This document shows, in pieces, positions 1 through 64,000 of a stretch of 64,000 bases of DNA. Within the stretch, counting starts at the first letter, position 1. Each line of letters starts with the position of its first letter. Location: sequence record MT612989.1; one strand, written 5' to 3'. Under the pieces are notes generated by a model, which was not told where the DNA came from, did not search any database, and saw only the letters and a list, made by a program, of their open reading frames with translations. The translations under genes and the position numbers were made by a program.

Positions 1-705
1 TTTTACAATGAACAAGTCCATGATTTTACGGTTCAGTGCAGCCAATGTAAGTGCATTTTTACCAGACTTGATTTTCATCTCAGTGATGTCAGACAGTTCG
101 GCTTTTGAATCAACCGATTCAACAGTCACATAAACGTCACCAAGCTCGATGTTTTCAGCCATTGACAGTATTTCAGATGCTGAATTGTCATCAATTGATA
201 GCGATTCAATTACAAGCTTATCAGAATCAGCAAGATTAATTTTCATTTCACGCATAGGGAAAACAACGTGAATGTCATTTTTCTTATAACCAAGCTTAGT
301 CGCTTCGGCAACAACCTGATCTAAGTAACCGCCTTTAATCACGATGCTAGGAAGACGAGCTTCAGTACACATGATCATAGACTTAACTTGCTGTAGCTCA
401 TGTGCTGGCAATGATAAGAATTCGTTTTCCATAAGCAAGTTGATTGTGCTTACGTTCTCGCTCAGATTAATATCGAAGTTTTTCTCATCGACGTTTTTAT
501 CTTCAGCAAGTTTAGTACTCATGATAGATTTAAGCTCATTTGCCTTTTCCATCATGCCGATAGTTGTTTCAACGCCTTTGCCTTTGCTGAACTCAGTAGA
601 TGCAGTGCCTAGCTCAACAATAACTTGACCAAACTTAGGGTAGATTTTACCACCCTGAGTTTGACGGCGATTTTCACTCAGAAATGAGTCAAAGTTACCT
701 AACAT
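1..705 (-). CDS. hypothetical protein, truncated at window edge (MLGNFDSFLSENRRQ...)
   Basis: ATG at 705 with AGGAA SD at 711-715; frame open to position 1; missing from ORF track because it runs off the window. Confidence 0.75.
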   Translation of the reverse strand, partial: MLGNFDSFLSENRRQTQGGKIYPKFGQVIVELGTASTEFSKGKGVETTIGMMEKANELKSIMSTKLAEDKNVDEKNFDINLSENVSTINLLMENEFLSLPAHELQQVKSMIMCTEARLPSIVIKGGYLDQVVAEATKLGYKKNDIHVVFPMREMKINLADSDKLVIESLSIDDNSASEILSMAENIELGDVYVTVESVDSKAELSDITEMKIKSGKNALTLAALNRKIMDLFIVK

Positions 706-714
706 GTTAATTCC

Positions 715-1227
715 TTAATCGTAAAATTTCTGTAAGTTAAGTGGTTCTTTCTGTTCATCTGGTTGAGCTTTAGCAGTCTTGCCAGATTCGTAAGAATTGA
801 CACGTTCTAACATCTGTTGAAGAAAATCGAAATCAGTTTCTTCACCATCAATCGAGTAGTTAGACGAATCACATAAGAATACTTTATATTTAATCGCTGT
901 ATCTTTTCTTTCTTTCTTAATACGTTGTACAAACGCATTGAAGCAAATACGAGTGATATAAGCGTGTGGGTTGTTATACTTGTCAGTGTCGAAGTTCTTG
1001 ATATAGCGCAAGCAATGTTCGATTGCGTCACCAATCATCTCTTCTTTCCATGTTGCAGTATACCCACTAAAATTGTAACGCCGAGATAAATTCTCGCTGA
1101 TCTTCATGATGCTGATTGCTACCACGTCAGGGACGGGAATTGCAGCATCAGGGTGTTTCTTCATTTCGTTTTTCCATTCGCACAAAGATGCGTACAGAGC
1201 TTTATTATCTACATAATGATTTTTCAT
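715..1227 (-). CDS. 55: sigma factor for late transcription gp55
   Basis: HYVDNK, YNFSGYT..WKEEMIGDAIE, NPHAYITRICFNAFVQRIKKE motifs of T4 gp55. Confidence 0.95.
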   Translation of the reverse strand: MKNHYVDNKALYASLCEWKNEMKKHPDAAIPVPDVVAISIMKISENLSRRYNFSGYTATWKEEMIGDAIEHCLRYIKNFDTDKYNNPHAYITRICFNAFVQRIKKERKDTAIKYKVFLCDSSNYSIDGEETDFDFLQQMLERVNSYESGKTAKAQPDEQKEPLNLQKFYD

Positions 1228-1235
1228 GTCACACC

Positions 1236-2135
1236 TTATACCGTTACTGCGTGAGTGTATGACAGCTTAGAACTGTTCGCAAGAACACCAAGATTATCCC
1301 AGTCGATTTCAACTGCACCCGTTTGATTGTCTTCTAATGGGGCTACGGTCAATGCGTATCGAGCAATCACACCGTAAATTGGGTGGAATGATTTTGAGTC
1401 TTGTGTTTTATATTGATATGCAATACCAGCGTCTGTTGCTTTGTCAAAGTTGTATGGGCTGAATACTAAACTTGAGATTTCATAATCACCAAGTTCTTTC
1501 TTAACACCAATTGTTACGTAGTCAGTCGTTGCATACTTGTCATGAACTAGATATAACCCAGAGTCACATTTATACATGCTAGTATCACCAATCTGTGTAG
1601 CCATACCAGTGCCCGTCAATAGACCAAATGCTTCACCACCTGCTACGATATATGTACCTGTACAACCCGTCGACTTTTCAATCTCAGCAGCAGATGCATG
1701 GACGAGCGAGTATAATTCTCGACCTTTATCAAAACGATTAGTAATCCCAGATAGCGTAATTGCACTACCAACAGTTGAAATACTGTTTAGTGCATCGATG
1801 ATATTAGTGTTGATGTCATCTGCGATTTGGTCAGCAATAGAATCTGTGATAATCGATTCATTGACACCAAGTGCTTGCATATCTTGAATTGTTTCAAGTG
1901 AGATTTCAGTTTTTAGCTTTGATGATTGAACTTGTGCATACCAGCGATCAAGTCTAAAACCATGGGGAAGCCAGCCACTCGCGTCATCAGCTTCAGCTAC
2001 AGATTTGAAACCGAATGCAGTCGCAACCGGTTGAGTTGTTGGCTGTTCTGAAACGATTTGCGTAAATATTAACGGGTATAGTCGTTTTTGAACAGAAACA
2101 ATGTCTGGTAAACCGTTACTATTAGATACAGTCAT
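1236..2135 (-). CDS. 24: capsid vertex protein gp24 (gp23 paralog)
   Basis: QPTTQPVA, SSKLKTEISLETIQDM, YGVIARYAL resemble the gp23/gp24 fold; TATAAATA late promoter upstream. Confidence 0.8.
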   Translation of the reverse strand: MTVSNSNGLPDIVSVQKRLYPLIFTQIVSEQPTTQPVATAFGFKSVAEADDASGWLPHGFRLDRWYAQVQSSKLKTEISLETIQDMQALGVNESIITDSIADQIADDINTNIIDALNSISTVGSAITLSGITNRFDKGRELYSLVHASAAEIEKSTGCTGTYIVAGGEAFGLLTGTGMATQIGDTSMYKCDSGLYLVHDKYATTDYVTIGVKKELGDYEISSLVFSPYNFDKATDAGIAYQYKTQDSKSFHPIYGVIARYALTVAPLEDNQTGAVEIDWDNLGVLANSSKLSYTHAVTV

Positions 2136-2190
2136 TGTATGATTCCTTTAATTTATTGCCGCATTTCAGCGGAGAGAATGTTATTTTCTT

Positions 2191-2430
2191 TTATTTATAT
2201 GTCTGGTTATCAACCCATTGCTTGAGTTCTGGAAGATGACCTATGTATGTATCACCATGCATAGCAAGAGGCACGCGAATGTTGCGCACCCCACCAAGTT
2301 TCTCATGCAATTTATCGATATCAGATTGAGACTGTAACTCTATTACAGTGTACGGGACGTTTTTGAACTTACAGAGGGAAATTGCGTGACGACAGCCGTC
2401 ACAGTTGGGAATTGTGTATATCGTTATCAT
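2191..2430 (-). CDS. glutaredoxin (NrdC-like)
   Basis: CDGC active site, VP and IG motifs, 79 aa. Confidence 0.85.
   Translation of the reverse strand: MITIYTIPNCDGCRHAISLCKFKNVPYTVIELQSQSDIDKLHEKLGGVRNIRVPLAMHGDTYIGHLPELKQWVDNQTYK
2192..2199 (-). promoter_or_regulatory. T4-type late promoter TATAAATA for gp24
   Basis: exact consensus about 55 nt upstream of the gp24 start. Confidence 0.8.
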
Positions 2431-2448
2431 TTCTTCACCTCGACCTAT

Positions 2449-2479
2449 ATTATACGTCTGCCAAGGTGGTTATTAAACA
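2449..2479 (-). promoter_or_regulatory. TGTTTA-class (middle-like) promoter for glutaredoxin
   Basis: GTTTAA-N18-TATAAT. Confidence 0.6.
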
Positions 2480-2486
2480 AATCTTA

Positions 2487-2547
2487 CTAATACTTCTAAT
2501 ATTACTAAAAGCACTAATACTACTAAGATGAGACGGAATTTTTCCGC
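2487..2547 (-). repeat. 61-bp dispersed repeat copy 1 with 9-bp periodic TTAG units
   Basis: reverse complement matches 45166-45226 at 60/61 positions. Confidence 0.95.
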
Positions 2548-2554
2548 TCAAACC

Positions 2555-2576
2555 AAAAAAAGCCCCTTTCGGGGCT
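2555..2576 (-). terminator. intrinsic terminator
   Basis: AGCCCC-GAAA-GGGGCT hairpin followed by a U tract. Confidence 0.85.
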
Positions 2577-2594
2577 ATAAAGAGAACAACAATG

Positions 2595-3410
2595 TTATAA
2601 ACCGTGAGATTTTTTGAAAGTGTCTAGACGCTTTTCGATTGTGTGAGCTTCTAGTTCAATAATGATGTACCAATCTTTGTATTTACCACGCTGTTCAAAT
2701 GACACTGACTTACAACCTTTGTGAGTAGTATTCATTACGATTTCTGCGATTGCGTCACGAGCAGCTTGACCACGTGCGTTTACTTTCTTAGCAGGCTTAG
2801 GCGCTTCAGCTTTCGGTGCAGGTGCTGCTACAGGTTCAACTGCTTTAGTATTTTCAGCTTTCTTAGCTTCGTGATCTGCTTTGATAGCGTTGAATGTTGA
2901 TGTTGCAACGCAACGAAGTTGACCTTCAGTTTCAGCTTTACGACCTTTCAAGTATAGAGCCTTGATATGTACTGGTTGAAAACGCTTAGTCAAACGATCC
3001 ATTTTCTGAACTACTTCAAGTTCACCTTGAGCGTTTTCGAAGAAAACAACGTACTTGCTATCTACAGCATCAGGGTTAGATACAGTTGAGCAACGCTTTG
3101 CATCGCCACCTAGTTGACGGTGTACACGCTTCCAGATAGCACCGTGACCACGTTCGTTGTAATCAGTGTAAGCAATCGCATGAGCCATTTCGTGAGTGAT
3201 TGTGTTGATTTGCTCTTCTTTAGTACGAGCGTTCAAGAATTCTTCAGAAATACGTAGCGTTTTAGTACGGTAGTTACAATCACCTAGTGCAGCTTTACGT
3301 TTTGAAAATTCAAATGACCAACCTTCTGCAATCAGATCGCGCTTCATCAAGTTGTTACCAGACATAAGGTCGATTGCGATAGCTTTCATTTCTGCTTTAG
3401 TGATTTTCAT
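2595..3410 (-). CDS. SprT-like zinc metalloprotease
   Basis: HEMAH zincin motif followed by HG..W; LGxC..RTKTLRIS upstream. Confidence 0.8.
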   Translation of the reverse strand: MKITKAEMKAIAIDLMSGNNLMKRDLIAEGWSFEFSKRKAALGDCNYRTKTLRISEEFLNARTKEEQINTITHEMAHAIAYTDYNERGHGAIWKRVHRQLGGDAKRCSTVSNPDAVDSKYVVFFENAQGELEVVQKMDRLTKRFQPVHIKALYLKGRKAETEGQLRCVATSTFNAIKADHEAKKAENTKAVEPVAAPAPKAEAPKPAKKVNARGQAARDAIAEIVMNTTHKGCKSVSFEQRGKYKDWYIIIELEAHTIEKRLDTFKKSHGL

Positions 3411-3454
3411 AATGTTCTCTCTTTAAGTAGTTCGTATCTCGTCTTGATGTGTTT

Positions 3455-3487
3455 ATTATCGGGGATTGACGTGTTATTGTCAATCCC
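3455..3487 (-). promoter_or_regulatory. early sigma70-type promoter with overlapping inverted repeat
   Basis: TTGACA-N17-GATAAT; GGGATTGAC/GTCAATCCC inverted repeat contains the -35. Confidence 0.7.
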
Positions 3488-3518
3488 TAAAACTACTTTT
3501 TTCGTGAATTATTTCAAA

Positions 3519-4022
3519 TTATTCACTAATTGACTTCACTTTTTCGATAATTTCAACGATTTCTTTCGCTGAACGATTCGAAAATATGATTGTCGATTTT
3601 TTGCGTCGCTGTACTTCTTTATGCTTTGCTGGGTTTAGATGTCCAAGTTCGCGATCAAGTTCCTTATTTGATAATACACTAGAACGAATCATTACGCGAT
3701 GACTATCAGGCAGTCCAGTAGTCACGTATACATTTAGACCGTGCTCTTCAGAGTCCATACCAGGCTGAGATTCTCGAATCTCCCAAAAATCTGAAGACTC
3801 GCTTTGTAGTTCTGCAAGTAGTTCTTCAGCAGTTGCTTTAGGCTGTGCTTCAGCGCGTACTTTACGTGCTTTCTTCGTCTTAGCAGCTTTCATTGCTTTC
3901 TGACGAAGGTCTGTTAAATAATGACGACGACCTTTCTCATCAACAGCTTGAAAACCGTTTGAGTCTACTGTCATGTTGAAGTAAGCAGCAAGTTGTTCGT
4001 TAGTCAGTGATTGTACATTCAT
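3519..4022 (-). CDS. hypothetical early protein
   Basis: 167 aa ORF with GAGAGA SD downstream of an early promoter. Confidence 0.7.
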   Translation of the reverse strand: MNVQSLTNEQLAAYFNMTVDSNGFQAVDEKGRRHYLTDLRQKAMKAAKTKKARKVRAEAQPKATAEELLAELQSESSDFWEIRESQPGMDSEEHGLNVYVTTGLPDSHRVMIRSSVLSNKELDRELGHLNPAKHKEVQRRKKSTIIFSNRSAKEIVEIIEKVKSISE

Positions 4023-4062
4023 AATTATTCTCTCTGTTCGTTAATTCGTTTCGATGAAGCTA

Positions 4063-4091
4063 TATTAGGTCTATATTGTTTTTCGTGCAAC
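4063..4091 (-). promoter_or_regulatory. early promoter
   Basis: TTGCAC-N17-TAATAT followed by CATCGAAACG; upstream A tract. Confidence 0.65.
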
Positions 4092-4141
4092 CTTTTTCTG
4101 ACAAAAAGTTTAAAATAATTTCAACGGGTGTTATGAGCAAT

Positions 4142-4149
4142 CATAAATA
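4142..4149 (+). promoter_or_regulatory. late promoter variant CATAAATA for the alt-like gene
   Basis: TAAATA core 32 nt upstream of ATG 4181. Confidence 0.6.
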
Positions 4150-4180
4150 CACATATATTTCTAAAGGGTGAGTCTATAAA

Positions 4181-5809
4181 ATGATTGGATTTCAACAATT
4201 AAATGAAAACATGAGCGCAACGTACGACTATTATCCGGCTCGCTCGACCAAAGAAAACAAATTCTTTGTGATCGACATGAAAGGCGAAGCCAGAGACATC
4301 GTTGTTTCGTTCACAACTAAAACAAAATCAGATATCGGAAATCGCGGTAAACGTTCTTGGTTCTGTACTGTATCAGCAATGCGCGGCAAAAAAGGCGGTG
4401 TTACTATTCGTGAAATGGGAGATGAACAAAAGCTTCAACAAACTATTGTTAAAGTGGTTCAAGATTTCATGATCAAACGTCGTGCGAATGTCGTTTCAAT
4501 GCGTGTGCAGAAACTAGGTACGGGTAAGATGTTCGACTTGCGCGTTAAAACGTTGTTTAAAAAGCTACGTTACGGCTGTGATACAACTAAGATTATTGGC
4601 GTGGGTGGTGAAGAAATTTCGCAAGATTACAGCTTCTTTATTGTAACCAAACCAGGGTATAATGCCGATAAGCTATTCGAAGCATCTGAAGAAACAATTA
4701 ACGATATTGCGTTAAAAATGTCACTCGAAACTGATATTTCAAGCAAGAAAACGATTATCGTAACTGCCGATGCTGCGTATGACGACTATGAAGATGACGT
4801 ACTAGGTAAATGGGTAGAAGAAAACCCCGCTGCACGTGTTCCAAATGATGTTCTTCAAATGCCTCAATATGAAGCGCGTGTAAGTTCGTCTGTTCGTTCT
4901 CAATTGAATGAAAGCAATGAACATGTTCTTGCTAATGCTGCGAAAGGTTTAATTGATATGAGTTTGAATCTTGAAACTGTGGCAGTTTCATTGAATTCAT
5001 ATATCGCCGAATCGAAGAAGCCTCAAAGCGTTCTGAATAGTATCATGGAATCTCGCTCACGTGCTCATGCAAGTCAGTATGAACGTCTTTCTTTGCAACT
5101 TATGCAGGAAGATTCATTTGCGGGTCTATCGTCACTTACACAAGCGGCTATTGCTAGATACTCCGCGACTCGTTTTTCATGGAAGGTGAATGAAGAGTTA
5201 TTACACGGAACTGGTGTTGATAAAGAATCACAGATTGTCTCACGCATCGACCAAGCGTTTTCTGAAGCTGGTATGATTGCTGGTGGAATGACGTTATATC
5301 GTGGCTGTGAAATGTCAAGTAAACATGTGCGCTCTATTCTTGAATCTGGCTCGTTTGTTTCGACTGCGTTTATCTCAACGTCAATCGACCCTCTTGTTGC
5401 TTGTAAGTTCGTTGAATCAAGCTCTAAGAACATCATTGATTCAACTGCTAAGAATAGTAAATCAGATATGCGTTCTCTGCTTGAGTCAGATAAGAAAATG
5501 AATGTTGTATTCATCATAGAAGCGAGCGGCTTGCCTGTTTTAGCTTCAGGTAAACACGGTATGAAAGACTCAAAAGAGATTATCATCAACCGTAATACGA
5601 TGTTTGAAGCTGACGTTGTTCAAATGTCTGAATACGACGCTGTAATTCGATTGAAAATCAAAGAAGATACGAAGCAAGGTGTATTGTCTGCTTTCAAAAA
5701 GCAAGACCGTTTACACGAGCTTTCAGAAGTAGCTAATTTCATGCGTTCTGTTGATGTAGATGTCGATGCAGATAGACTAACAAAAGAGCGTAGTCCTCTA
5801 ACACCATGA
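4181..5809 (+). CDS. alt: Alt-like NAD:protein ADP-ribosyltransferase
   Basis: C-terminal ART motifs TLYRG, FISTS, xxEIIINR; LNE propeptide; late promoter; position next to gene 30 as in T4. Confidence 0.75.
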   Translation: MIGFQQLNENMSATYDYYPARSTKENKFFVIDMKGEARDIVVSFTTKTKSDIGNRGKRSWFCTVSAMRGKKGGVTIREMGDEQKLQQTIVKVVQDFMIKRRANVVSMRVQKLGTGKMFDLRVKTLFKKLRYGCDTTKIIGVGGEEISQDYSFFIVTKPGYNADKLFEASEETINDIALKMSLETDISSKKTIIVTADAAYDDYEDDVLGKWVEENPAARVPNDVLQMPQYEARVSSSVRSQLNESNEHVLANAAKGLIDMSLNLETVAVSLNSYIAESKKPQSVLNSIMESRSRAHASQYERLSLQLMQEDSFAGLSSLTQAAIARYSATRFSWKVNEELLHGTGVDKESQIVSRIDQAFSEAGMIAGGMTLYRGCEMSSKHVRSILESGSFVSTAFISTSIDPLVACKFVESSSKNIIDSTAKNSKSDMRSLLESDKKMNVVFIIEASGLPVLASGKHGMKDSKEIIINRNTMFEADVVQMSEYDAVIRLKIKEDTKQGVLSAFKKQDRLHELSEVANFMRSVDVDVDADRLTKERSPLTP

Positions 5810-5812
5810 TCG

Positions 5813-5838
5813 AAAAAGGGAGCAAATTGCTCCCTTTT
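5813..5838. terminator. bidirectional terminator
   Basis: AAAAAGGGAGCAAATTGCTCCCTTTT between convergent genes. Confidence 0.85.
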
Positions 5839-5841
5839 CTT

Positions 5842-6723
5842 TTATCGAATATCTTCTAGTTCATAACCCCAGATATTACTAAAATCTTCTTCTGATTCGA
5901 CGTAATACAATGTATCTTGCTCACATAAAATCATATCACCTGCATCAAGCGCCGCACCTTTTTCACTAATATCAAATGTACGACCTGTTTTAGTGCGAAC
6001 TGTAATATCACCTAGCATTGACAGCCAAATGTCAGCCGAATCTAAGTTATTGAACTTACCACGCGGAGTTGTTGCTTCAATGTGAATAACATCACTCGAT
6101 TTTCGCTCTATGTAAACTCGACCGTGTGGCAATCCAAATCGAATGAAATCTCCGTCGTTGTCTAACCAGAATAACTTAGCCCAAGTGAATGCGTTAGTAT
6201 TTGGGAAAATAACGTACGTTAGTTCTTCTTCTTTGTGAATCCCGTCGTTATGCAGTCTGCGAACTTTCGGTGGGTTATTGTTCTTCAATGTGAAGCTATT
6301 TCCCATGACGTGAACCGTATAGTCCATCTTGTTCGCGTATCGCTCAGCCATACGTTTGTACAGTCGGAAACGTTTGTCTGCATCATTGCGATCTTCATCT
6401 GAGTACGCACTAAACGCAATCTCATCAGGGTTAATCTCAGACGCTTTTTCAAACGTAGCAGCTAGAATCGTACTTAATACTGTCATGGCATCTTTAGGCG
6501 ATCCTTTTGCAAGCGTGTGCGTCCAATTGCCTGTTTCACGATCTTTTCGTTGGAAAGCTACATATATGCTTACACCGCGTGGCGTTTCGCGATCTTGAAT
6601 CGTTGCTAGGTATTGGGTCCCGCCTACTGTGAAACTAGCTTCATTGTGCATAGCATCCCATCTATATGGCACTGGTCGGTCGAACGCTTCAATTAACGTT
6701 TCTCCATGTTCAAAAATGATCAT
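5842..6723 (-). CDS. late hypothetical protein, candidate internal head protein (AFDRP domain)
   Basis: TATAAATA upstream; LIE|AFDRP N-terminus; N-domain paralogous to the C-domain of 51066..51986. Confidence 0.7.
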   Translation of the reverse strand: MIIFEHGETLIEAFDRPVPYRWDAMHNEASFTVGGTQYLATIQDRETPRGVSIYVAFQRKDRETGNWTHTLAKGSPKDAMTVLSTILAATFEKASEINPDEIAFSAYSDEDRNDADKRFRLYKRMAERYANKMDYTVHVMGNSFTLKNNNPPKVRRLHNDGIHKEEELTYVIFPNTNAFTWAKLFWLDNDGDFIRFGLPHGRVYIERKSSDVIHIEATTPRGKFNNLDSADIWLSMLGDITVRTKTGRTFDISEKGAALDAGDMILCEQDTLYYVESEEDFSNIWGYELEDIR

Positions 6724-6747
6724 TTTCGTTATCTCTCTAAATGAAAG

Positions 6748-6755
6748 TATTTATA
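6748..6755 (-). promoter_or_regulatory. late promoter TATAAATA
   Basis: exact consensus 25 nt upstream of ATG 6723. Confidence 0.8.
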
Positions 6756-6782
6756 CGCAAAAAGGGGCATAAGCCCCCTTTA

Positions 6783-8120
6783 TTAACCTTTGAACCCGCT
6801 CATTTCTTCAAGCGCATTCGCAACATCTTTGTCATCACGGAATTGCACGAAAATAGGCAAGAAACAAGACCATGTTTCTTTATTGCGTGCGCGTGTGATT
6901 GCGTTGTAGTTGATTTCAACAATCATACCGATTACTTCATCACGACGTTCCCAAATTTCAGCACGCTGTTTATCACTGAAGCCACTACCGACTTTAGTAA
7001 TCAACATACCGCAAGCTGAACGAAGAAGAAGAGCACCCATTTTGCCTTTGTTCTTCTTGTCACCTTCGATTACTTCAATGATCTCTAAATCACCATCGTG
7101 AACTTCTTTGTATTTCACAAGTGATTTGCTTCGCTTGTTTTCCCAGAGTGCATCTGGGTCTTTCAAGATGATACCTTCTAGACCTTGAGCAACGTACTGA
7201 TTGTAGATTTCAGATGCTTGTTCTTTTGTAGAAACAGTCTGCCACGGAATCGGTTCGATGATACCACGTGCTTTAATAGCAACATCTGCAAGAATCTGTT
7301 TACGTTTACTGTACGGCATGTTCAATTCATTCGACTTACCGAAATAAACGTCTTCAGGGATGATATCCCACACTTGAAATACAATGTCAGCCTGTTCTTT
7401 CGGTGTGATTGTACCTTTGCTTGCTTTGTTGACAATGCCATTACCAGTCGAACGGTCTTCAACCTCATGTAAACCGTTTGGCGCGTACACAAGCTCACCG
7501 TCGATAACAAAGCCGTTTACACCCATTTCAGTCAAGCCTTTCTCAACTTTGACTAGACCTTGATAGCGTTTACCGTTACGCGATGTAAGAGTAATGTTAC
7601 CATCTAAGTCAACATGAGCGAAACAACGAGCACCATCAGCTTTCAATTCAGCGTATGCGATTTTAGTTAGAATCGCGTCAATTAGTTTGTCGTTCTTCGG
7701 GCTTGCAAGCATTTGAGGTTGTTCTGGAATCAGTTTCTTCCAAACTTTGTTTGCAGTACCACCCGTACAACCAGTTCGAAGGTCTTTCAATATAACACGA
7801 CGAATCACTTCCGCGTCGTCTTCAGAAACTGAAGCGAGTATACGAGCAACAAAATCTTGTGCAGAATGACCGCGCACTTGATTCACAACCAACGCACTAA
7901 ACACTTGCTCTAGTGCATCTTCTAGTTCGGTATATTCATGCACATATGCTTCACCTGCATTCACTTCAGGCAGTTTCTTCATATTAAACTGATACGTAGG
8001 TGTGTATGCAAGCTCAAATACACGCTTTAGCAATTCATTGTCTTTTTCAGACTTCAGGATTGCTTCTTTTTCAGTGCGTTTAGTCGTTGCTGCTAGTTTA
8101 TTCAGGATTGGTAGAATCAT
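6783..8120 (-). CDS. 30: ATP-dependent DNA ligase gp30
   Basis: ELKADGAR adenylation motif, DGEL, EGIILK, VGSGFSD, FLPIF motifs. Confidence 0.97.
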   Translation of the reverse strand: MILPILNKLAATTKRTEKEAILKSEKDNELLKRVFELAYTPTYQFNMKKLPEVNAGEAYVHEYTELEDALEQVFSALVVNQVRGHSAQDFVARILASVSEDDAEVIRRVILKDLRTGCTGGTANKVWKKLIPEQPQMLASPKNDKLIDAILTKIAYAELKADGARCFAHVDLDGNITLTSRNGKRYQGLVKVEKGLTEMGVNGFVIDGELVYAPNGLHEVEDRSTGNGIVNKASKGTITPKEQADIVFQVWDIIPEDVYFGKSNELNMPYSKRKQILADVAIKARGIIEPIPWQTVSTKEQASEIYNQYVAQGLEGIILKDPDALWENKRSKSLVKYKEVHDGDLEIIEVIEGDKKNKGKMGALLLRSACGMLITKVGSGFSDKQRAEIWERRDEVIGMIVEINYNAITRARNKETWSCFLPIFVQFRDDKDVANALEEMSGFKG

Positions 8121-8310
8121 CTGGACCCTCTATATAAATTTCAGGACGAACACGTGCAACAAAGCACTGCTCGTGTAAATCATTTTTGTACAACACTTTA
8201 AGTGCATCTTGCTCTTTCAGGTACAATGCAGGCATTGTAACATCACCGAGATCAATAATCGCCACTTCTTGGTTGCTTTTCATTAGTATAGCAAACATCA
8301 TTTTCCTCAA
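8098..8310 (-). CDS. hypothetical protein
   Basis: 70 aa ORF in operon order with overlapping neighbours. Confidence 0.55.
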   Translation of the reverse strand: MRKMMFAILMKSNQEVAIIDLGDVTMPALYLKEQDALKVLYKNDLHEQCFVARVRPEIYIEGPDDSTNPE

Positions 8311-8551
8311 AATATACGTTGCCGTTGTTGATTGTTACTAAGAATGGCTTACCTGCGATATGATCACCGTAAATGTGAACAATATAATCACAAGCTTCTT
8401 TGTTCCATTCTTGCCAATCGGTTTGCAATTCAGCTTCCCATTCTTCTCGATTCGAAAAGAACGGCTTGCCTTTTGCCTCTCGCTTATCTAACGCAACAGC
8501 ACGTTTTGCAAGTGCGCTATCAGCATGAATAATATAAGCTCGTTTAATCAT
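8252..8551 (-). CDS. hypothetical protein
   Basis: 99 aa ORF after promoter/terminator. Confidence 0.65.
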   Translation of the reverse strand: MIKRAYIIHADSALAKRAVALDKREAKGKPFFSNREEWEAELQTDWQEWNKEACDYIVHIYGDHIAGKPFLVTINNGNVYFEENDVCYTNEKQPRSGDY

Positions 8552-8560
8552 AATTAACCC

Positions 8561-8613
8561 AAAAAAGCCCCGACAGGAGCTTTATTATATGATGAATGTA
8601 AGACGTGTTAAAC
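8561..8613 (-). promoter_or_regulatory. GTTTA-class promoter with a terminator hairpin directly after the -10
   Basis: GTTTAA-N18-TATAAT, then AAAGCTCC-TGTC-GGGGCTTTTTT. Confidence 0.55.
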
Positions 8614-8614
8614 T

Positions 8615-9208
8615 TTATTCGTGAATAAAATCTAATAGCTTTGACATATGATGAACGTCTGCTCGTTCGTCATATCGATTGAGGTGTACCACTTTAAGGT
8701 CGTGAAAACACTTCTTGATTTGCTCAGTATTTTCTAACTGATCATCAATGAAACCGATCACGTCGTGATCTGATACTAGCTGAGAGACATAACCGACTTT
8801 GCTCTCATCACCGCGAATAGTAATCAATTCGCTGAAACAACCCGGGAAGAATGTTTCTAAGTTGAACTTGCGCACAAGCCAGTGATCAGTTGAATCACCG
8901 AATTTAGTCAGCGCAACAAGATTGTATTCTTTCGCGATTTTGTGAACGTTCTCTACCGCATCAGGGAACGCAGTCATGTACTTACCGTGCTCAAGATTAT
9001 ACTTCTCAAGTAAGTCAAATGCTATTGAACGCTGCTCGACACCGAATAAATCACGTACGTCAACATGCTCTTTAGCAGTGAAGTGTTTTAATGCAAGAAC
9101 GGGGTCGATACCACATCGCTTGCAGAATAGCGGTAGCTGGCTTGCCCAATCAATAAGCACACCATCTACGTCGAAAATTAGAGTAGGTTTTTGTTTCTTG
9201 TCTGTCAT
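8615..9208 (-). CDS. HAD-family hydrolase (T4 gp30.2-like)
   Basis: LIFDVDGVL motif I, FIDD motif; probable start MTDKKQ at 9208. Confidence 0.8.
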   Translation of the reverse strand: MTDKKQKPTLIFDVDGVLIDWASQLPLFCKRCGIDPVLALKHFTAKEHVDVRDLFGVEQRSIAFDLLEKYNLEHGKYMTAFPDAVENVHKIAKEYNLVALTKFGDSTDHWLVRKFNLETFFPGCFSELITIRGDESKVGYVSQLVSDHDVIGFIDDQLENTEQIKKCFHDLKVVHLNRYDERADVHHMSKLLDFIHE

Positions 9209-9221
9209 AATATATTTCTCG

Positions 9222-9419
9222 TTACATATATTCAGCGCCCGTGAAGACAATGAACATAAAAGTAAAACAAAACACAGCAACAGCTACTAACAATGCAGTT
9301 ACACTAGCTATCATTGAATCGAATTCGTCTTCAATAATCTTATTGACTACATATACTAATGGCGTTGCTGATACGAATACTAGAATAACACCTAGTGTTG
9401 CTAATAAAATTTGAATCAT
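9222..9419 (-). CDS. small membrane protein
   Basis: two hydrophobic helices; GGAG SD before ATG 9419. Confidence 0.65.
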   Translation of the reverse strand: MIQILLATLGVILVFVSATPLVYVVNKIIEDEFDSMIASVTALLVAVAVFCFTFMFIVFTGAEYM

Positions 9420-9445
9420 ATTGTGCTCCTTTATTTGAAGCATCT

Positions 9446-9481
9446 ATGATAATGAAAAGGGCTGCAAATTGCAACCCTTTT
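9446..9481 (-). promoter_or_regulatory. early promoter whose -35 lies inside a terminator hairpin
   Basis: TTGCAA-N17-TATCAT; hairpin AAAAGGGTTGCAATTTGCAGCCCTTTT. Confidence 0.65.
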
Positions 9482-9483
9482 GT

Positions 9484-9993
9484 TTATTTCATCCACTGTT
9501 TGCGCTTTTTAGAGCGTTTCCACCCGCGCTGTGGAGATTTGTAAGACGATAGACCATCCCAATCTAGAAGACAGCGAACTGTATGAGCACGTTTTTTGCG
9601 AACTACTTTACCGTATTCGGCTTCAATCTCGTCTTCACAGAACTTGTTATGATGCATTTCAGACATCAAACCGTTACCGCGTCGAGCATGAATCCAGTTC
9701 TTGTAGCAACCAGTATGTGGCACTGGCGTGTAACGAAACACGTAGTTACCTTTGTAACGTGCTAGACATTCACCATTTCGAATTAGGTCAATCATACGTC
9801 TTGCGCTAGTTGACATGTAAAACCCAACACGTTCTGGGCTCCAGAAGCTCTGATAACGAACGTATGTTCTAGCCCACTCAGGTACCCATTCACCATCCCA
9901 TAATTCGAAAACATGATGAGGTCCCATTTCGCGTGAGTTGTATAGTGGTAGATCTTTTTCTTTTACGCCTTTGTATTTTTTGACTTCAGTCAT
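9484..9993 (-). CDS. hypothetical protein (basic, Trp-rich)
   Basis: 169 aa ORF with GGAG SD. Confidence 0.7.
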   Translation of the reverse strand: MTEVKKYKGVKEKDLPLYNSREMGPHHVFELWDGEWVPEWARTYVRYQSFWSPERVGFYMSTSARRMIDLIRNGECLARYKGNYVFRYTPVPHTGCYKNWIHARRGNGLMSEMHHNKFCEDEIEAEYGKVVRKKRAHTVRCLLDWDGLSSYKSPQRGWKRSKKRKQWMK

Positions 9994-10017
9994 CGTTGTT
10001 TCTCCAAGTTAAATTAC

Positions 10018-10053
10018 TTAGTGAAACAACTCCTTACGATGAAATTTCTTCAT
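10018..10053 (-). CDS. candidate 11-aa leader peptide MKKFHRKELFH
   Basis: TAATG overlap with the upstream stop; ends within a hairpin covering the next SD. Confidence 0.35.
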   Translation of the reverse strand: MKKFHRKELFH

Positions 10054-10298
10054 TATTCAATTACCTCATACGCTTCGTTAAGGAAGTCATCAACATCATC
10101 TACGTTGATTTTGTCTTCATCTATTGCTAGTAAATCACATAGCAATTCTAAAATATCATGTTTACGAATTGTCCCATGACTGAATACAGTCTGACCAATC
10201 CATTCGGCTACCGACCAGTAATAGTCTTCAAAATCACCATCGCATTCGTAATTTGCTAGGTTGTACTGCTCTAGAAGCATATTCAAATCGTGCGTCAT
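10053..10298 (-). CDS. hypothetical acidic protein
   Basis: 81 aa, AAGG SD. Confidence 0.65.
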   Translation of the reverse strand: MTHDLNMLLEQYNLANYECDGDFEDYYWSVAEWIGQTVFSHGTIRKHDILELLCDLLAIDEDKINVDDVDDFLNEAYEVIE

Positions 10299-10338
10299 TG
10301 TATTACCTTTTATTGTTTTATTTGACGCACGTATTTAA

Positions 10339-10527
10339 TCATTTAATTTTGAACAATTTCATCACGATTAGAGCAATCATTAGTACTGGCGTGATGACTG
10401 TCGATAATAAATTCACCACGGTTTTACTCGCTTGACCACCGTTTTGGCGGTACGTTTCGTGTAATGTATCTTGAATCGCAACTGTCAAAAGTGCACCAAT
10501 CAATAAGTAAACAAAAATAAAAGTCAT
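10339..10527 (-). CDS. small membrane protein
   Basis: two hydrophobic segments; ATGA overlap. Confidence 0.6.
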   Translation of the reverse strand: MTFIFVYLLIGALLTVAIQDTLHETYRQNGGQASKTVVNLLSTVITPVLMIALIVMKLFKIK

Positions 10528-11252
10528 ATGTCGAAAATCCTAAGCCCATATTCTGGGTTTTCTGAGCCGTATGCACGTGGGTTACACAGTACATTACAGC
10601 CATTTACGTGATAGTCAAATTCTTGATGAACATGACCGTGAATTGCAAAACTGAACCCTTCAAGTAAATGGTCAAGGTCAGTGCAATAAAAACTATTCGT
10701 ACTTGAATACGCATAGTAAGATGAAATGCTCTTCAGAGAAGGGGCGTGATGTGTGATTAACACTTTCTTACCTTCAATCTCGCGACATTTCTCAATAAAT
10801 TTGACTGATTTACAATGAAGTGCATGTACATCTTCACCGTACAAAGGTCGCCATTGCGGACCGCGAATCTTACGACGGTCATTCATATTGTCTTTCCAAC
10901 GTTGACCCTCAAACCAGTCATTGACTTCGTGCCACAGCGTAGTTCCGCAGAATGTCACGTCGTCAATCTGAACTGTATTTTCAAGCAAGACGTGAACATT
11001 GTCAACCGAAGTTTCAAATTTATGTCGCTCGTGAATCGCGAGACCCCACCAATCGTGATTTCCCGGCACTGCGATAACAGCGCGCCAACGGTCGGCTACA
11101 GCTTCTAAATCGCGCACTGTGCGCCCTTTGCTGTTAATGTCACCCGCTACTACCAATACAGCGTCTTTGTCGCCTGTAATCGATTCTAGCGCGTTCTCTG
11201 CGTGATAGTCGTTGTGAATATCACTACAGTAATAAACTTTTAAATTTGCCAT
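10524..11252 (-). CDS. calcineurin-like metallophosphoesterase
   Basis: SDIH, AGDI, PGNHD, THHAP, HGHVH motifs. Confidence 0.9.
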   Translation of the reverse strand: MANLKVYYCSDIHNDYHAENALESITGDKDAVLVVAGDINSKGRTVRDLEAVADRWRAVIAVPGNHDWWGLAIHERHKFETSVDNVHVLLENTVQIDDVTFCGTTLWHEVNDWFEGQRWKDNMNDRRKIRGPQWRPLYGEDVHALHCKSVKFIEKCREIEGKKVLITHHAPSLKSISSYYAYSSTNSFYCTDLDHLLEGFSFAIHGHVHQEFDYHVNGCNVLCNPRAYGSENPEYGLRIFDI

Positions 11253-11524
11253 CGAATCTCCAAAATATTATCGACATAAAATGCGTTGTAGTTGTGTAAA
11301 CGCAGATATTCAATCAATAGGCGTTTCATACTATGACTTTCAATACCTGGCAATTCGTCTTGCATTCTGATATTAATACCAAAGCGCATTTCATCAGTTG
11401 CTTGCGCAATGCGCTCATCTAGATGTTCTAGATCATCAACGGGAAACTTCTCTTCCATTACTTTGATGCTGCGTGCGCGTGCTTCTTCTGCTTTCATAAT
11501 CATGCTCATGACTTTCGTCTCCAA
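11240..11524 (-). CDS. hypothetical protein
   Basis: 94 aa ORF in operon. Confidence 0.6.
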   Translation of the reverse strand: METKVMSMIMKAEEARARSIKVMEEKFPVDDLEHLDERIAQATDEMRFGINIRMQDELPGIESHSMKRLLIEYLRLHNYNAFYVDNILEIRWQI

Positions 11525-11898
11525 TCAATTATAGTCAATATCATGCGTTCAGAACCGTGTTCCATCAACATACGATTCACATAAGCAAGTGCTAAACTGT
11601 GAGTCTCGTATTGCAAGTAGCCAATTTCGGACGGCTCGTAAGAGTTGATTCGATTTTTAATATCGAATGTATTCTTCACTGCTCTGATATTATAACCTAA
11701 TTTCTCGAACTCTGCAACCGCTGATTCATAAAATTCAGCTTTTATACCGACTTTTATCTCAAGCTCTGTATCAGCTATTTTATCAATTGATTTCAAAGTG
11801 TTATACAGAAAATCTTGAAATTCTTCGATTTTCTTTAACTGACGGTCGGACGGTTGCTTCGGCTTATAGCGTGACCGCATACTAGCAGCATCAAACAT
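11506..11898 (-). CDS. hypothetical protein
   Basis: 130 aa ORF in operon. Confidence 0.65.
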   Translation of the reverse strand: MFDAASMRSRYKPKQPSDRQLKKIEEFQDFLYNTLKSIDKIADTELEIKVGIKAEFYESAVAEFEKLGYNIRAVKNTFDIKNRINSYEPSEIGYLQYETHSLALAYVNRMLMEHGSERMILTIIDWRRKS

Positions 11899-11909
11899 AA
11901 TATTTTCTC

Positions 11910-12176
11910 TCAGAAGTAGTCAGCGTACCTATCTAAGATTCGCTTCGGGATTTTTAAGTTTACAAATCTCTTACCTTTCAAACCACCATCATATGCGATT
12001 TCTGCAATCAGATCTTCGTACATGTCTGGTTCAAGTTCGTCGATAATGTCCTTGTACTCTTGTGGAAGCTGTCTCTTCAGCTTCTTAACGAGCGCGTGAA
12101 TCTCATTTATCGTGAGATCACGCAACTCTTGGTATGTCATTTCGTTTAGGGATATTTCAATAAAAGACTTTAGCAT
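11910..12176 (-). CDS. hypothetical protein with possible gp21 propeptide (MLKSFIEISLNE)
   Basis: GGAGG SD; ATTAAATA at 12195-12202 upstream. Confidence 0.65.
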   Translation of the reverse strand: MLKSFIEISLNEMTYQELRDLTINEIHALVKKLKRQLPQEYKDIIDELEPDMYEDLIAEIAYDGGLKGKRFVNLKIPKRILDRYADYF

Positions 12177-12193
12177 AATGCCACCTCCGTCTC

Positions 12194-12415
12194 TTATTTA
12201 ATCCCTAGTAGCTTACCAATTACGGTCATTGGTAGATAAAAAATGACATAAAACAAAATGTAAATCGCAATCTGTACGCCGAAACCTAGTGATAGCATAG
12301 CGACGTAAAGCTGCACGAGGTAATAATCTACCTCGGCTGTCGCTGCTTCGTTCAGTTCGCCGCGAAACTCGCGACACATATCTTCTAGAATTCGAATGAA
12401 ATTGCTCATTACCAC
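12194..12415 (-). CDS. small membrane protein
   Basis: hydrophobic C-terminal half. Confidence 0.6.
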   Translation of the reverse strand: MVMSNFIRILEDMCREFRGELNEAATAEVDYYLVQLYVAMLSLGFGVQIAIYILFYVIFYLPMTVIGKLLGIK

Positions 12416-12651
12416 ATCACCTCAAGTTTCTCACCTGTAATGAACGCATCATAGCCGAGACTAATCAAAATACTACGAATAGTATCGCGCTCACTTTCAG
12501 TCAATTTTTCTGTTTTGAAGTCAACTCGCGACTTCGTGGGAGAAGCGACTTGAATTGCAAAATCTAGCTCTTCAAGTGACTTCTCAACAGCAGGCGAAAG
12601 TTTCTTCCGCTTTGCTCTTGCCTCTTTTGCTGTAATCATTGGGTCATCCAA
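12409..12651 (-). CDS. hypothetical protein
   Basis: 80 aa ORF overlapping the topoisomerase stop. Confidence 0.6.
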   Translation of the reverse strand: MDDPMITAKEARAKRKKLSPAVEKSLEELDFAIQVASPTKSRVDFKTEKLTESERDTIRSILISLGYDAFITGEKLEVMW

Positions 12652-14441
12652 TCCTTACGTTTATCAGTGTCATTACCGAACAATAGTTCAAAACAATTTG
12701 GGTCATCGATTACAATATCATCAAAAACTGGCTCGTTAATAACTTTTTTGTATTCTTTTTCAGTCAGTGAACCCAAACCCTTAATGTAACGAATCTTCCA
12801 CGTTTTACTCAGTTTCGCCTTGCGATACTCTTCAATAGAATAAAACCATTTCGTTTCTTTATTCTTCGATGCAATGACTACTGGTGTACGAACGAACTTG
12901 ATTCGCTTCTGCTTGTAAAGCTCTGGCCAGTTGTAGAAAAACGCAAGCAACAACGGGAAAATCGAACCTTTACCATCAACGTCCGCATCAACTAAGATAC
13001 CAATGTCTTTATAGTACATGTCTCGAATGTCGTCATTACCGAGCTGAATGTTCAGCACTGACATGATATCGCATAGCTCTTTGTTTTTCATGATCTCGGC
13101 AGGGCGTTTACCCCATGTGCTCAGTACTTTACCGCGCAACGGAATACCACCATGCTTTTTACTGTCACGAACTTTAATCAAGTAACCAATCGCTGACTTA
13201 CCCTCAGTCAAGAACAGCGTACCACCTGGCTGCGAAGCCTTGATATGCTCTGCAACTTTCGCTTGTTGAGCTTTCTTCTGCTTGCGTGCTAGTTCTCGCG
13301 CTTCGGCTGCTTGTTGTTTAGCAAGTAACGCTTCAATAATCGGCATGATGATATCATCTTCTGCCAGAATCTTCTTAGCGATTTTGTCATATGCTAAGTC
13401 TTTCAAGTATGGTGACACTTCACCTTGAGAACTAGTTAGACGTTCTTTTGTCTGACTGTCAAACTTAGGGTCTGTGAAGTTACGAATGAACAACCCGAGT
13501 GTCAAACCATTCTTTAATTGTGGTTTTGGTACATTGATTTTATGCTTGCGCTTAATCATCGGGATTAATTCATCTGAAAGTTTATTGATGAAGTAATCTA
13601 CGTGGGTACCACCATTAGATGTATTTACACCATTGATGAAGCTGTTATGTCTGAATTCATCAGACGGCGCGACAAACAGCGCAACGTTGTCAAATTCAAA
13701 CGCAACTTCTGTGTTAAACATCTTTGCGTATTGCTTCAGCGTAGGGGCGTGTTTCTTCCCGTTGTACTTGAACGTAATCTCAGGGAATGCGACTGACAAC
13801 GACGCGAGACGGTCTTTGATGATCTCTTCGTCTTGAGGGGAGATACCAAATACACCAAAGCGGTTAAAATCAGGGATGAATTCAACTGAAGTCCCTTTCG
13901 TACCGCCTTTCGAAGTTCTAACGAAAATACGATCTGCATTGTTAGAACAGCTTACTGTTACTGTGTTTTTACCGTCACACGTCTTACCAATGAATTGATG
14001 ACTGAAGTAGTTGGTCAGTGCAGCGCCAACACCGTTCATACCAACAGTTGTTCGGTCATCTTCGAAGTTACTACCTGCTTTAGTACGTGTCCATGCAGCT
14101 TCAGGTCGAAGAAGCTCTTTACCATCTGGGTCTAGAACTTTGTCTTGCGGAATACCGCGACCGTTATCTGAGATAGTGATTCGATTACCTTCGATTTTCA
14201 CTTCAATAACATTGGCAAATTTGAACTTAGTTCGAATCGCTTCATCAAGAGAGTTATCAATAACTTCGTTGATAATCTTCACAAGACCCGGTACGTACTC
14301 GATTTTCTTGAAATCACCTAAGACAAAACGCTCATGTTCTTCTCGATCAACTGACCCGATGTACATACCCGGTCGTTTAAGAACGTGTTGTTTGTCTGAT
14401 AAAATTTGAAAGTTGTCTTTTTTAGACATCATGTTCCTCAC
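12636..14441 (-). CDS. 39: DNA topoisomerase II large subunit (fused gp39+gp60)
   Basis: HVLKRPGMYIGS, EVIDNSLDE, DNGRGIP, GMNGVGA, LTEGKSA, PLRGK, DADVDG, YIKGLGSL. Confidence 0.97.
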   Translation of the reverse strand: MRNMMSKKDNFQILSDKQHVLKRPGMYIGSVDREEHERFVLGDFKKIEYVPGLVKIINEVIDNSLDEAIRTKFKFANVIEVKIEGNRITISDNGRGIPQDKVLDPDGKELLRPEAAWTRTKAGSNFEDDRTTVGMNGVGAALTNYFSHQFIGKTCDGKNTVTVSCSNNADRIFVRTSKGGTKGTSVEFIPDFNRFGVFGISPQDEEIIKDRLASLSVAFPEITFKYNGKKHAPTLKQYAKMFNTEVAFEFDNVALFVAPSDEFRHNSFINGVNTSNGGTHVDYFINKLSDELIPMIKRKHKINVPKPQLKNGLTLGLFIRNFTDPKFDSQTKERLTSSQGEVSPYLKDLAYDKIAKKILAEDDIIMPIIEALLAKQQAAEARELARKQKKAQQAKVAEHIKASQPGGTLFLTEGKSAIGYLIKVRDSKKHGGIPLRGKVLSTWGKRPAEIMKNKELCDIMSVLNIQLGNDDIRDMYYKDIGILVDADVDGKGSIFPLLLAFFYNWPELYKQKRIKFVRTPVVIASKNKETKWFYSIEEYRKAKLSKTWKIRYIKGLGSLTEKEYKKVINEPVFDDIVIDDPNCFELLFGNDTDKRKDWMTQ

Positions 14442-14691
14442 TCAATTTCACATAGCAGTACGTTAACAATGCACCTAGTATAGACGCACAGCCTGCTAAA
14501 ATATACAACTTATCTAGAATGAGTAAAAAAGCTGCTATGAATGACATAACAGCCCCACTTCCACTAACGATTAACGCTATTCCCTCGATAGTCAAGTAGA
14601 CCATTAGGAAAATTGCGTGAAATATGCTCTTCAATGTGCTTATCAATTTCATCGAATGCCTCAGTGGCTGGCTTATTGATGAATACGTCAC
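14422..14691 (-). CDS. small membrane protein
   Basis: strongly hydrophobic; the true start may be downstream of the track start. Confidence 0.5.
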   Translation of the reverse strand: MTYSSISQPLRHSMKLISTLKSIFHAIFLMVYLTIEGIALIVSGSGAVMSFIAAFLLILDKLYILAGCASILGALLTYCYVKLSEEHDV

Positions 14692-15325
14692 ACATACGAA
14701 TCGCTTCGTTTAGTGCAGAATGCTTTTCAGTGTCAATGCCAGTCGGGTTAATAAGAATGAATTTACAGCCCGTCGCAGACAAATCCCAATGAATCGGGTT
14801 AATCTCAAGCGTCGAACCAACAACAATTGCAATGTCAGTCGGCAATAGAGTGTCAATATCACCCCAGAAGTGAGTGTATAATGGTGCGCCTTCATTGAAG
14901 AACACAACACCCGGTTTATCACGACGACCTGTACGCAACTCGTATTCATTGTACCCGATGTCAATAACTGTACTGTCTTTTGACGTGTAATCTTGCACGA
15001 TCTTTGTCAACTCACCGTGAATATGCTTAACGTCTTTACAACCTGCACGCTCAAGTAAATCTGATACGTTCGCAGTGTAGTTGTCAACGTCGTATTTTTC
15101 ACACAGTTCAGCAATTTTGTAGTGTGCTGAATTCGGGTGAACTTCAGCTAATTGTTTACGACGCTCATTGTAGAAACGATGTGTCACTTCATAATTGTTT
15201 GCAAATGTGTTGATGTTACACACTTCCATAATGTCGTGGTTTTCCCACAGACCGTTTGCGTCTCGAAACGTGCTGATACCTGATTCTGCATCAAGACCTG
15301 CACCGCTAAAAATAAAAATTCTCAA
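14564..15325 (-). CDS. Sir2/CobB-family NAD-dependent deacylase
   Basis: GAGLDAESGISTFRD, HIHGEL, VGSTL, INP motifs; TTG start with AGGA SD. Confidence 0.9.
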   Translation of the reverse strand: MRIFIFSGAGLDAESGISTFRDANGLWENHDIMEVCNINTFANNYEVTHRFYNERRKQLAEVHPNSAHYKIAELCEKYDVDNYTANVSDLLERAGCKDVKHIHGELTKIVQDYTSKDSTVIDIGYNEYELRTGRRDKPGVVFFNEGAPLYTHFWGDIDTLLPTDIAIVVGSTLEINPIHWDLSATGCKFILINPTGIDTEKHSALNEAIRMCDVFINKPATEAFDEIDKHIEEHISRNFPNGLLDYRGNSVNR

Positions 15326-15756
15326 AATGATTCCTTAATTGTCGCTGAGGGACCTTGTTGCCACTCAGAGTATTGTTGCTTAACTAACTCGTCAGGAATA
15401 TCATAACGCACGAAAAACGTGTTATAAACTTTTCCGTTTACAGTATTTGATTCACCGAACCACGTTTCAACTTCTTGAACTTTAAACCATTCTTTGGCTT
15501 CGGCTAACGTCATGCCAGTATAGCGGCGAATCTCATTATATACACCATACAATGCTTCTTTGATGTATATCGAATCCATTTCGCCGTCTTCATGAACAGG
15601 AATGGCAAAAATATCACAGTGTAATTCAGGGTCATACACGTCTGAACTGCGATATTCATCTGCGAGTCGTTCCATTAAATCATCACTCATGAGCATACCT
15701 CGATTAAAGTTTCGACTGCTTGTTTCGTTGGGTTTGCAATGGTTGCTAAATGCCAC
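15322..15756 (-). CDS. hypothetical protein
   Basis: ORF in operon; probable start near 15695. Confidence 0.6.
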   Translation of the reverse strand: MAFSNHCKPNETSSRNFNRGMLMSDDLMERLADEYRSSDVYDPELHCDIFAIPVHEDGEMDSIYIKEALYGVYNEIRRYTGMTLAEAKEWFKVQEVETWFGESNTVNGKVYNTFFVRYDIPDELVKQQYSEWQQGPSATIKESF

Positions 15757-15947
15757 TCTTCACCGTAAAGCTCATAACACGACCATGTCTGGTCTTCTTC
15801 GTTGAAGTAAGGACGATCAGTCCATCCCGTGACGTAACCGTTCCCGTCAACAGTCACATACTCAGTTTCGTGGTCTACAACTAACGGTATACCGCTCACG
15901 TTTACGACAGTTGAACAACCTTTGTTCATTGATAGTAAATAGCTCAT
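15687..15947 (-). CDS. hypothetical protein
   Basis: 86 aa ORF in operon. Confidence 0.6.
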   Translation of the reverse strand: MSYLLSMNKGCSTVVNVSGIPLVVDHETEYVTVDGNGYVTGWTDRPYFNEEDQTWSCYELYGEEWHLATIANPTKQAVETLIEVCS

Positions 15948-15948
15948 G

Positions 15949-16656
15949 TTATGCTCCTATTGTTTTCATCATTGCTCGTTTTTGAGCGGGTGTCATGTCC
16001 AATTCTTCAATTGAAGTCATGATTTCATCGATTTGACGCGAAGTTACTTGAATGTTGTCACACGTAATAGGCTTAGAATCGTCTATAACGCGCACTACGC
16101 GCTGTTTCATGTTCGGCAGTAGTACTTTACTAACCTGACAGCGTTTACGCGATACAGTACGTTTGAAGTCGCCTATCGTGATTTCAAAGTGTTTACCTTG
16201 GCGCTGTGCTTCAGTCGCGTACTTCACGTATAGCTTAGTGATCTCAAGATCAGTCATCGGTGTTTCAATAACTTCACCTTTGTAGCGATCAAGATATGAC
16301 TGAATAATGCTTTTGACTTTCGTCTCATCTGCAAGAAGACGTTGAATCTGCTTCAGTGTATGAGCTTCTTCAGCATTTGCTTTACTCACGGGCTGATTCT
16401 GCTCGATGTAGTTACACTTTACGTTGTTTGCAAGCTGAGTCACAAGAACACAGTTCTTTGGTTCATACGGCATAGACTCGTCAATACGCTCAACAGTCGC
16501 ACGCATTTTCTTGCTGCTTTGATTAAACGGGTGGTTTGTGTATGCACAACGACCACCGTTCTTCATGCTTTGTAATGTTTTCCATTGTTCTTCAGTGAAG
16601 TTGAATGCAATACCGCGTTTTTCACACTCTGCTTTCTTTGTGTTGTAGCTGCTCAT
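15949..16656 (-). CDS. protein with two tandem HNH-like (His-Me finger-like) repeats
   Basis: repeat 1 KRGIAFNFT..RCAYT..ERIDESMPYEPKNCVL; repeat 2 RQGKHFEIT..RCQVS..RVIDDSKPITCDNIQV. Confidence 0.55.
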   Translation of the reverse strand: MSSYNTKKAECEKRGIAFNFTEEQWKTLQSMKNGGRCAYTNHPFNQSSKKMRATVERIDESMPYEPKNCVLVTQLANNVKCNYIEQNQPVSKANAEEAHTLKQIQRLLADETKVKSIIQSYLDRYKGEVIETPMTDLEITKLYVKYATEAQRQGKHFEITIGDFKRTVSRKRCQVSKVLLPNMKQRVVRVIDDSKPITCDNIQVTSRQIDEIMTSIEELDMTPAQKRAMMKTIGA

Positions 16657-16659
16657 AAT

Positions 16660-17061
16660 TTATTCCTCAATCATACCTTGGCTTACTAGTGAACCTTTGA
16701 AACGTTTAAGAACGCCTTCCCATGCTTCGTCTGTGTAAGCATCAATATTGAACACTGCGCGAATCTTGTCAAAAAGTTCTCGACGCTGTTCGAGTGGCAT
16801 TTCTTTGCAGAATATCATGATTGCACCTTGATATTCACGTGCTGTCTCATGCAAACCTTTGTACATAAGATGATGTAGATCTAGACCTTTATGGTCAATT
16901 TCATGTGAAATCTCGCGTGATAGATGCTCACGCTTCATTTCAGTTTTGAAAATATACTTGCCTTCATCACCAGCAGCAAGTTGACCCATGTCGTAGATTT
17001 TCTTGTGCATCTCTTCAAGACGCCCGATTTTCTTTTCCCACATTTGATAAAATTCTGACAT
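16660..17061 (-). CDS. hypothetical protein
   Basis: 133 aa, GAGG SD. Confidence 0.65.
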   Translation of the reverse strand: MSEFYQMWEKKIGRLEEMHKKIYDMGQLAAGDEGKYIFKTEMKREHLSREISHEIDHKGLDLHHLMYKGLHETAREYQGAIMIFCKEMPLEQRRELFDKIRAVFNIDAYTDEAWEGVLKRFKGSLVSQGMIEE

Positions 17062-17063
17062 GA

Positions 17064-17393
17064 TTAACCCTCAAATGATTCGATAAGACGAAAGTTTTCG
17101 TAGTCTGCTTCTGAAGCAGCACGCCAATGTTTAAGTGAAACTTTACCCGCTGCTTTGATTTTGTCAATAAGCTGTGCTGACTCATAACCTGGCCATGCAC
17201 ATTTCTTTTCAACTGTAGTGCTCCACAGTTTGCGACTTTCACAATATGAACCTTTCGAATCCATGAAAAGCACTTCATGCAGCATGATTGTACCATCTTC
17301 AAGGCGCATTGCTACTTTTTGGTGTTCTGCACGCATAGAATAAACGACTTTGATTTCAGCAAATTTGATGTCGAATTTAGTTTGGTCAGTCAT
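17064..17393 (-). CDS. hypothetical early protein
   Basis: GAGAGA SD after an early promoter. Confidence 0.7.
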   Translation of the reverse strand: MTDQTKFDIKFAEIKVVYSMRAEHQKVAMRLEDGTIMLHEVLFMDSKGSYCESRKLWSTTVEKKCAWPGYESAQLIDKIKAAGKVSLKHWRAASEADYENFRLIESFEG

Positions 17394-17437
17394 AATGTTC
17401 TCTCTTTGTTTTAGGTCAACATCGTGTTGATGTAGCT

Positions 17438-17474
17438 ATAATACACAAAAGGGCTGACCGCAGTCAACCCTTTT
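17438..17474 (-). promoter_or_regulatory. early promoter/terminator composite
   Basis: TTGACT-N18-TATTAT; the -35 includes the upstream TGA stop and lies in hairpin AAAAGGGTTGAC-TGCG-GTCAGCCCTTTT. Confidence 0.6.
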
Positions 17475-18225
17475 CTTCAAGAATATTCAAATTATATTTC
17501 GGCTTCATGTAATGACTCATGTTTGCACAAATGAAATCACATGCCCAATTCTTAGTAAGCCGTGTAATTGTCTTCTTCAACGCATGATTCCACGCATTCA
17601 ACGGCATCATTCCGTGAACAATGTATCGTTCAATTGCGATTACCGAAATTTCTTCGTGGAATAAATTGATCTTGTCTTCGAACGACAATTGTTCGAACTT
17701 CTCTTTACTGACTAAAACATCACAGCCGTCTTTGAGAATTTTCTCATACAACGGGCGGTTAGGTGCTGCGACCATTCGATGAAGCTCATCATGTTCATAC
17801 ACGTATCGAACTTTGTCATTAAAGAAGTCGTCTGCGTCTTTGTTCAAACACAGATAATCTTTATTGCCAAGCTCTTTTCGCCAATGATTTGTCAACGCTG
17901 CGTATAGCTCAGGCTTGATTTTGCAGAATCGCGATAGCGCCATAACATCACGCTTGTGCTTGTCCCACAATGTCGAACCACCAAACTGACTGTACCCGAC
18001 TTTATGCTCATCCCAACCAAGATGACTGCATTTTATCGTGTAGATTTCGTCAGCAGTTGCTATATCACCGTCGAACATCTGCAATATATCGACGGGCATG
18101 ACAATAAAATCATCCCCGTCGTTAGCCGAGTCGGGCGAGTCTACGAATACATCTAGATCTTTAATGGTCTTACGCAGTCGAATACCATTATGATGTAACG
18201 CAGTTGACCCGACAACAATACGCAT
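17464..18225 (-). CDS. putative nucleotidyltransferase-fold protein
   Basis: N-terminal VVGSTAL...DLDVF, Pol-beta-like GS/DxD signature. Confidence 0.5.
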   Translation of the reverse strand: MRIVVGSTALHHNGIRLRKTIKDLDVFVDSPDSANDGDDFIVMPVDILQMFDGDIATADEIYTIKCSHLGWDEHKVGYSQFGGSTLWDKHKRDVMALSRFCKIKPELYAALTNHWRKELGNKDYLCLNKDADDFFNDKVRYVYEHDELHRMVAAPNRPLYEKILKDGCDVLVSKEKFEQLSFEDKINLFHEEISVIAIERYIVHGMMPLNAWNHALKKTITRLTKNWACDFICANMSHYMKPKYNLNILEEKG

Positions 18226-18521
18226 TACTGAGGAGTGCTCACGTATTGGGTGATTGTAACTTGCTTTGGGTAAACTTCAACGAAGTGGTCCCCGTAGTTG
18301 TCGTAACCGTGGTAGCTGTAGTAGCTGTATTCAGTCTTGAAGTAACGACCGTCTTTTTCAAGAATCGTGTAGCAGTACTCAGAACCACCTTCACCACCGC
18401 CGTCTTGGTCGATGAACTTCACACCAGGGAAGTCACCATAACCATCTAGTAGAAAGTCAAGATAGTCTTTGTCGTCGTAGTCTTCACCAAGAATTTCTTC
18501 AAATGTATAACGATTTGTCAT
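18225..18521 (-). CDS. hypothetical acidic Tyr-rich protein
   Basis: DQDGGGEGGSEYCY; in operon. Confidence 0.65.
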   Translation of the reverse strand: MTNRYTFEEILGEDYDDKDYLDFLLDGYGDFPGVKFIDQDGGGEGGSEYCYTILEKDGRYFKTEYSYYSYHGYDNYGDHFVEVYPKQVTITQYVSTPQ

Positions 18522-18844
18522 TTATTTTCACCATTTTTTTCAGTTTTTGCTTTGTGTTCGTTTTCCTTTCGCTCCCATTTAGCGAGCTTGTTGCGAACAA
18601 CGTTCATGATTTCAGCTTCAGTGATGTTCGGGTTATCGACGTAAATTAGGTCAATTAGACACAGAATACCATCAACCGATTCACCTAGAATCCCGTCAAC
18701 GTCAGCGTTTTTGTACGACGTACCGTACTTGACGCGAACTTCAGTTGCTAGTTCGCCTACTTCTTCAACAACGCTCATGTGAACGTCTTTTACTGTTCGA
18801 CCGTTGTCGATTCGCTTACTTGAAGCTAGAATTTCATTGATCAT
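18518..18844 (-). CDS. MazG-like nucleotide pyrophosphohydrolase
   Basis: EEVGELA...GESVDGIL all-alpha NTP-PPase pattern. Confidence 0.75.
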   Translation of the reverse strand: MINEILASSKRIDNGRTVKDVHMSVVEEVGELATEVRVKYGTSYKNADVDGILGESVDGILCLIDLIYVDNPNITEAEIMNVVRNKLAKWERKENEHKAKTEKNGENK

Positions 18845-19230
18845 AGAGTATTCAACACATCAACAATTTGAATTTTTTCAACAGTGTGAAATCCGTATTC
18901 ACAGTAAGGCATTTGTTCAGAAATGAACTGAATATCATCTTCACTGAACTCAGGGTATACTTCTGAGTTCGGACGCTCTTGACATTCGCCTTCTGTCCAA
19001 CTCGCCAGAGAATCACCAGAAAGATGTACGAGCGTTTCAAATCGCTCAACTTCTTCACTCGATGCCGGTTTCAAATCGCCAACGTAATCACCATCATTGG
19101 TGTCAACTTCTACGTAAATATGTAACGCCATTACAAATTCCTCATTATTGTGCCTATTAAAGCGAAAACAATCGCCGAGATGAACAATACAACCCACCCA
19201 GCGACTGTATGACCCGAAATGATGAGCCAT
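18841..19230 (-). CDS. hypothetical protein
   Basis: probable start MALHIYVEVDTNDGD near 19131. Confidence 0.6.
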   Translation of the reverse strand: MAHHFGSYSRWVGCIVHLGDCFRFNRHNNEEFVMALHIYVEVDTNDGDYVGDLKPASSEEVERFETLVHLSGDSLASWTEGECQERPNSEVYPEFSEDDIQFISEQMPYCEYGFHTVEKIQIVDVLNTL

Positions 19231-19361
19231 GCACCGAAGATAAGCCCGCCAACTGACAATCCGAGAATAACCAACATTGCGACGATACCGAACGCAATCA
19301 ATGTCAACAACCCCGTTACGAACTCACCTAAGTTCATGTTACTCACCAATTTCAAAGTCAA
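19131..19361 (-). CDS. small membrane protein
   Basis: two long hydrophobic helices. Confidence 0.6.
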   Translation of the reverse strand: MTLKLVSNMNLGEFVTGLLTLIAFGIVAMLVILGLSVGGLIFGAWLIISGHTVAGWVVLFISAIVFALIGTIMRNL

Positions 19362-19533
19362 AAAGATAGTGAATCTTGCCGTCAGTTAGCGAATCGCCGA
19401 TGAGCGGGTCGTTAGCTGCAACAACTTTGCTGTACGGAAGTTTGATAAGCTCACCGTCGATTGTGTCAATTCGCTCAATTACAATGATCGGCGTACCTGT
19501 TTTCAGTTCAAAATAATCTGTTTTACTAATCAC
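19339..19533 (-). CDS. hypothetical protein
   Basis: ATGA overlap with td. Confidence 0.55.
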   Translation of the reverse strand: MISKTDYFELKTGTPIIVIERIDTIDGELIKLPYSKVVAANDPLIGDSLTDGKIHYLFDFEIGE

Positions 19534-20432
19534 GACATTTTACCTTTTAGGGTTGGGTATGGGTCATAGTCATATACGCGAAAATCACTTGCGCGTTTAG
19601 TTAACAACTGTGACAACGTTTCAAATTCAGGAAGTTCAATCTGAGGTAGCGCACGCGGCGTACGTCTCATTTGCTTCATTACTTGTATTAGATGATCTTC
19701 ATAAATGTGAACATCACCACCAGAGAAAATCAATTCACCGACACCTAAGCCAGTCAATTTAGCTAGTATATGCACTAGCAAAGCATACGATGCGATATTG
19801 AACGGTAGACCTAAGAATGTGTCAACTGAACGCTGATTCCATTTCAAGCTGATCTTACCATTACGCACGAACACTTGAAAGCCGTAATGACATGGCGGTA
19901 GAGCTACGTCAACTGAGTTACTTTCAGTATGGAAGTACGGGTCCCATGCTTCAACAAGCATACGACGTTGCGCACTTTGCGTCGGGTCTTCATTAACCGC
20001 TGCAATATCGCACAGCAATTGATGAATCTGGTCAAACTCAACAATTTCTCGCTCTGCATTTACAGATAGACGTTTACGCCACACTTTGCCATAGACATAA
20101 CCAAGGTCGTCTTCATTGCGAACAATACCTGCTTCTTTCGCACGCTCGTTCAGCTCGTCGAGATTTTGTTGCCAGATACAGAAATCTTCGTCTGATAATT
20201 CAGTGTATTTTCTCAGTTCAGAAATCGAACCTGAACCGCTCAAGAACCATAGCAACTCACCGAAAATAGCTCTTGTCGCCATTTTCTTAGTCGTTAGCAA
20301 CGGGAAACCTTTTTCTAAGTCCCATCGAAGCTCACGCGAAACAACACTAACAGTATTCGTGCCTGTTCTATTCTCAAGAAAATCACCATTTTCTAGAATA
20401 TCTTTACAAAGTTCCAAGTAGTTTTTCATCAA
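19530..20432 (-). CDS. td: thymidylate synthase (ThyA type)
   Basis: NRTGT, PLLTTKK, ELLWFL, LPPCH, QRSVDTFLGLPFNIASY, GDVHIY. Confidence 0.97.
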   Translation of the reverse strand: MMKNYLELCKDILENGDFLENRTGTNTVSVVSRELRWDLEKGFPLLTTKKMATRAIFGELLWFLSGSGSISELRKYTELSDEDFCIWQQNLDELNERAKEAGIVRNEDDLGYVYGKVWRKRLSVNAEREIVEFDQIHQLLCDIAAVNEDPTQSAQRRMLVEAWDPYFHTESNSVDVALPPCHYGFQVFVRNGKISLKWNQRSVDTFLGLPFNIASYALLVHILAKLTGLGVGELIFSGGDVHIYEDHLIQVMKQMRRTPRALPQIELPEFETLSQLLTKRASDFRVYDYDPYPTLKGKMS

Positions 20433-20438
20433 TTACCT

Positions 20439-20642
20439 TTAAAAATCATCGTCCCATACTGCTTGCACGGGAGTACATTGCATCAACTGACCGTCAATTT
20501 CATAAGTCTCTGATTGCGGTTGAGTACTGTAAGATGTAGGTTGTTCAGCCCCAAACAACGTACCAGCAGCTACCGACGCTAGAATCCCTAGAATCGCAAT
20601 CAAAACAATCAATTCGATCAGAGTAAAACCTTTAGATTTCAT
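20439..20642 (-). CDS. small protein with prepilin-type N-terminal cleavage/methylation motif
   Basis: MKSKG|FTLIELIVLIAILGILASVA: class III signal peptide with Gly-1, Phe+1, Glu+5. Confidence 0.85.
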   Translation of the reverse strand: MKSKGFTLIELIVLIAILGILASVAAGTLFGAEQPTSYSTQPQSETYEIDGQLMQCTPVQAVWDDDF

Positions 20643-20678
20643 AATATTACACTCACAAAGTTAGTTAATAAACAGTTT

Positions 20679-20909
20679 TTACGGCAGTTTGCTCGTTTTG
20701 CGTGCTTGCTTTGCCGTTTCAGGTAGTTTCACTTCAAAGTGCTCTGCTTGTGAAACGTACAATACGCGCTCTGCAAGTAATTCACCGTTCTCGTAAACAG
20801 TCGTAATGAATTCAGGACCAGAAGAGCTATTTTTAACATCAACACCTGGTTTTGTCATTAGCTCTTCAAAGCGAGTCGCAGTAGTCAATTTAAGATTTAA
20901 GTTATCCAT
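20679..20909 (-). CDS. hypothetical protein
   Basis: 76 aa ORF in operon. Confidence 0.6.
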   Translation of the reverse strand: MDNLNLKLTTATRFEELMTKPGVDVKNSSSGPEFITTVYENGELLAERVLYVSQAEHFEVKLPETAKQARKTSKLP

Positions 20910-21345
20910 GATGAGAATGAAACCCCTCTAAGTATTTTGCAAGTTCATATGTTCGACCGTATTTGTAGAACATATCTGAATCAAAGTCGCGACGCTTTAG
21001 ACCTTCGCCGATCTTACGCAGTTCACGCCATTCTTTCATTTCGGCTTGAACTTGCATTAGCGTGTCGTCGCCAATGAATGCTACACCTGTTAGTGAGTGA
21101 TGTAAACCTTCTTCTTGAAAAAATGTAATGTCTTCAACAACACCCATTTCACGAATTGTCTCTTCGATTTCTTCAAGATGGTCATGACTAGCCGCTGACA
21201 GAACACAAATCGTCTCGTGATCATTCAGCCACTTATTGAAAACTGGGTTATCTGCTTTACGCGCAAGACGTAGAAGCGCATGTGCACCTTGAATACCAGC
21301 TTGAATACCTTTACAATAGCGATTTACAAATACGTAACCTTTCAA
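20902..21345 (-). CDS. Pth2-like peptidyl-tRNA hydrolase
   Basis: GIQAGIQGAHA, W..ETICVL, EEG..SLTGVAF follow the Pth2 layout. Confidence 0.55.
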   Translation of the reverse strand: MKGYVFVNRYCKGIQAGIQGAHALLRLARKADNPVFNKWLNDHETICVLSAASHDHLEEIEETIREMGVVEDITFFQEEGLHHSLTGVAFIGDDTLMQVQAEMKEWRELRKIGEGLKRRDFDSDMFYKYGRTYELAKYLEGFHSHHG

Positions 21346-21587
21346 ATCTTTTCCTCACAATACATAAAGCCATGAGCGTTTCTAGTTAATTCACTCACAA
21401 CTGTGCCATTAATCATGTCGATGTTCACAGTGTTCAATTGAACTTCATTACCGGCGTCATCAACAAGTCGTAGAAAATCACCACGTGCCCATAGACACGG
21501 TGCAATATCAACCAACTGACCAAAAAAGCTCTCTTGGTCTAGTCTTTCAGTGACCTCGATATAGTCACCAAGTCTAATTTGCTTCAT
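21342..21587 (-). CDS. hypothetical protein
   Basis: ATGA overlap in operon. Confidence 0.6.
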   Translation of the reverse strand: MKQIRLGDYIEVTERLDQESFFGQLVDIAPCLWARGDFLRLVDDAGNEVQLNTVNIDMINGTVVSELTRNAHGFMYCEEKI

Positions 21588-21972
21588 TTTGCTTTCTGCT
21601 TATATCAATCAAAAAGAATTTATCATGGTTTTGCTTATTTTGATTACGATATATCGTCGTAATCAAAATACAACCTTTAATTCCCTTCTCAAATATTATG
21701 TAAATATCTTCACGCTTGATAGCAAGCTCACGCTTTTCAGCACTGTAATACCAATACAGAACTTCACCTAAGTGCTTGTTTACTGTATGATACAGCATTC
21801 TACGCAATGTTGAATGTTCAGCAGCACAGAATCGGTCATATACTCGATGTGTGAAGTGTTTCTTCATCACAAAGTCAACAGTCCCGACTAAGCCACGCTG
21901 CTTCTCAATCGCGTAATTGTTGAATTCAAATGAAAATCTTTTCCATTTGTACATGAACGAATGCAAATTCAT
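21574..21972 (-). CDS. hypothetical protein
   Basis: 132 aa ORF in operon. Confidence 0.6.
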   Translation of the reverse strand: MNLHSFMYKWKRFSFEFNNYAIEKQRGLVGTVDFVMKKHFTHRVYDRFCAAEHSTLRRMLYHTVNKHLGEVLYWYYSAEKRELAIKREDIYIIFEKGIKGCILITTIYRNQNKQNHDKFFLIDISRKQNEAN

Positions 21973-22106
21973 AACGTTTTTTCAAACTCATTGATTTGCG
22001 AATTAAGCTCTTCGCGAGTACGAGCAACTAAAACAGTACCGTCTTTGTATGTCGCGATGAACTGAGCTTTCTTTTCGATTGTCCAATCTAAGCGATTCGT
22101 TGTCAT
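21969..22106 (-). CDS. hypothetical early protein (MTTNRLDW...)
   Basis: GAGA SD; first gene after the promoter at 22139-22167. Confidence 0.6.
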   Translation of the reverse strand: MTTNRLDWTIEKKAQFIATYKDGTVLVARTREELNSQINEFEKTL

Positions 22107-22122
22107 AATATTGTTCTCTTTT

Positions 22123-22167
22123 CGTTGTCGATGTGAGTATATTACACAAGTCACATCGACAACGCAA
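22123..22167 (-). promoter_or_regulatory. early promoter with a perfect 14-bp inverted repeat flanking the -10
   Basis: TTGCGT-N17-TAATAT; arms CGTTGTCGATGTGA (22123-22136) and TCACATCGACAACG (22151-22164). Confidence 0.7.
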
Positions 22168-22175
22168 CCACTTTT

Positions 22176-22337
22176 TTACATATTTTCTGTAATTCGGAAA
22201 ATATTAATCAGTGGGTATTTGTAAACCATACCGTCTTTCATCATCAAGCAGTAAAGACCGTCTTTGGTGTAAGCGTTCTTTACATTATCATGAACAACTG
22301 GCTTGGCTTGTGATAGTAAATGTACAGCAATCATCAT
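22176..22337 (-). CDS. small hypothetical protein (MMIAVHLLSQAKPV..., 53 aa)
   Basis: ATGA overlap with the dexA stop; below the track length cutoff. Confidence 0.55.
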   Translation of the reverse strand: MMIAVHLLSQAKPVVHDNVKNAYTKDGLYCLMMKDGMVYKYPLINIFRITENM

Positions 22338-23026
22338 AGTAGCCCAAGTTCCTCTTTCTCTTCGTCAGTGAAATCAACCGATACTTCATGACATTCCATT
22401 TTCTCGGGTAGTTCTTCTAAATCAAGTGCGTAACGCGCTGCCATGATAAGCATCATTGCATCTTTCGCACAGTCGTGTACGCCGTTGTGGTGAATGAAAC
22501 CTGGCATTGCGTCACGACGAATTGGCACTTTACACATGTCACGTTGTAACATCAATGCTTCAATACGAGTACGAACATCACGGAATTTCCAAAATCGTTC
22601 GATGACTGCATGACGCAAGCCGCTGTACTTGAAGCAATCTGCCATTAACGGGATATCGTAGTTATTACCGCGACAGTACAAGTGTGAACGACCGTCGTAG
22701 CGAGTGTTTTCTTCGATCCACTCAATGAACAACTTGTGACCTTCTTCAACCGACACGTCTTCTGCGCTAGGTATTAGAATTTCTTTCGCTTCTTTTGATT
22801 GCTCAGACCACCATTGCACAGTAGCTTTGTTAATGCTTCGCTTACCTTTCTGAGTTTTGATCTCAAACTTGCAACGAAAAGAGTTTTTCACAAGCTCTTG
22901 GTAGTCAGGGACTTTCGTAAAATCGTGCTCGAATTCAACTGCACCTAGTTCAATAACCGCTGCGTCGGGAGTCACGTCGAATCCCTCATAGTCGATTAGA
23001 ATGTCATAGACGGGTTTATCACTCAT
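22334..23026 (-). CDS. dexA: exonuclease A (DEDDh 3'-5' exonuclease)
   Basis: IDYEG, YCRGNNYDIP, FRDVRT, HNGVHDCAKD. Confidence 0.9.
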   Translation of the reverse strand: MSDKPVYDILIDYEGFDVTPDAAVIELGAVEFEHDFTKVPDYQELVKNSFRCKFEIKTQKGKRSINKATVQWWSEQSKEAKEILIPSAEDVSVEEGHKLFIEWIEENTRYDGRSHLYCRGNNYDIPLMADCFKYSGLRHAVIERFWKFRDVRTRIEALMLQRDMCKVPIRRDAMPGFIHHNGVHDCAKDAMMLIMAARYALDLEELPEKMECHEVSVDFTDEEKEELGLL

Positions 23027-23259
23027 GATATTTCCTTCTTCACGTCAAGTAATGTATGTAGCAAATCGAGCTTAGATTCGATTCTGCTTTGTTGTTTGTC
23101 AATGTCGCAAATCTTAGTTCGATTCGAAATCAACATCTTTTCTTTTTGCTCTTGGTCACGTGCAATATCCATTCGAAGAGAAGCTTCAATGCGCTCGTCC
23201 ATGAGCACTGAACGCATTGAACCTAGAATCTCACCAGTTTTAGAAATAGGCGTGTGCAT
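23023..23259 (-). CDS. hypothetical coiled-coil protein
   Basis: in operon between dut and dexA. Confidence 0.6.
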   Translation of the reverse strand: MHTPISKTGEILGSMRSVLMDERIEASLRMDIARDQEQKEKMLISNRTKICDIDKQQSRIESKLDLLHTLLDVKKEIS

Positions 23260-23756
23260 TATTTCACCCCGCTCTCACCGAACCCACTAGCACCGCGGTC
23301 AGTTTCTTCGTCGAAATCATCAACTACTTCAAACTGCACGTTTTTCACGTAAGTGTGGAAAATCAACTGACAGATACGATCACCGCGCTCAATATGCAGC
23401 ACGTCGTCGCCTTCGTTGCGAATCTTGATCATGATTTCGCCTTGATAGTTCGCGTCGATAATCCCGATTGTGTTTGCAAGGCGTAAGAAGTGCTTGAACC
23501 CAAGACCGCTTCGCGGTGCAATCGCGCCGTATACACCTAAATCAGTGAATACTCGATGTAGTGGGTGCGAACCAATATGAATCTTGACACCAGACGGGAT
23601 AACGACTGAATCACCCGGTTGTAGCTCGATTGACTCTTCAATTGCAGCACGCAGATCAATACCCGCGTCATCTGGGTCTTTCACACCAATTGGCTCAATT
23701 GCTTTTAGACCAAGTTCTTTGTTTTCTTTGTAGTGAGGCAGGTAAATAATCTTCAT
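23259..23756 (-). CDS. dut: trimeric dUTPase
   Basis: AGIDL, PRSGLG, GIIDANYQGE, RICQL, RGASGFGESG. Confidence 0.95.
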   Translation of the reverse strand: MKIIYLPHYKENKELGLKAIEPIGVKDPDDAGIDLRAAIEESIELQPGDSVVIPSGVKIHIGSHPLHRVFTDLGVYGAIAPRSGLGFKHFLRLANTIGIIDANYQGEIMIKIRNEGDDVLHIERGDRICQLIFHTYVKNVQFEVVDDFDEETDRGASGFGESGVK

Positions 23757-24814
23757 TAAATTTTCTTCCATCTGTTAAGTCGATTTGTAGCCATTAGACC
23801 GCTAACGGCATTTTCATAAATGTATTGCTGAATGAACTCAGCAGATACACCAGCTTTGACAAAATCATTGATGTCTTTCTTATCAATAATTTGAGGTGGG
23901 AGCTTATCCCAAATAACAACACGCTCACCCGCTCTGATTAGAACTTGAAGACGCTTTACAACGTCTGGGTGGCGAGGCTCATTATCAAGCGCCCAAATGC
24001 GATTCCCCGCATAGGGTGCATTTTGTGGACTGACTTGTCCACCTACTATAGCACAGCAATTGTAGAGGAATAAACTATCAATCGGGCCCTCAACGAAAAT
24101 AACAGGGTCATCTTCATTGATACGCTCTGTGCCGTATATCTTGTTGAAATCGTCGTCAATTTTAATGGTCATGTATCGTTGAGCATGTTTGTTTGTCAAC
24201 GCACGACCTTGAACAGCAATCAAACCTTCTTTGTTATAGATAGGTATTACCAATCGAGGGTGGTCATTTCTAATCTCACCTTCGTACAAATCTGGGCGAA
24301 GCGTCTTAGCCATTTGAGACCAGCCACGAGTAAACCCAAGCAAATGCCACTTGTCTTTAGGGATTTTTCTAGATTCGAGGTATTTGTGCATCACATGACC
24401 ATCTTTAAGGGCAGTGATATTATAGAAAAGTTGCTCTTCTTGTTCTTTCTCAACGACAGTCGCTTCTTTCTTTTCAACGACTGGTTCAGGTTCGCGTTCT
24501 TTACGCTCACGAGAATTGCGCTCTTTGAATAACTCGACGCGATACTGAGAAAACAACGATGGTTCGTGATCTTTCAAAAAAGTATACAGCGATTCGTTAT
24601 AGTCACAGTTCCAGCAACTACAACGTAAATGAATCTCACCAGAACGTGTCTTAACTTCATTAATCCAGAAACGTGTCTTGTACTTGTTCTTTTTCGAGTC
24701 ACCACAAATCGGGCATCTTGCATTGATTTTGAATGGACGATGACTATGCACCGTAGGGAGTAGTAATCGATGCTGAAGCATCTTGGCGTATTGTATATCA
24801 ATCAATATTTGCAT
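23756..24814 (-). CDS. 61: DNA primase gp61
   Basis: RCPICGDS..K.RF zinc ribbon, CWNC, VEGPIDSLF, LDNEPR, KDIND. Confidence 0.97.
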   Translation of the reverse strand: MQILIDIQYAKMLQHRLLLPTVHSHRPFKINARCPICGDSKKNKYKTRFWINEVKTRSGEIHLRCSCWNCDYNESLYTFLKDHEPSLFSQYRVELFKERNSRERKEREPEPVVEKKEATVVEKEQEEQLFYNITALKDGHVMHKYLESRKIPKDKWHLLGFTRGWSQMAKTLRPDLYEGEIRNDHPRLVIPIYNKEGLIAVQGRALTNKHAQRYMTIKIDDDFNKIYGTERINEDDPVIFVEGPIDSLFLYNCCAIVGGQVSPQNAPYAGNRIWALDNEPRHPDVVKRLQVLIRAGERVVIWDKLPPQIIDKKDINDFVKAGVSAEFIQQYIYENAVSGLMATNRLNRWKKI

Positions 24815-24834
24815 AATTCAACCTCCGTGTAGTG

Positions 24835-24864
24835 ATTATACACGGCATCACGATACGATAAACA
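24835..24864 (-). promoter_or_regulatory. TGTTTA-class promoter for gp61
   Basis: GTTTAT-N17-TATAAT directly after a terminator U tract. Confidence 0.65.
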
Positions 24865-24893
24865 TAAAAAAGCCCCGTTTCCGAGGCGTTTTA

Positions 24894-25373
24894 TTATTCG
24901 AAATGTCTGAACTTCTTCAGCTTTTTCTTTTTCTTTTTCTTACCGATAGTTTCAGGACCTGCATTAGTTACAGCACCAGTCGTTTCACCAGAAGCAATCG
25001 ACTCTGGTGAGCTACTACCGTCACCCGCATCACCTGCAACAACAGCTTCTTCGACTCGAATACACTCTTTCGCGAAATCTTCAGATAACCCGTATTCTTT
25101 TGCAAGCTCAATCAGCAACAAATAAGACGCGCCATAATCAAGTGCTGTTTTACCACCTGGTAATGCACCAACCATGCGCTTGATATTTCTCACAGTAACA
25201 TGAAACATCGTCCAGTTACTTTTCTCTTGTGCAGTTACAGGGTCACGCAACTTCTTACCATCTGCGTCGATGATACCCATTCGATATGCTTCCCAACGTT
25301 CAAAACGAAGATGAAGCAAACGAGACAGACGAAGAGCATAAAAACCATCTGCACCACGTTTAGCTACACTCAT
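24894..25373 (-). CDS. T4 gp30.3-like conserved protein
   Basis: F..WEAY..GIID.DG..L...TxQEK...T.FH..V.NIKR; acidic then basic tail. Confidence 0.7.
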   Translation of the reverse strand: MSVAKRGADGFYALRLSRLLHLRFERWEAYRMGIIDADGKKLRDPVTAQEKSNWTMFHVTVRNIKRMVGALPGGKTALDYGASYLLLIELAKEYGLSEDFAKECIRVEEAVVAGDAGDGSSSPESIASGETTGAVTNAGPETIGKKKKKKKLKKFRHFE

Positions 25374-26197
25374 TATGCCCCCAAGATTTGCTCAAGTTGA
25401 CGATCAAAGATCTTCTCTGCTTCATCAAGTGGTAATGGTACGCTGCGCATGAATTCGTGCAGATTATCTTCGCGAATCAGATTTTCAATAGTACTAGATG
25501 GTACTTTGTTCTTGACTTCAACGATCTCGAATCGTGTTCCACCTACACGTAGGAAGTGACGACCTAGACGGCGATACTCAGCTACTTTGTTCGCTTCTAC
25601 AAATGCAAACACGCGAGTGATACCTTTTTGAATCATAGTCTCTACTTCAGCAAACATCACGCCTTTCGGTGCAACATCGACATCAGAGAACGATTCAAAT
25701 AATTCAACGCGCTCTTGAAGTGATAAAACCTTGTTCTGAGCTTCAGGTACAAACACTTTACCAACAGCACCAACGTGTTCACACGCTTCAGATAATGTTT
25801 TAGTCAATTCTTTATGACCAACTGAAGGAATGCTTGAATCCACGTCCATGATACACGCAGCGTCAATCGCACACTCATTCACAACGGTTTCATGTTCGAA
25901 GAAATCTTTTTCCGAAACGACAAATAGACCCTCATCAAGTTTAGCTGCAATTGCTTCAGCTTCTTGTTGTTGTTTCTTCATCGTTGCTTCTTCTTTTTCA
26001 GCAGCAGATTCTTTGTCAAACATGGTGATTTTGCCGCGAATTGCGTCTCGAACACGAATGTCCATCATCGGTGTGATGTTCGCCCCGAGTTCTTTTTTCT
26101 TTTGCGTATATAGTTTCTCGATTTCAACTACACCGTCTTTGGTAGTACATTGGTGAACCGACGCAATAAGTTCTTCCAATTTATCTTTGATAGCCAT
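25373..26197 (-). CDS. protein with a degenerate cytidylyltransferase-like (HxGH) domain
   Basis: IPSVGHKEL..KVF..LSLQERVELF..GITRV..V..NKVAEY layout. Confidence 0.5.
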   Translation of the reverse strand: MAIKDKLEELIASVHQCTTKDGVVEIEKLYTQKKKELGANITPMMDIRVRDAIRGKITMFDKESAAEKEEATMKKQQQEAEAIAAKLDEGLFVVSEKDFFEHETVVNECAIDAACIMDVDSSIPSVGHKELTKTLSEACEHVGAVGKVFVPEAQNKVLSLQERVELFESFSDVDVAPKGVMFAEVETMIQKGITRVFAFVEANKVAEYRRLGRHFLRVGGTRFEIVEVKNKVPSSTIENLIREDNLHEFMRSVPLPLDEAEKIFDRQLEQILGA

Positions 26198-26200
26198 TAG

Positions 26201-27046
26201 CTACTCCTCGTAAACAATCGTATTTTTAGTAATTCTTGATTCGAATACAACTTCAACACGTACACCATAAGGCAATGCCTTAGAACGGCGACATGCATCA
26301 TTTCTAATCAACATATACGGGTGATATACAGTATCTTTAATATCTTTCGCGTTCAACAAAACATCACCGTTAATATGCAAGGTACCGCGTTTGAATACAA
26401 AATCATCTAGTGTAAAGCTATTGACTACAACAAGACCGTTATTGAGAATGTCTGAACCAAATACAACATGATTTATTTCGTCGTCTCGTAGTCTGCGTGC
26501 GATTGGCTGGCTAAGTCTCTTCACTTTACCATCGTCAGAATAGTCCGATAATGTAACCATCTTCTTGACTATCATTTGTGATAAAAGCTTACGAGCTTCA
26601 GTGCCGTGAATAACGTCAGTACTAGCCCAACGCTCGGCATTTGATTTTTTAATCGAAATCGGAAAATCGCCGCTTACGGTCTTCAATACCATATCGGCTT
26701 TTTTGTTGTTTTTTGTGTCGTGACCAGTCATTTCAATCGACTGAACACCTTTTATTACTCGTCGACCAATTTTAATCCGAGTACAGCCAGAATCAATGTG
26801 TTGCTTTACAATATTATAGAAATTGCGTTCATTCTCGATGCCCGGATTAGATGTTGGTTTGACGTATACTCTGCATTTTTCCATCTGTATACAACCAATT
26901 GAACTGCCTGGGTCGCACTTCTTGTACGTCCCGTCAAGCTCTTTCGCAAGTTTAACAATTAGACCAAGTCGATTTTCATCTGTGTAGATAACGATCTTTC
27001 GGCTATTGATAATTCTCGCGTCATATCTTAACAAAACATCTATCAT
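26201..27046 (-). CDS. PD-(D/E)XK-like nuclease-fold protein
   Basis: GIENE...KADMVL..PISIKK; late promoter upstream. Confidence 0.5.
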   Translation of the reverse strand: MIDVLLRYDARIINSRKIVIYTDENRLGLIVKLAKELDGTYKKCDPGSSIGCIQMEKCRVYVKPTSNPGIENERNFYNIVKQHIDSGCTRIKIGRRVIKGVQSIEMTGHDTKNNKKADMVLKTVSGDFPISIKKSNAERWASTDVIHGTEARKLLSQMIVKKMVTLSDYSDDGKVKRLSQPIARRLRDDEINHVVFGSDILNNGLVVVNSFTLDDFVFKRGTLHINGDVLLNAKDIKDTVYHPYMLIRNDACRRSKALPYGVRVEVVFESRITKNTIVYEE

Positions 27047-27079
27047 AGTGCATGAACACCATCTTTAATACCATACCAG

Positions 27080-27087
27080 TATTTAGA
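27080..27087 (-). promoter_or_regulatory. late promoter variant TCTAAATA
   Basis: 34 nt upstream of ATG 27046. Confidence 0.65.
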
Positions 27088-27110
27088 TGTTCATGCAGAT
27101 AGACTACCAC

Positions 27111-27635
27111 TTAGAAGTCGTAACTTACCTCTTTGGACTCACGACGTTTGTCAAGAAGTTGTCGCAGATCAGTTAAACGAATCATCGGCTGACCGATGTT
27201 ACGCTGCAAGTTATCACAACAAACGTTCACGTAACGATAGTCATCAATCGTTGCGTAATGCACGTGCCCGTGAATGCTGAAATGACCACGCAGTTCATCG
27301 GGGTGTAATGGAAAATGACTCAACCAACCCAACTTTTTGTACTTTTCACAACCGCGAATCACGTCAAACGCACGCATGTAGCTTGAAACAGGAAGATCGT
27401 CATGATTCCCGCCATATTGTACTTTACGACCCGGTAAACCAGCAAGAATTCCAACAGCTTCTTCAGTAAATGCAGTATCACCAAGCATAATCACAGTGTC
27501 ACGCTTGCGAACGTTCTTCAACCAGAAGTCAACAATCCAGTCGGTATTCGCTTGAGTGTCTTCAATGTCATCCCGAAACTTACCAATATTTTTGTGACCT
27601 AAATGCAGATCACTTGTAATCCAAACACAACTCAT
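27111..27635 (-). CDS. calcineurin-like phosphoesterase
   Basis: SDLHLGH, LGD, GNHD, SHFP, HGHVH. Confidence 0.9.
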   Translation of the reverse strand: MSCVWITSDLHLGHKNIGKFRDDIEDTQANTDWIVDFWLKNVRKRDTVIMLGDTAFTEEAVGILAGLPGRKVQYGGNHDDLPVSSYMRAFDVIRGCEKYKKLGWLSHFPLHPDELRGHFSIHGHVHYATIDDYRYVNVCCDNLQRNIGQPMIRLTDLRQLLDKRRESKEVSYDF

Positions 27636-28111
27636 TAATTTCTCTCTTTATCAATAACCATTTCATCATTTACCCGAACGTACAAGATTTGATTATCAGA
27701 GCCGCGCCACGCTTTCTGCGTTGGTTGATGTCTCTTGTATCGTCCGTCAATGAAAACATCAATATAATTCATTATCTCTAAATGATAAACATGAGATAAT
27801 TTGTAACCGCTCCACAACCAAATGTCTTTATCGGGATATCGCTCTTTCACTGATTTACAAATACGCAATATTTCGTCGCGATTGCTCGGGTGCAACGGGT
27901 CACCTCCTGAAAGACTCAGCCCATCGTGCTGCTCTAAGCTCGTCAAAACGTCTCTAAGCGTTTCTTCAGTGAAATCGATACCATCGTTCGAGTCCCACGT
28001 AGATTCGTTGTAGCAGCCCTTACAGCGATGCTCACAACCAGAAACGAAGATGCTCAATCGAACACCTTCGCCGTTTGCAAAATCAAATTCGTTAATCTTC
28101 TGATACTTCAC
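27635..28111 (-). CDS. nrdG: anaerobic RNR activase (radical SAM)
   Basis: NGEGVR, GCEHRCKGCYN, GGDPL, DGRY, RGSDNQ. Confidence 0.96.
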   Translation of the reverse strand: MKYQKINEFDFANGEGVRLSIFVSGCEHRCKGCYNESTWDSNDGIDFTEETLRDVLTSLEQHDGLSLSGGDPLHPSNRDEILRICKSVKERYPDKDIWLWSGYKLSHVYHLEIMNYIDVFIDGRYKRHQPTQKAWRGSDNQILYVRVNDEMVIDKERN

Positions 28112-28694
28112 TTACCTGCCATCCCGCAAAAACATCAATATTGAGGCGACAAGATTTTTTGATACCATCATTCGATACATGAACAATATTTTTGTTCATA
28201 GCTTCGCGTCGAGAAAATGTAAACGGTACATCATCTGCAACAACTGTGATGAAATCATCATTACAAAACACAACTGTTGCTTCTTCTTGTCTCGGCTCGA
28301 ATTGACAGTTCAAGTATACGTCAATCGTGTCACCTTCGTTGATACGAACATATTCCATCTTCGTTTCAATCGTTTCTTTATTGTATGACAGCACACCGTC
28401 GTGATTAAACAATTCTTGAAACGTTTCTCGTTCTTCAAAACGTGAAATGATACCAAAGCTAGAATTATCGCTGACTCGACTGCCTTGAACAATAAACGTC
28501 AAAGAACTCATATAATCATACAAAACACAGTCGCCAGATTCGTCTTGATATATAAATCGAGCATCTATAGTATCACTCGCACTTAAACTCAAGCTGCTAC
28601 TACTCATAGGTTCGACGTATACTCTAACATCTTTACCAATTTCTAAAGCTGTCGGCGTGTATGTAGGTATTCTTCGTTCTTTTTGCGTAAACAT
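28092..28694 (-). CDS. hypothetical protein
   Basis: 200 aa ORF in operon. Confidence 0.6.
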   Translation of the reverse strand: MFTQKERRIPTYTPTALEIGKDVRVYVEPMSSSSLSLSASDTIDARFIYQDESGDCVLYDYMSSLTFIVQGSRVSDNSSFGIISRFEERETFQELFNHDGVLSYNKETIETKMEYVRINEGDTIDVYLNCQFEPRQEEATVVFCNDDFITVVADDVPFTFSRREAMNKNIVHVSNDGIKKSCRLNIDVFAGWQVSEVSED

Positions 28695-28695
28695 T

Positions 28696-29112
28696 TTAAA
28701 ACTCCCAATTTATTTTAGACGTGTGACCATGTACTAACGTCCAACAGCCGCCCCGAACCCATTGACCAGACAACTTACGGCGATAGTATTTGCCACCCGT
28801 TGATGTCGTGATCATCTTCATTGTTTTTGAAATCTTCGTGATTACACCGTCGGGATGACTGTCACCATTGAAACAATAGCTAACTGAATCACCTACACGT
28901 GGCTTTTTGATAATGTCAAAGCGCGGCAAGCAACCTGAACCTGCGTCCACAACCATGTATAAATCTTGGTCGAGCATGTTGCAGACTTCAGTAACTCGCT
29001 CTAATGTTTTCCAATCTCTACGAGATTCAACAGTGTGACCCTCTTGGCGCCACTGTTCAGCTACTGAGTGTTCGTCGATAACGCTGCAAGTTGTCAAGTT
29101 GATGTATAGCAT
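28696..29112 (-). CDS. hypothetical early protein (MLYINL...)
   Basis: GAGAGA SD after an early promoter. Confidence 0.7.
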   Translation of the reverse strand: MLYINLTTCSVIDEHSVAEQWRQEGHTVESRRDWKTLERVTEVCNMLDQDLYMVVDAGSGCLPRFDIIKKPRVGDSVSYCFNGDSHPDGVITKISKTMKMITTSTGGKYYRRKLSGQWVRGGCWTLVHGHTSKINWEF

Positions 29113-29155
29113 AATGTTTCTCTCTCTGTTAGTCGATGTCGTCTCGATGAAGTTA

Positions 29156-29184
29156 ATATTACGCACTTATGATTCGTGTTGCAA
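29156..29184 (-). promoter_or_regulatory. early promoter
   Basis: TTGCAA-N17-TAATAT followed by CATCGAGACG. Confidence 0.7.
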
Positions 29185-29205
29185 CCTTTTTCTTCGTCAA
29201 AAAAC

Positions 29206-29229
29206 AAAAAAAGCGCCCGAAGGCGCTTT
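29206..29229 (-). terminator. intrinsic terminator after nrdD
   Basis: AAAGCGCC-TTCG-GGCGCTTTTTT (UUCG loop). Confidence 0.85.
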
Positions 29230-29230
29230 C

Positions 29231-31066
29231 TTAACAGTGTTTAACTCGATTTTGCATTTCGACAGTCTTGCCGTGATTCCACCCACGAGCACCCGGGTTA
29301 CCGAGATAACCGCAGACACGTCTCGTTACATTGAGCTTTTCAGGGTCGCGTTCACCACAAACAGGACAAGAATAACCCAGCGAATCACCATGAGCTTCAC
29401 CAGACCAACCACACGTACACTGATCAATCGGGGTATTCGTACCGAAGTAAGCTACTTTAGTGTAAGCATAATCCCATACGCGCTCTAGACCTTTGATGTT
29501 ATCTCGCATATTCGGGAACTCAGCATAACAGATGAAACCACCGTTTGCATGAATTGGGTATGCAGCTTCAAAATCAATTTTCTCAAATGGGTTAACTTTC
29601 TTGAACACGTCTAAGTGAAACGAGTTTGTGTAATAGTCTTTGTCATTGATACCTGTAATGACACCGTATTTCTCTTGGTCGAGACGACAGAAACGATCAC
29701 ACAGCGATTCACTTGGTGTACTGTACAGACTGAAACCGTAGCCCGTCAGTTCTTTCCATGCATCTGTGTACGCTCTAAGAGTTTCCACAATCTTTTCAGC
29801 GAGGAATTGTTTGTGCTGTGACTCAAACGTATGCATGTCTTTATCTGGCGAAAGCAACGTTACTGCTTCGTGTAACCCGATATAACCAAGCGAGATACTT
29901 GAACGACCGTGTTTGAAAACTTCACTGACTTTATCAGTTGGCTTCAAGCGCACGCCCATTGCACCTTCACAGTATAGAATCGGAGCAACTGATGCAGTTA
30001 CATCATCAAAACGCTTAATACGCAACATCAATGCTTCGTAAGCTAGTGTACAACGCTCGTGTAAGATCTCGAAGAAGCGTTCAGTATCACCCGATGCTTC
30101 AATAGCAATACGCGGGATATTGATTGAGACGACGCCTAAGTTATTACGACCATCGAATACCGTTTCACCATCTTCGTTCTTCCAGTCACCCAAGAATGAG
30201 CGACAGCCCATTGGAGACTTAAACCCACCAGTCGTTTCAACTAGTTTGTCATAGTTCAAAATGTCTGGGTACATACGCTTACTTGCACATTCAAGAGCTA
30301 ACTTTTTGATACCGTAGCACGGGTCGCCTTCTTTTAGGTTCACGCCGTCTCTCAATGTGAAAACAAGCTTAGGGAAAATAGCAGTTTTCTTAGTCTTACC
30401 TAGACCTGCAATACGATTCTGAAGAATACTTTTTTGAATAAGTTTTTCTTCCCACGACGTACCTAACCCGAAGTTGATTGTCGTGAATGGTGTCTGACCG
30501 TTTGAAGTCTGCATCGTATTGACTTGATATTCAAACGTCTGGAATGCATCGAACGTTTCCTTTTCAACACGCTTTCGTGCAAAGATAGCAGCTTTAGAAT
30601 CAGAGTCGGGATGTTCTTCGCGACCTACTTCGAGCCATTTATAATATGACTTACGAACATAAGGTGCTAGGACTTCGTCGATTCTATTGATCGTGTTACC
30701 GCCGTAGATATGGCTACTTACTTGCTGAATAATCTGAGTTACAACAGTGGCAGCAGTGCTAATACTGTTTGGTTCTTCGATTTCAGCATTACCCATTTTG
30801 AAACCGCCTTCAAACATGCCTTTGATATCAATAAGCATACAGTTGAATTGCGGGAATAATGGGCTGTAGTCAAGGTCATGAAAATGAATATCGCCGTCGA
30901 TATGTGCATCTGCAATATGCTTCGGTAGATAGTCTTCAAGTGCGTAATGTTTCGACACTGTGCCAGCTACTAAGTCACGCATTGTAGGGATTACTTTCGA
31001 ATCTTTATTTGCATTCTCTTTGTTGTTACCCGAACCGCTAACAATGTCTAAAATGTCGTGTTTCAT
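29231..31066 (-). CDS. nrdD: anaerobic ribonucleoside-triphosphate reductase
   Basis: HFHDLDY, NCMLID, MGCRSF, RNNLGVVSIN, STPSE, YYTNS, RRVCGYLG glycyl-radical motif. Confidence 0.98.
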   Translation of the reverse strand: MKHDILDIVSGSGNNKENANKDSKVIPTMRDLVAGTVSKHYALEDYLPKHIADAHIDGDIHFHDLDYSPLFPQFNCMLIDIKGMFEGGFKMGNAEIEEPNSISTAATVVTQIIQQVSSHIYGGNTINRIDEVLAPYVRKSYYKWLEVGREEHPDSDSKAAIFARKRVEKETFDAFQTFEYQVNTMQTSNGQTPFTTINFGLGTSWEEKLIQKSILQNRIAGLGKTKKTAIFPKLVFTLRDGVNLKEGDPCYGIKKLALECASKRMYPDILNYDKLVETTGGFKSPMGCRSFLGDWKNEDGETVFDGRNNLGVVSINIPRIAIEASGDTERFFEILHERCTLAYEALMLRIKRFDDVTASVAPILYCEGAMGVRLKPTDKVSEVFKHGRSSISLGYIGLHEAVTLLSPDKDMHTFESQHKQFLAEKIVETLRAYTDAWKELTGYGFSLYSTPSESLCDRFCRLDQEKYGVITGINDKDYYTNSFHLDVFKKVNPFEKIDFEAAYPIHANGGFICYAEFPNMRDNIKGLERVWDYAYTKVAYFGTNTPIDQCTCGWSGEAHGDSLGYSCPVCGERDPEKLNVTRRVCGYLGNPGARGWNHGKTVEMQNRVKHC

Positions 31067-31312
31067 TCATTCCTCTTCTAACAATTTGTCGATGCGAGAT
31101 AAGACGCTCACACCCTCGCCTAGACATTCGCCATTGTAAAACGCTATTGGGTGGGCAATATAACCATCATCTTCAGCGATTTTCTGAAGTTCTTTATAGC
31201 GTTCACGAGGAACAAATGCGTCATAAAAAATATGTTTAATGTTTCTATCATTTAGCGAGTCGCACAACTTGCGACAAGCTAAACAATATTTTGACCCGAT
31301 AATCTCTACCAA
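31067..31312 (-). CDS. glutaredoxin-like protein
   Basis: CLAC motif; HP..FYNGE..G. Confidence 0.7.
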   Translation of the reverse strand: MVEIIGSKYCLACRKLCDSLNDRNIKHIFYDAFVPRERYKELQKIAEDDGYIAHPIAFYNGECLGEGVSVLSRIDKLLEEE

Positions 31313-32706
31313 TTTACCGCCTCTGCTTTCTGCGTCTGTTCTTTCTTCTGCGCGAAAGGAGTCGCCGATTGCGTTTGAGATTGAGCAGGCGCCGTATAAC
31401 TCGCAGTACCATCTACATCACCCCAACGTTGTTTACCTTTGTTAACAGCAATCATAAATGTCTGGTCTTGGTTACGGTCAGCATAACGAGACTTAATCTG
31501 TTTCACTCGTTGTTGCCCGAGCGCGACAGTTTCTTCAGTTTCCATAATACCGAGAATCAAGTCAGCAGTATGAGCAAGACCAGCCGATTCAGCAATATCA
31601 CCCATTCCCATGTCACTTGCATCCCATGCGTTACGTGTAGTCTGAGCAGCAGACCAAACAGCAACGTTATGTTCAACAGCAAAACCACGAATTTCTTCAG
31701 CAATAGCTTTAACGTGAACGTATGTATTTTCTGAACTTGCAACACGTGAACTTGCACAGATACCAAGATAATCGACAATCACAATGTCTGGGATTACGTC
31801 TTTCTTGGTGCGAAGCTCATTCATCAACGTATTGAAGTGAGTTACATTCGCGCCCGCAGTCGGGAACTGTTTAATGAATAATTTACCTTGAGTTTTCTTC
31901 TCAAGATTCTGAATCTTAGTGCCGTATGTTTTTTCAGTAATAGTATCGAAATCGTCCATACTGATGTCCATTAAGTTGGCATCAATACGCTTCGACACTG
32001 CCGCTTCACTCATTTCCATACTGATGTATAGAACGTTGTAGCCTTGTAGAAGATACTCAGTTGCTAAATGACACAACGCAAGTGATTTACCCACGTTAGA
32101 ACCCGCTAGAAGTAGGTTCAGAGTACTTCTTTCAACACCACCTTGAGTGATCTTGTTTAAAATGTTCATTTTGAATGGGATTTTTGCTGCTTTCTCGATA
32201 TACGATTTGTATCGAGGTTCCCAATCTGCAAAATAATCATGACCAACTGATGTGTCAAAACAAACGTTCAATGCATCACGCATCAAATCGGGAATCGCAC
32301 CAAGCGTTTTCATTCGTTTGTTTTGTTGATCAAGTGGTTTAGCTGCATTCTCTTGAATAGCAAGTGATTCACTAAGCGCGTTAAAAACGCTCTGTTCGAT
32401 ACAGAACTGTTCAGTCGTGTCAATCAACCATCTCAGGTCGTGACTCGGGTGAGGTTCTAGTTCATTTATTGTTTGTTGTATCTCTGCATAGTCGTATTCA
32501 CTAATCCCTGTCAATGACTCAAGACATACTTTCAAAACTTCAGGTGTCGCACGACGTTTGTACTCGTCTGCGTGGTTCTTAATCATCATAAAGATATGCT
32601 GATGAGCAGTTGACTGAAAGTATTCTTTTTTCAAGTGAGGGATTACGGTAGCAAAGTACTCTTGATTTTCGATAAGATTTGAGAAAATCGACTTCTCGAT
32701 TTGCAT
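31306..32706 (-). CDS. 41: replicative DNA helicase gp41
   Basis: AGSNVGKS Walker A, YISMEMSE, VDYLGIC, AAQTTR, AESAGL, KSRY. Confidence 0.97.
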   Translation of the reverse strand: MQIEKSIFSNLIENQEYFATVIPHLKKEYFQSTAHQHIFMMIKNHADEYKRRATPEVLKVCLESLTGISEYDYAEIQQTINELEPHPSHDLRWLIDTTEQFCIEQSVFNALSESLAIQENAAKPLDQQNKRMKTLGAIPDLMRDALNVCFDTSVGHDYFADWEPRYKSYIEKAAKIPFKMNILNKITQGGVERSTLNLLLAGSNVGKSLALCHLATEYLLQGYNVLYISMEMSEAAVSKRIDANLMDISMDDFDTITEKTYGTKIQNLEKKTQGKLFIKQFPTAGANVTHFNTLMNELRTKKDVIPDIVIVDYLGICASSRVASSENTYVHVKAIAEEIRGFAVEHNVAVWSAAQTTRNAWDASDMGMGDIAESAGLAHTADLILGIMETEETVALGQQRVKQIKSRYADRNQDQTFMIAVNKGKQRWGDVDGTASYTAPAQSQTQSATPFAQKKEQTQKAEAVNW

Positions 32707-32981
32707 TGTTCTTTTACCCCATTCTTGTTCTGTTCTTCACGAATAAGTTTCATAATACACGCCTCAACATGCGGACGAATTTGTTCTTCTTTGTCTGGAT
32801 GTTGAGTTACAAATTCAATTTTGAGTCTGCCGCTATTATCTACTAGAATGTCAGTAATATAAACTTCAATATCGTCAATCATTATACTAAATTTCACGCG
32901 CTCTTGAAGCTCGGTTAGCATTTCTGTTACTTGGTTCGGAGTCATACGATTCGTCCCGTCTAAGGTGAAAAAGACCCGCAA
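32643..32981 (-). CDS. 40: head vertex assembly chaperone gp40
   Basis: position between uvsX and 41; PHVEACI..LI motif. Confidence 0.75.
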   Translation of the reverse strand: MRVFFTLDGTNRMTPNQVTEMLTELQERVKFSIMIDDIEVYITDILVDNSGRLKIEFVTQHPDKEEQIRPHVEACIMKLIREEQNKNGVKEQCKSRSRFSQILSKIKSTLLP

Positions 32982-32999
32982 TTAAGCGGGCCAGTATCG

Positions 33000-34100
33000 T
33001 TAATCGAATAAGCTATCGATTTCATCATTCAATTCAGACTCGTCTAACTGACCTAAGCAGTAAAGTCGTTTCACGCCTTCTTTGAAAGTCGGTGAATTGA
33101 TGATGTCTTTCCAGAAAGAAAGCGTTTGTGTTTCTTTCGCTCGATATTTCTTTTCTTCGACGATCATTTCGCCAGTTTCTTCATCAACAGTTGCACGTTG
33201 ATACCAACCATTAGATGGTTTAACAACATGACCGGTTTGAAGTGCAATATCAAGTAGACCAGAGAACATATCGATACCGTTTTCGTATGTAACCGTCAAC
33301 GGAACTTTCATCTTCTCTTTCACGAAACGTGATTTCTCGATATTCATAATGAAGTGATAGCCGACAATCTCTTTGCCGTCTTTTTCTTGCTGTTTACCGA
33401 GAATGATTACCGTATCAGCAGAGTACATGATACCCGTACCACCAGACATGACAGTTTTAGAGTACATTTCTTGAGTTTGATACGTGTGGTTGATCGCGAT
33501 ACAAGGAATATCGAGCATTGTGAAATATGGTGTGATGATACGGAACAATGATTTCAATTGTTTCGCACGAGACATATCAGCAACTGACTTTTCGTTTTGC
33601 GCGTCATCGATTTCTTTTGCAGAAGCAACGTTACCTACCGAGTCAATAAAGAAAATTACGCGGTCTGGTTCGTCACCCGCTTTCTTAGCTCGCTTACGTT
33701 CTGCAAGGTCTTTAAGCTGATTCGCCATTTCGAATTTCATACGCTCAACGCTCTCACATTGTATATGAAGAACACGGTCTGGGTCAACACCTTGTGAGCG
33801 CAAATAAGACGGTGTGATACCGAATTCTGTATCAATGAATACACAAATTGCCTCAGGGTATTTCTTCAAGTAAGCAGCTACGCCAACTAGACCCAAGTTC
33901 GATTTAAAGTGCTTTGACGGTCCCGCTAGTACTGTCAACCCAGAAGTTAAACCACCATCTACTTCACCACTAAAAGCAATGTTAATCGCAGGCACGTAAG
34001 TACGTGTATGATCTTTTTCGAACATAAACTGACTTTCTGATAACACTTGTGCGTAACCAGATGTGCTTGATTTTTTCAACGATTTCATTAAATCTGACAT
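33000..34100 (-). CDS. uvsX: RecA-like recombinase UvsX
   Basis: AGPSKHFKS, FIDTEFG, DSVGN, NHTY, SGGTG, EKSRF. Confidence 0.97.
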   Translation of the reverse strand: MSDLMKSLKKSSTSGYAQVLSESQFMFEKDHTRTYVPAINIAFSGEVDGGLTSGLTVLAGPSKHFKSNLGLVGVAAYLKKYPEAICVFIDTEFGITPSYLRSQGVDPDRVLHIQCESVERMKFEMANQLKDLAERKRAKKAGDEPDRVIFFIDSVGNVASAKEIDDAQNEKSVADMSRAKQLKSLFRIITPYFTMLDIPCIAINHTYQTQEMYSKTVMSGGTGIMYSADTVIILGKQQEKDGKEIVGYHFIMNIEKSRFVKEKMKVPLTVTYENGIDMFSGLLDIALQTGHVVKPSNGWYQRATVDEETGEMIVEEKKYRAKETQTLSFWKDIINSPTFKEGVKRLYCLGQLDESELNDEIDSLFD

Positions 34101-34166
34101 TATTTTACCTTCTAACTAAGAAAGGAGCAGCAAAATGCTACCCCTTAAATTACAACTGAGATTAAA

Positions 34167-34883
34167 TTAAGCTTTCTTTGCAGCACGCTTGCGTTTTGGC
34201 TTTACGGGCTCATCTTCAACTTCTTCATCTTCAGGGTCGACCTTTAGTTTGCGAAGCTCTTCAGCTACGCGCTCTTGAATCTGTTCTTCAAGTTGAGATT
34301 CAATGTCACCTGCAAGTTGAGCTTCAGCTTCTTTCATTTCATCTTCGAACTTCTTCGACATTTCTTGAAGACGTTCTGTAACCTCTTCTGGCGTCAGCCA
34401 CAAGTCTTGGTTATGGTTGATGATTTCGTCGATCTCGTCAGCATCAAAGAACGGTTCATAAAGAAGACCACATACGCGGTTTAAATGCTCTTCGTGAGAT
34501 TTAGCTTGTTTCAACGTGTCTGGCATTTTACCAATTTGACCGCCGCTCGATGTATGGAACATGAACGTTGCAAATGGGGATACGTGCCAACCATTACAAG
34601 CTAAGAAAATCATTGTACCTGCGCTGCACACTTCACCCTCTGCGCACGCGATGACTGCACCTGCTTTAGATTGCATAATTGCATCACAAATTTGACATGC
34701 AGCATAGAAGTTACCACCAGGTGTATTCAAGTGCAAGTAAATCACGTCTGTTTCGGACGCCGTATGCAGAATTTGAAGCATTTCTTCATAATCATTCGGC
34801 TCTTCAATCGCACCGTTGATGTAGAAATCATGACGTACAGAACCAGCCCCTGCGTACCATCCAATGTTATTTTTAAAAATCAT
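34167..34883 (-). CDS. ClpP-like serine protease
   Basis: LNTPGG, VCSAGT (Ser), FMFH (His). Confidence 0.8.
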   Translation of the reverse strand: MIFKNNIGWYAGAGSVRHDFYINGAIEEPNDYEEMLQILHTASETDVIYLHLNTPGGNFYAACQICDAIMQSKAGAVIACAEGEVCSAGTMIFLACNGWHVSPFATFMFHTSSGGQIGKMPDTLKQAKSHEEHLNRVCGLLYEPFFDADEIDEIINHNQDLWLTPEEVTERLQEMSKKFEDEMKEAEAQLAGDIESQLEEQIQERVAEELRKLKVDPEDEEVEDEPVKPKRKRAAKKA

Positions 34884-35425
34884 AAGTCACCCTTTGTTAA
34901 CTTTTCGATGAAAATCGTAGAGCCGTTCTGGCATTCGACGATCTCTGATTCCCCGTTGTGTGGGAAATACCAGAAAATTTTAGTTAAATCAATCGTAACG
35001 TCGTACGCTTCGATTTCATCAACGATTGTAGTTTTATATATGTGGTCTGCAAAAGGTAATGCAGACTCGATAACACTAGGGCCACCGATAACACTTATTT
35101 TATCAAAACCTTCTATCAGATAAACATTTTCGATGTTCTTAATCAGGTCTTGAAAGGAGTCACACTTGCAGTAAACATCGGCTTTTTGACCGTTTTTTGC
35201 AGTCGCTGTATCGCTGCTACTGAGCACAACGTGCGGGCGGTCTGCTAGTTTACCGGGAAGTGATTCGAATGTCTTAGAGCCCATTACAAGCACGCTATTC
35301 ATAGTAACTGCTTTAAATCGAGCCAAGTCTTCTTTGTTATGTTTCCAAGGGAGTTTGTTTTGATTGCCGAAGGGCGCGTGCGGGGATTTACTCATACCGT
35401 GAGCGAAAACGATTTGAACTTTCAT
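34880..35425 (-). CDS. frd: dihydrofolate reductase
   Basis: FG.QNKLPW, MGSKTFESL, L.DR, IGGP. Confidence 0.92.
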   Translation of the reverse strand: MKVQIVFAHGMSKSPHAPFGNQNKLPWKHNKEDLARFKAVTMNSVLVMGSKTFESLPGKLADRPHVVLSSSDTATAKNGQKADVYCKCDSFQDLIKNIENVYLIEGFDKISVIGGPSVIESALPFADHIYKTTIVDEIEAYDVTIDLTKIFWYFPHNGESEIVECQNGSTIFIEKLTKGDL

Positions 35426-35446
35426 TTAATCTCCTATAAAGAGAAC

Positions 35447-35468
35447 AAAGGGGCAATTAAGCCCCTTT
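35447..35468 (-). terminator. intrinsic terminator after gp32
   Basis: AAAGGGGC-TTAATT-GCCCCTTT. Confidence 0.7.
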
Positions 35469-35474
35469 AAATCA

Positions 35475-36401
35475 TTACTCGTCTAGCTCTAGGTCAGCTA
35501 GTAGTGCGTCTAGCTCGTCATCGACAGAATCAGTCACTGGCTCTTGTGAAGCAGGAGTGTCGTCAGTGTCGATAGTTGCGCTTGGTTTAGCAACTGTACG
35601 AGGTGCATTTGCTTGAGCAGGAGCACCAGTGTTCAGTTGAGCTTCAAGATTTTGAGCAGCCGTAGATGCTTTAGACTGAGCAGCGCCAGTCACTTGAAGA
35701 AAACGCTTCTGAAGGTCAGCTTCAGATTTAAACGCAGACGGTGCAATGATTGCGTTTAGGTCGTGCATTTGGTCCCAGACTTCTTTCAGTTTAGCTTCGT
35801 CACCGCCGTATAGCTCAGTGCTTGGGCCGAATTTAGAGTCGTCGTAGTTAGGGAAACCAGATACTTTCTTAGCTTTCAAGCTGAAGTTAGCACCATCGAA
35901 TACACAAGTCACGTCCATGCCCGGTACACCTAGATCTTCATCTGCTTGAGCAGCTTGAGTGATCTTGTCAAGAATTTTCTTACCGAAACGGTATTTGAAA
36001 ACTTTGCCTTCATTTTCTGGTGCAGCTTCATCTTTGATTACAACGATGTTAGCCCAGTAAGAAAGAGTACGCTTGCGTTTACGTGCAATGTTTTGGTTAT
36101 CTTCGTTTTCAGTTTTCCAAAGCTCGCCGTTAGCTTGGCAGCATGGACATGGAAGATCGATAGTCGAAGGACAGTTTTCGATGTACCAGTTACCGTTTTC
36201 TTTGAAACCGTGTGTGAAGATTTTTACAAATGGTAGGTCGTCTTCGCCTTTAGCAGGCAGGAAGCGAATCACCGCAGAACCATTACCAAGCTTGTCAGTA
36301 GAAAGTTTCCACTCGTCAGCATTGTCGAATGACTTTTTGCTTGACATTTGCTCTAGTTTTTCTTGAAGTTTTGCTGGAGATTTGCGTTTGAACATAGACA
36401 T
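35475..36401 (-). CDS. 32: single-stranded DNA-binding protein gp32
   Basis: MSMFKRKS, GSAVIRFLP, WYIENCPST, C..C, YWANI, YRFGKKI, acidic tail. Confidence 0.97.
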   Translation of the reverse strand: MSMFKRKSPAKLQEKLEQMSSKKSFDNADEWKLSTDKLGNGSAVIRFLPAKGEDDLPFVKIFTHGFKENGNWYIENCPSTIDLPCPCCQANGELWKTENEDNQNIARKRKRTLSYWANIVVIKDEAAPENEGKVFKYRFGKKILDKITQAAQADEDLGVPGMDVTCVFDGANFSLKAKKVSGFPNYDDSKFGPSTELYGGDEAKLKEVWDQMHDLNAIIAPSAFKSEADLQKRFLQVTGAAQSKASTAAQNLEAQLNTGAPAQANAPRTVAKPSATIDTDDTPASQEPVTDSVDDELDALLADLELDE

Positions 36402-36402
36402 A

Positions 36403-36463
36403 TTGTATTTTACCTTGTATTTTATAGTATGATATAGTATCGTATAGTGTGTTATTGTATTTT
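36403..36463 (-). promoter_or_regulatory. gp32 mRNA leader with short repeats (candidate autoregulatory operator)
   Basis: 3x ACTATA at 10-nt spacing and 3x AAAATACAA; G-poor. Confidence 0.5.
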
Positions 36464-37105
36464 ACTTTGATTTTTTATTTGAATAAACATTTCTTTAGCA
36501 AGAACTTCGTCGATTTTCAGCAACTTATCATATGCTAAAGCTCGTGTCTTGAACTCGTGCCAGAAGATATCGTCTCCGTAATCTTTGTCGATTACAGGTA
36601 CGAAGTTCAATAATCTATTCAGAATTACGAACGTCTCAATTGAGATAGTATTTCGTAACACGAGTTGCATTATAACGGGATGCCCTTCGCCTCTAAACAA
36701 ATCTTTGAATTTTTTATTCTCTCTATTTATAAGAGTAAAAATCGAAAGTAGTTCATTTTTGTAGTGTTGACTGTAAATTTCCATAAATCCCGTATGTTTC
36801 AACCAGAATTCATGAGCGTCAGCACCTGCAATCTCATAAGAAATCGCATTTGGGTTCGCTGCTAAGTTACTAACAAGCAACTGATAGCAATCATTCAATG
36901 TTAGCCGTTTGGCTAGCCGTTCAAAAAACACCTTATCTGAACGCTTCTCGAACGCAGATCTAGGTGTTTTCATTCCGAGTTTATACTTGGAGATGTCGTA
37001 CTTTCCGCCCATATGCGCCTTTACAGCACAATAAACACGAAATACGCTATACCCATTGACCCAAGTCCGAGGCAGAACCAAATCGACTTCTAATAGTCTT
37101 TTCAT
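36452..37105 (-). CDS. 59: helicase loader gp59
   Basis: NGYSVFRVY..VK.HM.GKYD..KY, FEKRSDK.FFE.LA. Confidence 0.93.
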   Translation of the reverse strand: MKRLLEVDLVLPRTWVNGYSVFRVYCAVKAHMGGKYDISKYKLGMKTPRSAFEKRSDKVFFERLAKRLTLNDCYQLLVSNLAANPNAISYEIAGADAHEFWLKHTGFMEIYSQHYKNELLSIFTLINRENKKFKDLFRGEGHPVIMQLVLRNTISIETFVILNRLLNFVPVIDKDYGDDIFWHEFKTRALAYDKLLKIDEVLAKEMFIQIKNQSKIQ

Positions 37106-37355
37106 TTATCGCCTCAGTCTCAATTTTGTCTTTCAACGTCTGATTAATCAGATACGGGAAGCGACTAATGTCGTAATCGTATTGCTCAATGAAGAACAGA
37201 CACGCTTCAAGATAGGTCATGGCGGGACAGCTATTATAAATCTCTTCAATTTCTAGAGAGATTTGCTGTCTAAGACTGCCTTTAATAGGCGGAACTAAAT
37301 CACCAAGCTCTTCTTTTAAAACGTAGTTGTCTTTATTCATCATCTGCATCGTCAA
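37047..37355 (-). CDS. 33: late transcription coactivator gp33
   Basis: IE......TYLEA...FIE; position between dsbA and 59. Confidence 0.8.
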   Translation of the reverse strand: MTMQMMNKDNYVLKEELGDLVPPIKGSLRQQISLEIEEIYNSCPAMTYLEACLFFIEQYDYDISRFPYLINQTLKDKIETEAINEKTIRSRFGSASDLGQWV

Positions 37356-37614
37356 AAAGCTTCTCGTATAGATTGTCTACCTTTTCATACTTCGCCTGTT
37401 CTTCTTGGCGGTTTTGTTTGTGATACATCTTCACAACTTTGTTGAAATCGGCAGGTTTGATTTCGAACTCTTCTTTTGCGCGATTCGCAATGTCTTTCAT
37501 TAGATCGCGTTCAGAATCAATGCGCAACATGGAAGCAGACGCTTCTTTAACCATGTTAACTACTTCTTGCTTATCTTGCGGAGTAGAGATTGTTTCGTAT
37601 TCAAGAATGTCCAT
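37333..37614 (-). CDS. dsbA: dsDNA-binding protein DsbA (T4 type)
   Basis: MKDIANRAKEEFEI....FNKVVKMYHKQ. Confidence 0.9.
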   Translation of the reverse strand: MDILEYETISTPQDKQEVVNMVKEASASMLRIDSERDLMKDIANRAKEEFEIKPADFNKVVKMYHKQNRQEEQAKYEKVDNLYEKLFDDADDE

Positions 37615-37660
37615 CGTTACCTCAATATGTTTTGTTCAATGTCGTTGTTTCGTGCTGCTC

Positions 37661-37690
37661 ATTATACAGCAGCACATGTTGTTCTAAACA
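37661..37690 (-). promoter_or_regulatory. TGTTTA-class promoter for dsbA-33-59-32
   Basis: GTTTAG-N17-TATAAT. Confidence 0.65.
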
Positions 37691-37696
37691 ATTTTT

Positions 37697-38629
37697 TTAG
37701 AATTCGCTCATGCTTTCAATAAGCTTATCTAACTTCTTAGAAGCAAAATACATCATGATTTTACTTCTAGGCGCTGGCTTCTGCGCTTCAAACTGTTCGA
37801 TTATGCTATCACTGATATTCTTAGGAATAAACGCAAAATCTAACAATTTTCTGTTTTCTTCATAACGAGCAAATTGCTCTTCAGTTAAGAGCTTTTTAAG
37901 CTCATCTGGCGTTGATGTCATTAGCGTGCGCAACTCTTCTTTGCGAACAGATGGTGCACGACGACCATCGCCATGTGTGTAGTGATCATTCGGCGCTTTC
38001 AACGGTGCAATACCGTCTTTTTTATCGCCTTTTATGCATTTAAACATGATGTCCATTTCTGGTGAACCATGCTTCGGCTTGACCCATTTCTTCTGAATCG
38101 GAGACCATTGACGTACAAGCTTGCTTGTGTGTAACTGAGTAAAGTCACCATCTGAAGAAGTAATCAAAACTGGAACGTTTTTACTCACGTAATAATTAGT
38201 CAAAACACCAATATGGTCATCGGCTTCAACGCCTTCAATGTCCATTACGTAATACGGCATGTTTTCTTTGATTTCTTCTTTAATCTGCGCCATTGCATTG
38301 AAAATCGTTTCGAAATCCCAGCCAGAGTCATCACGCTGCTCACTACGTTTGTATTTGTAGTACCAAGCTTCTTTCTTGCGCCAATAACCGCCTTTACCGT
38401 TATCAATACACAAGATAATACGCGGGTATTTGAGTTTGTTCTTTAGCACGTTACTACGTAGCGTGTTAAGAACGATATGACGAATCAAATCAACTGTTAG
38501 TAGATCAGTCGGTTTGTATGTTGCCATGATTGTACTCAAGACAATCTGACTGAAGTCAACGAGATTAACACCCGCTGGCATACCATCAAACGATTTTGTC
38601 TTTCGCTTGAAGAACCCCTCTAAACTCAT
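37697..38629 (-). CDS. rnh: RNase H (5'-3' exonuclease/flap family)
   Basis: LVDFSQI, YWRKK..YYK.KR, EADDHIG, SSDGDFTQL, KGDKKDGI. Confidence 0.95.
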   Translation of the reverse strand: MSLEGFFKRKTKSFDGMPAGVNLVDFSQIVLSTIMATYKPTDLLTVDLIRHIVLNTLRSNVLKNKLKYPRIILCIDNGKGGYWRKKEAWYYKYKRSEQRDDSGWDFETIFNAMAQIKEEIKENMPYYVMDIEGVEADDHIGVLTNYYVSKNVPVLITSSDGDFTQLHTSKLVRQWSPIQKKWVKPKHGSPEMDIMFKCIKGDKKDGIAPLKAPNDHYTHGDGRRAPSVRKEELRTLMTSTPDELKKLLTEEQFARYEENRKLLDFAFIPKNISDSIIEQFEAQKPAPRSKIMMYFASKKLDKLIESMSEF

Positions 38630-38659
38630 GTGTCGTTTCCTATATGTTTATATCGTGTG

Positions 38660-38667
38660 TCTAAATA
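38660..38667 (+). promoter_or_regulatory. late promoter variant TCTAAATA for gp34
   Basis: 40 nt upstream of ATG 38708. Confidence 0.7.
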
Positions 38668-38707
38668 TATCATAGCGAATTGCATATCTAAACAAAGGAG
38701 CAATGAA

Positions 38708-41700
38708 ATGTCAGAATTCCGCAGAGCATTTCGTGCGTCAGGTCTTGATGCAAGTGGTCAGAATGTCATTAACGTAGCAGACCCACGAGCAAATGAATTG
38801 TTCGACGGTATTAACCAAGGCTACTTTATTGAAGAGAACACTGTTCAAGAGTATGACCCAACACGAGATCACTATAAAGTAGACTTTATCGTTGAGTTCA
38901 ATCAACGTCTATACAAAAACATTACCGAAATCAATGCACCTGAACCTTTTGACTCGCAGAAGTGGCAGAAAATGCGTACCGACCCTGAATGGGAAGATAC
39001 TGATTCATCGGTAGGCGCAAACGTCGGTGACTTCTTGTTGTTAACAGCAAGCTCGGCAATCACTATTACACTGCCTGAAACACCATTAACAGGTGACACA
39101 GTTACAATCAAAGACGGTAAAGGCGTTCTTACAACTTACCCTTGTACGATTGCAGCAGCGGGCGGCTTGACGATTCAACATTACGGCATTGACGGTTCAA
39201 TTGAGTCTAAACCGAGTATTTCATTCAATACCCCTAACAGCACTATATTCTTAGTGTACAACGGTATTGCATGGACATATCAGATCAATCAAGAGTTATA
39301 CAATACGTATATTGACGACAGTCACCCAACTCAACAGGGTGGGTACTTATCAACTGGTGGTTATTTCACTAACGTTGGCGAGACAGTCACATATGACGGT
39401 TCAGTTAAGAAAATTGCAATTTCTGTACCACTGAACCCGAACGTGGGCGATACAATTCATCTTAAAGATGTTGCGTATCTTGAGAATCAAACGTCGATTC
39501 AAATCGGTGTGAACCCGACTGCTACGGGTCAGGTTATTCAAGACCCTATTTCAGGCGAACGTAGTTCTGTTATCAGTCTTGATACTATCGGCGGCGCTGA
39601 TATCACATTTATCGATGATAACGGTACTGGCGTATGGGTAATCACAATCGCGAACAACCCGCATTTATGGAACTATGTCGGTGATTCAAGCGCGGTTGAA
39701 TTGAAGCCTCGTTCTCGTTACGCTATCGAAATCGCAGATGCTGTTCCTGCAATGACGATCACACTACCAGAAAAACCAGCAGATGGTGACTGGATTGAGA
39801 TCTCACACAACAAAACAGCTCATAAGAAAGTAACGATTCAAGTTCACCCGAATTTCGGTGATGATGACCCAGGTCACGGCCCCGATGAATACAAAGTATT
39901 CTTGGACTTTGAAACATATCGTTATCAAAAATACCGTCATTACGTTGATTTCGTTCCATTCTTCGTTGAATCATTCGAAATTAGTGATTATGACAGCGGT
40001 TATTCACTAGTTCTATACTACGACGCGAGTCGTAAAGTATGGTCGTTCGGTAACATCGCGACTCGTATCGATATCGCTGATGAACTATACCGTAAACGCC
40101 CGGGTATCGTGCCATTAGCTGACCCAACGGAAGCTCTAGCACACGGGATTGAATATGCGCACCCTGAAGATGCAGCAGACCCTTGGGCTGATCAAAACCC
40201 ACTGAAAGACCACGTAATCACGGTAGAGACGCTTGACGCTCGTCGTGCAGGTGAACAGCAAGTTGGTATGGCTCGTGTTGCTACTCTTGGAACTGATGAA
40301 GCTCTTGAAGAATCGCGTTCTGGTACGTTTGTTCGTTACCCAGATACAAACTTCAGACATGATCTGTTCATAACACCACGTAGTTTGAATGCGCGTACAG
40401 CAACTGAAACACGTCGCGGTGTAGTTGAAATCGCAACTCAAAACGAGACGCGAAGCACAACTAACGATGTTCAAGTTCTAACACCGATGAAATTCCACGC
40501 TGCACAAGCTGAAGAAGATCTAACAGGTGTTGCAAAACTAGTCGAAGCGTCGAACAACATCAATGCTGGTGGTATTGTTACATCAACAGCGAATATGCGT
40601 TCAGACCGTTCAGTAAATGGTCTTGACAATACAGTATATGATAAAACTGATCATCTGCGTATCGTAACGCCAAAAATGCTTGATGAGTATCGTGCTACAG
40701 AGAATCAACCTGGTACATTATGGGTTGCTAAGAGCAGTGAACTTCGCATCAACGACTCAACAGTTGATAACGCGATCATCACGCCTAAGAAATTAGCAGC
40801 GTGGAAAGCAAGCTCAACGGTTCGTGGTATTGCTCGTTCTGCTACACAGTCTGAAGCAAATGCAACAACAGGAACTGGTGAATCGTGGACAACAGTCTTC
40901 ATCACACCAGAAACGTTGAATAGCAGAACAGCAACTGAATCACGTCGTGGTGTTGCGGAAATCGCAACTCAAACTGAAGTTGACTCAGGGACAGACGATA
41001 CTCGTATTGTTTCACCACTTAAACTGAAGACATGGCTTGATCGTGATCATTTCGTGACAGCAGGAACAGATGGTCTATCGCATACTGGTACAGTGTGGGG
41101 CGACGTTACATTCAGCATCGCGTCAGCGACTGAAACACAACGTGGTACACTACAAGTTGCGACTCAAGTAGAAGCGAATGCTCAAACTGGTGCGCTTGAT
41201 GATGTAATCATCACACCACAGAAGTTAAATGCGCGTCGTGCTACAGAAACGCAAACCGGTATCGTGCGTCTTGCGACTCAAGCTGAAGTCGAAGCAGCGA
41301 CAGCTAGTAATGAAATTGTTGTTACTCCGAGTGATTTGCTACACTGGACTCGTTACTCTGACAGCTCACGTGCAAATGAAAGTCGTTATGGTAACGTACA
41401 AATCGCAACACCAGCAGAAACATTTGTTGGTAACAGTACAGACGGTTCAACACAAGCGTATACGTCGTACTTGCGTGTTCCATATGCAGTTTCACCTTAC
41501 GGGTTGCACTATGCATTGCGTAACTACTTGCCACTAAACGCTAAAGCTGATGACTCAGAATTACTAGATGGCTTGAACAGTACACAATTTGCACGTCGTG
41601 ACATCGACCAAACAATCAATGGCACGTATACGTTTAGTGGCGAATTCGTGCAAACGAAAGGTGGCGGTTATTTCTTAGTTGCAAACCCAACGAACGACGC

Positions 41701-42415
41701 AGCGAGTGTAAAACTCGACTGGTTTAATGACGAACCTCGCATTCGTGTGGGCGGTAGTGGTAACGGGTCTTCTTCACCATTCTCAATCGCAGGGACAGGT
41801 GACACAACTCGATGGCAAGTAAACTCAACTGGTTATACGACTCAACCAGGTGGGGCATCGTTCGGTGATACAATATATGAAAATGAAGCGACTGCTAACG
41901 TTGATACAACATACGGGTCTTATTCGAGCCCGTCAAGCGGTTCACTTCGTCAGAAGTACTTGGGTATTAACAACGTAGCTAAAGCGTCTGAGAAGTGGGT
42001 TACAGCGCGTACAGTAACGTTCACCGGCGACTTGTCTGGTAACTTTACGTTAGATGGTAGCGGAAACGTTACTACAAACATTCAAGTTAATGATTACAGT
42101 CACGCTCACTCAGGTGAGAACATCACAACAGGTACAATTAACAATGATCGTCTGCGCAAATCAAGCCGCACAAATCAAGGTATTGTACAAGTAACAAGTG
42201 ACGTGCGTACAGCAGACCCAGTGAATGCTTCAGACCCACACCAAGCTCTATCGGCTGGTGCTGGTAAGACTCTATCTGAGCGTATCGACTTGTTCACGCC
42301 AGACGGTGGTACAGGTGAGAGCGTTAAATACAGAGACTACATTCAAGTTGGTTCTGTAAGAATGTCAACTAATAATCAAGGCGTGTTGGAGTTTACGTAC
42401 GGACACGCTATATAA
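38708..42415 (+). CDS. 34: long tail fibre proximal subunit gp34
   Basis: FRASGLDA.G..VINVA N-terminus; multiple ATETRRG..EIATQ.E repeats; AGGAG SD before ATG 38708. Confidence 0.93.
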   Translation: MSEFRRAFRASGLDASGQNVINVADPRANELFDGINQGYFIEENTVQEYDPTRDHYKVDFIVEFNQRLYKNITEINAPEPFDSQKWQKMRTDPEWEDTDSSVGANVGDFLLLTASSAITITLPETPLTGDTVTIKDGKGVLTTYPCTIAAAGGLTIQHYGIDGSIESKPSISFNTPNSTIFLVYNGIAWTYQINQELYNTYIDDSHPTQQGGYLSTGGYFTNVGETVTYDGSVKKIAISVPLNPNVGDTIHLKDVAYLENQTSIQIGVNPTATGQVIQDPISGERSSVISLDTIGGADITFIDDNGTGVWVITIANNPHLWNYVGDSSAVELKPRSRYAIEIADAVPAMTITLPEKPADGDWIEISHNKTAHKKVTIQVHPNFGDDDPGHGPDEYKVFLDFETYRYQKYRHYVDFVPFFVESFEISDYDSGYSLVLYYDASRKVWSFGNIATRIDIADELYRKRPGIVPLADPTEALAHGIEYAHPEDAADPWADQNPLKDHVITVETLDARRAGEQQVGMARVATLGTDEALEESRSGTFVRYPDTNFRHDLFITPRSLNARTATETRRGVVEIATQNETRSTTNDVQVLTPMKFHAAQAEEDLTGVAKLVEASNNINAGGIVTSTANMRSDRSVNGLDNTVYDKTDHLRIVTPKMLDEYRATENQPGTLWVAKSSELRINDSTVDNAIITPKKLAAWKASSTVRGIARSATQSEANATTGTGESWTTVFITPETLNSRTATESRRGVAEIATQTEVDSGTDDTRIVSPLKLKTWLDRDHFVTAGTDGLSHTGTVWGDVTFSIASATETQRGTLQVATQVEANAQTGALDDVIITPQKLNARRATETQTGIVRLATQAEVEAATASNEIVVTPSDLLHWTRYSDSSRANESRYGNVQIATPAETFVGNSTDGSTQAYTSYLRVPYAVSPYGLHYALRNYLPLNAKADDSELLDGLNSTQFARRDIDQTINGTYTFSGEFVQTKGGGYFLVANPTNDAASVKLDWFNDEPRIRVGGSGNGSSSPFSIAGTGDTTRWQVNSTGYTTQPGGASFGDTIYENEATANVDTTYGSYSSPSSGSLRQKYLGINNVAKASEKWVTARTVTFTGDLSGNFTLDGSGNVTTNIQVNDYSHAHSGENITTGTINNDRLRKSSRTNQGIVQVTSDVRTADPVNASDPHQALSAGAGKTLSERIDLFTPDGGTGESVKYRDYIQVGSVRMSTNNQGVLEFTYGHAI

Positions 42416-42423
42416 GGTGATTT

Positions 42424-45117
42424 ATGTACGAAAGACTTAAACGTGACGGCGATTGGCTATTAATCTTTCGCCATGATTCAACAGGAGGTGTGTTTTTCAC
42501 CTCCGATGCTGAAGCACGCAGCGTCGGGACAGATCCCGACGTTGAACAAAAATTCAGTGCGTTGAACTCACTTGAGGAATTTCGCCGTGAAGACGGCAAA
42601 TTCCAATTCAAGCTTCATTACCCAGAATTAGATGTAACAAACATTTGGAAGCAAAGTAGTAACTTTGCAGCTATTGATGTAGGTCAATATCTAACTAACG
42701 GTAACTTGGCTGGTGGCGAATACGTTACTGAGCAAAACGCAAAAATAGGTTCGTGGGTTATAGTTGAAAAAGAAAACCCAGGGTCGTCAAAATACGTTGT
42801 AGAACAACCAACTGCGGCACTCGAAGATCAATTGCGATTTCAAGTGCCACAATCGCGTTTAAAACCAAACAAAACATACACATTGTCATGTTGGGTTGGG
42901 TATGAAATAGACGCTGATCACGACACAGCAGCTATATTTCACGCTCGTTGGTATGACGGTTCCAATAATGATTATACATTAGGCGAACATACTGCGGGTG
43001 ACGTGTTCGAATCAGCAGGAAACGAAATAATAGTTGACGGGATTCTTTGGAAACGTCACTATGCTCGTTTCACAACGCCTAGTACTCTTTCATCAAGTAG
43101 CATGTACTGGTATTGTTGTTATACAACTGATACAGGTAAATTACCAACAGGTAAGCGTTGGCTTACAAACTTCATGATCACAGACTCGCAAATCGTCAAA
43201 AACTATACTGGCGATTACGACGCTACAACTCGCGGCGTTAGAGGCTATGAACCGATTTACATCGAAAGCACTGCAAATGATTGGGGTGGAATAGAATATA
43301 GTGTTTCAGCCAGTACGTTAGCAGACGGTTCAGTTGACATATCAAATTGGTATTGGGCTATCGGTGCGAAACGTTCTTGGCCAGACGGGGCTACTACATT
43401 CCCGGGACCGGGTATAAACGTCAATCAAGCTGAATTGTGGGTATATGCTCCTGTTGGTTCTAGAATCGGTGAATATGAAGTGTCAGCTAGGCATATCAGA
43501 GATTTTTCAAACAATAATATCAGACTGTTAGCAACAGGTGTCGCGAACGGAAGTTCAAACCTAGCATCATGTTATATAAACGATGTTAGCGTATTTACAC
43601 CCGAAGCTAAACAACAATATCAAGTTCGTTTGATTATATTCAACGACGATATGACAGTCAAAACTAATAGAAAATATCTTCTGAGTAGTTCAACAGAACG
43701 TAGCAACTTCATCAACGGTCTGAACGGGTTGACAACAGAGCCGTTTGTTATTTTATCAAATGGGTCAATGTACGCAGATTCTGCGGTAGATGCTGCAATT
43801 CAACAGTATCACCCGATTGAGTATCGCGGTAGCTCTTACTTCAGTCAATACAGTTATAGTTACTGTGCATTCGGGACAGGTCAATTAGGTATTGTATATG
43901 ATCGTTGTATGTTCGACCATGAATCTGACGGTGACAGTGTTGTTGATACTGCATTCGAAGATAAAGCAGGGATTGGTTCAAACGGGTACGGAATTCCTTT
44001 ACTCGAAACAATGACTGTTCCTACTGATAAACGTTATCTTCTTTCAGATTATGGTGTAATCGACGGACAGTACTTGATTTACAAAGCTCGTGCATGTATT
44101 GATCGAAATTCAGCAATCGCGAATGCAGACAAAATGGCGAATCTTCGATTCTACAACGTAGTTGGCGATGAAGTAGGCAGACAGAATATTCATTTTTACA
44201 GTGCAGAGAAAAAAGAAACTCAAGAATTTTTCGTACAAGTACCAACAGGTGCAGTTAAATTTGGAGTTTGGTCTGACTTACAACCAGAGTACTTTGATTA
44301 CGTCATATTGACTAAAGGCGGAATGTCAACCCCGAGTGGTATACCTCATATGATTTCGAACATAAACGGTATCGCTGCTCAAGAGATTGTCAATTCACCG
44401 ATTACAGGTAACGTAGTTGATGACGATAGCTGGTGGCGAGCATATAACGCAGATTCAAACTTGTATGCAGGTATTAATATGCCAGTACAAGAAATTGACA
44501 ACGTTCAATGGGGTAATTATGTACTTTCAGGCGGTGAAAAGTGTTTCACACGTACAGCAGGCTCATCATCTCCAATTGAAATGCAAGAAGTATCAATCGA
44601 TCCATCTCGACCGTATTTCCTATCATTGTGGGTTAATGCTATCGACAAACAAAATAGCTTCTTATACTTCAGTGTACGAGTCAAAAATTCAACAGGTGAT
44701 TATAGAACTCTGAGATTGTCAGACGGTAGCAGAACATCTACATATATCAATATTGATAGAGTGTATGGGTTCCCTGCATCAAATAATCAGTGGATATTGC
44801 TACAAGGGTATATTTTACCACACGATTGGACTGATGCACAACATCAAGCGTTTGCTGATAAGTTTAACAACTATTTCGGTGTTATAAACCCTGAAGATGA
44901 TCCAAGTTACCAAACGTCAAAGGGTGTTGGTTACTATACAACAGATGCAGACAAGTCATTTAGATGGAATAGTGATGATGATAAGTTGATACTTCGATAT
45001 AAAGACGAAACAGCCGTTGAGAATCAAGTAATGTGGGCTTTCCCAATTGTTACTGAAGTCAATGTTGCTAGTTCGTTTGAAGACAACTTCACTGCAATCG
45101 ACTTTGCAATGAAATAA
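42424..45117 (+). CDS. 35: tail fibre hinge/distal connector gp35-like, multi-lectin-domain
   Basis: directly after gp34; fibrinogen-like domain with an insertion, ILEI/GG-like domain. Confidence 0.7.
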   Translation: MYERLKRDGDWLLIFRHDSTGGVFFTSDAEARSVGTDPDVEQKFSALNSLEEFRREDGKFQFKLHYPELDVTNIWKQSSNFAAIDVGQYLTNGNLAGGEYVTEQNAKIGSWVIVEKENPGSSKYVVEQPTAALEDQLRFQVPQSRLKPNKTYTLSCWVGYEIDADHDTAAIFHARWYDGSNNDYTLGEHTAGDVFESAGNEIIVDGILWKRHYARFTTPSTLSSSSMYWYCCYTTDTGKLPTGKRWLTNFMITDSQIVKNYTGDYDATTRGVRGYEPIYIESTANDWGGIEYSVSASTLADGSVDISNWYWAIGAKRSWPDGATTFPGPGINVNQAELWVYAPVGSRIGEYEVSARHIRDFSNNNIRLLATGVANGSSNLASCYINDVSVFTPEAKQQYQVRLIIFNDDMTVKTNRKYLLSSSTERSNFINGLNGLTTEPFVILSNGSMYADSAVDAAIQQYHPIEYRGSSYFSQYSYSYCAFGTGQLGIVYDRCMFDHESDGDSVVDTAFEDKAGIGSNGYGIPLLETMTVPTDKRYLLSDYGVIDGQYLIYKARACIDRNSAIANADKMANLRFYNVVGDEVGRQNIHFYSAEKKETQEFFVQVPTGAVKFGVWSDLQPEYFDYVILTKGGMSTPSGIPHMISNINGIAAQEIVNSPITGNVVDDDSWWRAYNADSNLYAGINMPVQEIDNVQWGNYVLSGGEKCFTRTAGSSSPIEMQEVSIDPSRPYFLSLWVNAIDKQNSFLYFSVRVKNSTGDYRTLRLSDGSRTSTYINIDRVYGFPASNNQWILLQGYILPHDWTDAQHQAFADKFNNYFGVINPEDDPSYQTSKGVGYYTTDADKSFRWNSDDDKLILRYKDETAVENQVMWAFPIVTEVNVASSFEDNFTAIDFAMK

Positions 45118-45140
45118 AAGAGCCCTTCGGGGCTTTTTTT
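45118..45140 (+). terminator. intrinsic terminator
   Basis: AGCCC-TTCG-GGGCT followed by a U tract. Confidence 0.9.
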
Positions 45141-45165
45141 ATACGCGAAGCGAAAACGGTAAGAG

Positions 45166-45236
45166 GCGGAAAAATTCCGTCTCATCTTAGTAGTATTAGT
45201 GCTTTTAGTGATATTAGAAGTATTAGAGGGATTAGT
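45166..45236 (+). repeat. 61-bp dispersed repeat copy 2, extended to six 9-bp-spaced TTAG units
   Basis: TTAGTAGTA TTAGTGCTT TTAGTGATA TTAGAAGTA TTAGAGGGA TTAGTG. Confidence 0.95.
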
Positions 45237-45266
45237 GTTTAAGCAACCAATGATGAAATGTATACT
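45236..45266 (+). promoter_or_regulatory. TGTTTA-class promoter for uvsY
   Basis: GTTTAA-N18-TATACT. Confidence 0.65.
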
Positions 45267-45284
45267 TGATGACGCGAGGTTATT

Positions 45285-45698
45285 ATGAAGCTACAAGATT
45301 TAAAAATTGAATATCACGAAGACGTGAAAATTGACACAACTGCTTTAGAAACAGCAGCTATTCGAATTCCCGTTCTTCATGCGAAGTGGCTTGCATACCG
45401 AGCCGATGCAAGACAACTACTTATCAAAGCTGAAATGAAAATGGAAGCTGTGAGAAAAGACCGCTGGCTCTTTTATAGCGGCAAACATGACGATGAAGTT
45501 TGTGATTTCATCGTAGAAAAGAGTGAAATGAAATATGCTCTTGCGGGTGATGAATATCTTCAACGTGCAATTGCTACTTTTCAACACATGAAAGATGTGT
45601 TATCATTCATCGAAGAAGCTTTGAAAGGCATTAGTCAAATGGGCTTCACAATCAAACACATTATTGACAACAGAAAAATTGAGAGTGGTATAGTATGA
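45285..45698 (+). CDS. uvsY: recombination mediator UvsY
   Basis: D.KID.T.L, LHAKWL, R..YSGK, EKSEMK..LAGD. Confidence 0.92.
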   Translation: MKLQDLKIEYHEDVKIDTTALETAAIRIPVLHAKWLAYRADARQLLIKAEMKMEAVRKDRWLFYSGKHDDEVCDFIVEKSEMKYALAGDEYLQRAIATFQHMKDVLSFIEEALKGISQMGFTIKHIIDNRKIESGIV

Positions 45699-46108
45699 TC
45701 ATCGAAACAATTAAAACAACACGCCTACAAGCTCGTAAAGACCGTAACAACGCAGTTGCGTCTGTACTCGGTGTCATTATGGGTGAACTTGACCGTCGTC
45801 AAAAACACGATGATGAGTCTTGCATCAAAGTAATCTCAAGCGCGATTGACAACAACAAACTTGCTCTTGAACACGCACAAGGCGACCATGTAGACATTCT
45901 GAACGCAGAAAACGCAGTTCTTGAGTCTCTACTACCTGCAAAAATCTCTGAATCAGATCTAGACACGTTCGTTTCTAACTTTGTTCTAGAAACTGGTGCT
46001 GATTCTATGCGTGACATGGGTAAACTAATGGGCGCTCTAAAAGCTACAGGTAAAGTTTTCGATGGTGGTAAAGCGTCTCAGTTGTTCAAACTAGCAATCG
46101 GTCTGTAA
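45695..46108 (+). CDS. GatB/YqeY-domain protein
   Basis: LQARKDR, E..VLESLLP, MRDMGKLMGALK, DG.KAS. Confidence 0.85.
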   Translation: MIIETIKTTRLQARKDRNNAVASVLGVIMGELDRRQKHDDESCIKVISSAIDNNKLALEHAQGDHVDILNAENAVLESLLPAKISESDLDTFVSNFVLETGADSMRDMGKLMGALKATGKVFDGGKASQLFKLAIGL

Positions 46109-46109
46109 T

Positions 46110-46274
46110 ATGCAGACTGATTACATTAAATACAAAGTAGTGCATGGCAATAATTCAAGAACTTTTGAAGAAGAAGTGCAGAAACTACTTAACGAGGGAT
46201 GGGAACTTCATGGCTCTTTACAAGTCGATGGGTTTTATCTCTATCAATCACTTATAAAAAAGGGGTTAGACTAA
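46110..46274 (+). CDS. small DUF1737-like protein (54 aa)
   Basis: YKVV...FEEEVQKLLNEGWELHG pattern; not in ORF track. Confidence 0.6.
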   Translation: MQTDYIKYKVVHGNNSRTFEEEVQKLLNEGWELHGSLQVDGFYLYQSLIKKGLD

Positions 46275-46444
46275 TGGCACATTGTGTTGTATGTAAACAA
46301 CCTATTAAAGAAGGCGATGTCACTATTGATACGCCACAAGGCACAGTTCACGCAGGTCAATGTCAGCAACATTTATCAGAAATGTCTATTTCTGAGTCTG
46401 GTGGCGAAACGCAACTTGTAGAAACACAACTACTAAACGGGTAA
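46274..46444 (+). CDS. T4 UvsY.-2-like small protein
   Basis: CVVCKQPI...G.VH.G.C...ISES; TAATG overlap. Confidence 0.8.
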   Translation: MAHCVVCKQPIKEGDVTIDTPQGTVHAGQCQQHLSEMSISESGGETQLVETQLLNG

Positions 46445-46448
46445 AGAT

Positions 46449-46559
46449 ATGAGTAAGAATCGTAAACGAGATCGCGGGTTCTTCGACTGGCTATGGGCGC
46501 CATTTGAATTATTTTTTGAGTTAATCGGTGCGATTCTCTCAGCAATCTTTTCAGACTAA
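46449..46559 (+). CDS. 36-aa basic/hydrophobic membrane peptide
   Basis: MSKNRKRDRGFFDWLWAPFELFFELIGAILSAIFSD; ends just before the terminator. Confidence 0.5.
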   Translation: MSKNRKRDRGFFDWLWAPFELFFELIGAILSAIFSD

Positions 46560-46589
46560 TAAAAAAAGGGAGCAAATTGCTCCCTTTTT
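46560..46589. terminator. bidirectional terminator
   Basis: same hairpin sequence as 5813-5838. Confidence 0.85.
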
Positions 46590-46594
46590 CGTAT

Positions 46595-48127
46595 CTATGC
46601 GGCAAGATCTACTTTCTTGACTGCGTATTTGAACTCTTCTTGGTTGTAAAGCTCAATACGTTGCATACCATGCTTCATAGTATAATTTACGTGAGTGTAC
46701 GGCTTCTTAGCGTTCTTGCGTTTCGGCTTGATTGCTAAGTTGTCGATAATATCAAACAGCTTCGCAGTTACCTTCGAACCGTGCTTACGTAGAATACGAC
46801 CAATCGACTGTAAGTTGATGATCTTGCTCTTCGTTGGGTGCGCAAAGATTACATTGTGCAGTTTCTTGATACTGATACCAGTAGAAAACACACCATACGA
46901 TGCTACGATAATAGCCCCGTCAATATCTTCTGCAATCTTCTTCACATGCGTACGGTCGTCTGTTTTAGTCTCACCAGATACGTAGAACACTTTCTCTGGG
47001 TCATATACGCTCTTCAATGCTTCGTAAAGCAATTTACCGTGTTTGATGTTCTTGAACAGCAATAGCGTGTTTTCGCCTTTCTTCGCGCTCAAGTGATGCG
47101 CAAGCTTAATCAAGTAACGATTTCGCTGCTTGTTCTCAAGAATGAATTTCATTTCTTCTTGATATGAACTGCCCTTCATTTCATCACGTAACGGCTGTGG
47201 GTATTCAAGCATTAAACAGTTTATCTTCAGATCTGTTACTTGCCCTTCTTCCATTAGCTGTGCAGTCGAAACAGGTCGGAAAATATCACCGAATGAACCA
47301 ACGTACTGTAGAATATTCGCTTTACCGTCTCGAAGTGAGCCAGTAAGACCGATTTTGTATTCACAGTTTGTCATTTTCTTGATTATACCGTCTAATGACT
47401 TACCTGTTGCTAAGTGACACTCATCGACTAAAAGCATACCGAATTGGTCAAACCATTCTTTCGGTTGTTTTACAGCAGATTGCCATGTAGATACAACGAT
47501 TCGGCAGTCACCGATTGCGTCTCGATCAACCCCACCACGAATCTGATAAATGTCGTTGTGTTCGAATAAACGATAATCTAAGAAGTCATCGCGCATTTGC
47601 TGGACAAGTGCAGTTGTAGGTACAATCACTAATACTTTCTGAAGTTCGTGCTCTTCTTGTGCTAAGAACCATTTAGTAATCAGTGACTGAATTAATGATT
47701 TACCCGCAGATGTTGGTAGATTCAATAGACTGTGTTGGTTGTTAATTCCGTGAAACACAGAGTCCATCTGATACCAATACGGTGAAATCTTATTCGACCC
47801 TGAGTAGATGTCAATAGACTCAACCCATGCTTCGAAATCTTCACGAGAAATTTTCTCAATCGGATCTAGCATTGGATCGGTTTCAATCGTATACATCATA
47901 TTTGATGCAAACGCTTTAGCTTGTCCGACTAGACCGTATGGTAATAGACCTTGATACGTCATTAGTCGAATTTTGCCATCCCAAATGCCCATTTTAAATT
48001 TCGGGTTAAATTTGTACCCATCTGTTAGAAATGAGAAATAGTCAATCATTTCGTGAGTGATGCTTGGCTCGGCTACGACTCTCGCATAACTCTCATCGTG
48101 GTACTCAATTTTAATGTCACATGTCAT
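46595..48127 (-). CDS. uvsW: DNA helicase UvsW
   Basis: WDGKIRL, PYWYQ, LPTSAGKS, VDECH, GLTGS, LQSIGR.LR; probable start MTCDIK at 48127. Confidence 0.96.
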   Translation of the reverse strand: MTCDIKIEYHDESYARVVAEPSITHEMIDYFSFLTDGYKFNPKFKMGIWDGKIRLMTYQGLLPYGLVGQAKAFASNMMYTIETDPMLDPIEKISREDFEAWVESIDIYSGSNKISPYWYQMDSVFHGINNQHSLLNLPTSAGKSLIQSLITKWFLAQEEHELQKVLVIVPTTALVQQMRDDFLDYRLFEHNDIYQIRGGVDRDAIGDCRIVVSTWQSAVKQPKEWFDQFGMLLVDECHLATGKSLDGIIKKMTNCEYKIGLTGSLRDGKANILQYVGSFGDIFRPVSTAQLMEEGQVTDLKINCLMLEYPQPLRDEMKGSSYQEEMKFILENKQRNRYLIKLAHHLSAKKGENTLLLFKNIKHGKLLYEALKSVYDPEKVFYVSGETKTDDRTHVKKIAEDIDGAIIVASYGVFSTGISIKKLHNVIFAHPTKSKIINLQSIGRILRKHGSKVTAKLFDIIDNLAIKPKRKNAKKPYTHVNYTMKHGMQRIELYNQEEFKYAVKKVDLAA

Positions 48128-48152
48128 GATTTTTCTCTCTATGCGAGTTTTG

Positions 48153-48178
48153 TCTAAATATGTATAACTGTATTTATA
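48153..48178. promoter_or_regulatory. divergent late promoters
   Basis: TCTAAATA on + (48153-48160) and TATAAATA on - (48171-48178). Confidence 0.7.
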
Positions 48179-48191
48179 GAGGTCTAAATTC

Positions 48192-48401
48192 ATGACAAGA
48201 GACGAAATGTTTTACAAGATGAAAGATGGTTGCTTTAAGTTTGAGCATAAAGGCAAGAAATATCACGCGACTTTATGCAAGCATTATCTACCACATCTTG
48301 ATTGCAATCGAGAAGAACAACGTAAAAATGAAAACGGTGCAGATAATGAACTTACATTTTTCGATTTAAATCGAAATGTGTGGGTAACAATTGAATGCTA
48401 A
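48192..48401 (+). CDS. hypothetical protein
   Basis: GAGG SD; ATL..LP....FFD.....W pattern. Confidence 0.7.
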   Translation: MTRDEMFYKMKDGCFKFEHKGKKYHATLCKHYLPHLDCNREEQRKNENGADNELTFFDLNRNVWVTIEC

Positions 48402-48410
48402 GGTAAAACT

Positions 48411-48923
48411 ATGATTAAAGAATATCTAAAGAAACAAACCAAGCGCGTAGTTGCAGAATTTGCAAAAGAGTACTACGACATCGAACTTGATAAATCGCTG
48501 ACTAAAAGCAAGATGATCGACGAGTTATTCACACACGAGCTACGCGAGGTTAAAGAACTACCACTAGAATGCTCTGTAATCGAGTCTGAGACGCGCTGTG
48601 AATCAGTCGATGAATCGGACGCGATTGTAGTCAAAGAGCTTTCAGACGACGTTAAGAAAGAATTAGAAGGTGTTTCTGCTAATGCCCCTTTAGGTGATGA
48701 AAACGTAACATTAGTAATCAAGGACGAATTCAAGCCTAAATGGATGCCTACTTATCGCCGTGGTGATGAGCTATATCAGCCAGTTGCGCATGATGTGATT
48801 CATGATTGGAATATAGGTCGACGCGACTCTCACGAATTGAAGACGATTGAATATTGGGTTAAGCGAAATGGTCATCTTTTAGTTCACGACCGTCTTTCGA
48901 ACAGCTTCATTTATCTGAGGTAA
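48411..48923 (+). CDS. inh: Inh-like minor head protein / prohead protease inhibitor, copy 1
   Basis: K..VAEFAKEYYDIELDKSLTKSKMIDE; position near uvsW as in T4. Confidence 0.7.
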   Translation: MIKEYLKKQTKRVVAEFAKEYYDIELDKSLTKSKMIDELFTHELREVKELPLECSVIESETRCESVDESDAIVVKELSDDVKKELEGVSANAPLGDENVTLVIKDEFKPKWMPTYRRGDELYQPVAHDVIHDWNIGRRDSHELKTIEYWVKRNGHLLVHDRLSNSFIYLR

Positions 48924-48926
48924 TTT

Positions 48927-49415
48927 ATGTTACGATTTAATGAATATGAAAACACGCTTTACGGTATCGAACTGAGTTTATCACTTGAAGAGGGGTGGGG
49001 TAATCATAACCTAGCCAAACTAATCCCTGAGCCGAAAATCGATGAGTTACTAGAAACGAAACCGAAGCACCCGTGGAAGATTGCTGCGAATGCTGCTCAA
49101 TATCAGAACTTGCTCTTCAATATTGATTCAAGTCGAATCGTATTCAAGAACACTGTATATCAAGTTGCGTATCTAGGTAACTTATACCCGCCAGAAGAAG
49201 TCGGTAAACCTGAAGGTGGGTATAAGTTCGCAGTTAAAAAGTCGATTTATCACTCACACCCTAGTAGTGAATTTTATTCAGGGAAAAACCCAAAAGACCC
49301 TAAGTTAAATGATACTATTTCATTGGTCTGGTGGTTTCAGAGAGGTACAATCGTATTCGACTTATGGAAGCATAGCGAATATGATGAAAAACTTGAGAGA
49401 TGGCGAAGAAAGTAG
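48927..49415 (+). CDS. hypothetical protein, possible RelE/YafQ/HigB-fold RNase with propeptide
   Basis: C-terminal YHSH..ISLVWW..IVFDLWKHSEYD; N-terminal LEE|GW. Confidence 0.45.
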   Translation: MLRFNEYENTLYGIELSLSLEEGWGNHNLAKLIPEPKIDELLETKPKHPWKIAANAAQYQNLLFNIDSSRIVFKNTVYQVAYLGNLYPPEEVGKPEGGYKFAVKKSIYHSHPSSEFYSGKNPKDPKLNDTISLVWWFQRGTIVFDLWKHSEYDEKLERWRRK

Positions 49416-49445
49416 TTGACAACTCAAATGTTTTTGCTTATTATA
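49416..49445 (+). promoter_or_regulatory. early promoter
   Basis: TTGACA then TATTAT with a 17-nt spacer. Confidence 0.7.
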
Positions 49446-49481
49446 GTCATCGTTAACACAACATAACTAAGAGAGCAGAAT

Positions 49482-49748
49482 ATGAACAAACTCGAAACAG
49501 CTTTTGCTGAACATAACGCTGTACAAGTTCCTGTTGAAAAACCTAGAGAGTTTTATACACCGTGTGGCGTTAAATTCACAACTGAACCGATGTTTAATAC
49601 TGCAACTGGTAAATATGACAGTATTTTATATTCATTTGATACTGGTGAAAAAATAATTGTTGACGATGAACTTGACAGCTTTCATGAAGCATATCAAGAA
49701 TTCACTGGCAAGACATTCATGGCTATTCAAGAGCCAATCGTAATTTAA
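49482..49748 (+). CDS. hypothetical early protein
   Basis: GAGAG SD. Confidence 0.7.
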   Translation: MNKLETAFAEHNAVQVPVEKPREFYTPCGVKFTTEPMFNTATGKYDSILYSFDTGEKIIVDDELDSFHEAYQEFTGKTFMAIQEPIVI

Positions 49749-49763
49749 TGAGAGAAATATATT

Positions 49764-50390
49764 ATGAAAGATTTAGACATCGTACGTAAAGCACTTGCAA
49801 CTAACGAGTCACCTAAGCGTCGTAACTTCCGCAAAGCAGTAATTCAATTGCTTGAAAAGCGTGACTTGACAGTTGCAGAGATTGTATATTCACTTAATGG
49901 TGGTGAATATGATGAGCGTCTTCGTCGTCGTGTTCAAGCTAACGTTCAGAATGCACCTGAAATCATGGTCACTCGATTCGAAACGTTCGGTCACACCGAG
50001 ATTCCTGTATACACGTTGAAAGGTGACGGTAAATTAGAAGTACTCATGCCAAAACGCGAGTCGCCACGTAAGCCTGTATTAGGGATGGAATCTCTATTGA
50101 CACGTGTTCTCAATCTTGGTCTGGGGCGTGCAGTAGCTGTTGCGGGTCCACAAGCGGTTGATGCATTTAAAAAGCTTGAACCGAAACAGCAAGCTCGTTA
50201 TATTTCAACGCTTGCATTGTCAGATCACGCACGTTCTATTCTTACGCTTGTACATAGCGCGAACTTGTCAAAAGAGCAGTTGAAAGAACTGAACGTTAAA
50301 CAACTTGTTCGTCAGAATGCATCGTATGTTGTAGCGAAACTACACGGTTCAACTGCGTTTTTCGACAATATCAAATCAGTATACGGTTAA
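49764..50390 (+). CDS. hypothetical early protein, possible N-terminal winged HTH
   Basis: RKAVIQLLEKRDLTVAEIVYSL..RRRVQANV..VYTL. Confidence 0.6.
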   Translation: MKDLDIVRKALATNESPKRRNFRKAVIQLLEKRDLTVAEIVYSLNGGEYDERLRRRVQANVQNAPEIMVTRFETFGHTEIPVYTLKGDGKLEVLMPKRESPRKPVLGMESLLTRVLNLGLGRAVAVAGPQAVDAFKKLEPKQQARYISTLALSDHARSILTLVHSANLSKEQLKELNVKQLVRQNASYVVAKLHGSTAFFDNIKSVYG

Positions 50391-50402
50391 ATTAACCAAT
50401 TT

Positions 50403-50431
50403 AAAAAGGGTGACTTCGGTCGCCCTTTTTT
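50403..50431 (+). terminator. intrinsic terminator
   Basis: GGGTGAC-TTCG-GTCGCCC followed by a U tract. Confidence 0.9.
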
Positions 50432-50439
50432 CGTTTGCG

Positions 50440-50447
50440 TCTAAATA
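50440..50447 (+). promoter_or_regulatory. late promoter variant TCTAAATA
   Basis: 23 nt upstream of ATG 50470. Confidence 0.7.
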
Positions 50448-50469
50448 ATAGTAAACAAAGGGGTTAACA

Positions 50470-51063
50470 ATGATAGAATTTTTAACAGAAATGGACAAAG
50501 CTAAACAAACCGGTAGATGGGCTCAATTTAAAGCAGCAACATCGGGTTCGAAAGGTGAAGTTAAAAAGCGTATGCAGCGCAAAGGTGGCTTCTGGGGTGT
50601 GTTTGCAGGTTTGATCGCGAGTGCGACAGCATCGGGTGAACTTAGAAAGCACAATAAGTCACTAGAAGACCATAAGCTAAGAATGGAGCGTGCAGCAGTG
50701 AACACAATTCACAGTCTGAATGTTCTTAAAGACGTAATCGAGCTTGAACGTCCTCGTGACGAAGTAATGAAAGCTGCAAAGCGTTTAAAGCTTGATAACA
50801 TGGAAATGAAGAAATACGCAACCGAAATGATTCGTGTCGTAGATGAATACAAGCGTGTTCATGACGAAGATAAGAAGGCAGGTGCGTTTCGTTTTAATGT
50901 GAAAGAATACGACCGTCATGATTTTCGTGAGATTTACCATCACTTGAACATGATTGAAGATAGCACATTTTACGTCGATAAAGCAGCGTCATCGGCTATG
51001 ACTGGCGATACTGAATACGCAATTCGTATGATTCGCAATATTACAAACGCAGCAACGAGGTAA
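50470..51063 (+). CDS. late hypothetical protein, candidate internal head protein
   Basis: MIEFLTE| propeptide; Gly-rich hydrophobic segment; helical. Confidence 0.7.
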   Translation: MIEFLTEMDKAKQTGRWAQFKAATSGSKGEVKKRMQRKGGFWGVFAGLIASATASGELRKHNKSLEDHKLRMERAAVNTIHSLNVLKDVIELERPRDEVMKAAKRLKLDNMEMKKYATEMIRVVDEYKRVHDEDKKAGAFRFNVKEYDRHDFREIYHHLNMIEDSTFYVDKAASSAMTGDTEYAIRMIRNITNAATR

Positions 51064-51065
51064 TA

Positions 51066-51986
51066 ATGAGCATAATTTTTGAACGCGCTACATTGAAAAC
51101 TCGAAAAGGTAGTGCAGTAAAACGCAGCAAGTGGGGCGTGGGTAAAGACATTGGCGGTTCATTGTATGTTCACATTGACTATATCCCAGATGAGTTCAAG
51201 CAAATGGTTGCTGATGCTCGTACTCAAGTATCAATTGCAAACTCACAATTTACTCCGAATGTAGTACGAATTGACTACAAGAAAGGTGGAGTTGCTTTCT
51301 ACGATTCAGTTGAATTTGATACTGTACAAGAACCAGCCGCGGGTATGATGATTACTTACAGAGACGGTGTTGTTTCTAAACCACGTCAAGTAAACCAAAT
51401 ATGGCATCACAAATGGTTGTGGGTTGGTGATGATTATAGAGGGTTTGATACTTCTCAGTCATATGACCGCTCGGCTCAGTGGCTAGATCATGACGATATC
51501 CCATTTGCCAAGATCGGTAATAAGAAGACATGGCGTGAATGGCTGTCTTCGGTTAACTTGACTGAGGCATTTGACCGACCATCTAAAATACACTGGGTTG
51601 AGAAGAGAATTCACAGTTGGGGTGGTACGTTTACGGTAAACGGGGACGAATACGCGATTGCAATACAGTATCAAGAACAAAACGATGCATGGGAACTTGT
51701 GTTCTTAGGTATGAACAGTTCGGGTGATTATACTTACAGCGCAACAGGTCGAGGCAATATGTATGGTGTGTTTGCGACAGTAATGAGCGGTATGCGTGAA
51801 TTTATAGACGAGCGAGAGCCAGAAACAATTTATTTCAGTGCAGAGCGAGATATAAAAAACGACAGTGATTCGAGAATAAAACTATACAATCGTTTAGTAA
51901 AACGATATGCTGATACATTACCGAATTACACATATAAAACGGTCGAAGGGAAAGTCTCGACTAAAACATATTTCATTAGAAAATAA
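51066..51986 (+). CDS. two-domain late protein: PT-associated-like domain plus AFDRP domain
   Basis: VGK..LYVH, FDT..EP, IWHHK..V..DY; internal LTE|AFDRP at residues 165-172. Confidence 0.7.
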   Translation: MSIIFERATLKTRKGSAVKRSKWGVGKDIGGSLYVHIDYIPDEFKQMVADARTQVSIANSQFTPNVVRIDYKKGGVAFYDSVEFDTVQEPAAGMMITYRDGVVSKPRQVNQIWHHKWLWVGDDYRGFDTSQSYDRSAQWLDHDDIPFAKIGNKKTWREWLSSVNLTEAFDRPSKIHWVEKRIHSWGGTFTVNGDEYAIAIQYQEQNDAWELVFLGMNSSGDYTYSATGRGNMYGVFATVMSGMREFIDEREPETIYFSAERDIKNDSDSRIKLYNRLVKRYADTLPNYTYKTVEGKVSTKTYFIRK

Positions 51987-51993
51987 GAGAGCA

Positions 51994-52092
51994 ATGAAAA
52001 CATTTCAAGATTTTCATGAATTCAGCAGATTTCGTACCTGCTTGATAATTAAAAAGCGCATTTTTTGCGCTTTTTTTGTATCTATTGGTTGA
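51994..52092 (+). pseudogene. remnant or mini-gene beginning with a T4-type capsid targeting sequence (MKTFQDFHE)
   Basis: frame reads through the terminator; shifted frame ends SADFVPA-TGA-TAA just before the terminator. Confidence 0.35.
52051..52077 (+). terminator. intrinsic terminator
   Basis: AAAAAGCGCA-TTTT-TGCGCTTTTTT. Confidence 0.8.
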
Positions 52093-52117
52093 CGACAACA
52101 CCAAAAAGCCGTAATAT
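52089..52117 (+). promoter_or_regulatory. early promoter
   Basis: TTGACG-N17-TAATAT followed by TCAACGAAACG. Confidence 0.7.
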
Positions 52118-52159
52118 CTCTATCAACGAAACGAATCGTCCATTACAAGAGAGAACATT

Positions 52160-53344
52160 ATGACTTCACTAAACAAATTCGAAAACACTTACACAATCAA
52201 ATCAATCTACATGAGCGAGTTTGAAGCGCGTATTGCATCTACTAACAAGATTGCAAAACGTCTTGGCGTTGCTGAAATCACTTTTGAGTTCGGTGAAGTG
52301 TACTCAAAAGTCATTATTATCAATCACCAAAAGCATCGTGAATACTACGTTAATGTTACTATTCGCGGTGAATACCCGTCAACTAAAGGTTGGTCTTTCT
52401 TGACTCAACTTGACCACGCGACAAATCTTATTCGTTCAAACAACGAAACGAATCACCGTCATCTTCTAGGCGACACAACATGCGATCACTGTAACTCTAA
52501 TCGTCAACGCAATGTAACTTACGTCATTCAGAATGAAGAGACTAAAGAAGAAATGCGCGTCGGTGGTTCATGCTTGAAATACTACTTGCCGACTAAATCT
52601 ATCGACTCACTAGCGACGTTCTACACTGCAATCGCTGATTTCGGTGATGAAGAGTCTTGGGGTGGTGGTTCTCGTAAAATTTCATATAACGCGCTTCAGA
52701 TTCTTGCTTGGGCTGCTATGTATGTTGAACACAAAGGTTGTTATCACGGTGGCGGTGTGACTCGTCAATGGGTTCTTGACATGATTAATGCAGGTACACC
52801 TGCACTTCGTACCGAACGCGATGCAATGTTAGATGAATATGATTACGACAATTGTGAAGAGCAAGCAAAAGAGATTTTAGAATGGGTTGCAACTCAAGAA
52901 GCGACTAACGATTTCATGCATAACGTCATCGCGTCTTGTTCTGCACCATTCATCGAGTACAAACAAACTGGTTACATTGCAGCGGCTATCTTAGCTTTCA
53001 ACAAAGCAAAAGAGCGCGTGATTCTAGCTAAACGCGAAGCTGAACGTAAAGCAGATTTGCCAGAATCTGAGTACGTCGGTACTATCAAAAAACGCGAGAA
53101 CTTTAATGTCACTCTTGAAGCGGTTATCGTTTCTGAAGGCTACTACGGTGACACGTTCATTCACAAGTTTCGCGATGGACAAAACAATCTAATCGTGTGG
53201 TTTGGTTCAAAGCGTCTACGTGATAACGACGGCGAAGCGATTGAGAAAGGCGTTTCAGTAACTGTAAAAGCGACTGTAAAAGCGCACGAAGAGTTTCGCG
53301 ACGAAAAACAGACAATCGTACAGCGTGTAGCGTTCGTCGCTTAG
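52160..53344 (+). CDS. early protein with a Cys/His metal site and C-terminal OB-fold-like domain
   Basis: CDHC...VGGSCL; YVG..K.R...WF...V.ATVK.H.EF..EKQT.V.RV. Confidence 0.7.
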   Translation: MTSLNKFENTYTIKSIYMSEFEARIASTNKIAKRLGVAEITFEFGEVYSKVIIINHQKHREYYVNVTIRGEYPSTKGWSFLTQLDHATNLIRSNNETNHRHLLGDTTCDHCNSNRQRNVTYVIQNEETKEEMRVGGSCLKYYLPTKSIDSLATFYTAIADFGDEESWGGGSRKISYNALQILAWAAMYVEHKGCYHGGGVTRQWVLDMINAGTPALRTERDAMLDEYDYDNCEEQAKEILEWVATQEATNDFMHNVIASCSAPFIEYKQTGYIAAAILAFNKAKERVILAKREAERKADLPESEYVGTIKKRENFNVTLEAVIVSEGYYGDTFIHKFRDGQNNLIVWFGSKRLRDNDGEAIEKGVSVTVKATVKAHEEFRDEKQTIVQRVAFVA

Positions 53345-53370
53345 AAACGCATACAGCTCGATTTAGAGAC

Positions 53371-53403
53371 AAAAAAAAGCCCGCTAAGTGCGGGCTTTTT
53401 TTT
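53371..53403. terminator. bidirectional terminator
   Basis: A8-GCCCGC-TAAG-TGCGGGC-T8 between convergent genes. Confidence 0.85.
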
Positions 53404-53740
53404 ATTCGGGAGCAGGTGTAGTAACAGTCCAAGCGATTCGGAAGAATCGGCTATTGGTATGTTCTCTGCAAAGTGTAGTTGTTGAATCAACCGCGCCTGC
53501 AAGAATGTCAACGCATTCTTGAGAAAGACCAGTAATTGAACTCAACGGACTAGCAGTTTCAATCGCAGCTTTAAGCTCTTCATAAGTTTGCTTGTCTACG
53601 ATAATGTAAGATTCGCCTGAGTGATTAAGCACAGACGTAGTTACATCATCGTACCCACTTTTCGCAGCGTCTGCCGCTGCTACAGTCGCATCATCAAGTT
53701 CGACTGCAAGGTTCATATCAGTATAGATTGGTGTTGTCAT
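53402..53740 (-). CDS. hypothetical protein (possibly structural)
   Basis: AGGA SD; in late operon. Confidence 0.65.
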   Translation of the reverse strand: MTTPIYTDMNLAVELDDATVAAADAAKSGYDDVTTSVLNHSGESYIIVDKQTYEELKAAIETASPLSSITGLSQECVDILAGAVDSTTTLCREHTNSRFFRIAWTVTTPAPE

Positions 53741-53748
53741 TTCAGTTC

Positions 53749-54246
53749 CTATTTAATTGTGATGAATTGACTGTTGCGAGTTTCACGCACTAGCACCTTG
53801 CCGTCTTTCTCGACATAATGCAAGATTGATTTAACTACGCGAAGATCTGATGCAAGTACATCATCAAGCGAACCATCCCCTGCGATAATAGATTTCGCAG
53901 ATTTAACCGCGCTATCAGAAGCAGTCATGAAAAATTCACGACCACGACGGAATGGCAATGGCATTGGTTCAAATGATTCATCGATTGGTAGTTCTACTTT
54001 CTCAACGACTTCAGGTTTCACTTCAGAAATTTCTTTAATTTCTTTGGTTTCTTCTTTCGTCTCTACAAGAAGTTCTTCCCATGGTAGTTGTTTCAATGGC
54101 GTTTTACCTTCAGCTTCTTCTACAAGCTTCTTAGCCATTGCGCCTTTTGATTTACGACGGTCAAGTTCGATGCCGTAATATTCTTTTGCAAACTCGTCTA
54201 GTTTTTCTTTAGTTAACGACTCTGCATGTTTTTTCAATTGACTCAT
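53749..54246 (-). CDS. Inh-like protein, copy 2
   Basis: KEKLDEFAKEYYGIELDRRKSKGAMAK; C-terminal H.L.R..RNSQFITI similar to copy 1. Confidence 0.7.
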   Translation of the reverse strand: MSQLKKHAESLTKEKLDEFAKEYYGIELDRRKSKGAMAKKLVEEAEGKTPLKQLPWEELLVETKEETKEIKEISEVKPEVVEKVELPIDESFEPMPLPFRRGREFFMTASDSAVKSAKSIIAGDGSLDDVLASDLRVVKSILHYVEKDGKVLVRETRNSQFITIK

Positions 54247-54282
54247 TGTGAATCTCCAAATTTAATCATTCATTTATATTTA

Positions 54283-55737
54283 TTACGGGATGCGTAACGT
54301 TGCGTCAGATACGATAATTGATGTCGAACCAGTTCTATTCTCAACATACAATTCAATGTAATCACCCTCTGAAACGTCCAATTGCCATGAAAGAGACAAG
54401 TTACCAGCCTTGCCATTATCAGCAGTCGTCGTCTTCGCGCTCCCTATGATAGGAACACCGTTAATAGCGAGATAGCATCGAATCACAACACCGTTACCTG
54501 ACGATGGTTGTACACTTACAGATGCATCTATGCTAGTCGAAATTGTTCTTATTACTTGTGACGTTAAGCGACCAGCCGTCGTTGCTGAGAAGTGTGATGT
54601 TTCTTGTACAACCCATGTTCCCGCTGCTAAAGTCGGTGTATTGACAGCACCAACAATTGTAGGCGTTGCATTATCTGTAAGTGACAGCAAGCCACCGTGT
54701 ACTGTGTTACCGATTAGTGTGTTACCGATACTTTCAAATTTGTAATCGCGAGGCGTCAAACTTCCCGGTGCAAATATAGTACCGTTCAATGGACCGCGTA
54801 ACGTACAGTTGCGAACGTTGATTGTATCAATCGTATCTTGAATGTTCGGGTCGAAATTAAAGATCGTCTCGTTTGTACCTAGTGAACACGTAACTGTATC
54901 TATGTTAATTGAACCAGTTGACGATGTACCCTGTACAGTGAAATAAGTACAACCTGCTTGGTTATTACCAAACACGAAGAACGTATTAACTTCGAAAAAG
55001 CCAGGGTCGTGAACAATTAATCCCTGATTGAAGTTTCTAAATGTACCGTTATTGAACACGATAGTCGAAAGACCACCACAATAAACCTCACCTAGACTTG
55101 CACAGTTGTTGAATCGGTCTGCATATCTCGACTGAAACGAGAACCCACCTGCACCTGAAATCAAATTGAACATATCAGCATTCGGCGCATTAAACTCAGT
55201 CTGACCAGCAATTTCAATGTTTCCTTGAGCGCCTAGATCGTGGAACATTGCATCTGTCCCTGTGTAAGTTAGCACTGAACGATTGACTGCTTTGATTGTC
55301 GCGCTGATGCCCGGTCCCGGGAACCCTAGAGCATTCGATATATCAACGTCACCATCAATTACATACTCTTTCCCTTCGAGTTTATGGGTAAGAACCCCGT
55401 TGATTAGCTGAGGTGAAGGTAAATCGGCTTCACTTCGAACGTAAACAACATTTAGCGGGTCGTTGTAATAAAGCTCTTCAAGTGCATCATGTACGTTAAT
55501 TGAATCTAATAGCGTAGATGTCAATGTAATGTCATTTGCTGTATATGTCGGGTACGTTGGTAAAACCCATTGAAAGTCTTTTCTTACGTATTCTTGCCCG
55601 TCGGCAGGTGCTTCAAGTACACCATCTGAGAGAGCGATTAACTCCCATGTGGCATTTCGTCTACCGTATAGCTGACCGTCATTTGGTGATTCAGGTACAG
55701 CAGAATAGCCGAAGCCAGGTATATTAATACTTGACAT
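54283..55737 (-). CDS. putative virion fibre/decoration protein
   Basis: two EAP.DG..Y.R....W repeats, beta-helix-like middle, C1q/BclA-like C-terminal beta domain. Confidence 0.6.
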   Translation of the reverse strand: MSSINIPGFGYSAVPESPNDGQLYGRRNATWELIALSDGVLEAPADGQEYVRKDFQWVLPTYPTYTANDITLTSTLLDSINVHDALEELYYNDPLNVVYVRSEADLPSPQLINGVLTHKLEGKEYVIDGDVDISNALGFPGPGISATIKAVNRSVLTYTGTDAMFHDLGAQGNIEIAGQTEFNAPNADMFNLISGAGGFSFQSRYADRFNNCASLGEVYCGGLSTIVFNNGTFRNFNQGLIVHDPGFFEVNTFFVFGNNQAGCTYFTVQGTSSTGSINIDTVTCSLGTNETIFNFDPNIQDTIDTINVRNCTLRGPLNGTIFAPGSLTPRDYKFESIGNTLIGNTVHGGLLSLTDNATPTIVGAVNTPTLAAGTWVVQETSHFSATTAGRLTSQVIRTISTSIDASVSVQPSSGNGVVIRCYLAINGVPIIGSAKTTTADNGKAGNLSLSWQLDVSEGDYIELYVENRTGSTSIIVSDATLRIP

Positions 55738-55746
55738 AGTATTCCC

Positions 55747-56088
55747 TTAATAAATTAGTGTTATTTTACCTGCACCTCGCAGCCATACGCGCAAGTTGCT
55801 GTTAAACATTCTCCCCTGAGCCTCGAAATGTCCCTGAGAGCCGATTAGATGAAAATCGGTATCTTCTGGTATCGGGTCTCGCTCGCCCTCAGTTTCGTTA
55901 TAAAACCCTCCAAAGGCAATCTCAACTGCGATTTGTTCTTCACTATTCAGAACTGCAAAATAGTTACTATCAGACCCACATGGGCTACTAGGCAAATCGA
56001 TGTAAATCGCACCTTTATAATCAGGCAAATTAATCCCGTGACTACGACGGCTACGATATTTTTGAATCTCGTATTTTGTATATTCCAT
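55747..56088 (-). CDS. late hypothetical protein
   Basis: ACTAAATA at 56119-56126 upstream. Confidence 0.65.
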   Translation of the reverse strand: MEYTKYEIQKYRSRRSHGINLPDYKGAIYIDLPSSPCGSDSNYFAVLNSEEQIAVEIAFGGFYNETEGERDPIPEDTDFHLIGSQGHFEAQGRMFNSNLRVWLRGAGKITLIY

Positions 56089-56107
56089 GATCTTCCCATA
56101 AATCTGG

Positions 56108-56136
56108 TTGACTTATATTATTTAGTCTTGTACAGT
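56108..56136. promoter_or_regulatory. overlapping divergent promoters (sigma70-type for cca on +, late on -)
   Basis: TTGACT-N17-TACAGT on +; ACTAAATA on - inside its spacer. Confidence 0.45.
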
Positions 56137-56159
56137 ATAGGTTCACTAAGGAGAATAAA

Positions 56160-57257
56160 ATGAAAGCGAAAATGAACTTAATGCAAAAATACATTGTCGG
56201 TGGCGCAGTACGCGACTCTATACTGAAACACGTAGAGGGCTGGTCTAGATTCCCGAAAGATATTGATTACGTCGTCACTGGTTGTACACACGAACAAATG
56301 ATGGCTATGTACGGCGAACCTATCGGTGCTGATTTCCCTGTTTGGCTAGATCGAAACAACAATGAAGTCGCGCTTGCTCGTGTTGAACGTAGCACTGGTG
56401 ACAAAACTACTGACTTCACTTTCACAACTGATGGGGTCACGTTAGAAGATGACTTATCACGTCGAGATCTGACTATCAACTCAATGGCTATACCTGACAT
56501 GACGCCAAATAGTCTGTTTATGTTTGGTTCAACTGATGATGTCATCGACCCGTACGGCGGTCTAGATGACTTGAAGAACAAGATTCTCCGTCATACAACT
56601 GAAGCGTTTGCCGAAGACCCGTTGCGTGTTCTGCGCGTCGCTCGTTTCTATGCTCGATACTACAGCATGGGATTTACAGTCGCAGAAGAGACAGTTGAGC
56701 TATGCAAGAAAATGATCAACGACGGTATGCTTGAGAATCTGCCGAAAGAACGTGTTTGGCTTGAAACACAAAAAGCACTGTCAGAAAAAGACGCGCACAT
56801 GTACTTTGCATTCTTAGGTCAAGTGGGATTCTGTGCTGCACCATCTGCACGCGAACTACTTGAGTTGAAGTACTACAACCGTATGCCATTTAAATGCGAA
56901 GACGTTCAGATGATTGCTAAGTGGGCATCGTTTGATCATCGTAATCGTTACACTCGTAAGTTCGGTGCGACTAAGCAGTATGACAAAGCATCTGAGTTGC
57001 TGATGTCACTTAACGTTGCAAATGTATTCGACGAGACTATTGTAATTGTATTGCGTAAGCTAGGTGCATATAAAGAAGGTCTTCCGTTTGAAGTTGCGCT
57101 ATCACAAGTGAAAGATGTTGTGAAGCGTCAAATTATTACCGATTTGATTGAACTGACACGTAATGTCAAAGTAGACGTTGAGCCGGGCCCTGAATATGGT
57201 GCAGCATTAGAAGACGCACGAATGACAATCGCATACGATTATTTGCATTGTCTATAA
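56160..57257 (+). CDS. cca: tRNA nucleotidyltransferase (CCA-adding enzyme, class II)
   Basis: VGGAVRD, DIDYVV, ALARVER, EDDLSRRDLTINSMA, EDPLRVLRVARF, ERVW.E. Confidence 0.95.
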   Translation: MKAKMNLMQKYIVGGAVRDSILKHVEGWSRFPKDIDYVVTGCTHEQMMAMYGEPIGADFPVWLDRNNNEVALARVERSTGDKTTDFTFTTDGVTLEDDLSRRDLTINSMAIPDMTPNSLFMFGSTDDVIDPYGGLDDLKNKILRHTTEAFAEDPLRVLRVARFYARYYSMGFTVAEETVELCKKMINDGMLENLPKERVWLETQKALSEKDAHMYFAFLGQVGFCAAPSARELLELKYYNRMPFKCEDVQMIAKWASFDHRNRYTRKFGATKQYDKASELLMSLNVANVFDETIVIVLRKLGAYKEGLPFEVALSQVKDVVKRQIITDLIELTRNVKVDVEPGPEYGAALEDARMTIAYDYLHCL

Positions 57258-57261
57258 ACGC

Positions 57262-57288
57262 AAAAAGGGACTCCGAAGAGTCCCTTTT
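57262..57288. terminator. bidirectional terminator between cca and gp23
   Basis: AAAAAGGGACTC-CGAA-GAGTCCCTTTT. Confidence 0.9.
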
Positions 57289-57313
57289 GTTGTCTGTTTC
57301 AATTAAGAGTCTA

Positions 57314-58858
57314 TTATAGACCCTTAACGAATACACGACGGAAGTAAGCGTTTTTACCCATTGAAGCTGCAACAGGCGCGCCGTTACCAACTTTTTCAGC
57401 AGCCTTAGTAGGATCTGCGAATGGGTTAACTTGAATACCGTAACGAGTTTTGAAACCAATTACAGGTTGGAAGTTCTTGCTGTCTGAACCACGTAGTGGA
57501 GTCAGCGGTACGTATGGTGAGTAGAACACACCCGCGTCCATTTCAGTAGAACCTTTGAAACCAACTGTGAAGTAATCGTTCACTGCGTATTGGTCGATGA
57601 ACACTTTGAAGCGACCACCTAGAACACCCGCGAACACAGTTTGGTTTGTGTCAGTGTTCATTGAACCGTCTTGCATACCTTGTGCAGCAGGGCCAACAAG
57701 AGTATCAGTCATTGATAGTGCAGAAACTACGTTGCGTGATGCAATGATGAAGTTACCGTTACCACGACCAGTTTGACGACCGATTTCGTTCGCTTCTTTC
57801 TCAATTTGAATTAGTAGAGCTTTGTAAGCTTCACCAGCCCAACGAGCACCTTTAACGTCTACAGCGTCTGCGAAGTCGAATACACCCGCTGCGCCTTGAC
57901 CTTGAGTCCAACCAGACTTACCGATTTGCGCTTGAGAGTTAACTAGGTTAACGATTTCGCGGTTAAGCTCAACCATAACTTCGTTAGCAAGAATACCGCT
58001 AAGTTCAGCGTCAGCGTCTAGACCGTGTACAGCACGTAGATCTTGTGCAAGCTCGATTGAGTATTGAGCTTTCAATTGACGTGATTTCGCTTCAACAACT
58101 TGTTTGTCGATGCGGAATGACATCTCGTTCCACTCGTTGTTGCTTGAACCGTTGAAGTTCTCTTGTAGTTCAGCCTGAGATGTTGCCATACCAGCGTCGA
58201 TCTCAACTAGAAGACCACCTGCAACTGCGTCAGTGTATTCTGTAGCAGTCATTTCACCTGCAACTGCTAGAGTAACAGCGCCAAGTGCTAGGAAGTAACG
58301 AGTGTCAACGTCGCCGCCAGAAGTAGTTACTTCAGCTTTGTACGGAGTACCGTCAGTTGCAGCACCAGTAGTTGGGAAATCTGCAATTGTTGATGCAGCA
58401 GCTTGACCAGAGAACGAAGCGTCAGCTTGACGAGTCGGGTGGAAAGCTTCTTTACCAGTTAGCGGGTCTTTACCGTATACTGAGCGAAGTGTGAATACTT
58501 GGCTAGTTGGGCCAGTCATTGGCTGAACACCAGCGATATCGAATGCGATAAGCTGAGGAATAGCACGACGAACCATACCCATTACAGTCGGACCGATGTT
58601 TGTTACTGCACCAGTAGTAACACCTTGAGCGATGTTAGACGGATCGTAACCATGGTCACCGTTAACTACAGCTTCGTTTAGACCAGCATTGAATGCTTCG
58701 ATTAACTGTGGGTCACGGTACATTGGATCGTTGTTGATGTCGCGATCTTGGTTTTCAAAGATTTTCGACATGATTTTTTGCTTAGTTGCAGTCGCAATCT
58801 CTGGCATTTCCGCACCGTCTGCTTCAAGCAATTCTTTCCATTTTTCAGTTAGGTTCAT
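57314..58858 (-). CDS. 23: major capsid protein gp23
   Basis: KWKELLE, MVRRAIPQLIAFDIAGVQPM, KSRQLKAQYSIELAQDLRAVHG, YFRRVFVKGL. Confidence 0.99.
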   Translation of the reverse strand: MNLTEKWKELLEADGAEMPEIATATKQKIMSKIFENQDRDINNDPMYRDPQLIEAFNAGLNEAVVNGDHGYDPSNIAQGVTTGAVTNIGPTVMGMVRRAIPQLIAFDIAGVQPMTGPTSQVFTLRSVYGKDPLTGKEAFHPTRQADASFSGQAAASTIADFPTTGAATDGTPYKAEVTTSGGDVDTRYFLALGAVTLAVAGEMTATEYTDAVAGGLLVEIDAGMATSQAELQENFNGSSNNEWNEMSFRIDKQVVEAKSRQLKAQYSIELAQDLRAVHGLDADAELSGILANEVMVELNREIVNLVNSQAQIGKSGWTQGQGAAGVFDFADAVDVKGARWAGEAYKALLIQIEKEANEIGRQTGRGNGNFIIASRNVVSALSMTDTLVGPAAQGMQDGSMNTDTNQTVFAGVLGGRFKVFIDQYAVNDYFTVGFKGSTEMDAGVFYSPYVPLTPLRGSDSKNFQPVIGFKTRYGIQVNPFADPTKAAEKVGNGAPVAASMGKNAYFRRVFVKGL

Positions 58859-58896
58859 TTGAATGATTCCTTAATTTGTTCTAAAATTTATAGATG

Positions 58897-58904
58897 TATT
58901 TATA
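58897..58904 (-). promoter_or_regulatory. late promoter TATAAATA for gp23
   Basis: exact consensus. Confidence 0.85.
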
Positions 58905-58928
58905 TAACGCTTTTTGACGTTTTATTGC

Positions 58929-59777
58929 TTATCGATTAGTACGAGCAGCTTTCAAGTATGCAGCCATAGATGGTACTGCGGATTCTTTCATATCTTTGTC
59001 GTCTTTCTTGTCAGCGTCGTCTTCACCGTCTTTTTTATCAGCCGGTTTTTTGTCGTCATCACTTGGCATATCTTCTTTTTCAGCAAGTTTGATGCCTGAT
59101 GCGAACTTGATAACACTATTTAGATTGTCTTCAAAGTTCTCGTCGAAGCGAATTGATTCAGCTAGGTCAGAAACTTTCTCTTTTTGAGAGTCAGCCATAC
59201 CAGCAGTCACGCGCTCGATGATGATATTTTTTTCTACGTAGTTAGCGTATTCTTTGTGTTGACGGTTCTCGATAACAACTGTATCTAGACGACCTTCAAG
59301 ATCTTGAATGTTTTCTTCAAGAGCTTCGATCATATCGATCTTCTCGTCTGGGCAGTGAACGTTGTTCTCAATGAATACATTCTTCATGCCTTCCATCAAC
59401 CCGTCGAACATTGAAACTTTTAGACCGTTTTCAACAGCTAGTTTGTTTTCAGTCATCCATGTTTCAACAACGTGGTCTAGATATGAATCTAGTTTATTCG
59501 ACATTTGCTCTGCTAGATGTTCACCGTATTTTTCAGCGGCTTCATCAAGCTCTGCTTTGTGTTCGTTGATTACTGCTTCTGCCTTTTCAGCAGCTTCAGC
59601 GATATGTGCTTCAGCAAGCTCAACGGCTTTAGTTTTGATTACACTTTCGAAAACAGTGCTGAACTTATTACGAACATCTTCGGAAAGTTCAACTGATTCA
59701 AAAATGCCATCCAAAGCAGTAGTGATTTTTGCATCGTCTTGCGATACAGCTTCAAGTAGTTGCTCTTTGATTTGCAT
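58929..59777 (-). CDS. 22: prohead core scaffold gp22
   Basis: FESV.LS..V..KFSTVFE, YLDHVVE.W..ENKLAV; position. Confidence 0.95.
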   Translation of the reverse strand: MQIKEQLLEAVSQDDAKITTALDGIFESVELSEDVRNKFSTVFESVIKTKAVELAEAHIAEAAEKAEAVINEHKAELDEAAEKYGEHLAEQMSNKLDSYLDHVVETWMTENKLAVENGLKVSMFDGLMEGMKNVFIENNVHCPDEKIDMIEALEENIQDLEGRLDTVVIENRQHKEYANYVEKNIIIERVTAGMADSQKEKVSDLAESIRFDENFEDNLNSVIKFASGIKLAEKEDMPSDDDKKPADKKDGEDDADKKDDKDMKESAVPSMAAYLKAARTNR

Positions 59778-59806
59778 CTTCTTCAATTCCTTAAATATGT
59801 TTTATA

Positions 59807-59814
59807 TATTTATA
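59807..59814 (-). promoter_or_regulatory. late promoter TATAAATA for gp22
   Basis: exact consensus. Confidence 0.8.
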
Positions 59815-60451
59815 AGAGAGTTTTTAACGTTTCCGCTAGTTTCGCAAATTCAGCGTCATTACTTTCTGTAATTTCTTCTGTTTTTACTGACTTAGCAGCT
59901 TCATTTGACTCAGTTACTGGTTTAACGTAAGCAGCAGGTGCACTAGGACCCCACACTACATCAACGCCTACTGTAAGACGGAAATCTTGCACTTCGTTGA
60001 TGCCGTCAACTTGCTTAACTGAACCAAGACCTCTTGAACTCACGCCCGGTACCCAACCACCTTCGATCAGACCTCGAACTATTTGTCCCTTCGGTGTATT
60101 TAGTACGATAGCTTTACCCATTACGTTATCGCCGTCCCACCACAACTCAGTAATTCGAATCGCAGCTTCAGCGGGGTCAACGTTTGAACGACTTGGGTGA
60201 TTAAGCTCGCCCAACGCTTGATTCGTGTTGACTTGTTCTTTCATGTATTTAGATACAGCATTTTCCATGACTTTTTTCGGGTATCGACGACCATTACGGT
60301 TTACGACATTCGATTGCATGAAAATACCTTCGATGTACAAGTCACCGCCCTTTTCCGTGGGCATTTTCGCTTCAACAAGAGGCTTTTCACCGAAGCTATC
60401 AGCGCAACCGCTAGATAAACCCCAGTCTTCAATTAAGAGTTGTAATTCCAT
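59810..60451 (-). CDS. 21: prohead protease gp21
   Basis: LYIEGIFMQ..VVNRNGR.YPK, LGELNHP, GVSSRGLGS, VDVVWGPSAP. Confidence 0.98.
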   Translation of the reverse strand: MELQLLIEDWGLSSGCADSFGEKPLVEAKMPTEKGGDLYIEGIFMQSNVVNRNGRRYPKKVMENAVSKYMKEQVNTNQALGELNHPSRSNVDPAEAAIRITELWWDGDNVMGKAIVLNTPKGQIVRGLIEGGWVPGVSSRGLGSVKQVDGINEVQDFRLTVGVDVVWGPSAPAAYVKPVTESNEAAKSVKTEEITESNDAEFAKLAETLKTLL

Positions 60452-60453
60452 AA

Positions 60454-60945
60454 TTAAAGCCCCATTTGTTGACGCTTCTTCATCGACTTCTTACGCAATT
60501 TTTTTGCTTTACGATCTGCACTAGTGCCTTTCATACGCTTGCGTGTTTTAGCCGCTTTTCGCGCTGTTTTTTGTCTCTTCGATTTACTTAGACCAGTTGT
60601 TTGAGTCGCTTTTCGCGCTCTGGTTTTTCGGTCTTTGCGCTTCGTAATTAAACTACCGCCAGCTTTTTTGTTAGCAATAGAAACTTGCTTAACTAGCTTT
60701 TCGGAAAGTTCGAATTTTTCACACGCTTCATCGATTGATAACCCGTCTTCAAGAGAACTTAGCACGTCAAGTACAACTTCAACTTCGTTCGTGATGTCTT
60801 TATTGCTGTGAACGCCGATATCTTCAGCTTCAGCAAACGCTTTGATAGTGTCGCTGATATCTTGGCGATCTAACTGACCACCAAGAACTGCTTCTACCAA
60901 ATCTTCGACGATTTTCTCTTGAACGGCTTCGGAAATGAACTTCAT
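60454..60945 (-). CDS. 68: prohead core protein gp68
   Basis: acidic N-half, Arg/Lys-rich C-half (KTRARKA..TTGLSK..R); position. Confidence 0.88.
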   Translation of the reverse strand: MKFISEAVQEKIVEDLVEAVLGGQLDRQDISDTIKAFAEAEDIGVHSNKDITNEVEVVLDVLSSLEDGLSIDEACEKFELSEKLVKQVSIANKKAGGSLITKRKDRKTRARKATQTTGLSKSKRQKTARKAAKTRKRMKGTSADRKAKKLRKKSMKKRQQMGL

Positions 60946-61113
60946 TTAGTCCTCCTGATTGATTTCACCGTCTACTGTAATTGAACGACCAAGTTCTTGC
61001 TTCATGTCGTCAATACGCGCCGCTACACGCTGACCGATTTCTTGGCGAAATTGAGATTCAAAATCTGCCAATTTACCGTCTCGTGCCGCTGCTACCATTG
61101 TTTCTAAGCTCAT
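60946..61113 (-). CDS. 67: prohead core protein gp67 (55 aa)
   Basis: MSLETMVAAARDGKL..F; between 20 and 68; GAGG SD; not in ORF track. Confidence 0.8.
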   Translation of the reverse strand: MSLETMVAAARDGKLADFESQFRQEIGQRVAARIDDMKQELGRSITVDGEINQED

Positions 61114-61126
61114 TATGTGCTACCTC

Positions 61127-62677
61127 TTAAAATCCGTGATCGTCTTGTTGGAACCTTGGGTTTGTCTCTTCTTCGTCAATTTCACTCTGCATAGCAGTGA
61201 TTTGATCGTCAGACAAACGTAAAATGTTCTTCTGAATGTATTTATGACTGTAATATTTGCCCGCGTACTCTTGCACGTCGCGCATTGCGTTCATACGACT
61301 ATTTAGAATCTCTAATTCCTTAGCTTCTTCAAAATACGAGTCTTGGTTGAAAACAACATACAGTTTTTCGTGGTTTGCATCCCACTCTTCTTCTGTTATG
61401 ATGTTATTTACAATCAACTGATGTTTTAACGGGTCAGTGATTACAGTTTCGAATTTCGTCTGCAAACGCTTAACGAATTTCGTGAATTTCAGCTCATCAC
61501 GCGAAATTTCAGTGCCTTGACCGAAGTTGATACCACCATTTTGATCTTCTGTCGCTGCGCGTGATGTAGGAATACGCATCGCTTTGTACAACTTACGATT
61601 GAAGTACAGAACGTCTTCGATGTCACCAAGTGACTGACCGCCAGGTAGTGTGCTTACTTCTGTACCCTTCGAACCTTCTCGGCGAGGAAGATAGTAATCT
61701 TCAAGCATTGACATTGCGTTAGTCGTATTCTTGACTTTACCTGTTGATGTATCATACACAATGCGGTTTTTAACGTTTTGCATGATGCCGTTTACGTATT
61801 GCTGTGCTTTCTGAGTTGGCAAGTTACCTACGTCAACATAAAACACTCGACGTTCAGGTGCACGTGCTAGACGGTATATTACCAATGCGTCTTCTAGCAT
61901 CTTCAACTGGTTCGCAGGTTTAATTGCGCGATCTAAGTAGCCGATAATATACGGCTCGTCAGCACATCCCTTCATTAACCCGCTGTGAGCAAATACGATA
62001 GCATCTTTCGGAATTCTGAATGATGATTGTGAGCGAGAAGAACCACTCATCCATGACGGCATTTTGTAATCAGATTGCTTGTAAACGTAATACTCAAGCG
62101 TGCCCTTTACAACTTCAACACCATCAATAGTCTCTTTTTGAATTTCGCGAACTAGTTCCATTTTTGTCGGGTCTAGTGGGCGCAACTCAATGATATTATC
62201 TTCTTTGTCTAGAATTTTGTGAAAGTAGATTCGAGAATCAACGTACCATTTTCGAAACCACTTGTAGCCGTGCTTACGCATCTGTAGTAAGCCAACCACT
62301 CGATCAAATTCTTCGTTAATTTTAGTCTTGATATTTTCTGAGAAGTCAGTGTTGTCTAAGTTCAACCACACAACTTCTTTATCGTTTTCATAAACGATAG
62401 CTTCATCGACGATTTCTTGAATAGCATCATCGACTTCGTGATATTCTGCTAGTGCTCGATATCCCTTTATCAACTCTTTTACGGGTACTGTCCCTTGAGC
62501 AGATTGACCGTCAGTCGGGATAAAGTTAGTTCCCATTTGAGGTGCTAATAAGTTAGTATGAATCTCTTTAGCACCATCTACGTTATCTGGCGCAGAAAAC
62601 GAACGGACAGGGTTTTTATCGATTTGTTGTATTTCCTGTTCTTCTTCTTTCGCCCAGAATTTCATAAACTCTAACAT
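61127..62677 (-). CDS. 20: portal protein gp20
   Basis: EVDDAIQEIVDEA, FRKWYVD, KPANQLKMLEDALVIYRLARAPERRVFY, GTEVSTLPGG. Confidence 0.99.
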   Translation of the reverse strand: MLEFMKFWAKEEEQEIQQIDKNPVRSFSAPDNVDGAKEIHTNLLAPQMGTNFIPTDGQSAQGTVPVKELIKGYRALAEYHEVDDAIQEIVDEAIVYENDKEVVWLNLDNTDFSENIKTKINEEFDRVVGLLQMRKHGYKWFRKWYVDSRIYFHKILDKEDNIIELRPLDPTKMELVREIQKETIDGVEVVKGTLEYYVYKQSDYKMPSWMSGSSRSQSSFRIPKDAIVFAHSGLMKGCADEPYIIGYLDRAIKPANQLKMLEDALVIYRLARAPERRVFYVDVGNLPTQKAQQYVNGIMQNVKNRIVYDTSTGKVKNTTNAMSMLEDYYLPRREGSKGTEVSTLPGGQSLGDIEDVLYFNRKLYKAMRIPTSRAATEDQNGGINFGQGTEISRDELKFTKFVKRLQTKFETVITDPLKHQLIVNNIITEEEWDANHEKLYVVFNQDSYFEEAKELEILNSRMNAMRDVQEYAGKYYSHKYIQKNILRLSDDQITAMQSEIDEEETNPRFQQDDHGF

Positions 62678-62716
62678 ATTTTTACCTCAATAAAGGGGCA
62701 ATTAAGCCCCTAGTCT

Positions 62717-63217
62717 TTAGTCCATTGTGAAGTAGTCTAGGCTGAATGTTACTTCAAACGTTTCGATTTCGTTGTTTGAGTCCCAATCAAGCGCAACTTC
62801 ACCGACCATTGTTGGGAAGATACCGAATACAGTTGCTGAAGTAGTCGGGTCGCCATTACGGTCTAATTGCGTGATTGTACCAGTACGCTTGTACTGATCT
62901 GGCGTCTCACCTGAAATGTCTTTACCTAAGCCTACTGCACGAGCTTGCCATGCCAAGATAGCTTTACGAATGTCGTGATTCTCATCATTGTAAACCGTAA
63001 CGTTCCAATCATCGAAAGTACGATCACCTGCGATGTTGTATTTACGGTTCTGATATGAGACCTCAAGCTTTTCAACGCTGCCCGGTGGCATAGAAGAAGC
63101 TCGACATTGGAATTTAAAATTTTGTCCCAGATACGGAATCTCAACTTCGAACAAGTTTGGACGAGCGAAATCACCGTTACTGAAAGCTCTTTTAATGTTG
63201 TCTACATTAAGTGCCAT
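62717..63217 (-). CDS. 19: tail tube protein gp19
   Basis: GDFARPNLFEV, GDRTFDDW.VT.YND, LDWDSNNEIETFEVTF. Confidence 0.98.
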   Translation of the reverse strand: MALNVDNIKRAFSNGDFARPNLFEVEIPYLGQNFKFQCRASSMPPGSVEKLEVSYQNRKYNIAGDRTFDDWNVTVYNDENHDIRKAILAWQARAVGLGKDISGETPDQYKRTGTITQLDRNGDPTTSATVFGIFPTMVGEVALDWDSNNEIETFEVTFSLDYFTMD

Positions 63218-63232
63218 TTTCTCTTACCTTAT

Positions 63233-63240
63233 TATTTAGA
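63233..63240 (-). promoter_or_regulatory. late promoter variant TCTAAATA for gp19
   Basis: just upstream of the gp19 SD. Confidence 0.7.
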
Positions 63241-63268
63241 GGGGCTAAAAAGCCCCTCGTGATTGCTC

Positions 63269-64000
63269 TTAGCCGATGATTTCTGCAAAGTCAGCGTCAG
63301 TTGACGTTGCTACGAAGTTCAGCGTAATGTAGTTGATTGACTTAGCAGGTTTCACGTAGATACTTGCTACAAACTCGTTTCTGTCGATGACAGACCCTGG
63401 GTTGTTTGTCTCATCACATACAACACGGAAATCGTAAATACCGCCTAGATCTTGAATGTTAGTCAAGTAAGCGTCGATTTCTGATTTGAAGCTTGAGCGT
63501 GTGAACTCATCGTTCAATTCGAATAGACGATACTTAGCAGCATCTGAGATCGCTTTCTTCAGCAAGTTGAACAGACGACGCACGTTAATGCGGTCAAATG
63601 CACTTGCTTGCTGTGTAGCAGTCTTATCACCGTATAGTACGAAGCCTTGACCTGCAAAGCCCACTACAGGGTTAATACCGATTTGATATAGCGCATCACG
63701 GTGAGCACGACGTAGATCAACTGCTAGACGGTTTACGCCCTTGATTTGACCACGATTGAAGCCCGCTGGTGACATCCAAGGTTGAGAAACTTGGTCAGTG
63801 TAAGCACATAGACCTGCAATATCACCCGCTAGAGGAACCCAACGATTGCGATCTGAGTACTTGTCGTACTGATACTTATAGTTACCGTCAACCACTGCAT
63901 AAGTCGTGCTTACGTTTAGATTGTCAGTTACAGGTTGACCGTTAGTCGGGTCGATACCCGTGCGCCAGCCTTGAATATTCGCTACTGCAACATGCGCTTG
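63269..64000 (-). CDS. 18: tail sheath protein gp18 (C-terminal part, truncated by window)
   Basis: YKYQYDKY.D.NRWVP, SPAGFNRG, GDKT..AFDRINVRRLF, FVASIYVKP.KSINYI.LNF. Confidence 0.98.
   Translation of the reverse strand, partial: QAHVAVANIQGWRTGIDPTNGQPVTDNLNVSTTYAVVDGNYKYQYDKYSDRNRWVPLAGDIAGLCAYTDQVSQPWMSPAGFNRGQIKGVNRLAVDLRRAHRDALYQIGINPVVGFAGQGFVLYGDKTATQQASAFDRINVRRLFNLLKKAISDAAKYRLFELNDEFTRSSFKSEIDAYLTNIQDLGGIYDFRVVCDETNNPGSVIDRNEFVASIYVKPAKSINYITLNFVATSTDADFAEIIG

What the first reader, a model, noticed from the sequence alone, without database searches (positions are those of the whole stretch)
45166..45266. Candidate replication origin at uvsY: six TTAG iterons abutting the promoter
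Seen: six TTAG units at exact 9-bp spacing run directly into TGTTTAA-N18-TATACT upstream of uvsY. Established: in T4, ori(uvsY) is a middle promoter whose transcript forms the priming R-loop, and oriE uses iterons. Inference: this phage combines a uvsY promoter origin with an iteron array, and copy 1 at 2.5 kb marks a second origin. A 9-bp period is off the helical repeat, which suits a protein filament or ssDNA binding better than same-face dsDNA binding.
Basis: partly seen in the sequence, partly recalled or inferred. Interest (0 to 1): 0.75.

Follow-up and report, generated by a model that had tools for sequence, protein, structure and literature searches.

The report
Six-copy hairpin plus TTAG-array repeat
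The TTAG array in front of uvsY is real, but it is one of six near-identical, evenly spaced, same-oriented copies of an undescribed ~100-bp intergenic element found in all KVP40-like Vibrio phages; it may mark replication start or loading sites, but it is not a T4-style uvsY origin.

Summary
Six TTAG units sit at exact 9-bp spacing (45187-45235) and run into GTTTAA-N18-TATACT, 19 nt before the uvsY start codon. The window is a KVP40-like Vibrio phage, 100% identical to vB_ValM_R10Z/R11Z over the 1.7 kb tested.

The array is not specific to uvsY. R10Z has exactly six copies of one composite element: a GCGAAGC mini-hairpin motif, a 5-7-bp stem-loop, an invariant TCATC, then 5-7 TTAG-N5 units. 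KVP40 and VH7D also have six copies at the same loci; F86 has five.

TTAG is 26-27 of 27 conserved at units 3-6, while the spacers drift. The sense strand is almost free of C and unstructured. All copies point the same way as the flanking genes. Four of six follow a terminator and five of six precede an outward early-type promoter at variable distance. The copies are over-dispersed round the genome (P about 0.005).

The T4 ori(uvsY) model fails its defining tests: the promoter has sigma-70 -35 geometry, not a MotA box; the genus lacks motA; and the conserved AT-rich tract lies upstream of the promoter.

My best reading (about 0.35) is a strand-specific protein-assembly lattice on unwound DNA that serves replication initiation or loading. 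Rivals are a dsDNA operator or roadblock, an RNA lattice, and a PeSL-like cassette. The function is untested.

The parts
45121..45140 (+). Intrinsic terminator of the upstream 897-aa tail-fibre hinge (gp35-like) ORF: AGCCC-TTCG-GGGCT followed by a T run
   Evidence: Read from the sequence; folds as the strongest hairpin in the RNA fold; the same hairpin is listed for the minus strand by the terminator scan.
45145..45151 (+). GCGAAGC mini-hairpin motif, the 5' part of the repeat unit
   Evidence: Folds as a hairpin with DNA parameters. A GCGNAGC or GCGNNAGC motif lies about 22 nt (range 18-42) upstream of the hairpin region in 16 of 27 distinct copies, and the variants differ only in loop positions. 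The motif matches the DNA mini-hairpin consensus (PMC13037366).
45165..45181 (+). Stem-loop GGCGGAA-AAA-TTCCGTC (7 pairs, one of them G-T)
   Evidence: There are 13 distinct variants across phages. The three core pairs are kept in 10-11 of 13, and two pairs show GC-to-CG double changes (the GGCCC...GGGC type).
45182..45186 (+). Invariant linker TCATC
   Evidence: 27 of 27 distinct copies; the last three bases were part of the search pattern.
45187..45235 (+). Six TTAG units at a 9-nt period; 71% A+T, one C in 49 nt, unstructured as a single strand
   Evidence: units 3-6 are TTAG in 26-27 of 27 copies, except 24 of 27 at the A of unit 6; 96th percentile for AT; one of 16 loci with at most 1 C or G in 49 nt; minimum free energy 0.
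45237..45266 (+). Early-type sigma-70-like promoter: GTTTAA (-35 hexamer TTTAAG), 17-18-nt spacer, TATACT
   Evidence: The -35 and -10 boxes are conserved while the spacer diverges in KVP40, D480 and F86. The motif class occurs 20 times in R10Z against 4.65 in shuffles. It was not called by the strict TTGACA scan.
45276..45698 (+). Shine-Dalgarno GAGG and the uvsY ORF (ATG at 45285)
   Evidence: Pfam UvsY, E 3.6e-50.
2554..2576 (-). Terminator (AGCCCC-GAAA-GGGGCT plus a T run) after the SprT-like ORF, just upstream of copy 2
   Evidence: SprT-like domain.
2478..2549 (-). Second copy of the element: stem-loop, TCATC, five TTAG units (2526-2487) and a degenerate sixth unit TTTG; no GCGAAGC motif
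   Evidence: (E 5.2e-20).
2449..2477 (-). Promoter TTTAAT-N17-TATAAT for the 79-aa glutaredoxin ORF (2430-2191, minus strand)

Best explanation
SHOWN: the uvsY array is one copy of a conserved, oriented, roughly 100-bp composite element. Its parts are a GCGNAGC mini-hairpin motif, 14-18 nt of spacer, a short stem-loop with an A-rich loop, an invariant TCATC, and 5-7 TTAG-N5 units. It occurs five or six times per genome in KVP40-like Vibrio phages, at the same intergenic loci, evenly spread round the genome and always pointing with the flanking genes. INFERRED: it works as a strand-specific protein-assembly site on unwound DNA. The AT-rich, C-free array is the easiest local stretch to melt. In five of six copies an early promoter fires away from it, which should feed negative supercoils into it. 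In four of six copies a terminator shields it from incoming RNA polymerase. Once it is open, the two small hairpins would form on the top strand and mark the 5' edge. The structure-free tract would then present TTAG every 9 nt to an oligomeric protein: six or seven protomers, as a ring or a short filament. I think the most likely purpose is to start or load DNA replication (an origin, or a helicase/primosome loading site), at about one site per 41 kb, similar to the density of T4's five origins. It is not a T4-type R-loop origin driven by the uvsY promoter.
For: There are exactly six copies in R10Z and nothing else above noise. KVP40 and VH7D have six each at the same loci; F86 has five. The element is present in all 51 matching Vibrio phage records and in a few metagenome contigs, but in no bacterial genome. 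TTAG units 3-6 are 26-27 of 27 conserved while the spacers vary and avoid C. The hairpin shows compensatory GC-to-CG changes, and two types coexist in one genome, which argues for base pairing and against a dimer-bound palindrome. Variants of the GCGNAGC motif change only loop positions; this motif is far more stable in DNA than in RNA and occurs at phage priming sites. As single-stranded DNA the element folds into two hairpins plus an unstructured array. The arrays rank in the 96th-99th percentile for AT content and are among only 16 loci with extreme C or G depletion. Copy spacing is over-dispersed: minimum gap 25.9 kb (P 0.007), CV P 0.004. All six copies are co-oriented with transcription. 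Placement between a terminator and an outward promoter is hard to reconcile with an RNA role. T4 uses at least five dispersed origins in 169 kb.
Against: There is no replication data of any kind. No initiator or DNA-binding domain was found in the genes flanking the copies. There are no DnaA boxes. T4 origins share no common motif, and even the T4 oriE iterons have no proven role. A 9-nt period with a 4-nt core is unlike classical 17-22-bp iterons. One copy (the lipoprotein locus) has neither terminator nor promoter and forms the Shine-Dalgarno region of an mRNA, so the element tolerates, or may need, transcription. One or two hairpin variants are broken. The spacing statistic was chosen after seeing the data and represents a single evolutionary sample. 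GC skew follows transcription only and is uninformative.
Confidence: 0.35

Rival explanations
1. It is a double-stranded DNA operator or roadblock array. A small phage DNA-binding protein (for example of ribbon-helix-helix type) coats the 6-7 TTAG boxes. It would either regulate the neighbouring early promoter or insulate the downstream unit from read-through out of the upstream genes.
For: A short core motif with a fixed short period and 6-7 copies resembles known operator or centromere arrays of small DNA-binding proteins (own knowledge). Five of six copies lie 0-27 nt upstream of a promoter, and the array abuts the -35 box at uvsY in four diverged phages. Orientation with the genes is explained.
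Against: The array-to-promoter distance varies and is not consistently phased: 49, 51, 62, 72 and 76 nt from unit 1 to the -35 box. One copy has no promoter. The six downstream genes share no function. Most promoters of the same class have no array. This model does not explain the hairpin covariation, the C-free strand asymmetry or the even genome spacing. No candidate regulator sits next to any copy.
Confidence: 0.2
2. It is an RNA-level element: a nucleating hairpin followed by a structure-free UUAG lattice that a ring or cooperative RNA-binding protein coats. This would control translation, processing or stability of the downstream cistron, in the manner of the T4 gene 32 operator.
For: The orientation is always sense. 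G-U pairs are tolerated in the stem. The tract is C-free and unstructured. At the lipoprotein locus the array is certainly inside an mRNA, and its fifth unit supplies the Shine-Dalgarno sequence in R10Z, KVP40 and K566. The phage uses a repeat-rich unstructured leader before gene 32.
Against: In four of six copies the element lies after an intrinsic terminator, and in five of six it lies before the promoter that serves the downstream gene. It is therefore in neither the 3' UTR nor the 5' UTR of the main transcripts. The distance to the start codon ranges from 0 to about 130 nt. Rfam gives no match. GCGNAGC is a DNA-type motif rather than an RNA-type motif. Even spacing is unexplained.
Confidence: 0.2
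3. It is a PeSL-like recombination cassette or selfish repeat, that is, a terminator-promoter module kept similar by gene conversion. The TTAG tract would be no more than its AT-rich upstream region and would have no function of its own.
For: The layout of terminator stem-loop, AT-rich region, sigma-70-like promoter, SD and ATG is how PeSLs are described in nt-1 and KVP40. The hairpin type and the GCGAAGC motif switch between orthologous loci, which shows exchange between copies. Phage 1.081.O carries a tandem duplication.
Against: The terminators and promoters are not the conserved part; the hairpin and the TTAG register are. TTAG is invariant across phages whose spacers have diverged, which indicates purifying selection on the register. 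There are only 5-6 copies, at conserved core loci rather than in hyperplastic regions. The PeSL papers do not describe this element.
Confidence: 0.1
4. One reading: a T4-type ori(uvsY) in which the uvsY promoter transcript forms the priming R-loop, reinforced by oriE-like iterons.
For: The position matches T4 oriF. An active-looking promoter adjoins an AT-rich repeat.
Against: There is no MotA-box geometry and no motA in the genus. The transcript runs away from the conserved AT-rich array. The same element sits at five other loci with different or absent promoters. The region downstream of the promoter is uvsY coding sequence of ordinary composition (65-68% AT).
Confidence: 0.04
5. It is a small protein-coding gene across the element, as annotated in some GenBank records.
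For: Two reading frames are open across the array. D480, F86 and K566 carry 'hypothetical protein' CDSs there.
Against: No start codon is conserved. TTAG is invariant at all codon positions while other positions vary without a third-base pattern. In two loci the upstream ORF ends inside the element.
Confidence: 0.01

Closest known systems
T4 oriF = ori(uvsY) and oriG = ori(34), R-loop origins (Kreuzer and Brister review, PMC3016281)
   Same: The genomic position is the same (5' side of uvsY; genes 34 and 35 lie just upstream here). A promoter sits next to an AT-rich tract, and the phage has several dispersed sites per genome.
   Different: The T4 origins need a MotA-dependent middle promoter and an unwinding element downstream of it, and they share no sequence with each other. 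Here the promoter is of early sigma-70 type, the genus lacks motA, the conserved AT-rich tract is upstream, and six sites share one sequence.
[quoted passage not shown]
   Same: Both are evenly spaced short direct repeats next to an early-mode promoter in a T4-like phage, conserved in relatives.
   Different: Here the period is 9 nt with a 4-nt core, there are six copies per genome rather than one locus, and hairpins are attached. Even in T4 the iterons have no demonstrated link to origin activity.
PeSL composite terminator-promoter cassettes of T4-like phages, including nt-1 and KVP40 (PMC2839356, PMC4122927)
   Same: They are intergenic, oriented with the genes, ordered stem-loop then AT-rich region then sigma-70-like promoter then SD and ATG, and subject to exchange between copies.
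   Different: PeSLs are numerous, cluster in hyperplastic regions, and their conserved parts are the terminator and promoter. Here those parts vary. The conserved part is an extra roughly 75-100-bp hairpin plus TTAG lattice, with only 5-6 copies at core loci.
Single-strand initiation signals and primase-dependent complementary-strand origins (G4, St-1, alpha3, RSF1010 ssiA) carrying GCGNAGC-type mini-hairpins (PMC13037366)
   Same: They use strand-specific small hairpins, including the same mini-hairpin consensus, next to a single-stranded tract.
   Different: Those act in ssDNA phages and plasmids with host or plasmid primases. None carries a periodic tetranucleotide lattice. No priming has been shown here.
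Short-period operator or centromere arrays bound by small ribbon-helix-helix proteins (ParG tetramer boxes, omega heptads) - from my own knowledge, not tested
   Same: Both have a 4-7-bp core motif repeated 6-12 times at a fixed 7-9-bp period, upstream of promoters.
   Different: Those arrays have a cognate gene next door and act on duplex DNA. Here no such gene was found, and the hairpin covariation and strand asymmetry point to a single-stranded form.
T4 gene 32 translational operator (a structured 5' nucleation site plus an unstructured repeat-rich lattice reaching the RBS) - from my own knowledge
   Same: Both combine a hairpin with a long structure-free repeat tract. One copy (lipoprotein locus) reaches the RBS.
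   Different: Five of six copies lie upstream of the promoter and so are not in the leader. The binder must read TTAG specifically.

Membership tests
T4 oriF/oriG-type R-loop origin | MotA-dependent middle promoter (MotA box in the -30 region plus a sigma-70 -10 box) | tested here: not met
   TGTTTAA ends 18 nt before TATACT, which is -35 geometry. The promoter belongs to a GTTTAN-N16-18-TATAAT class with 20 members against 4.65 expected. KVP40 and nt-1 have asiA but no recognisable motA.
T4 oriF/oriG-type R-loop origin | A+T-rich unwinding element downstream of the promoter, entered by its transcript | tested here: not met
   The conserved AT-rich tract (71-78% AT) lies upstream of the promoter. 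Downstream is SD plus uvsY coding sequence at 65-68% AT, against 59% for the genome.
T4 oriF/oriG-type R-loop origin | Located at the 5' end of uvsY (synteny with oriF) | tested here: met
   UvsY Pfam match; the element ends 19-50 nt before the ATG. The same element also lies at five non-uvsY loci.
T4 oriF/oriG-type R-loop origin | Phage-dependent autonomous replication of a plasmid carrying about 100 bp; persistent R-loop | not testable with these tools
   Needs infection experiments.
T4 oriE-type iteron cluster | Cluster of evenly spaced short direct repeats | tested here: met
   5-7 TTAG units at an exact 9-nt period. T4 uses 12-nt repeats.
T4 oriE-type iteron cluster | Dependence on a nearby early-mode promoter and on RepEB | not tested
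   An early-type promoter is adjacent in five of six copies, but dependence cannot be tested and repEA/repEB homologues were not searched for.
Classical iteron origins (lambda O, plasmid Rep type) | Iterons of about 17-22 bp in helical phase | tested here: not met
   9-bp period with a 4-bp invariant core.
Classical iteron origins (lambda O, plasmid Rep type) | Cognate initiator gene adjacent; host DnaA boxes | tested here: not met
   Flanking ORFs show no DNA-binding or Rep domain in Pfam or PHROGs. No DnaA box with at most 1 mismatch lies within -150 to +250 of five copies; the lipoprotein copy has one chance-level hit.
PeSL cassette | Terminator stem-loop, then a sigma-70-like promoter, SD and start codon in one intergenic module | tested here: met
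   True for four of six copies, including uvsY and glutaredoxin.
PeSL cassette | Many copies, concentrated in hyperplastic regions, flanking indels; the conserved parts are the stem-loop and promoter | tested here: not met
   There are six copies at conserved loci. The terminators and promoters differ between copies, while the hairpin plus TTAG lattice is the conserved part.
Single-strand initiation (ssi) or G4-type priming signal | Strand-specific hairpins, including the GCGNAGC mini-hairpin, formed in ssDNA | tested here: inconclusive
   The motif is present in 16 of 27 distinct copies with loop-only variation. The second stem has two compensatory pairs, but one or two variants are broken.
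Single-strand initiation (ssi) or G4-type priming signal | Primase- or primosome-dependent priming at the site | not testable with these tools
   Biochemical assay needed.
Gene 32-type translational operator | The element lies in the mRNA leader and extends to the RBS of the regulated gene | tested here: not met
   This holds only for the lipoprotein-locus copy. In five of six copies the promoter lies between the array and the gene.

The most novel reading that the evidence does not exclude
KVP40-like phages carry six sequence-identical, evenly spaced, oriented replication-initiation or helicase-loading sites. Each would be an unwinding lattice of 6-7 TTAG registers bounded by DNA hairpins and read on single-stranded DNA by a dedicated hexameric or heptameric phage protein. 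This would be the first sequence-defined multi-origin system in a T4-like phage and a new class of 9-nt 'single-strand iteron'.
Probability: 0.25. Interest if true: 0.8.

Novelty: new variant of a known kind. Interest (0 to 1): 0.55.

Why it matters
How T4-like phages outside the T-even group start replication is unknown. They lack MotA, the T4 origins share no motif, and the KVP40-group genome papers I could read only guessed origins from GC skew. A single conserved element present five or six times per genome gives that question a concrete, mutable target. Even if the element is not an origin, a lattice of 6-7 invariant TTAG registers kept across the genus implies an unidentified sequence-specific oligomeric binder, acting on DNA or RNA, in phages used for aquaculture phage therapy and in the Vibrio natriegens laboratory system. 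It also corrects spurious 'hypothetical protein' calls in several GenBank records.

Tried and rejected
1. Rfam scan of the region on both strands found nothing near the gathering scores.

2. I asked whether the element is borrowed from the host. A scan of 185,579 bacterial and archaeal genomes with CATC plus four TTAG units returned only unrelated 9-mer tandem repeats.

3. Generic TTAG-N5 patterns in IMG/VR and metagenomes mostly hit unrelated coding or satellite 9-mers. Only patterns that include the hairpin recover the family.

4. The small-ORF reading was rejected. No start codon is conserved, and TTAG is invariant at every codon position.

5. The MotA-type middle promoter was rejected on geometry and on the literature.

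6. DnaA boxes are absent.

7. Cumulative GC skew follows transcription direction and shows no feature at the copies.

8. I looked for analogous arrays upstream of uvsY in other T4-like contigs and found none. uvsY homologues at about 30% identity have coding sequence right up to the start.

9. I looked for a binder among the genes flanking the copies and found only unknown-function PHROGs, Alc, Acb1 and a tail-fibre chaperone.

10. The strict sigma-70 consensus scan called no promoter at uvsY. The promoter call therefore rests on cross-phage conservation and on the genome-wide motif class.

11. The original KVP40 genome paper (PMC180978) is not held, so I cannot exclude that it mentions the repeat. 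Two PeSL papers and two other genome papers do not.

Full report
**What is there.** The window is a KVP40-like (Schizotequatrovirus) Vibrio phage. The 1.7 kb around the finding is 100% identical to vB_ValM_R10Z and R11Z and 83.5% identical to KVP40. TTAG starts at 45187, 45196, 45205, 45214, 45223 and 45232, an exact 9-bp period. Four such units in register occur 5 times in the window against 0.00 expected, all in this array or in a second array at 2487-2526 on the minus strand.

The array is followed by TGTTTAA, an 18-nt gap, TATACT, GAGG and the ATG of a 137-aa ORF. That ORF is UvsY (PF11056, E 3.6e-50). Upstream lie:
- the stop codon and intrinsic terminator of the 897-aa gp35-like ORF (45121-45140);
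- a GCGAAGC motif (45145-45151);
- a stem-loop GGCGGAA-AAA-TTCCGTC (45165-45181);
- the linker TCATC.

**It is one of six copies.** A scan of the whole R10Z genome (fetched) finds six arrays. A profile search gives six hits at E of 2e-19 or better and nothing else below E about 7. The six copies lie upstream of:
- an unknown ORF next to the DNA methyltransferase (R10Z 19741, minus strand);
- a glutaredoxin (65060, minus strand; this is the copy at 2.5 kb in the window);
- uvsY (107731, plus strand);
- fibritin/wac (135604, minus strand);
- dNMP kinase, gene 1 (161524, plus strand);
- a lipoprotein ORF (211501, minus strand).

All six point the same way as the genes on both sides. KVP40 and VH7D each have six copies at the same loci. 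The more distant F86 has five, lacking the lipoprotein locus. Phage 1.081.O has two tandem copies with seven units each before gene 1, and D480 and K566 carry the uvsY and lipoprotein copies. BLAST finds the element in 51 records, all Vibrio phages. A few marine metagenome contigs carry it, and no bacterial genome does.

**What is conserved.** I compared 27 distinct copies.
- TCATC and the TTAG of units 1-2 are invariant; this is partly by construction, because they were in the search pattern.
- TTAG of units 3-6 is kept in 26-27 of 27 copies, with occasional TTCG, except the A of unit 6 (24 of 27).
- The 5-nt spacers vary but are almost free of C and usually end in A.
- The arrays hold 0-1 C in 49 nt and are 71-78% A+T. 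They rank in the 96th-99th percentile of the genome and are six of only 16 loci with such strand asymmetry.

The stem-loop has 13 variants. Its three core pairs are kept in 10-11 of them. Two pairs show GC-to-CG double changes, and both hairpin types coexist in one genome. G-T pairs occur, and one or two variants are broken. This favours base pairing, and so a single-stranded form, over a palindromic protein site.

A GCGNAGC or GCGNNAGC motif lies about 22 nt (range 18-42) upstream of the hairpin region in 16 of 27 copies. Its four variants differ only in the loop. This is the consensus of the DNA mini-hairpin, which is much less stable as RNA and occurs at phage priming sites. Folded as single-stranded DNA, the element gives two hairpins and a completely unstructured array.

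The hairpin type and the GCGAAGC motif switch between orthologous loci of R10Z and KVP40, so the copies exchange sequence.

**Context.** Four of six copies follow an intrinsic terminator. In the other two, the upstream ORF ends inside the left part of the element (…K-S-E-A…stop). Five of six are followed by a promoter that fires away from the array. Its boxes are conserved across phages while the spacer diverges.

The uvsY promoter belongs to a genome-wide class, GTTTAN-N16-18-TATAAT, with 20 members against 4.65 in shuffles. Most members have no array. The distance from unit 1 to the -35 box is 49, 51, 62, 72 and 76 nt, so 'abutting the promoter' holds only for the uvsY and glutaredoxin copies. 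At the lipoprotein locus there is no promoter, and the fifth unit supplies the Shine-Dalgarno sequence in three phages.

The six copies are over-dispersed on the 247-kb circle, with gaps of 25.9-55.4 kb: P 0.007 for the minimum gap and P 0.004 for the CV. GC skew tracks transcription only.

**Comparison with T4 origins.** T4 oriF and oriG are defined by a MotA-dependent middle promoter plus a downstream A+T-rich unwinding element in which the transcript forms the R-loop. T4 origins share no motif. The oriE iterons are 12-nt repeats of unproven role next to an early promoter. KVP40 and nt-1 have asiA but no recognisable motA.

In this phage the promoter has -35 geometry, the conserved AT-rich tract is upstream of it, and the element recurs at five other loci. 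The T4 ori(uvsY) mechanism is therefore not supported; only the position is shared. The closest architectural relatives are the oriE iteron cluster and the PeSL terminator-promoter cassettes described for nt-1 and KVP40. In PeSLs, however, the terminator and promoter are the conserved parts and the copies are many. The PeSL papers do not mention this lattice, and neither do two other genome papers. The original KVP40 paper could not be read.

**Mechanism.**
- Shown: a conserved, oriented, six-copy composite element with a selected TTAG register, a paired stem, and a structure-free, easily melted tract.
- Inferred: it acts as a single strand and is read by an oligomer of six or seven protomers at 9 nt each.

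I favour DNA over RNA for four reasons. Most copies sit between a terminator and the promoter of the next gene. The upstream motif is a DNA-type mini-hairpin. Even spacing suggests a genome-scale role. And an outward-firing promoter plus an upstream terminator is what one would want in order to unwind and protect such a tract. Among genome-scale, orientation-dependent DNA functions, replication initiation or helicase/primosome loading fits best (about one site per 41 kb; T4 has at least five origins in 169 kb). My confidence is about 0.35.

The rivals are:
- a duplex operator or roadblock array (0.2);
- an RNA lattice like the gene 32 operator (0.2), supported by the lipoprotein copy and the uniform sense orientation;
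- a PeSL-like cassette with no function of its own (0.1);
- a small ORF (0.01).

No binder was found among the flanking genes, there are no DnaA boxes, and Rfam gives no match.

**Verdict.** The element appears undescribed and is a good experimental handle. Its function is open, so interest is moderate to high (0.55).

Noticed in passing
window 36402-36470, minus strand: The 5' leader of the gp32 (ssb) ORF (35475-36401, minus strand) is G-poor and unstructured, with repeated AUACUAUA and AAAUACAAU motifs right up to the AUG. It looks like the counterpart of the T4 gene 32 autoregulatory translational operator.
   Followed up: partly
window 3519-4022 (minus), 4181-5809 (plus), 715-1227 (minus): An Alc homologue (PF17527, E 9.8e-78), an Alt-like RNA polymerase ADP-ribosyltransferase and the gp55 late sigma factor (R10Z annotation) cluster around the second copy of the element.
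   Followed up: partly
R10Z coordinates 39998, 60297, 84206, 90154, 114705, 152984, 154865, 169709, 235739; the window equivalents of 84206, 90154 and 114705 are roughly 21660, 27610 and 52160: Besides the six arrays and the gene 32 leader, nine more loci have at most 1 C or at most 1 G in 49 nt. These may be further single-strand lattices or leaders.
   Followed up: no
L139 365-526, L140 323-526, L141 396-485: The GenBank records of phages D480, F86 and K566 annotate small 'hypothetical protein' CDSs across the element. These are probably spurious gene calls.
   Followed up: yes
L138 about 380-660: Phage 1.081.O carries two tandem copies of the whole element, each with seven TTAG units, upstream of the gene 1 homologue.
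   Followed up: partly
window 45695-46108, plus strand: The gene immediately after uvsY encodes a YqeY/GatB-like protein (PF09424, E 2.1e-15). uvsW lies convergent at 46595-48193 on the minus strand.
   Followed up: yes
R10Z 24522-29280 and 194763-195647 (outside the window): A full set of 7-deazaguanine (preQ0 pathway) genes is annotated, which suggests modified G in the phage DNA. This could matter for any protein that reads the G of TTAG.
   Followed up: no
window versus R10Z: The window is not an exact substring of MT612988. The two element copies map with offsets that differ by 10 bp, so the source is a very close relative (possibly R11Z) or differs by a small indel.
   Followed up: no

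What the first reader, a model, noticed from the sequence alone, without database searches (positions are those of the whole stretch)
51558..51986. Internal gp21-type site LTE|AFDRP: a polyprotein whose second half is a paralog of 5842..6723
Seen: this domain (EAFDRP..W..FTVNG..Y..V..T..PETIYFSA..D..NDSDSR..LY.R...RYA) aligns with the N-terminal ~130 aa of the gene at 5842-6723 (EAFDRP..W..FTVGG..Y..PDEIAFSA..D.NDADKR..LY.R...RYA). In one protein the domain follows the propeptide (LIE|AFDRP); in the other it follows an internal LTE|. Established: T4 gp21 cuts after (I/L)-x-E. Inference: a shuffled cargo module, released in the capsid as a separate protein with the same mature N-terminus but partnered with different effector domains.
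Basis: partly seen in the sequence, partly recalled or inferred. Interest (0 to 1): 0.75.

Follow-up and report, generated by a model that had tools for sequence, protein, structure and literature searches.

The report
Protease-cut two-part phage head protein
A hypothetical gene of a T4-like Vibrio phage joins an unknown domain to a swappable module related to the front end of T4's injected Alt enzyme, and the joint carries the motif at which the T4 head protease cuts Alt, so it is probably cut in two inside the capsid; this is not yet shown.

Summary
The window is Vibrio phage vB_ValM_R11Z (KVP40-like). Residues 165-300 of the 306-aa ORF 51066..51986(+) align with residues 10-147 of the 293-aa ORF 5842..6723(-): 31% identity, BLASTP E=1e-12.

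The shared ~140-aa module is not private to these genes. A profile search found it in 6001 protein clusters, often 2-6 copies per protein. It is related to Pfam DUF6934 and has a GNAT-like predicted fold. By profile and fold comparison it matches the N-terminal domain of T4-type Alt ADP-ribosyltransferases.

Each aligned copy starts [L/I/V]-x-E-[A/L/S/V]-[F/L]-[D/N]; the Glu is present in 288 of 288 copies. T4 Alt starts MELITE|LFD, and published work shows gp21 cuts it at ITE-6.

The window encodes a gp21 homologue, and its capsid protein keeps LNE|A where T4 gp23 has LTE65|A. Between R11Z and KVP40, DNA similarity stops three codons after LTE and resumes after the gene, so the module was exchanged as a cassette.

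Cleavage at LTE167 and packaging in the capsid are therefore well supported by comparison. They remain unproven: I found no virion proteome for this phage group. The module looks more like a common chassis than like cargo.

The parts
51066..51986 (+). ORF A, 306 aa: the proposed two-part precursor (record locus tag vBValMR11Z_189; phrog_16075).
   Evidence: an intact ortholog is present in about 30 Vibrio phage genomes
51066..51083 (+). Short leader MSIIFE. It contains a second candidate site, IFE6. It resembles the start of ORF B (MIIFE) and is conserved in KVP40, nt-1 and D482 as x-[I/L]-I-F-E.
   Evidence: cleavage here is inferred
51084..51566 (+). N-terminal domain, residues 7-167 (18.5 kDa, pI 9.05). 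Function unknown. By tblastn it is found only in 51 Vibrio phage records, at 63-100% identity.
   Evidence: no hit in Pfam, NCBIfam or PDB sequences
51558..51566 (+). Codons L165-T166-E167, the proposed gp21-type cleavage site (cut after E167, before A168).
   Evidence: SSVNLTE is invariant in all four orthologs compared. It is homologous in position to T4 Alt ITE-6. It is the same tripeptide and P1' residue as T4 gp23 LTE65|A.
51567..51983 (+). The module, residues 168-306 (16.2 kDa, pI 7.0). It is DUF6934-related and Alt-N-like, with a GNAT-like predicted fold.
51576..52021 (+). Cassette exchanged between R11Z/nt-1 (type 1, AFDRP...) and KVP40/D482 (type 2, SLDKP...). DNA similarity to KVP40 ends at 51575 and resumes at 52022.
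50470..51063 (+). Upstream gene of 197 aa, ending 2 nt before ORF A and apparently in the same transcription unit. Its start MIEFLTE is invariant in three phages, and the product after that would have pI 9.7. It is a candidate further head-internal protein.
   Evidence: inference only
50440..50447 (+). TCTAAATA, one mismatch from the T4 late promoter TATAAATA, just after a G+C-rich hairpin with a T run (about 50408-50431). The arrangement is conserved in KVP40 and D482. The same variant lies 41 nt upstream of a tail-fibre gene.
   Evidence: promoter function not shown, and the scan tool did not flag the hairpin
52051..52075 (+). Terminator-like hairpin that closes the two-gene unit.
5842..6723 (-). 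ORF B, 293 aa (phrog_6387): leader, then module, then an unrelated C-terminal domain.
6688..6723 (-). ORF B leader MIIFEHGETLIE, with candidate sites IFE5 and LIE12 (LIE codons 6688-6696).
   Evidence: the ValKK3 allele keeps MIIFEGYDALFE followed by AFDRA
6274..6687 (-). ORF B module, residues 13 to about 150.
5845..6273 (-). ORF B C-terminal domain, residues about 151-293 (pI 4.8). Function unknown. Found in 48 Vibrio phage records and highly variable.
6748..6755 (-). Exact T4-type late promoter motif TATAAATA, 25 nt upstream of the ORF B start and preceded by a hairpin. It is conserved in ValKK3.
   Evidence: The other five exact copies in the window lie upstream of the gp24, gp23, gp22, helicase (my reading: UvsW-like) and ssDNA-binding-protein (gp32-like) genes.
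4181..5809 (+). Alt-like ADP-ribosyltransferase, 542 aa. Residues 5-109 are a divergent third copy of the module, and QLNE9 aligns to the P3-P1 positions of the site.
59810..60451 (-). gp21 homologue, the prohead core serine protease proposed to make the cuts.
   Evidence: Pfam Peptidase_S77, 328 bits; 53% identical to T4 gp21

Best explanation
ORF A is a precursor of two head-internal proteins. I propose that it is made late in infection and built into the prohead core. The phage's gp21-type protease would then cut it after E167 (LTE|AFDRP) and probably also after E6 (IFE|RA). This would free a basic 18.5-kDa protein of unknown function (residues 7-167) and a 16-kDa module (residues 168-306).

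The module belongs to a very large phage family that is related to Pfam DUF6934, has a GNAT-like predicted fold, and is homologous to the N-terminal domain of T4-type Alt. Nearly every copy starts with a built-in protease site, [L/I/V]-x-E followed by [A/L/S/V]-[F/L]-[D/N]. ORF B and the neighbouring Alt-like ADP-ribosyltransferase carry the same module directly behind short leaders. The module and its site therefore behave as a movable unit that joins different partner domains to the capsid-packaging and processing route.

Shown by tool results or published experiment: the homology; the motif's position and near-invariance; the gp21 homologue; the conserved gp23 site; the late promoter of ORF B; the cassette exchange; and, from papers, cleavage of T4 Alt at the equivalent motif.

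Inferred: that ORF A is packaged, that it is cut at LTE167 and IFE6, that both products are kept and injected, and what either product does.
For: (1) ORF A and ORF B are homologous over the module.

(2) Family size and the motif. An exhaustive profile search found 6001 clusters at E<=1e-3 and 2915 at E<=1e-10, many with 2-6 copies. In 288 aligned copies the P1 Glu is present in 288 of 288. P3 is L, I or V in 93%. The positions upstream of P3 are not conserved. Only one other module position is equally invariant, a Tyr. In tandem arrays the motif sits exactly at module boundaries.

(3) Link to Alt. The Alt-like protein in the window matches the module profile over residues 5-109, with LNE9 on the site (E=2e-4). 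A profile of nine T4-type Alt N-termini matches the module profile (hhalign probability 86.8%, E=4e-6). The predicted module structure (pLDDT 84) matches predicted structures of Alt proteins of phiAS5, SP18, HY03, MK-13, CF1, Henu6 and Melville at query-normalised TM 0.5-0.74.

(4) Experimental anchor. All nine Alt proteins start with [L/I/V]-x-E-[V/L]-[F/L/M]-[D/E/N]. T4 Alt is cut by gp21 at ITE-6 and LTE-619 (PMC5694885; X15811 note). The gp21 motif is L/I-X-E and was first found at a Glu-Ala bond (PMC9026906).

(5) The machinery is present. The window has a Peptidase_S77 protease. R11Z gp23 has LNE|A aligned to T4 LTE65|A.

(6) In the predicted structure the residues SSVNLTEA have pLDDT below 50, and confidence is high from about F9 onward. 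The invariant Glu is therefore not explained by the fold.

(7) ORF B has an exact late promoter motif, as do the gp22, gp23 and gp24 genes.

(8) A 141-aa stand-alone homologue in phage PA5oct is annotated as a structural protein found by ESI-MS/MS.

(9) The cassette was exchanged with its left breakpoint at the site.

(10) Two pattern scans of 185,579 bacterial and archaeal species genomes found no copy.
Against: No virion proteome of any KVP40-like phage was found, so packaging and cleavage of ORF A are untested.

The only late-promoter-like motif upstream of ORF A's unit is the one-mismatch variant TCTAAATA.

[L/I]-x-E is common: it occurs near the N-terminus of 28 of 92 window proteins.

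The Glu could be needed for the module's own function. Low model confidence at a chain end is also weak evidence.

A quarter of the copies have Val at P3, which is outside the classical T4 motif. One subfamily has QLAR[W/E] in place of the motif.

ORF A's leader MSIIFE does not resemble the T4 IPIII-type targeting sequence.

In ORF A the module is C-terminal, the reverse of its position in Alt.

The phage type of the metagenomic carriers could not be determined.

The sequence link to T4 Alt itself is moderate. hmmsearch with T4 Alt alone was not significant.
Confidence: 0.6

Rival explanations
1. ORF A is packaged in the head but stays in one piece. Only a short N-terminal peptide, or nothing, is removed, because the LTE167 joint is hidden between two packed domains. 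On this view the L-x-E is inherited with the module from ancestors in which it lay behind a leader.
For: In T4 many L/I-x-E triplets are not cut, and accessibility decides. The full-length model was too poor (pLDDT 39) to show a free linker. ORF A also has VQE89 and IDE249, which are unlikely to be cut.
Against: SSVNLTE is invariant across orthologs whose N-domains are 74-97% identical, while the sequence after it was replaced. In tandem arrays every internal copy keeps the Glu although no leader is involved. T4 Alt is cut at the non-N-terminal site LTE-619.
Confidence: 0.2
2. The motif is a working part of a GNAT-like enzyme or ligand-binding domain and has nothing to do with proteolysis. ORF A and ORF B would then be ordinary cytoplasmic phage proteins.
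For: All of the strongest PDB fold matches are GNAT acetyltransferases. The module keeps a G-x-G-D turn before the long helix and an invariant R..LY, which resembles GNAT motifs. That comparison with GNAT motifs rests on my own knowledge. The related Pfam family DUF6934 is of unknown function.
Against: Conservation begins abruptly at P3, and the Glu lies in the segment modelled as disordered. The same motif in T4 Alt is a proven cut site. ORF B has a late promoter like the head genes. The PA5oct homologue is in virions. ORF B lacks the second Gly of the G-x-G turn. No Pfam GNAT model hits the module itself.
Confidence: 0.12
3. This is a variant of the main model that differs on what the module is for. 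The module would be the capsid-targeting or retention handle, a folded counterpart of the 10-residue T4 targeting sequence. The cut would simply release the real payload, the N-domain of ORF A, from its handle. In ORF B and Alt the handle would stay attached.
For: How Alt is targeted is unknown, and its propeptide is only 6 residues long. The module is the one element common to proteins with many different payload domains.
Against: A handle that binds the conserved scaffold should itself be conserved. Yet the two module alleles of ORF A are only about 25% identical, and ORF B differs by 55% between near-identical genomes. Proteins that consist only of three tandem modules would be handles with no payload.
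Confidence: 0.3

Closest known systems
T4 Alt (gpAlt), the head-packaged and injected ADP-ribosyltransferase, with its N-terminal domain and gp21 processing at ITE-6 and LTE-619
   Same: The domain is homologous by profile-profile and fold comparison. The start motif is the same, [L/I]-x-E followed by [L/V/A]-F-D. The genome neighbourhood is the same for ORF B, which lies between alt and the DNA ligase gene. T4 also has a partial duplicate of this first part of alt (alt.-1/alt.-2). Alt is cut at a second, non-N-terminal site too.
   Different: In ORF A the module is at the C-terminal end and the site is internal, so cleavage would give two proteins of similar size rather than remove a short peptide. 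There is no ADP-ribosyltransferase domain. Sequence identity to T4 Alt is undetectable without profiles.
[quoted passage not shown]
   Same: A short leader ends in L/I-x-E and is removed by gp21. The mature parts vary greatly between related phages. They are thought to be injected anti-host proteins (PMC3012670; PMC9026906). Some stand-alone module proteins on viral contigs have leaders very like the T4 IP leader, for example MKTFNQYNKYIIE.
   Different: The conserved element here is a folded domain of about 140 residues that lies after the cut, not only the 10-residue peptide before it. The leaders of ORF A and ORF B (M(S)IIFE...) do not resemble the T4 targeting sequence.
Processed paralogous head, inner-body and ejection proteins of giant phages (phiKZ, 201phi2-1, SPN3US)
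   Same: These are families of diverged paralogues in one genome. They are cut after Glu at a three-residue motif by a gp21-related protease, sometimes at several sites, and some paralogues share identical N-terminal propeptides (PMC5694885; PMC9026906).
   Different: The P3 preference differs (S/A/G-x-E or A-x-E). The protein families are unrelated. No mobile module with a built-in site has been described for them in the papers I read.
Polyvalent proteins of phages and conjugative elements (Iyer et al. 2017, PMC5512222)
   Same: They combine many effector domains in one polypeptide that is predicted to be packaged and delivered with the DNA. Relatives of the module occur in proteins of 500-2000 aa together with GNAT, ParB-like, deaminase and zeta-toxin-like domains.
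   Different: [quoted passage not shown] In the passages I searched it does not describe this module or a Glu-specific site at its start. ORF A has only two domains.
Pfam DUF6934 (PF22028)
   Same: It is the only Pfam model that hits the module. Multi-copy relatives score well above its threshold, at 38-67 bits against a cut-off of 27.
   Different: ORF A (24.2 bits) and ORF B (16.3 bits) are below the threshold. Matches to the Pfam model never cover the cut-site motif. The family has no known function, and the library holds a single paper that mentions it, once.

Membership tests
Substrates of the T4-type prohead protease gp21 (head-internal, processed proteins) | The same genome encodes a gp21-type (Peptidase_S77) protease. 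| tested here: met
   Window 59810..60451(-): Peptidase_S77, 328 bits; 53% identity to T4 gp21.
Substrates of the T4-type prohead protease gp21 (head-internal, processed proteins) | An L/I-x-E triplet lies at the proposed site, and the protease's specificity is conserved in this phage. | tested here: met
   LTE165-167 followed by Ala. R11Z gp23 has LNE|A aligned to the T4 gp23 site LTE65|A. The motif definition comes from PMC9026906.
Substrates of the T4-type prohead protease gp21 (head-internal, processed proteins) | Late transcription together with the head genes. | tested here: inconclusive
   ORF B has an exact TATAAATA 25 nt upstream, like the gp22, gp23 and gp24 genes. The unit holding ORF A has only the variant TCTAAATA, which is conserved in KVP40 and D482 and also precedes a tail-fibre gene.
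Substrates of the T4-type prohead protease gp21 (head-internal, processed proteins) | The protein is found in purified virions with the new N-terminus. | not testable with these tools
   No virion proteome of a KVP40-like phage is in the searchable library. The only indirect support is the PA5oct stand-alone homologue annotated 'structural protein, ESI-MS/MS'.
T4 internal proteins carrying the IPIII-type capsid targeting sequence | An N-terminal leader of about 10 residues similar to the T4 IPII/IPIII leader. | tested here: not met
   The leaders MSIIFE (ORF A) and MIIFEHGETLIE (ORF B) do not resemble it. IP-like leaders do occur on stand-alone relatives such as L005.
Alt N-terminal domain family (T4 gpAlt; precomputed Pfam PF26846 on T4 Alt) | Sequence-profile and fold similarity to the N-terminal domain of T4-type Alt. 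| tested here: met
   hhalign probability 86.8%, E=4.2e-6, Alt 70-169 against module 55-146. Foldseek against BFVD matches seven Alt-type proteins at TM 0.5-0.74. The window's own Alt-like N-terminus matches the module profile at E=2e-4. T4 Alt alone against the profile is not significant.
Alt N-terminal domain family (T4 gpAlt; precomputed Pfam PF26846 on T4 Alt) | A match to the Pfam model PF26846. | not testable with these tools
   PF26846 is listed for T4 Alt in precomputed annotations but is absent from the local Pfam copy.
Pfam DUF6934 (PF22028) | A score at or above the gathering threshold of 27 bits. | tested here: not met
   ORF A 24.2 bits (E=3.6e-5) and ORF B 16.3 bits. Relatives reached through the module profile score 38-67 bits, so the relation holds at superfamily level.
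GNAT acetyltransferase superfamily | The GNAT fold. | tested here: inconclusive
   All of the strongest PDB Foldseek hits are GNAT enzymes, but TM is only 0.43-0.47 and E about 1e-3. The model has four strands, helix, strand, helix and two strands, and lacks the usual N-terminal helices.
GNAT acetyltransferase superfamily | An acetyl-CoA pyrophosphate-binding loop (Q/R-x-x-G-x-G/A), and a match to GNAT sequence models. | tested here: inconclusive
   The family consensus has T-G-x-G-D before the long helix and an invariant R..LY. ORF B lacks the second Gly. No Pfam GNAT model hits the module. Activity was not tested.
Polyvalent proteins (Iyer et al. 2017) | Two to fifteen recognised effector domains of that set in one polypeptide encoded by a phage or conjugative element. 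| tested here: not met
   ORF A and ORF B have no recognisable effector domain. Larger relatives with GNAT, ParB-like or deaminase domains come closer.

The most novel reading that the evidence does not exclude
The Alt-N-like/DUF6934-like module with its invariant leading Glu is a general 'cut here' cassette of T4-superfamily phages. It would define a large, undescribed class of polyproteins processed by the prohead protease, with up to six modules per protein and thousands of protein clusters. Through these, the phages would load, separate and diversify the proteins they inject with their DNA. The site-coding sequence would double as the recombination anchor for swapping cassettes.
Probability: 0.35. 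Interest if true: 0.8.

Novelty: new variant of a known kind. Interest (0 to 1): 0.6.

Why it matters
Proteins injected with phage DNA are the first weapons to reach the host cell, yet outside T4 few are known. How T4 Alt is targeted to the head is still an open question (PMC5694885). If the module and its site mark packaged, processed proteins, then two or three 'hypothetical' genes in every KVP40-like phage become candidate injected effectors, and so do thousands of metagenomic proteins. The module would also give a sequence signature for finding such proteins. It would make the evolution of the Alt N-terminal domain testable. It would add a natural example of gene-cassette exchange at a protease-site-coding sequence. 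Finally, it could extend the T4 'expression-packaging-processing' approach for loading foreign proteins into capsids.

Tried and rejected
**Searches and models that gave nothing**
- A word-index search with the 146-aa module alone found nothing because of its length filter. With the full-length query it found only nt-1 and one metagenomic protein.
- Single-sequence AlphaFold of the whole ORF A was unusable (pLDDT 39), so whether the joint is exposed in the full protein is unknown.
- The partner domains had no hit in Pfam, NCBIfam or PDB sequences.
- hmmsearch and BLASTP of T4 Alt alone against the module or the window's Alt-like N-terminus were not significant. The link appeared only with a nine-sequence Alt profile and by fold comparison.
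- Pfam PF26846, listed on T4 Alt, is not in the local library.

**Context of the metagenomic carriers**
- Three carriers gave phage-like neighbourhoods with no T4 marker genes. Seven viral contigs likewise showed no T4 marker genes. Their phage type is therefore unknown.
- Two scans of bacterial and archaeal genomes found no relative. Two alignments were too divergent to make search patterns. I could therefore not test whether cellular DUF6934 proteins lack the motif.

**Literature**
- No virion proteome of a KVP40-like phage was found, and the KVP40 genome paper is not held.

**Ideas rejected**
- The module is not made by internal translation initiation: there is no in-frame start codon near the joint.
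- ORF A is not an assembly or fusion artefact: it is intact in about 30 genomes.
- An N-terminal L-x-E is not diagnostic on its own: 28 of 92 window proteins have one.
Full report
**Source of the window.** The window is identical to bases 62001-126000 of Vibrio phage vB_ValM_R11Z (MT612989.1). This is a KVP40-like member of Schizotequatrovirus, family Straboviridae, and so a relative of T4. The finding concerns two genes annotated 'hypothetical protein'. ORF A is 51066..51986(+), 306 aa. ORF B is 5842..6723(-), 293 aa.

**Check of the observation.** The coordinates are exact: 51558-51566 encode L165-T166-E167 of ORF A. BLASTP aligns ORF A residues 165-300 with ORF B residues 10-147 at 31% identity, E=1e-12. 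Among all window reading frames each module finds only the other. Each gene's PHROG family hits the other gene. ORF B has a 12-residue leader, MIIFEHGETLIE, before AFDRP. ORF A has 167 residues before the same AFDRP.

**What the shared module is.**
- tblastn finds the module in 63 phage records, 52 from Vibrio and 11 from Pseudomonas. In phage PA5oct it is a 141-aa stand-alone protein annotated as a structural protein found by ESI-MS/MS.
- Viral metagenome contigs show it alone behind short leaders, some of them very like the T4 internal-protein leader. They also show it inside proteins of 300-2000 aa with GNAT or ParB-like domains.
- A 10-sequence profile searched exhaustively against 1.84 billion representative proteins gave 6001 clusters at E<=1e-3 and 2915 at E<=1e-10. 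Many have 2-6 copies per protein.
- Those multi-copy relatives score above threshold on Pfam DUF6934. ORF A and ORF B score just below it. The searchable literature says essentially nothing about DUF6934.
- AlphaFold with a 15-sequence alignment gave a confident model (pLDDT 84, pTM 0.78): four strands, helix, strand, helix, two strands. Its strongest PDB matches are all GNAT acetyltransferases, at modest TM of about 0.45.
- Its matches among predicted viral structures are much better, at TM 0.6-0.8. They include proteins of the T4-superfamily jumbo phage Atu_ph07, a zeta-toxin-domain protein, a deaminase-domain protein with two copies and a ParB/sulfiredoxin protein. They also include the Alt ADP-ribosyltransferases of phiAS5, SP18, HY03, MK-13, CF1, Henu6 and Melville.

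**The motif at the start of the module.**
- Across 288 aligned copies the residue corresponding to E167 is Glu in 288 of 288.
- Two positions before it stands L (106), I (88) or V (70).
- After it come [A/L/S/V], [F/L], [D/N], x, P, Y.
- The positions upstream are not conserved.
- Only one other position of the module is equally invariant, a Tyr in the R..LY helix.
- In tandem arrays the motif sits exactly at the boundary between consecutive modules.
- In the model the residues SSVNLTEA have pLDDT below 50, and confidence is high from about the Phe onward. The fold does not explain why the Glu never changes.
- One divergent subfamily has QLAR[W/E] instead of the motif.

**Link to an experimentally known cut.**
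- The Alt-like ADP-ribosyltransferase next to ORF B (4181..5809) matches the module profile over residues 5-109, with QLNE9 on the site (E=2e-4).
- T4 Alt, read from the T4 record, starts MELITE then LFD. Alt proteins of eight other T4-like genera start with the same pattern, for example MELLNE|VFDE and MSEQLNE|LFDK.
- A profile of these nine N-termini matches the module profile (hhalign probability 86.8%, E=4.2e-6). This agrees with the fold matches.
- Published work states that gp21 removes six residues from Alt at ITE-6 and 63 residues at LTE-619 (PMC5694885).
- gp21 cuts after Glu in L/I-X-E, a specificity first seen at a Glu-Ala bond (PMC9026906).
- The LTE|A of ORF A is thus the homologue, in position, of a proven gp21 site.

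**Is the machinery present?** The window encodes a Peptidase_S77 protease (328 bits), the gp22-type scaffold and gp23. The protease is 53% identical to T4 gp21. R11Z gp23 has LNE|A aligned with the T4 gp23 maturation site LTE65|A (the 65-residue propeptide is stated in PMC9958956).

**Expression.**
- The exact T4 late-promoter motif TATAAATA occurs six times in the window, all on the minus strand. Four copies lie just upstream of the gp24, gp23, gp22 and ORF B genes. The ORF B copy is 25 nt before the start codon.
- The Alt-like gene has CATAAATA upstream.
- ORF A follows a 197-aa gene by 2 nt. The pair lies between a hairpin with a T run and a terminator-like hairpin.
- The pair is preceded by TCTAAATA. 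That variant is conserved in KVP40 and D482 and also precedes a tail-fibre gene.
- Late expression is therefore well supported for ORF B and only plausible for ORF A.

**Shuffling.**
- KVP40.0371 is 96-97% identical to ORF A up to ...SSVNLTE and about 25% identical after it.
- At the DNA level, similarity stops at 51575 and resumes at 52022, so the cassette 51576-52021 was replaced.
- The two module types do not follow the N-domain tree. R11Z and nt-1 share type 1. KVP40 and the much more distant D482 share type 2.
- ORF B differs by about 55% in protein sequence between R11Z and ValKK3, although the flanks are 92-97% identical in DNA.
- ORF B lies between alt and the DNA ligase gene. T4 has small genes at that locus, including alt.-1/alt.-2, annotated as an old duplication of the first part of alt.
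- Such variability resembles that of the T-even internal proteins, which share only a targeting sequence (PMC3012670; PMC9026906).

**Interpretation.** The most likely reading (confidence 0.6) is that ORF A is a head-internal precursor. The gp21 homologue would cut it after E167, and probably after E6, into an 18.5-kDa basic protein and a 16-kDa module. ORF B and the Alt-like protein would lose short leaders at the same motif. The homology, the motif statistics, the protease, the gp23 site, the ORF B promoter and the cassette swap are shown. Packaging, cleavage, retention and function are inferred.

**Rivals.**
- The protein may be packaged but not cut internally (0.2).
- The motif may serve a GNAT-like function, with the proteins cytoplasmic (0.12).
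- Within the main model, whether the module is a packaging handle or an effector in its own right is open. Its rapid divergence argues against a simple handle.

**Limits.**
- No KVP40-group virion proteome was found.
- The partner domains have no detectable relatives of known function.
- The phage type of the metagenomic carriers is undetermined.
- No copies were found in 185,579 bacterial and archaeal species genomes, but only by pattern-limited scans.

**Novelty.** gp21 processing, targeting leaders and Alt cleavage are known. The papers I could search do not describe this module as a mobile unit with a built-in Glu site, its tandem arrays, or a two-part precursor such as ORF A. I rate it a new variant of a known kind, with interest 0.6.

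Noticed in passing
window 4181..5809 (+), residues 511-516: The Alt-like ADP-ribosyltransferase has LHE513 and LSE516 about 26-29 residues from its C-terminus. This could parallel the C-terminal gp21 cut of T4 Alt at LTE-619.
   Followed up: no
window 50470..51063 (+): The 197-aa gene just upstream of ORF A starts MIEFLTE in R11Z, KVP40 and D482. The product after that would be very basic (pI 9.7). It may be another processed head-internal protein. It has no family of known function (phrog_16422).
   Followed up: partly
window 6748-6790 (-) and 50403-50447 (+): Both module genes are preceded by a G+C-rich hairpin with a T run, followed at once by a late-promoter-like octamer. The arrangement is conserved in ValKK3, KVP40 and D482. 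It recalls the promoter-stem-loop units reported to mediate module shuffling in T4-like phages (PMC4122927, title and abstract only).
   Followed up: partly
window 5842..6723 (-) versus ValKK3 (L030:1739-2626): The whole ORF B gene is about 45% identical in protein between two phages that are otherwise about 99% identical here. It is a hypervariable locus next to alt.
   Followed up: partly
window 60454..60945 (-): This gene is annotated in the record as a second 'prohead core protein protease'. It has no Peptidase_S77 hit and aligns (41%) with T4 gp68, a core protein, so it is probably misnamed.
   Followed up: partly
L021:3266-3451 (T4 alt.-1) and 3066-3269 (alt.-2): T4 alt.-1 starts MELITELFD, like Alt. 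The record calls alt.-1/alt.-2 an old duplication of the first part of alt. The module has therefore also been duplicated in T4.
   Followed up: partly
P0099, P0100 (metagenomic proteins with 5-6 module copies): This subfamily carries QLAR[W/E] where the other copies have [L/I/V]-x-E. It may reflect a different protease specificity, or no processing.
   Followed up: no
P0009, P0013, P0019 (metagenomic proteins of 426-460 aa): These proteins consist of three tandem modules and nothing else. That is hard to explain if the module is only a handle for other domains.
   Followed up: no
L013 (KVP40 copy in IMG/VR), ORF 2974-3822: Searches suggest a module gene in KVP40 that is distinct from the ORF A and ORF B orthologs, starting MKFSEYQNELTE followed by AFDRP and joined to a different C-terminal domain. 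tblastn counts three module places in R11Z too; I did not locate the third, and apart from the weak Alt-like match no further copy was found inside the window.
   Followed up: partly
window 34167..34883 (-) and 24894..25373 (-): The record annotates a ClpP-like protease subunit among the replication genes, and a 159-aa 'major capsid protein' between the primase and helicase genes. The second annotation looks doubtful.
   Followed up: no

What the first reader, a model, noticed from the sequence alone, without database searches (positions are those of the whole stretch)
51066..51557. Late, probably capsid-packaged protein carrying a phosphorothioation-associated domain
Seen: residues 1-164 contain VGKDIGGSLYVH...NVVRIDYKKGGVAFYDSVEFDTVQEP...QIWHHKWLWVGDDY. 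Recalled knowledge: this matches the layout of the non-catalytic repeated domain of 'DNA phosphorothioation-associated putative methyltransferase' (TIGR04096-type: VGK..ALYVH..LVK..ISYL.YPDFD.DPHP..PILHRKE.FV..DY), found beside dnd genes. The gene is in a late TCTAAATA operon and starts MSIIFE|. Inference: an injected decoy or inhibitor of Dnd/PT-based defence, analogous to T4 IPI versus GmrSD.
Basis: partly seen in the sequence, partly recalled or inferred. Interest (0 to 1): 0.85.

Follow-up and report, generated by a model that had tools for sequence, protein, structure and literature searches.

The report
Late phage protein with uncharacterised domain
A late gene of a KVP40-like Vibrio phage carries an uncharacterised, enzyme-like domain that is truly related to a repeat in a bacterial phosphorothioation-linked protein, but across viruses this domain keeps company mostly with tRNA/RNA-end enzymes, so an anti-phosphorothioation role is not the best-supported reading.

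Summary
The sequence observation holds. ORF 51066-51986 (306 aa, not 164) is vBValMR11Z_189 of a KVP40-like phage.

- **Homology:** residues about 10-164 are homologous to the domain that occurs twice in TIGR04096 proteins (hhalign 97.2%, E 2.9e-11). Three real TIGR04096 genes sit beside SspABCD phosphorothioation genes.
- **Family:** TIGR04096 is a divergent side branch. The family has at least 1120 protein clusters, mostly viral. They occur as stand-alone genes, fusions, or inside 3-6 kaa proteins. There is no Pfam model and no solved fold relative. K27, E89 and H114-H115-K116 are invariant, which looks enzyme-like.
- **Partners:** class-I methyltransferase, CCA-adding tRNA nucleotidyltransferase (fused, adjacent or within 8 kb in 20 of 71 loci), NFACT-R, Tpt1, TROVE, GNAT and ART-PolyVal.
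- **Late:** supported. A two-gene unit has a conserved TCTAAATA and terminators on both sides.
- **Packaged:** plausible but untested. A disordered 6-residue leader ending I-F-E is shared with an N-domain-less paralog, the co-transcribed gene and the Alt-like ADP-ribosyltransferase.
- **C-terminal half:** a GNAT-like cassette that differs between sister phages.

Verdict: the domain and the late operon are real. A decoy against phosphorothioation-based defence is possible but disfavoured. A nucleic-acid (probably tRNA/RNA-end) directed effector is more likely.

The parts
50408..50431 (+). Intrinsic-terminator hairpin plus T-run that insulates the unit from upstream transcription
   Evidence: Read. 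dG -17.1 kcal/mol, z -5.35. Conserved in KVP40 (L006) and phage 1.081.O (L071). Not listed by the scan tool.
50440..50447 (+). Late-promoter-like motif TCTAAATA
   Evidence: 22 nt before the 197-aa gene. The same motif precedes the tail-fibre and tail-tube genes. Conserved at about -30 in KVP40 and 1.081.O.
50470..51063 (+). Co-transcribed 197-aa gene (phrog_16422, unknown function); starts MIEFLTE
   Evidence: The gene pair is conserved, and its end overlaps the N-domain gene's start, in L071 and L073.
51066..51986 (+). Target gene vBValMR11Z_189, 306 aa (KVP40.0371 family, phrog_16075)
51066..51083 (+). Six-residue leader MSIIFE (candidate head-targeting / protease-cleavage signal)
   Evidence: Residues 1-5 have pLDDT < 50. 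The same leader is on the N-domain-less paralog and on stand-alone homologs. It is enriched on N-terminal versus internal copies, 34/63 vs 9/56.
51090..51557 (+). N-terminal 'WHHKW' domain core (residues about 9-164), homolog of the TIGR04096 repeat
   Evidence: AF2 pLDDT 91. No PDB fold match.
51558..51986 (+). C-terminal GNAT-like module (DUF6934-like), an exchangeable cassette
   Evidence: Pfam DUF6934 E 5.8e-6, just below the cut-off. Foldseek hits to GNAT acetyltransferases at prob 0.99-1.0. Only 26% identical to the KVP40 counterpart while the N-domain is 96%.
52051..52075 (+). Terminator hairpin closing the two-gene unit
   Evidence: dG -12.5 kcal/mol, z -4.25. A similar hairpin follows the KVP40 gene.
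52160..53344 (+). 394-aa neighbour (phrog_2319, unknown function) that recurs beside N-domain genes
   Evidence: Syntenic in L005, L006 and L071. Also follows an N-domain ORF directly in the distant contigs L040/L041 (27% identity, E 3e-24).
5842..6723 (-). Paralog of the C-module (293 aa, phrog_6387) that starts MIIFE but lacks the N-domain
   Evidence: TATAAATA 24 nt upstream. Adjacent to the Alt-like gene.
4181..5809 (+). Alt-like RNA-polymerase ADP-ribosyltransferase with a similar N-terminus (MIGFQQLNE)
   Evidence: Annotation; N-terminus.
56160..57257 (+). CCA-adding tRNA nucleotidyltransferase, the family's most recurrent partner, 4.2 kb downstream
   Evidence: Annotation. Association across loci.

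Best explanation
The gene encodes a late, modular effector built as [short leader]-[WHHKW domain]-[GNAT-like cassette].

Shown:
- It is transcribed with the upstream 197-aa gene from a conserved late-type promoter, between two terminators.
- The N-domain belongs to a very large, mostly viral family with enzyme-like invariant residues and no solved fold relative.
- The family is distantly homologous to the repeat that flanks the methyltransferase in Ssp-linked TIGR04096 proteins.
- In viruses it is fused to, or sits next to, enzymes that act on RNA or tRNA ends, above all the CCA-adding enzyme. It is also embedded in polyvalent-type giant proteins.

Inferred:
- The leader ending I-F-E directs the protein into the prohead core and is trimmed by the gp21-type prohead protease. 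The protein would then enter the next host with the DNA, as T4 Alt and the internal proteins do.
- The WHHKW domain binds or processes a nucleic-acid end, most likely tRNA/RNA 3' ends. It would work alongside the phage CCA-adding enzyme to keep translation running against host RNA-targeting defences.
- The variable GNAT-like cassette supplies a second, lineage-specific activity or target contact.
- The phosphorothioation link belongs to the bacterial side branch of the family, not to the phage protein.
For: Operon: TCTAAATA at 50440 with the upstream terminator at 50408-50431 and the downstream one at 52051-52075. The motif and the upstream terminator are conserved in KVP40 and 1.081.O; the downstream hairpin recurs in KVP40.

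Leader: disordered in AF2. Absent from many N-terminal copies and rare before internal ones. Shared with the paralog, the 197-aa partner and the Alt-like protein.

Location: head-gene neighbourhood (inh paralogs, gp23, scaffold, protease).

Family: 1120 clusters. Invariant K27, E89, H114, H115, K116.

Partners: CCA-adding enzyme fusions in L018, L021, L035, L043, L044. Adjacent in L025, L027, L073, L074. Within 8 kb in the window, L005, L006, L071, L066/L067 and L009-L014. Total 20 of 71 loci, about 6 lineages of 35 locus groups. TROVE next door plus ART-PolyVal and CCA nearby. NFACT-R, Tpt1, YafQ, GNAT, ART-PolyVal, ParB_N and NlpC/P60 fusions. The polyvalent-protein concept is from PMC5512222. 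Phage RNA-repair toolkits that include CCA enzymes, TROVE and KptA are described in PMC7824862.
Against: - No biochemical or proteomic datum exists for any family member, and none was found in the held literature.
- The leader has only 6 residues, and [LI]-x-E occurs early in 11 of 54 window proteins.
- My leader pattern was defined after seeing the cases.
- The commonest fusion partner is a generic class-I methyltransferase (10 of 71), not an RNA enzyme.
- 51 of 71 loci show no CCA enzyme in the flanks. tRNA genes are not adjacent.
- The five CCA fusions are syntenic and may be one event.
- No fold relative exists to suggest a chemistry.
- The Ssp-linked branch argues that at least some members act on DNA.
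Confidence: 0.35

Rival explanations
1. A late cytoplasmic accessory factor that is not packaged. The protein is made late and stays in the infected cell, where the WHHKW domain helps the CCA-adding enzyme or other nucleic-acid transactions. The N-terminal I-F-E element is only a conserved N-terminal peptide.
For: Same family contexts as the best explanation. CCA-enzyme fusions carry similar leaders although such enzymes are not known virion components. [LI]-x-E is a low-information motif, present in 11 of 54 window proteins.
Against: The same leader sits on proteins that share no domain: the paralog without the N-domain, the 197-aa protein and the Alt-like protein. The leader is disordered and dispensable for the fold. 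The gene lies in the head-gene neighbourhood. The family is present in polyvalent-type proteins.
Confidence: 0.27
2. One reading: an injected decoy or inhibitor of phosphorothioation-based defence (Dnd/Ssp). It would mimic the repeat of the Ssp-linked TIGR04096 protein and so sequester PT-DNA or an Ssp component.
For: True homology to the TIGR04096 repeat. Three of three annotated TIGR04096 genes lie next to SspB/SspC, and one of them also next to SspA and SspD. Late operon and candidate packaging leader. From my own knowledge, Ssp systems were first described in a Vibrio.
Against: Only about 21% identity to TIGR04096 copies, with no sign of recent capture. The viral family is far larger and more strongly conserved than the bacterial branch. 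Invariant His/Lys/Glu residues suggest activity rather than mimicry. No viral locus examined has PT genes, and the partners are RNA-end enzymes. The role of TIGR04096 itself is unknown: no PADLOC model and not treated in PMC10853773.
Confidence: 0.12
3. A DNA-directed module of injected polyvalent-type proteins. The WHHKW domain binds DNA or DNA ends and recruits partner enzymes (methyltransferase, ParB-like, GNAT) to protect or modify the incoming genome. This would be analogous to the methylase-containing polyvalent proteins.
For: The methyltransferase is the commonest fusion partner, 10 of 71. The TIGR04096 architecture is domain-methyltransferase-domain beside a DNA-modification system. 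ParB_N fusion. Embedded in giant viral proteins.
Against: The methyltransferases hit the generic Methyltransf_23 model, not DNA-methylase families. Strong recurrent association with tRNA nucleotidyltransferase, NFACT-R, Tpt1 and TROVE.
Confidence: 0.16

Closest known systems
TIGR04096 'DNA phosphorothioation-associated putative methyltransferase' (NCBIfam)
   Same: The phage N-domain is homologous to the domain found before and after the methyltransferase core (hhalign 97.2%). Shared core residues: K27, Y34, H36, F84-D85, P90, H114, K116, Y124.
   Different: The phage protein has no methyltransferase domain and one copy instead of two. It scores 11.4 bits against a cut-off of 150. H115, W113 and E89 are replaced in TIGR04096 copies. 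There is no Ssp/Dnd neighbourhood.
T4 internal proteins (IPI-III) and Alt: head-packaged, protease-trimmed, injected proteins (established T4 biology)
   Same: Late expression, head-gene neighbourhood, and a short N-terminal peptide ending hydrophobic-x-Glu. This phage's own Alt-like protein has a similar N-terminus. BFVD fold hits include Alt-type ADP-ribosyltransferases.
   Different: No sequence relation to any internal protein came back from any search. The leader is shorter. Packaging and cleavage are untested. The region of the Alt fold match is unresolved, and local HMMs found no link to the window's Alt-like protein.
Polyvalent proteins of phages and conjugative elements (Iyer et al. 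2017, PMC5512222)
   Same: The domain occurs in multidomain and giant viral proteins together with ART-PolyVal, ParB_N, NlpC/P60, GNAT and methyltransferase modules.
   Different: This protein has only two modules. The domain matches none of the Pfam LPD, PBECR or PolyVal models.
Phage RNA-repair toolkits (CCA-adding enzyme, TROVE/Ro60, KptA/Tpt1, RNA ligases; PMC7824862)
   Same: Recurrent fusion or adjacency to CCA-adding enzymes, with TROVE, Tpt1 and NFACT-R as partners.
   Different: The domain itself is not a described component. No chemistry can be assigned and there is no solved fold relative.
GNAT acetyltransferases / Pfam DUF6934 (C-terminal module only)
   Same: The fold of residues about 175-306 matches RimL, SpeG and other GNATs (prob 0.99-1.0). 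DUF6934 at E 5.8e-6.
   Different: E-values are modest (1e-3 to 1e-2) with 6-10% identity. The DUF6934 score (26.8) is just under the cut-off (27). The loop where GNATs bind CoA pyrophosphate is not conserved between the two C-module types (read).

Membership tests
TIGR04096 (dnd_rel_methyl) | Whole-protein score at or above the curated cut-off (150 bits) | tested here: not met
   11.4 bits, E 0.096. The best family member reaches E 3.7e-6.
TIGR04096 (dnd_rel_methyl) | Class-I SAM methyltransferase core | tested here: not met
   No methyltransferase hit in Pfam or NCBIfam for the 306-aa protein.
TIGR04096 (dnd_rel_methyl) | The flanking repeated domain | tested here: met
   hhalign 97.2%, E 2.9e-11, 141 columns. 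hmmsearch finds one or two copies in each real member. The phage protein has one copy only.
TIGR04096 (dnd_rel_methyl) | Neighbourhood of phosphorothioation genes | tested here: not met
   Real members lie beside SspA-D. The window and the related viral loci show no such genes.
T4-type head-packaged internal proteins / Alt | Late transcription | tested here: met
   By sequence only: conserved TCTAAATA between two terminators. No expression data.
T4-type head-packaged internal proteins / Alt | N-terminal targeting peptide ending in the prohead-protease motif (hydrophobic-x-Glu) | tested here: inconclusive
   MSIIFE is present, disordered and shared with unrelated proteins. However, the motif has low information content (11 of 54 proteins).
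T4-type head-packaged internal proteins / Alt | Presence in virions in processed form | not testable with these tools
   No virion proteomics for KVP40-like phages found in the held library.
Polyvalent proteins (PMC5512222) | Several domains of disparate activity in one polypeptide of a phage or plasmid | tested here: inconclusive
   The target has two modules (WHHKW + GNAT-like). Relatives have up to thousands of residues with ART-PolyVal, ParB_N and others.
GNAT superfamily (C-module) | GNAT fold | tested here: met
   Foldseek prob 0.99-1.0 to many GNAT structures over about 135 columns. The model's pLDDT is 57-90 in this half.
GNAT superfamily (C-module) | Acetyl-CoA binding signature | tested here: inconclusive
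   No Pfam GNAT model hit. The beta4-alpha3 loop is Gly-rich in the window type but not in the KVP40 type.

The most novel reading that the evidence does not exclude
The WHHKW domain is a new enzyme fold, widespread in viruses, that acts on nucleic-acid ends (for example tRNA 3' ends) as a partner of CCA-adding enzymes. In T4-like Vibrio phages it is delivered pre-made from the capsid. Its bacterial offshoot in TIGR04096 proteins would then be an uncharacterised effector or partner of Ssp phosphorothioation systems that uses the same chemistry.
Probability: 0.2. Interest if true: 0.8.

Novelty: new variant of a known kind. Interest (0 to 1): 0.55.

Why it matters
- The domain is abundant: at least 1120 clusters at 50% identity. 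It is strongly conserved and confidently modelled, yet it has no Pfam family, no solved relative and no assigned function.
- It links three active topics: phage tRNA and RNA-repair counter-defence, injected polyvalent effectors, and the still-incomplete parts list of Ssp phosphorothioation systems.
- Identifying its chemistry would annotate thousands of viral proteins, including giant ones, and one orphan Ssp-linked bacterial family.
- For this phage, it nominates a small set of candidate head-delivered proteins that share a leader.

Tried and rejected
- **ThrRS hit:** the PDB sequence profile gave only a weak hit to the ThrRS editing region (E 0.32). I rejected it because Foldseek found no ThrRS-like fold.
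- **HKD and PD-(D/E)xK readings:** I considered reading H114-x-K116...D122 as an HKD (phospholipase-D) motif, and a PD-(D/E)xK reading. Both were dropped: the spacing varies between branches and no fold support exists.
- **Giant proteins:** Pfam and PDB sequence searches were almost empty.
- **Neighbour genes:** no Pfam hits, only 'unknown function' PHROGs, and no PDB hits.
- **tRNA gene proximity:** none, except in L072.
- **Alt link:** the window's Alt-like protein is not hit by the N-domain HMM and only marginally by the C-module HMM. The Alt fold hits in BFVD therefore stay unresolved.
- **C-module search:** the large-database search found only 3 proteins.
- **Literature:** no virion proteomics or expression data for KVP40-like phages. 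Nothing for TIGR04096. The 2016 RNA-repair survey is not held.

Full report
**1. What is at the coordinates**

The window is 100% identical to Vibrio phage vB_ValM_R11Z, a KVP40-like member of Schizotequatrovirus. The finding's start is the ATG of a + strand ORF, 51066..51986, of 306 aa. This is gene vBValMR11Z_189, annotated as a hypothetical protein; its KVP40 ortholog is KVP40.0371. All the quoted peptide stretches are present.

The finding's end, 51557 (residue 164), is a domain boundary and not the gene end. Relatives in other phages and metagenomes consist of the first ~165 residues alone, at 168-192 aa. In the related Vibrio phage 1.081.O the syntenic gene is a stand-alone protein of 170 aa.

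**2. The recalled likeness to TIGR04096**

The window's own sequence hits TIGR04096 only at E 0.096 and 11.4 bits, against a cut-off of 150. The hit covers residues 20-161 against profile positions 320-464 of 478. Three further results make the relation solid.
- 12 of 17 family members hit TIGR04096 on their own, with a best E of 3.7e-6.
- I found three annotated TIGR04096 proteins of 666-724 aa on plasmids. A profile of the phage domain finds an N-terminal copy in all three and a C-terminal copy in two. An alignment shows the third's C-terminal copy is degenerate.
- Profile-profile comparison gives 97.2% probability, E 2.9e-11, over 141 columns at 21% identity.

So 'repeated domain' is right. 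PADLOC identifies the neighbours of these genes as SspA, SspB, SspC and SspD, with E-values down to 0. The phosphorothioation association of TIGR04096 therefore holds, for the Ssp type. The TIGR04096 protein itself matches no PADLOC model. It is also not treated in the comparative study PMC10853773.

**3. The domain family**

A profile search of 1.84 billion representative proteins finds 1120 clusters at E ≤ 1e-3 and 829 at E ≤ 1e-10. They include:
- stand-alone proteins of 150-190 aa;
- fusions of 200-1400 aa;
- proteins of 3000-6451 aa with the domain in the middle.

A motif-based scan found 54 viral contigs against 3 cellular loci, all MAGs. That pattern favours the viral form of the motif.

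No Pfam model covers the domain. The AF2 model is confident (pLDDT 91.3, pTM 0.85), yet Foldseek finds no solved relative (best E 0.5, TM ≤ 0.3).

Conservation is enzyme-like.
- In 71 diverse relatives G26, K27, E89, P90, H114, H115, K116, W117, V120, Y124 and F127 are invariant (window numbering).
- R20, Y34, H36, Y39 and D85 are nearly invariant in the same set.
- The TIGR04096 copies keep K27, Y34, H36, F84-D85, P90, H114, K116 and Y124. They replace W113, H115 and E89.

'Non-catalytic' is therefore not supported, though no chemistry can be assigned.

**4. The company the domain keeps**

Pfam scans gave the following partners.

| Source | Partners found |
|---|---|
| Census of 71 mid-size relatives | Methyltransf_23 in 10; CCA-adding enzyme in 2; NFACT-R in 2; GNAT in 2-3; one each of ART-PolyVal, YafQ RNase, NlpC/P60, Tpt1/KptA, ParB_N, GP88 and DUF5662 |
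| Viral host ORFs | Three fusions to a CCA-adding tRNA nucleotidyltransferase with an HD domain (L018, L021, L035); one NFACT-R fusion (L011); one GNAT and one methyltransferase inside ORFs of 1.3-1.7 kaa |

A local HMM for the CCA enzyme finds it in 20 of 71 N-domain loci.
- Fused: L018, L021, L035, L043, L044.
- Adjacent: L025, L027, L073, L074.
- Within 2-8 kb: the remaining 11 loci in the count. The window's own copy, 4.2 kb downstream, shows the same arrangement but is not among the 71 loci.

After collapsing redundancy there are 35 locus groups. The CCA association then covers about six lineages, because the five fusions are syntenic.

In a T4-like contig the stand-alone gene follows a TROVE (Ro60-like) gene, with ART-PolyVal and a CCA enzyme downstream. 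These partners are the phage RNA-repair toolkit described in PMC7824862 and the domain repertoire of polyvalent proteins (PMC5512222). tRNA genes themselves are not adjacent. No viral locus examined contains phosphorothioation genes.

**5. Is the gene late?**

TCTAAATA at 50440-50447 lies 22 nt before the 197-aa gene. That gene is separated from the target's ATG by 2 nt. The same motif precedes the tail-fibre and tail-tube genes, and TATAAATA precedes the capsid, scaffold and vertex genes.

Directly upstream of the motif is a hairpin plus T-run at 50408-50431 (dG -17.1 kcal/mol, z -5.35). Downstream of the target is another at 52051-52075 (dG -12.5 kcal/mol, z -4.25). The upstream hairpin and the motif, with their spacing, are conserved in KVP40 and in phage 1.081.O.

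The upstream terminator matters. A strong sigma-70-like promoter at 49416 (11 of 12 matches) would otherwise read through into the unit. I regard 'late two-gene unit' as supported by sequence. No expression data were found.

**6. Is the protein packaged?**

The evidence is indirect.

*For packaging:*
- Residues 1-5 are disordered in both models.
- Many N-terminal copies of the domain start directly at the L-K-T-x-K-G-S core.
- A hydrophobic-x-Glu element precedes 34 of 63 N-terminal copies but only 9 of 56 internal ones. The sequences in this count are partly redundant.
- The window's paralog of the C-module (5842..6723) has no N-domain, yet starts MIIFE and has TATAAATA 24 nt upstream.
- The co-transcribed 197-aa protein starts MIEFLTE, and the Alt-like ADP-ribosyltransferase starts MIGFQQLNE. 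In contig L073 both the 197-aa homolog and the N-domain gene start MIEF[M/I]TE.
- A leader shared by proteins with no common domain, one of them Alt-like, resembles established T4 biology: head targeting and trimming after hydrophobic-x-Glu by the prohead protease.
- The gene lies in the head-gene region, between two paralogs of the prohead-protease inhibitor gene.

*Against packaging:*
- The leader is only six residues long.
- The motif occurs early in 11 of 54 window proteins.
- My leader pattern was written after seeing the cases.
- CCA-enzyme fusions carry similar leaders.
- No virion proteomics for this phage group is in the held library.

I put packaging at roughly even odds.

**7. The C-terminal half**

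Residues 165-306 score just under the DUF6934 cut-off (26.8 against 27 bits). In the full-length model (pLDDT 83) this half matches GNAT acetyltransferases only (probability 0.99-1.0, E 1e-3 to 1e-2, about 135 columns).

Between this phage and KVP40 the N-domain is 96% identical but the C-module is 26-28% identical. The flanking genes are 86-92% identical. The C-module therefore behaves as an exchangeable cassette.

The viral fold library returns 38 hits at E ≤ 1e-3. They include Alt-type ADP-ribosyltransferases and Zeta-toxin, deaminase and ParB fusions. The output does not say which half of the query matched. Local HMMs did not link either half to the window's Alt-like protein.

**8. Interpretation**

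The specific inference, a decoy or inhibitor of Dnd/PT defence, rests only on distant homology to a bacterial side branch whose own role is unknown. Against it:
- the viral family is much larger and more conserved than that branch;
- its invariant residues look enzyme-like;
- its recurrent partners are RNA-end enzymes.

My best explanation has confidence 0.35. It is a late, probably head-delivered, two-module effector whose N-domain acts on or binds nucleic-acid ends, most likely tRNA/RNA ends alongside the CCA-adding enzyme.

The rivals are:

| Rival explanation | Confidence |
|---|---|
| Same function but not packaged | 0.27 |
| DNA-directed module of polyvalent-type proteins | 0.16 |
| The anti-PT decoy | 0.12 |
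Noticed in passing
window 48411-48923 (+) and 53749-54246 (-): Two paralogous 'prohead protease inhibitor' genes (phrog_8608 / Phage_Inh_C type) bracket the + strand cluster of unknown genes that holds the target. Their N-terminal regions share a block ending ...FAKEYY-x-IELD.
   Followed up: partly
window 5842-6723 (-), next to 4181-5809 (+): A 293-aa paralog of the target's C-module starts with the same MIIFE leader but has no N-domain. It has TATAAATA 24 nt upstream and sits beside the Alt-like RNA-polymerase ADP-ribosyltransferase gene.
   Followed up: partly
window 52160-53344 (+); L040/L041 6465-7739: The 394-aa gene downstream of the target (phrog_2319, Cys/His-rich middle region, no Pfam or PDB hit) again follows an N-domain ORF directly in distant viral contigs (27% identity). 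This may be a conserved functional partner.
   Followed up: partly
window 51558-51986 vs L006 6493-6963: Sister phages carry a 96%-identical N-domain fused to C-modules only 26-28% identical, while the flanking genes are 86-92% identical. This indicates cassette exchange or very fast evolution of the C-terminus.
   Followed up: yes
L059 8992-10992, L060 8926-11100, L061 8980-11007 (plasmids): TIGR04096 genes lie next to SspB/SspC (plus SspA/SspD in L061) but match no PADLOC model. This is an uncharacterised candidate partner of Ssp phosphorothioation systems with the architecture domain-methyltransferase-domain.
   Followed up: partly
P0041, P0045-P0048, P0080 and viral ORFs in L028, L030, L034 (3000-6451 aa): Giant metagenomic and viral proteins carry the domain mid-chain and have almost no Pfam or PDB sequence hits (only a DnaJ domain in P0041). 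This is largely unannotated sequence that may be polyvalent-type.
   Followed up: partly
window 50408-50431 (+): A strong terminator hairpin (dG -17.1 kcal/mol, z -5.35) was not listed by the consensus scan tool, although it seems to fit the tool's stated criteria. It is conserved in KVP40 and phage 1.081.O.
   Followed up: yes
window 24894-25373 (-): A 159-aa CDS annotated 'major capsid protein' lies among replication genes (primase, helicase). The true gp23-type capsid gene is at 57314-58858. The label looks like a misannotation.
   Followed up: no
L062 7986-8438 (Vibrio sp. THAF64 plasmid pTHAF64_c); H61-H70: Stand-alone, leaderless copies of the domain occur on Vibrio plasmids and megaplasmids. 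One is a 96-kb plasmid with phage-like genes (Ref nuclease, integrases).
   Followed up: partly
BFVD hits, (e.g. E1A2E2, A0A410T5F4, A0A2L0UZ96): The full-length model matches Alt-type ADP-ribosyltransferases of several T4-like phages and Zeta-toxin, deaminase and ParB fusion proteins at probability 1.0. Which half of the query is shared could not be resolved.
   Followed up: partly
L066 6089-8525: In a T4-like metagenomic contig a TROVE (Ro60-like) gene is followed by a 29-codon ORF and then the stand-alone N-domain gene. An ART-PolyVal gene and a CCA-adding enzyme lie 7 kb downstream.
   Followed up: partly
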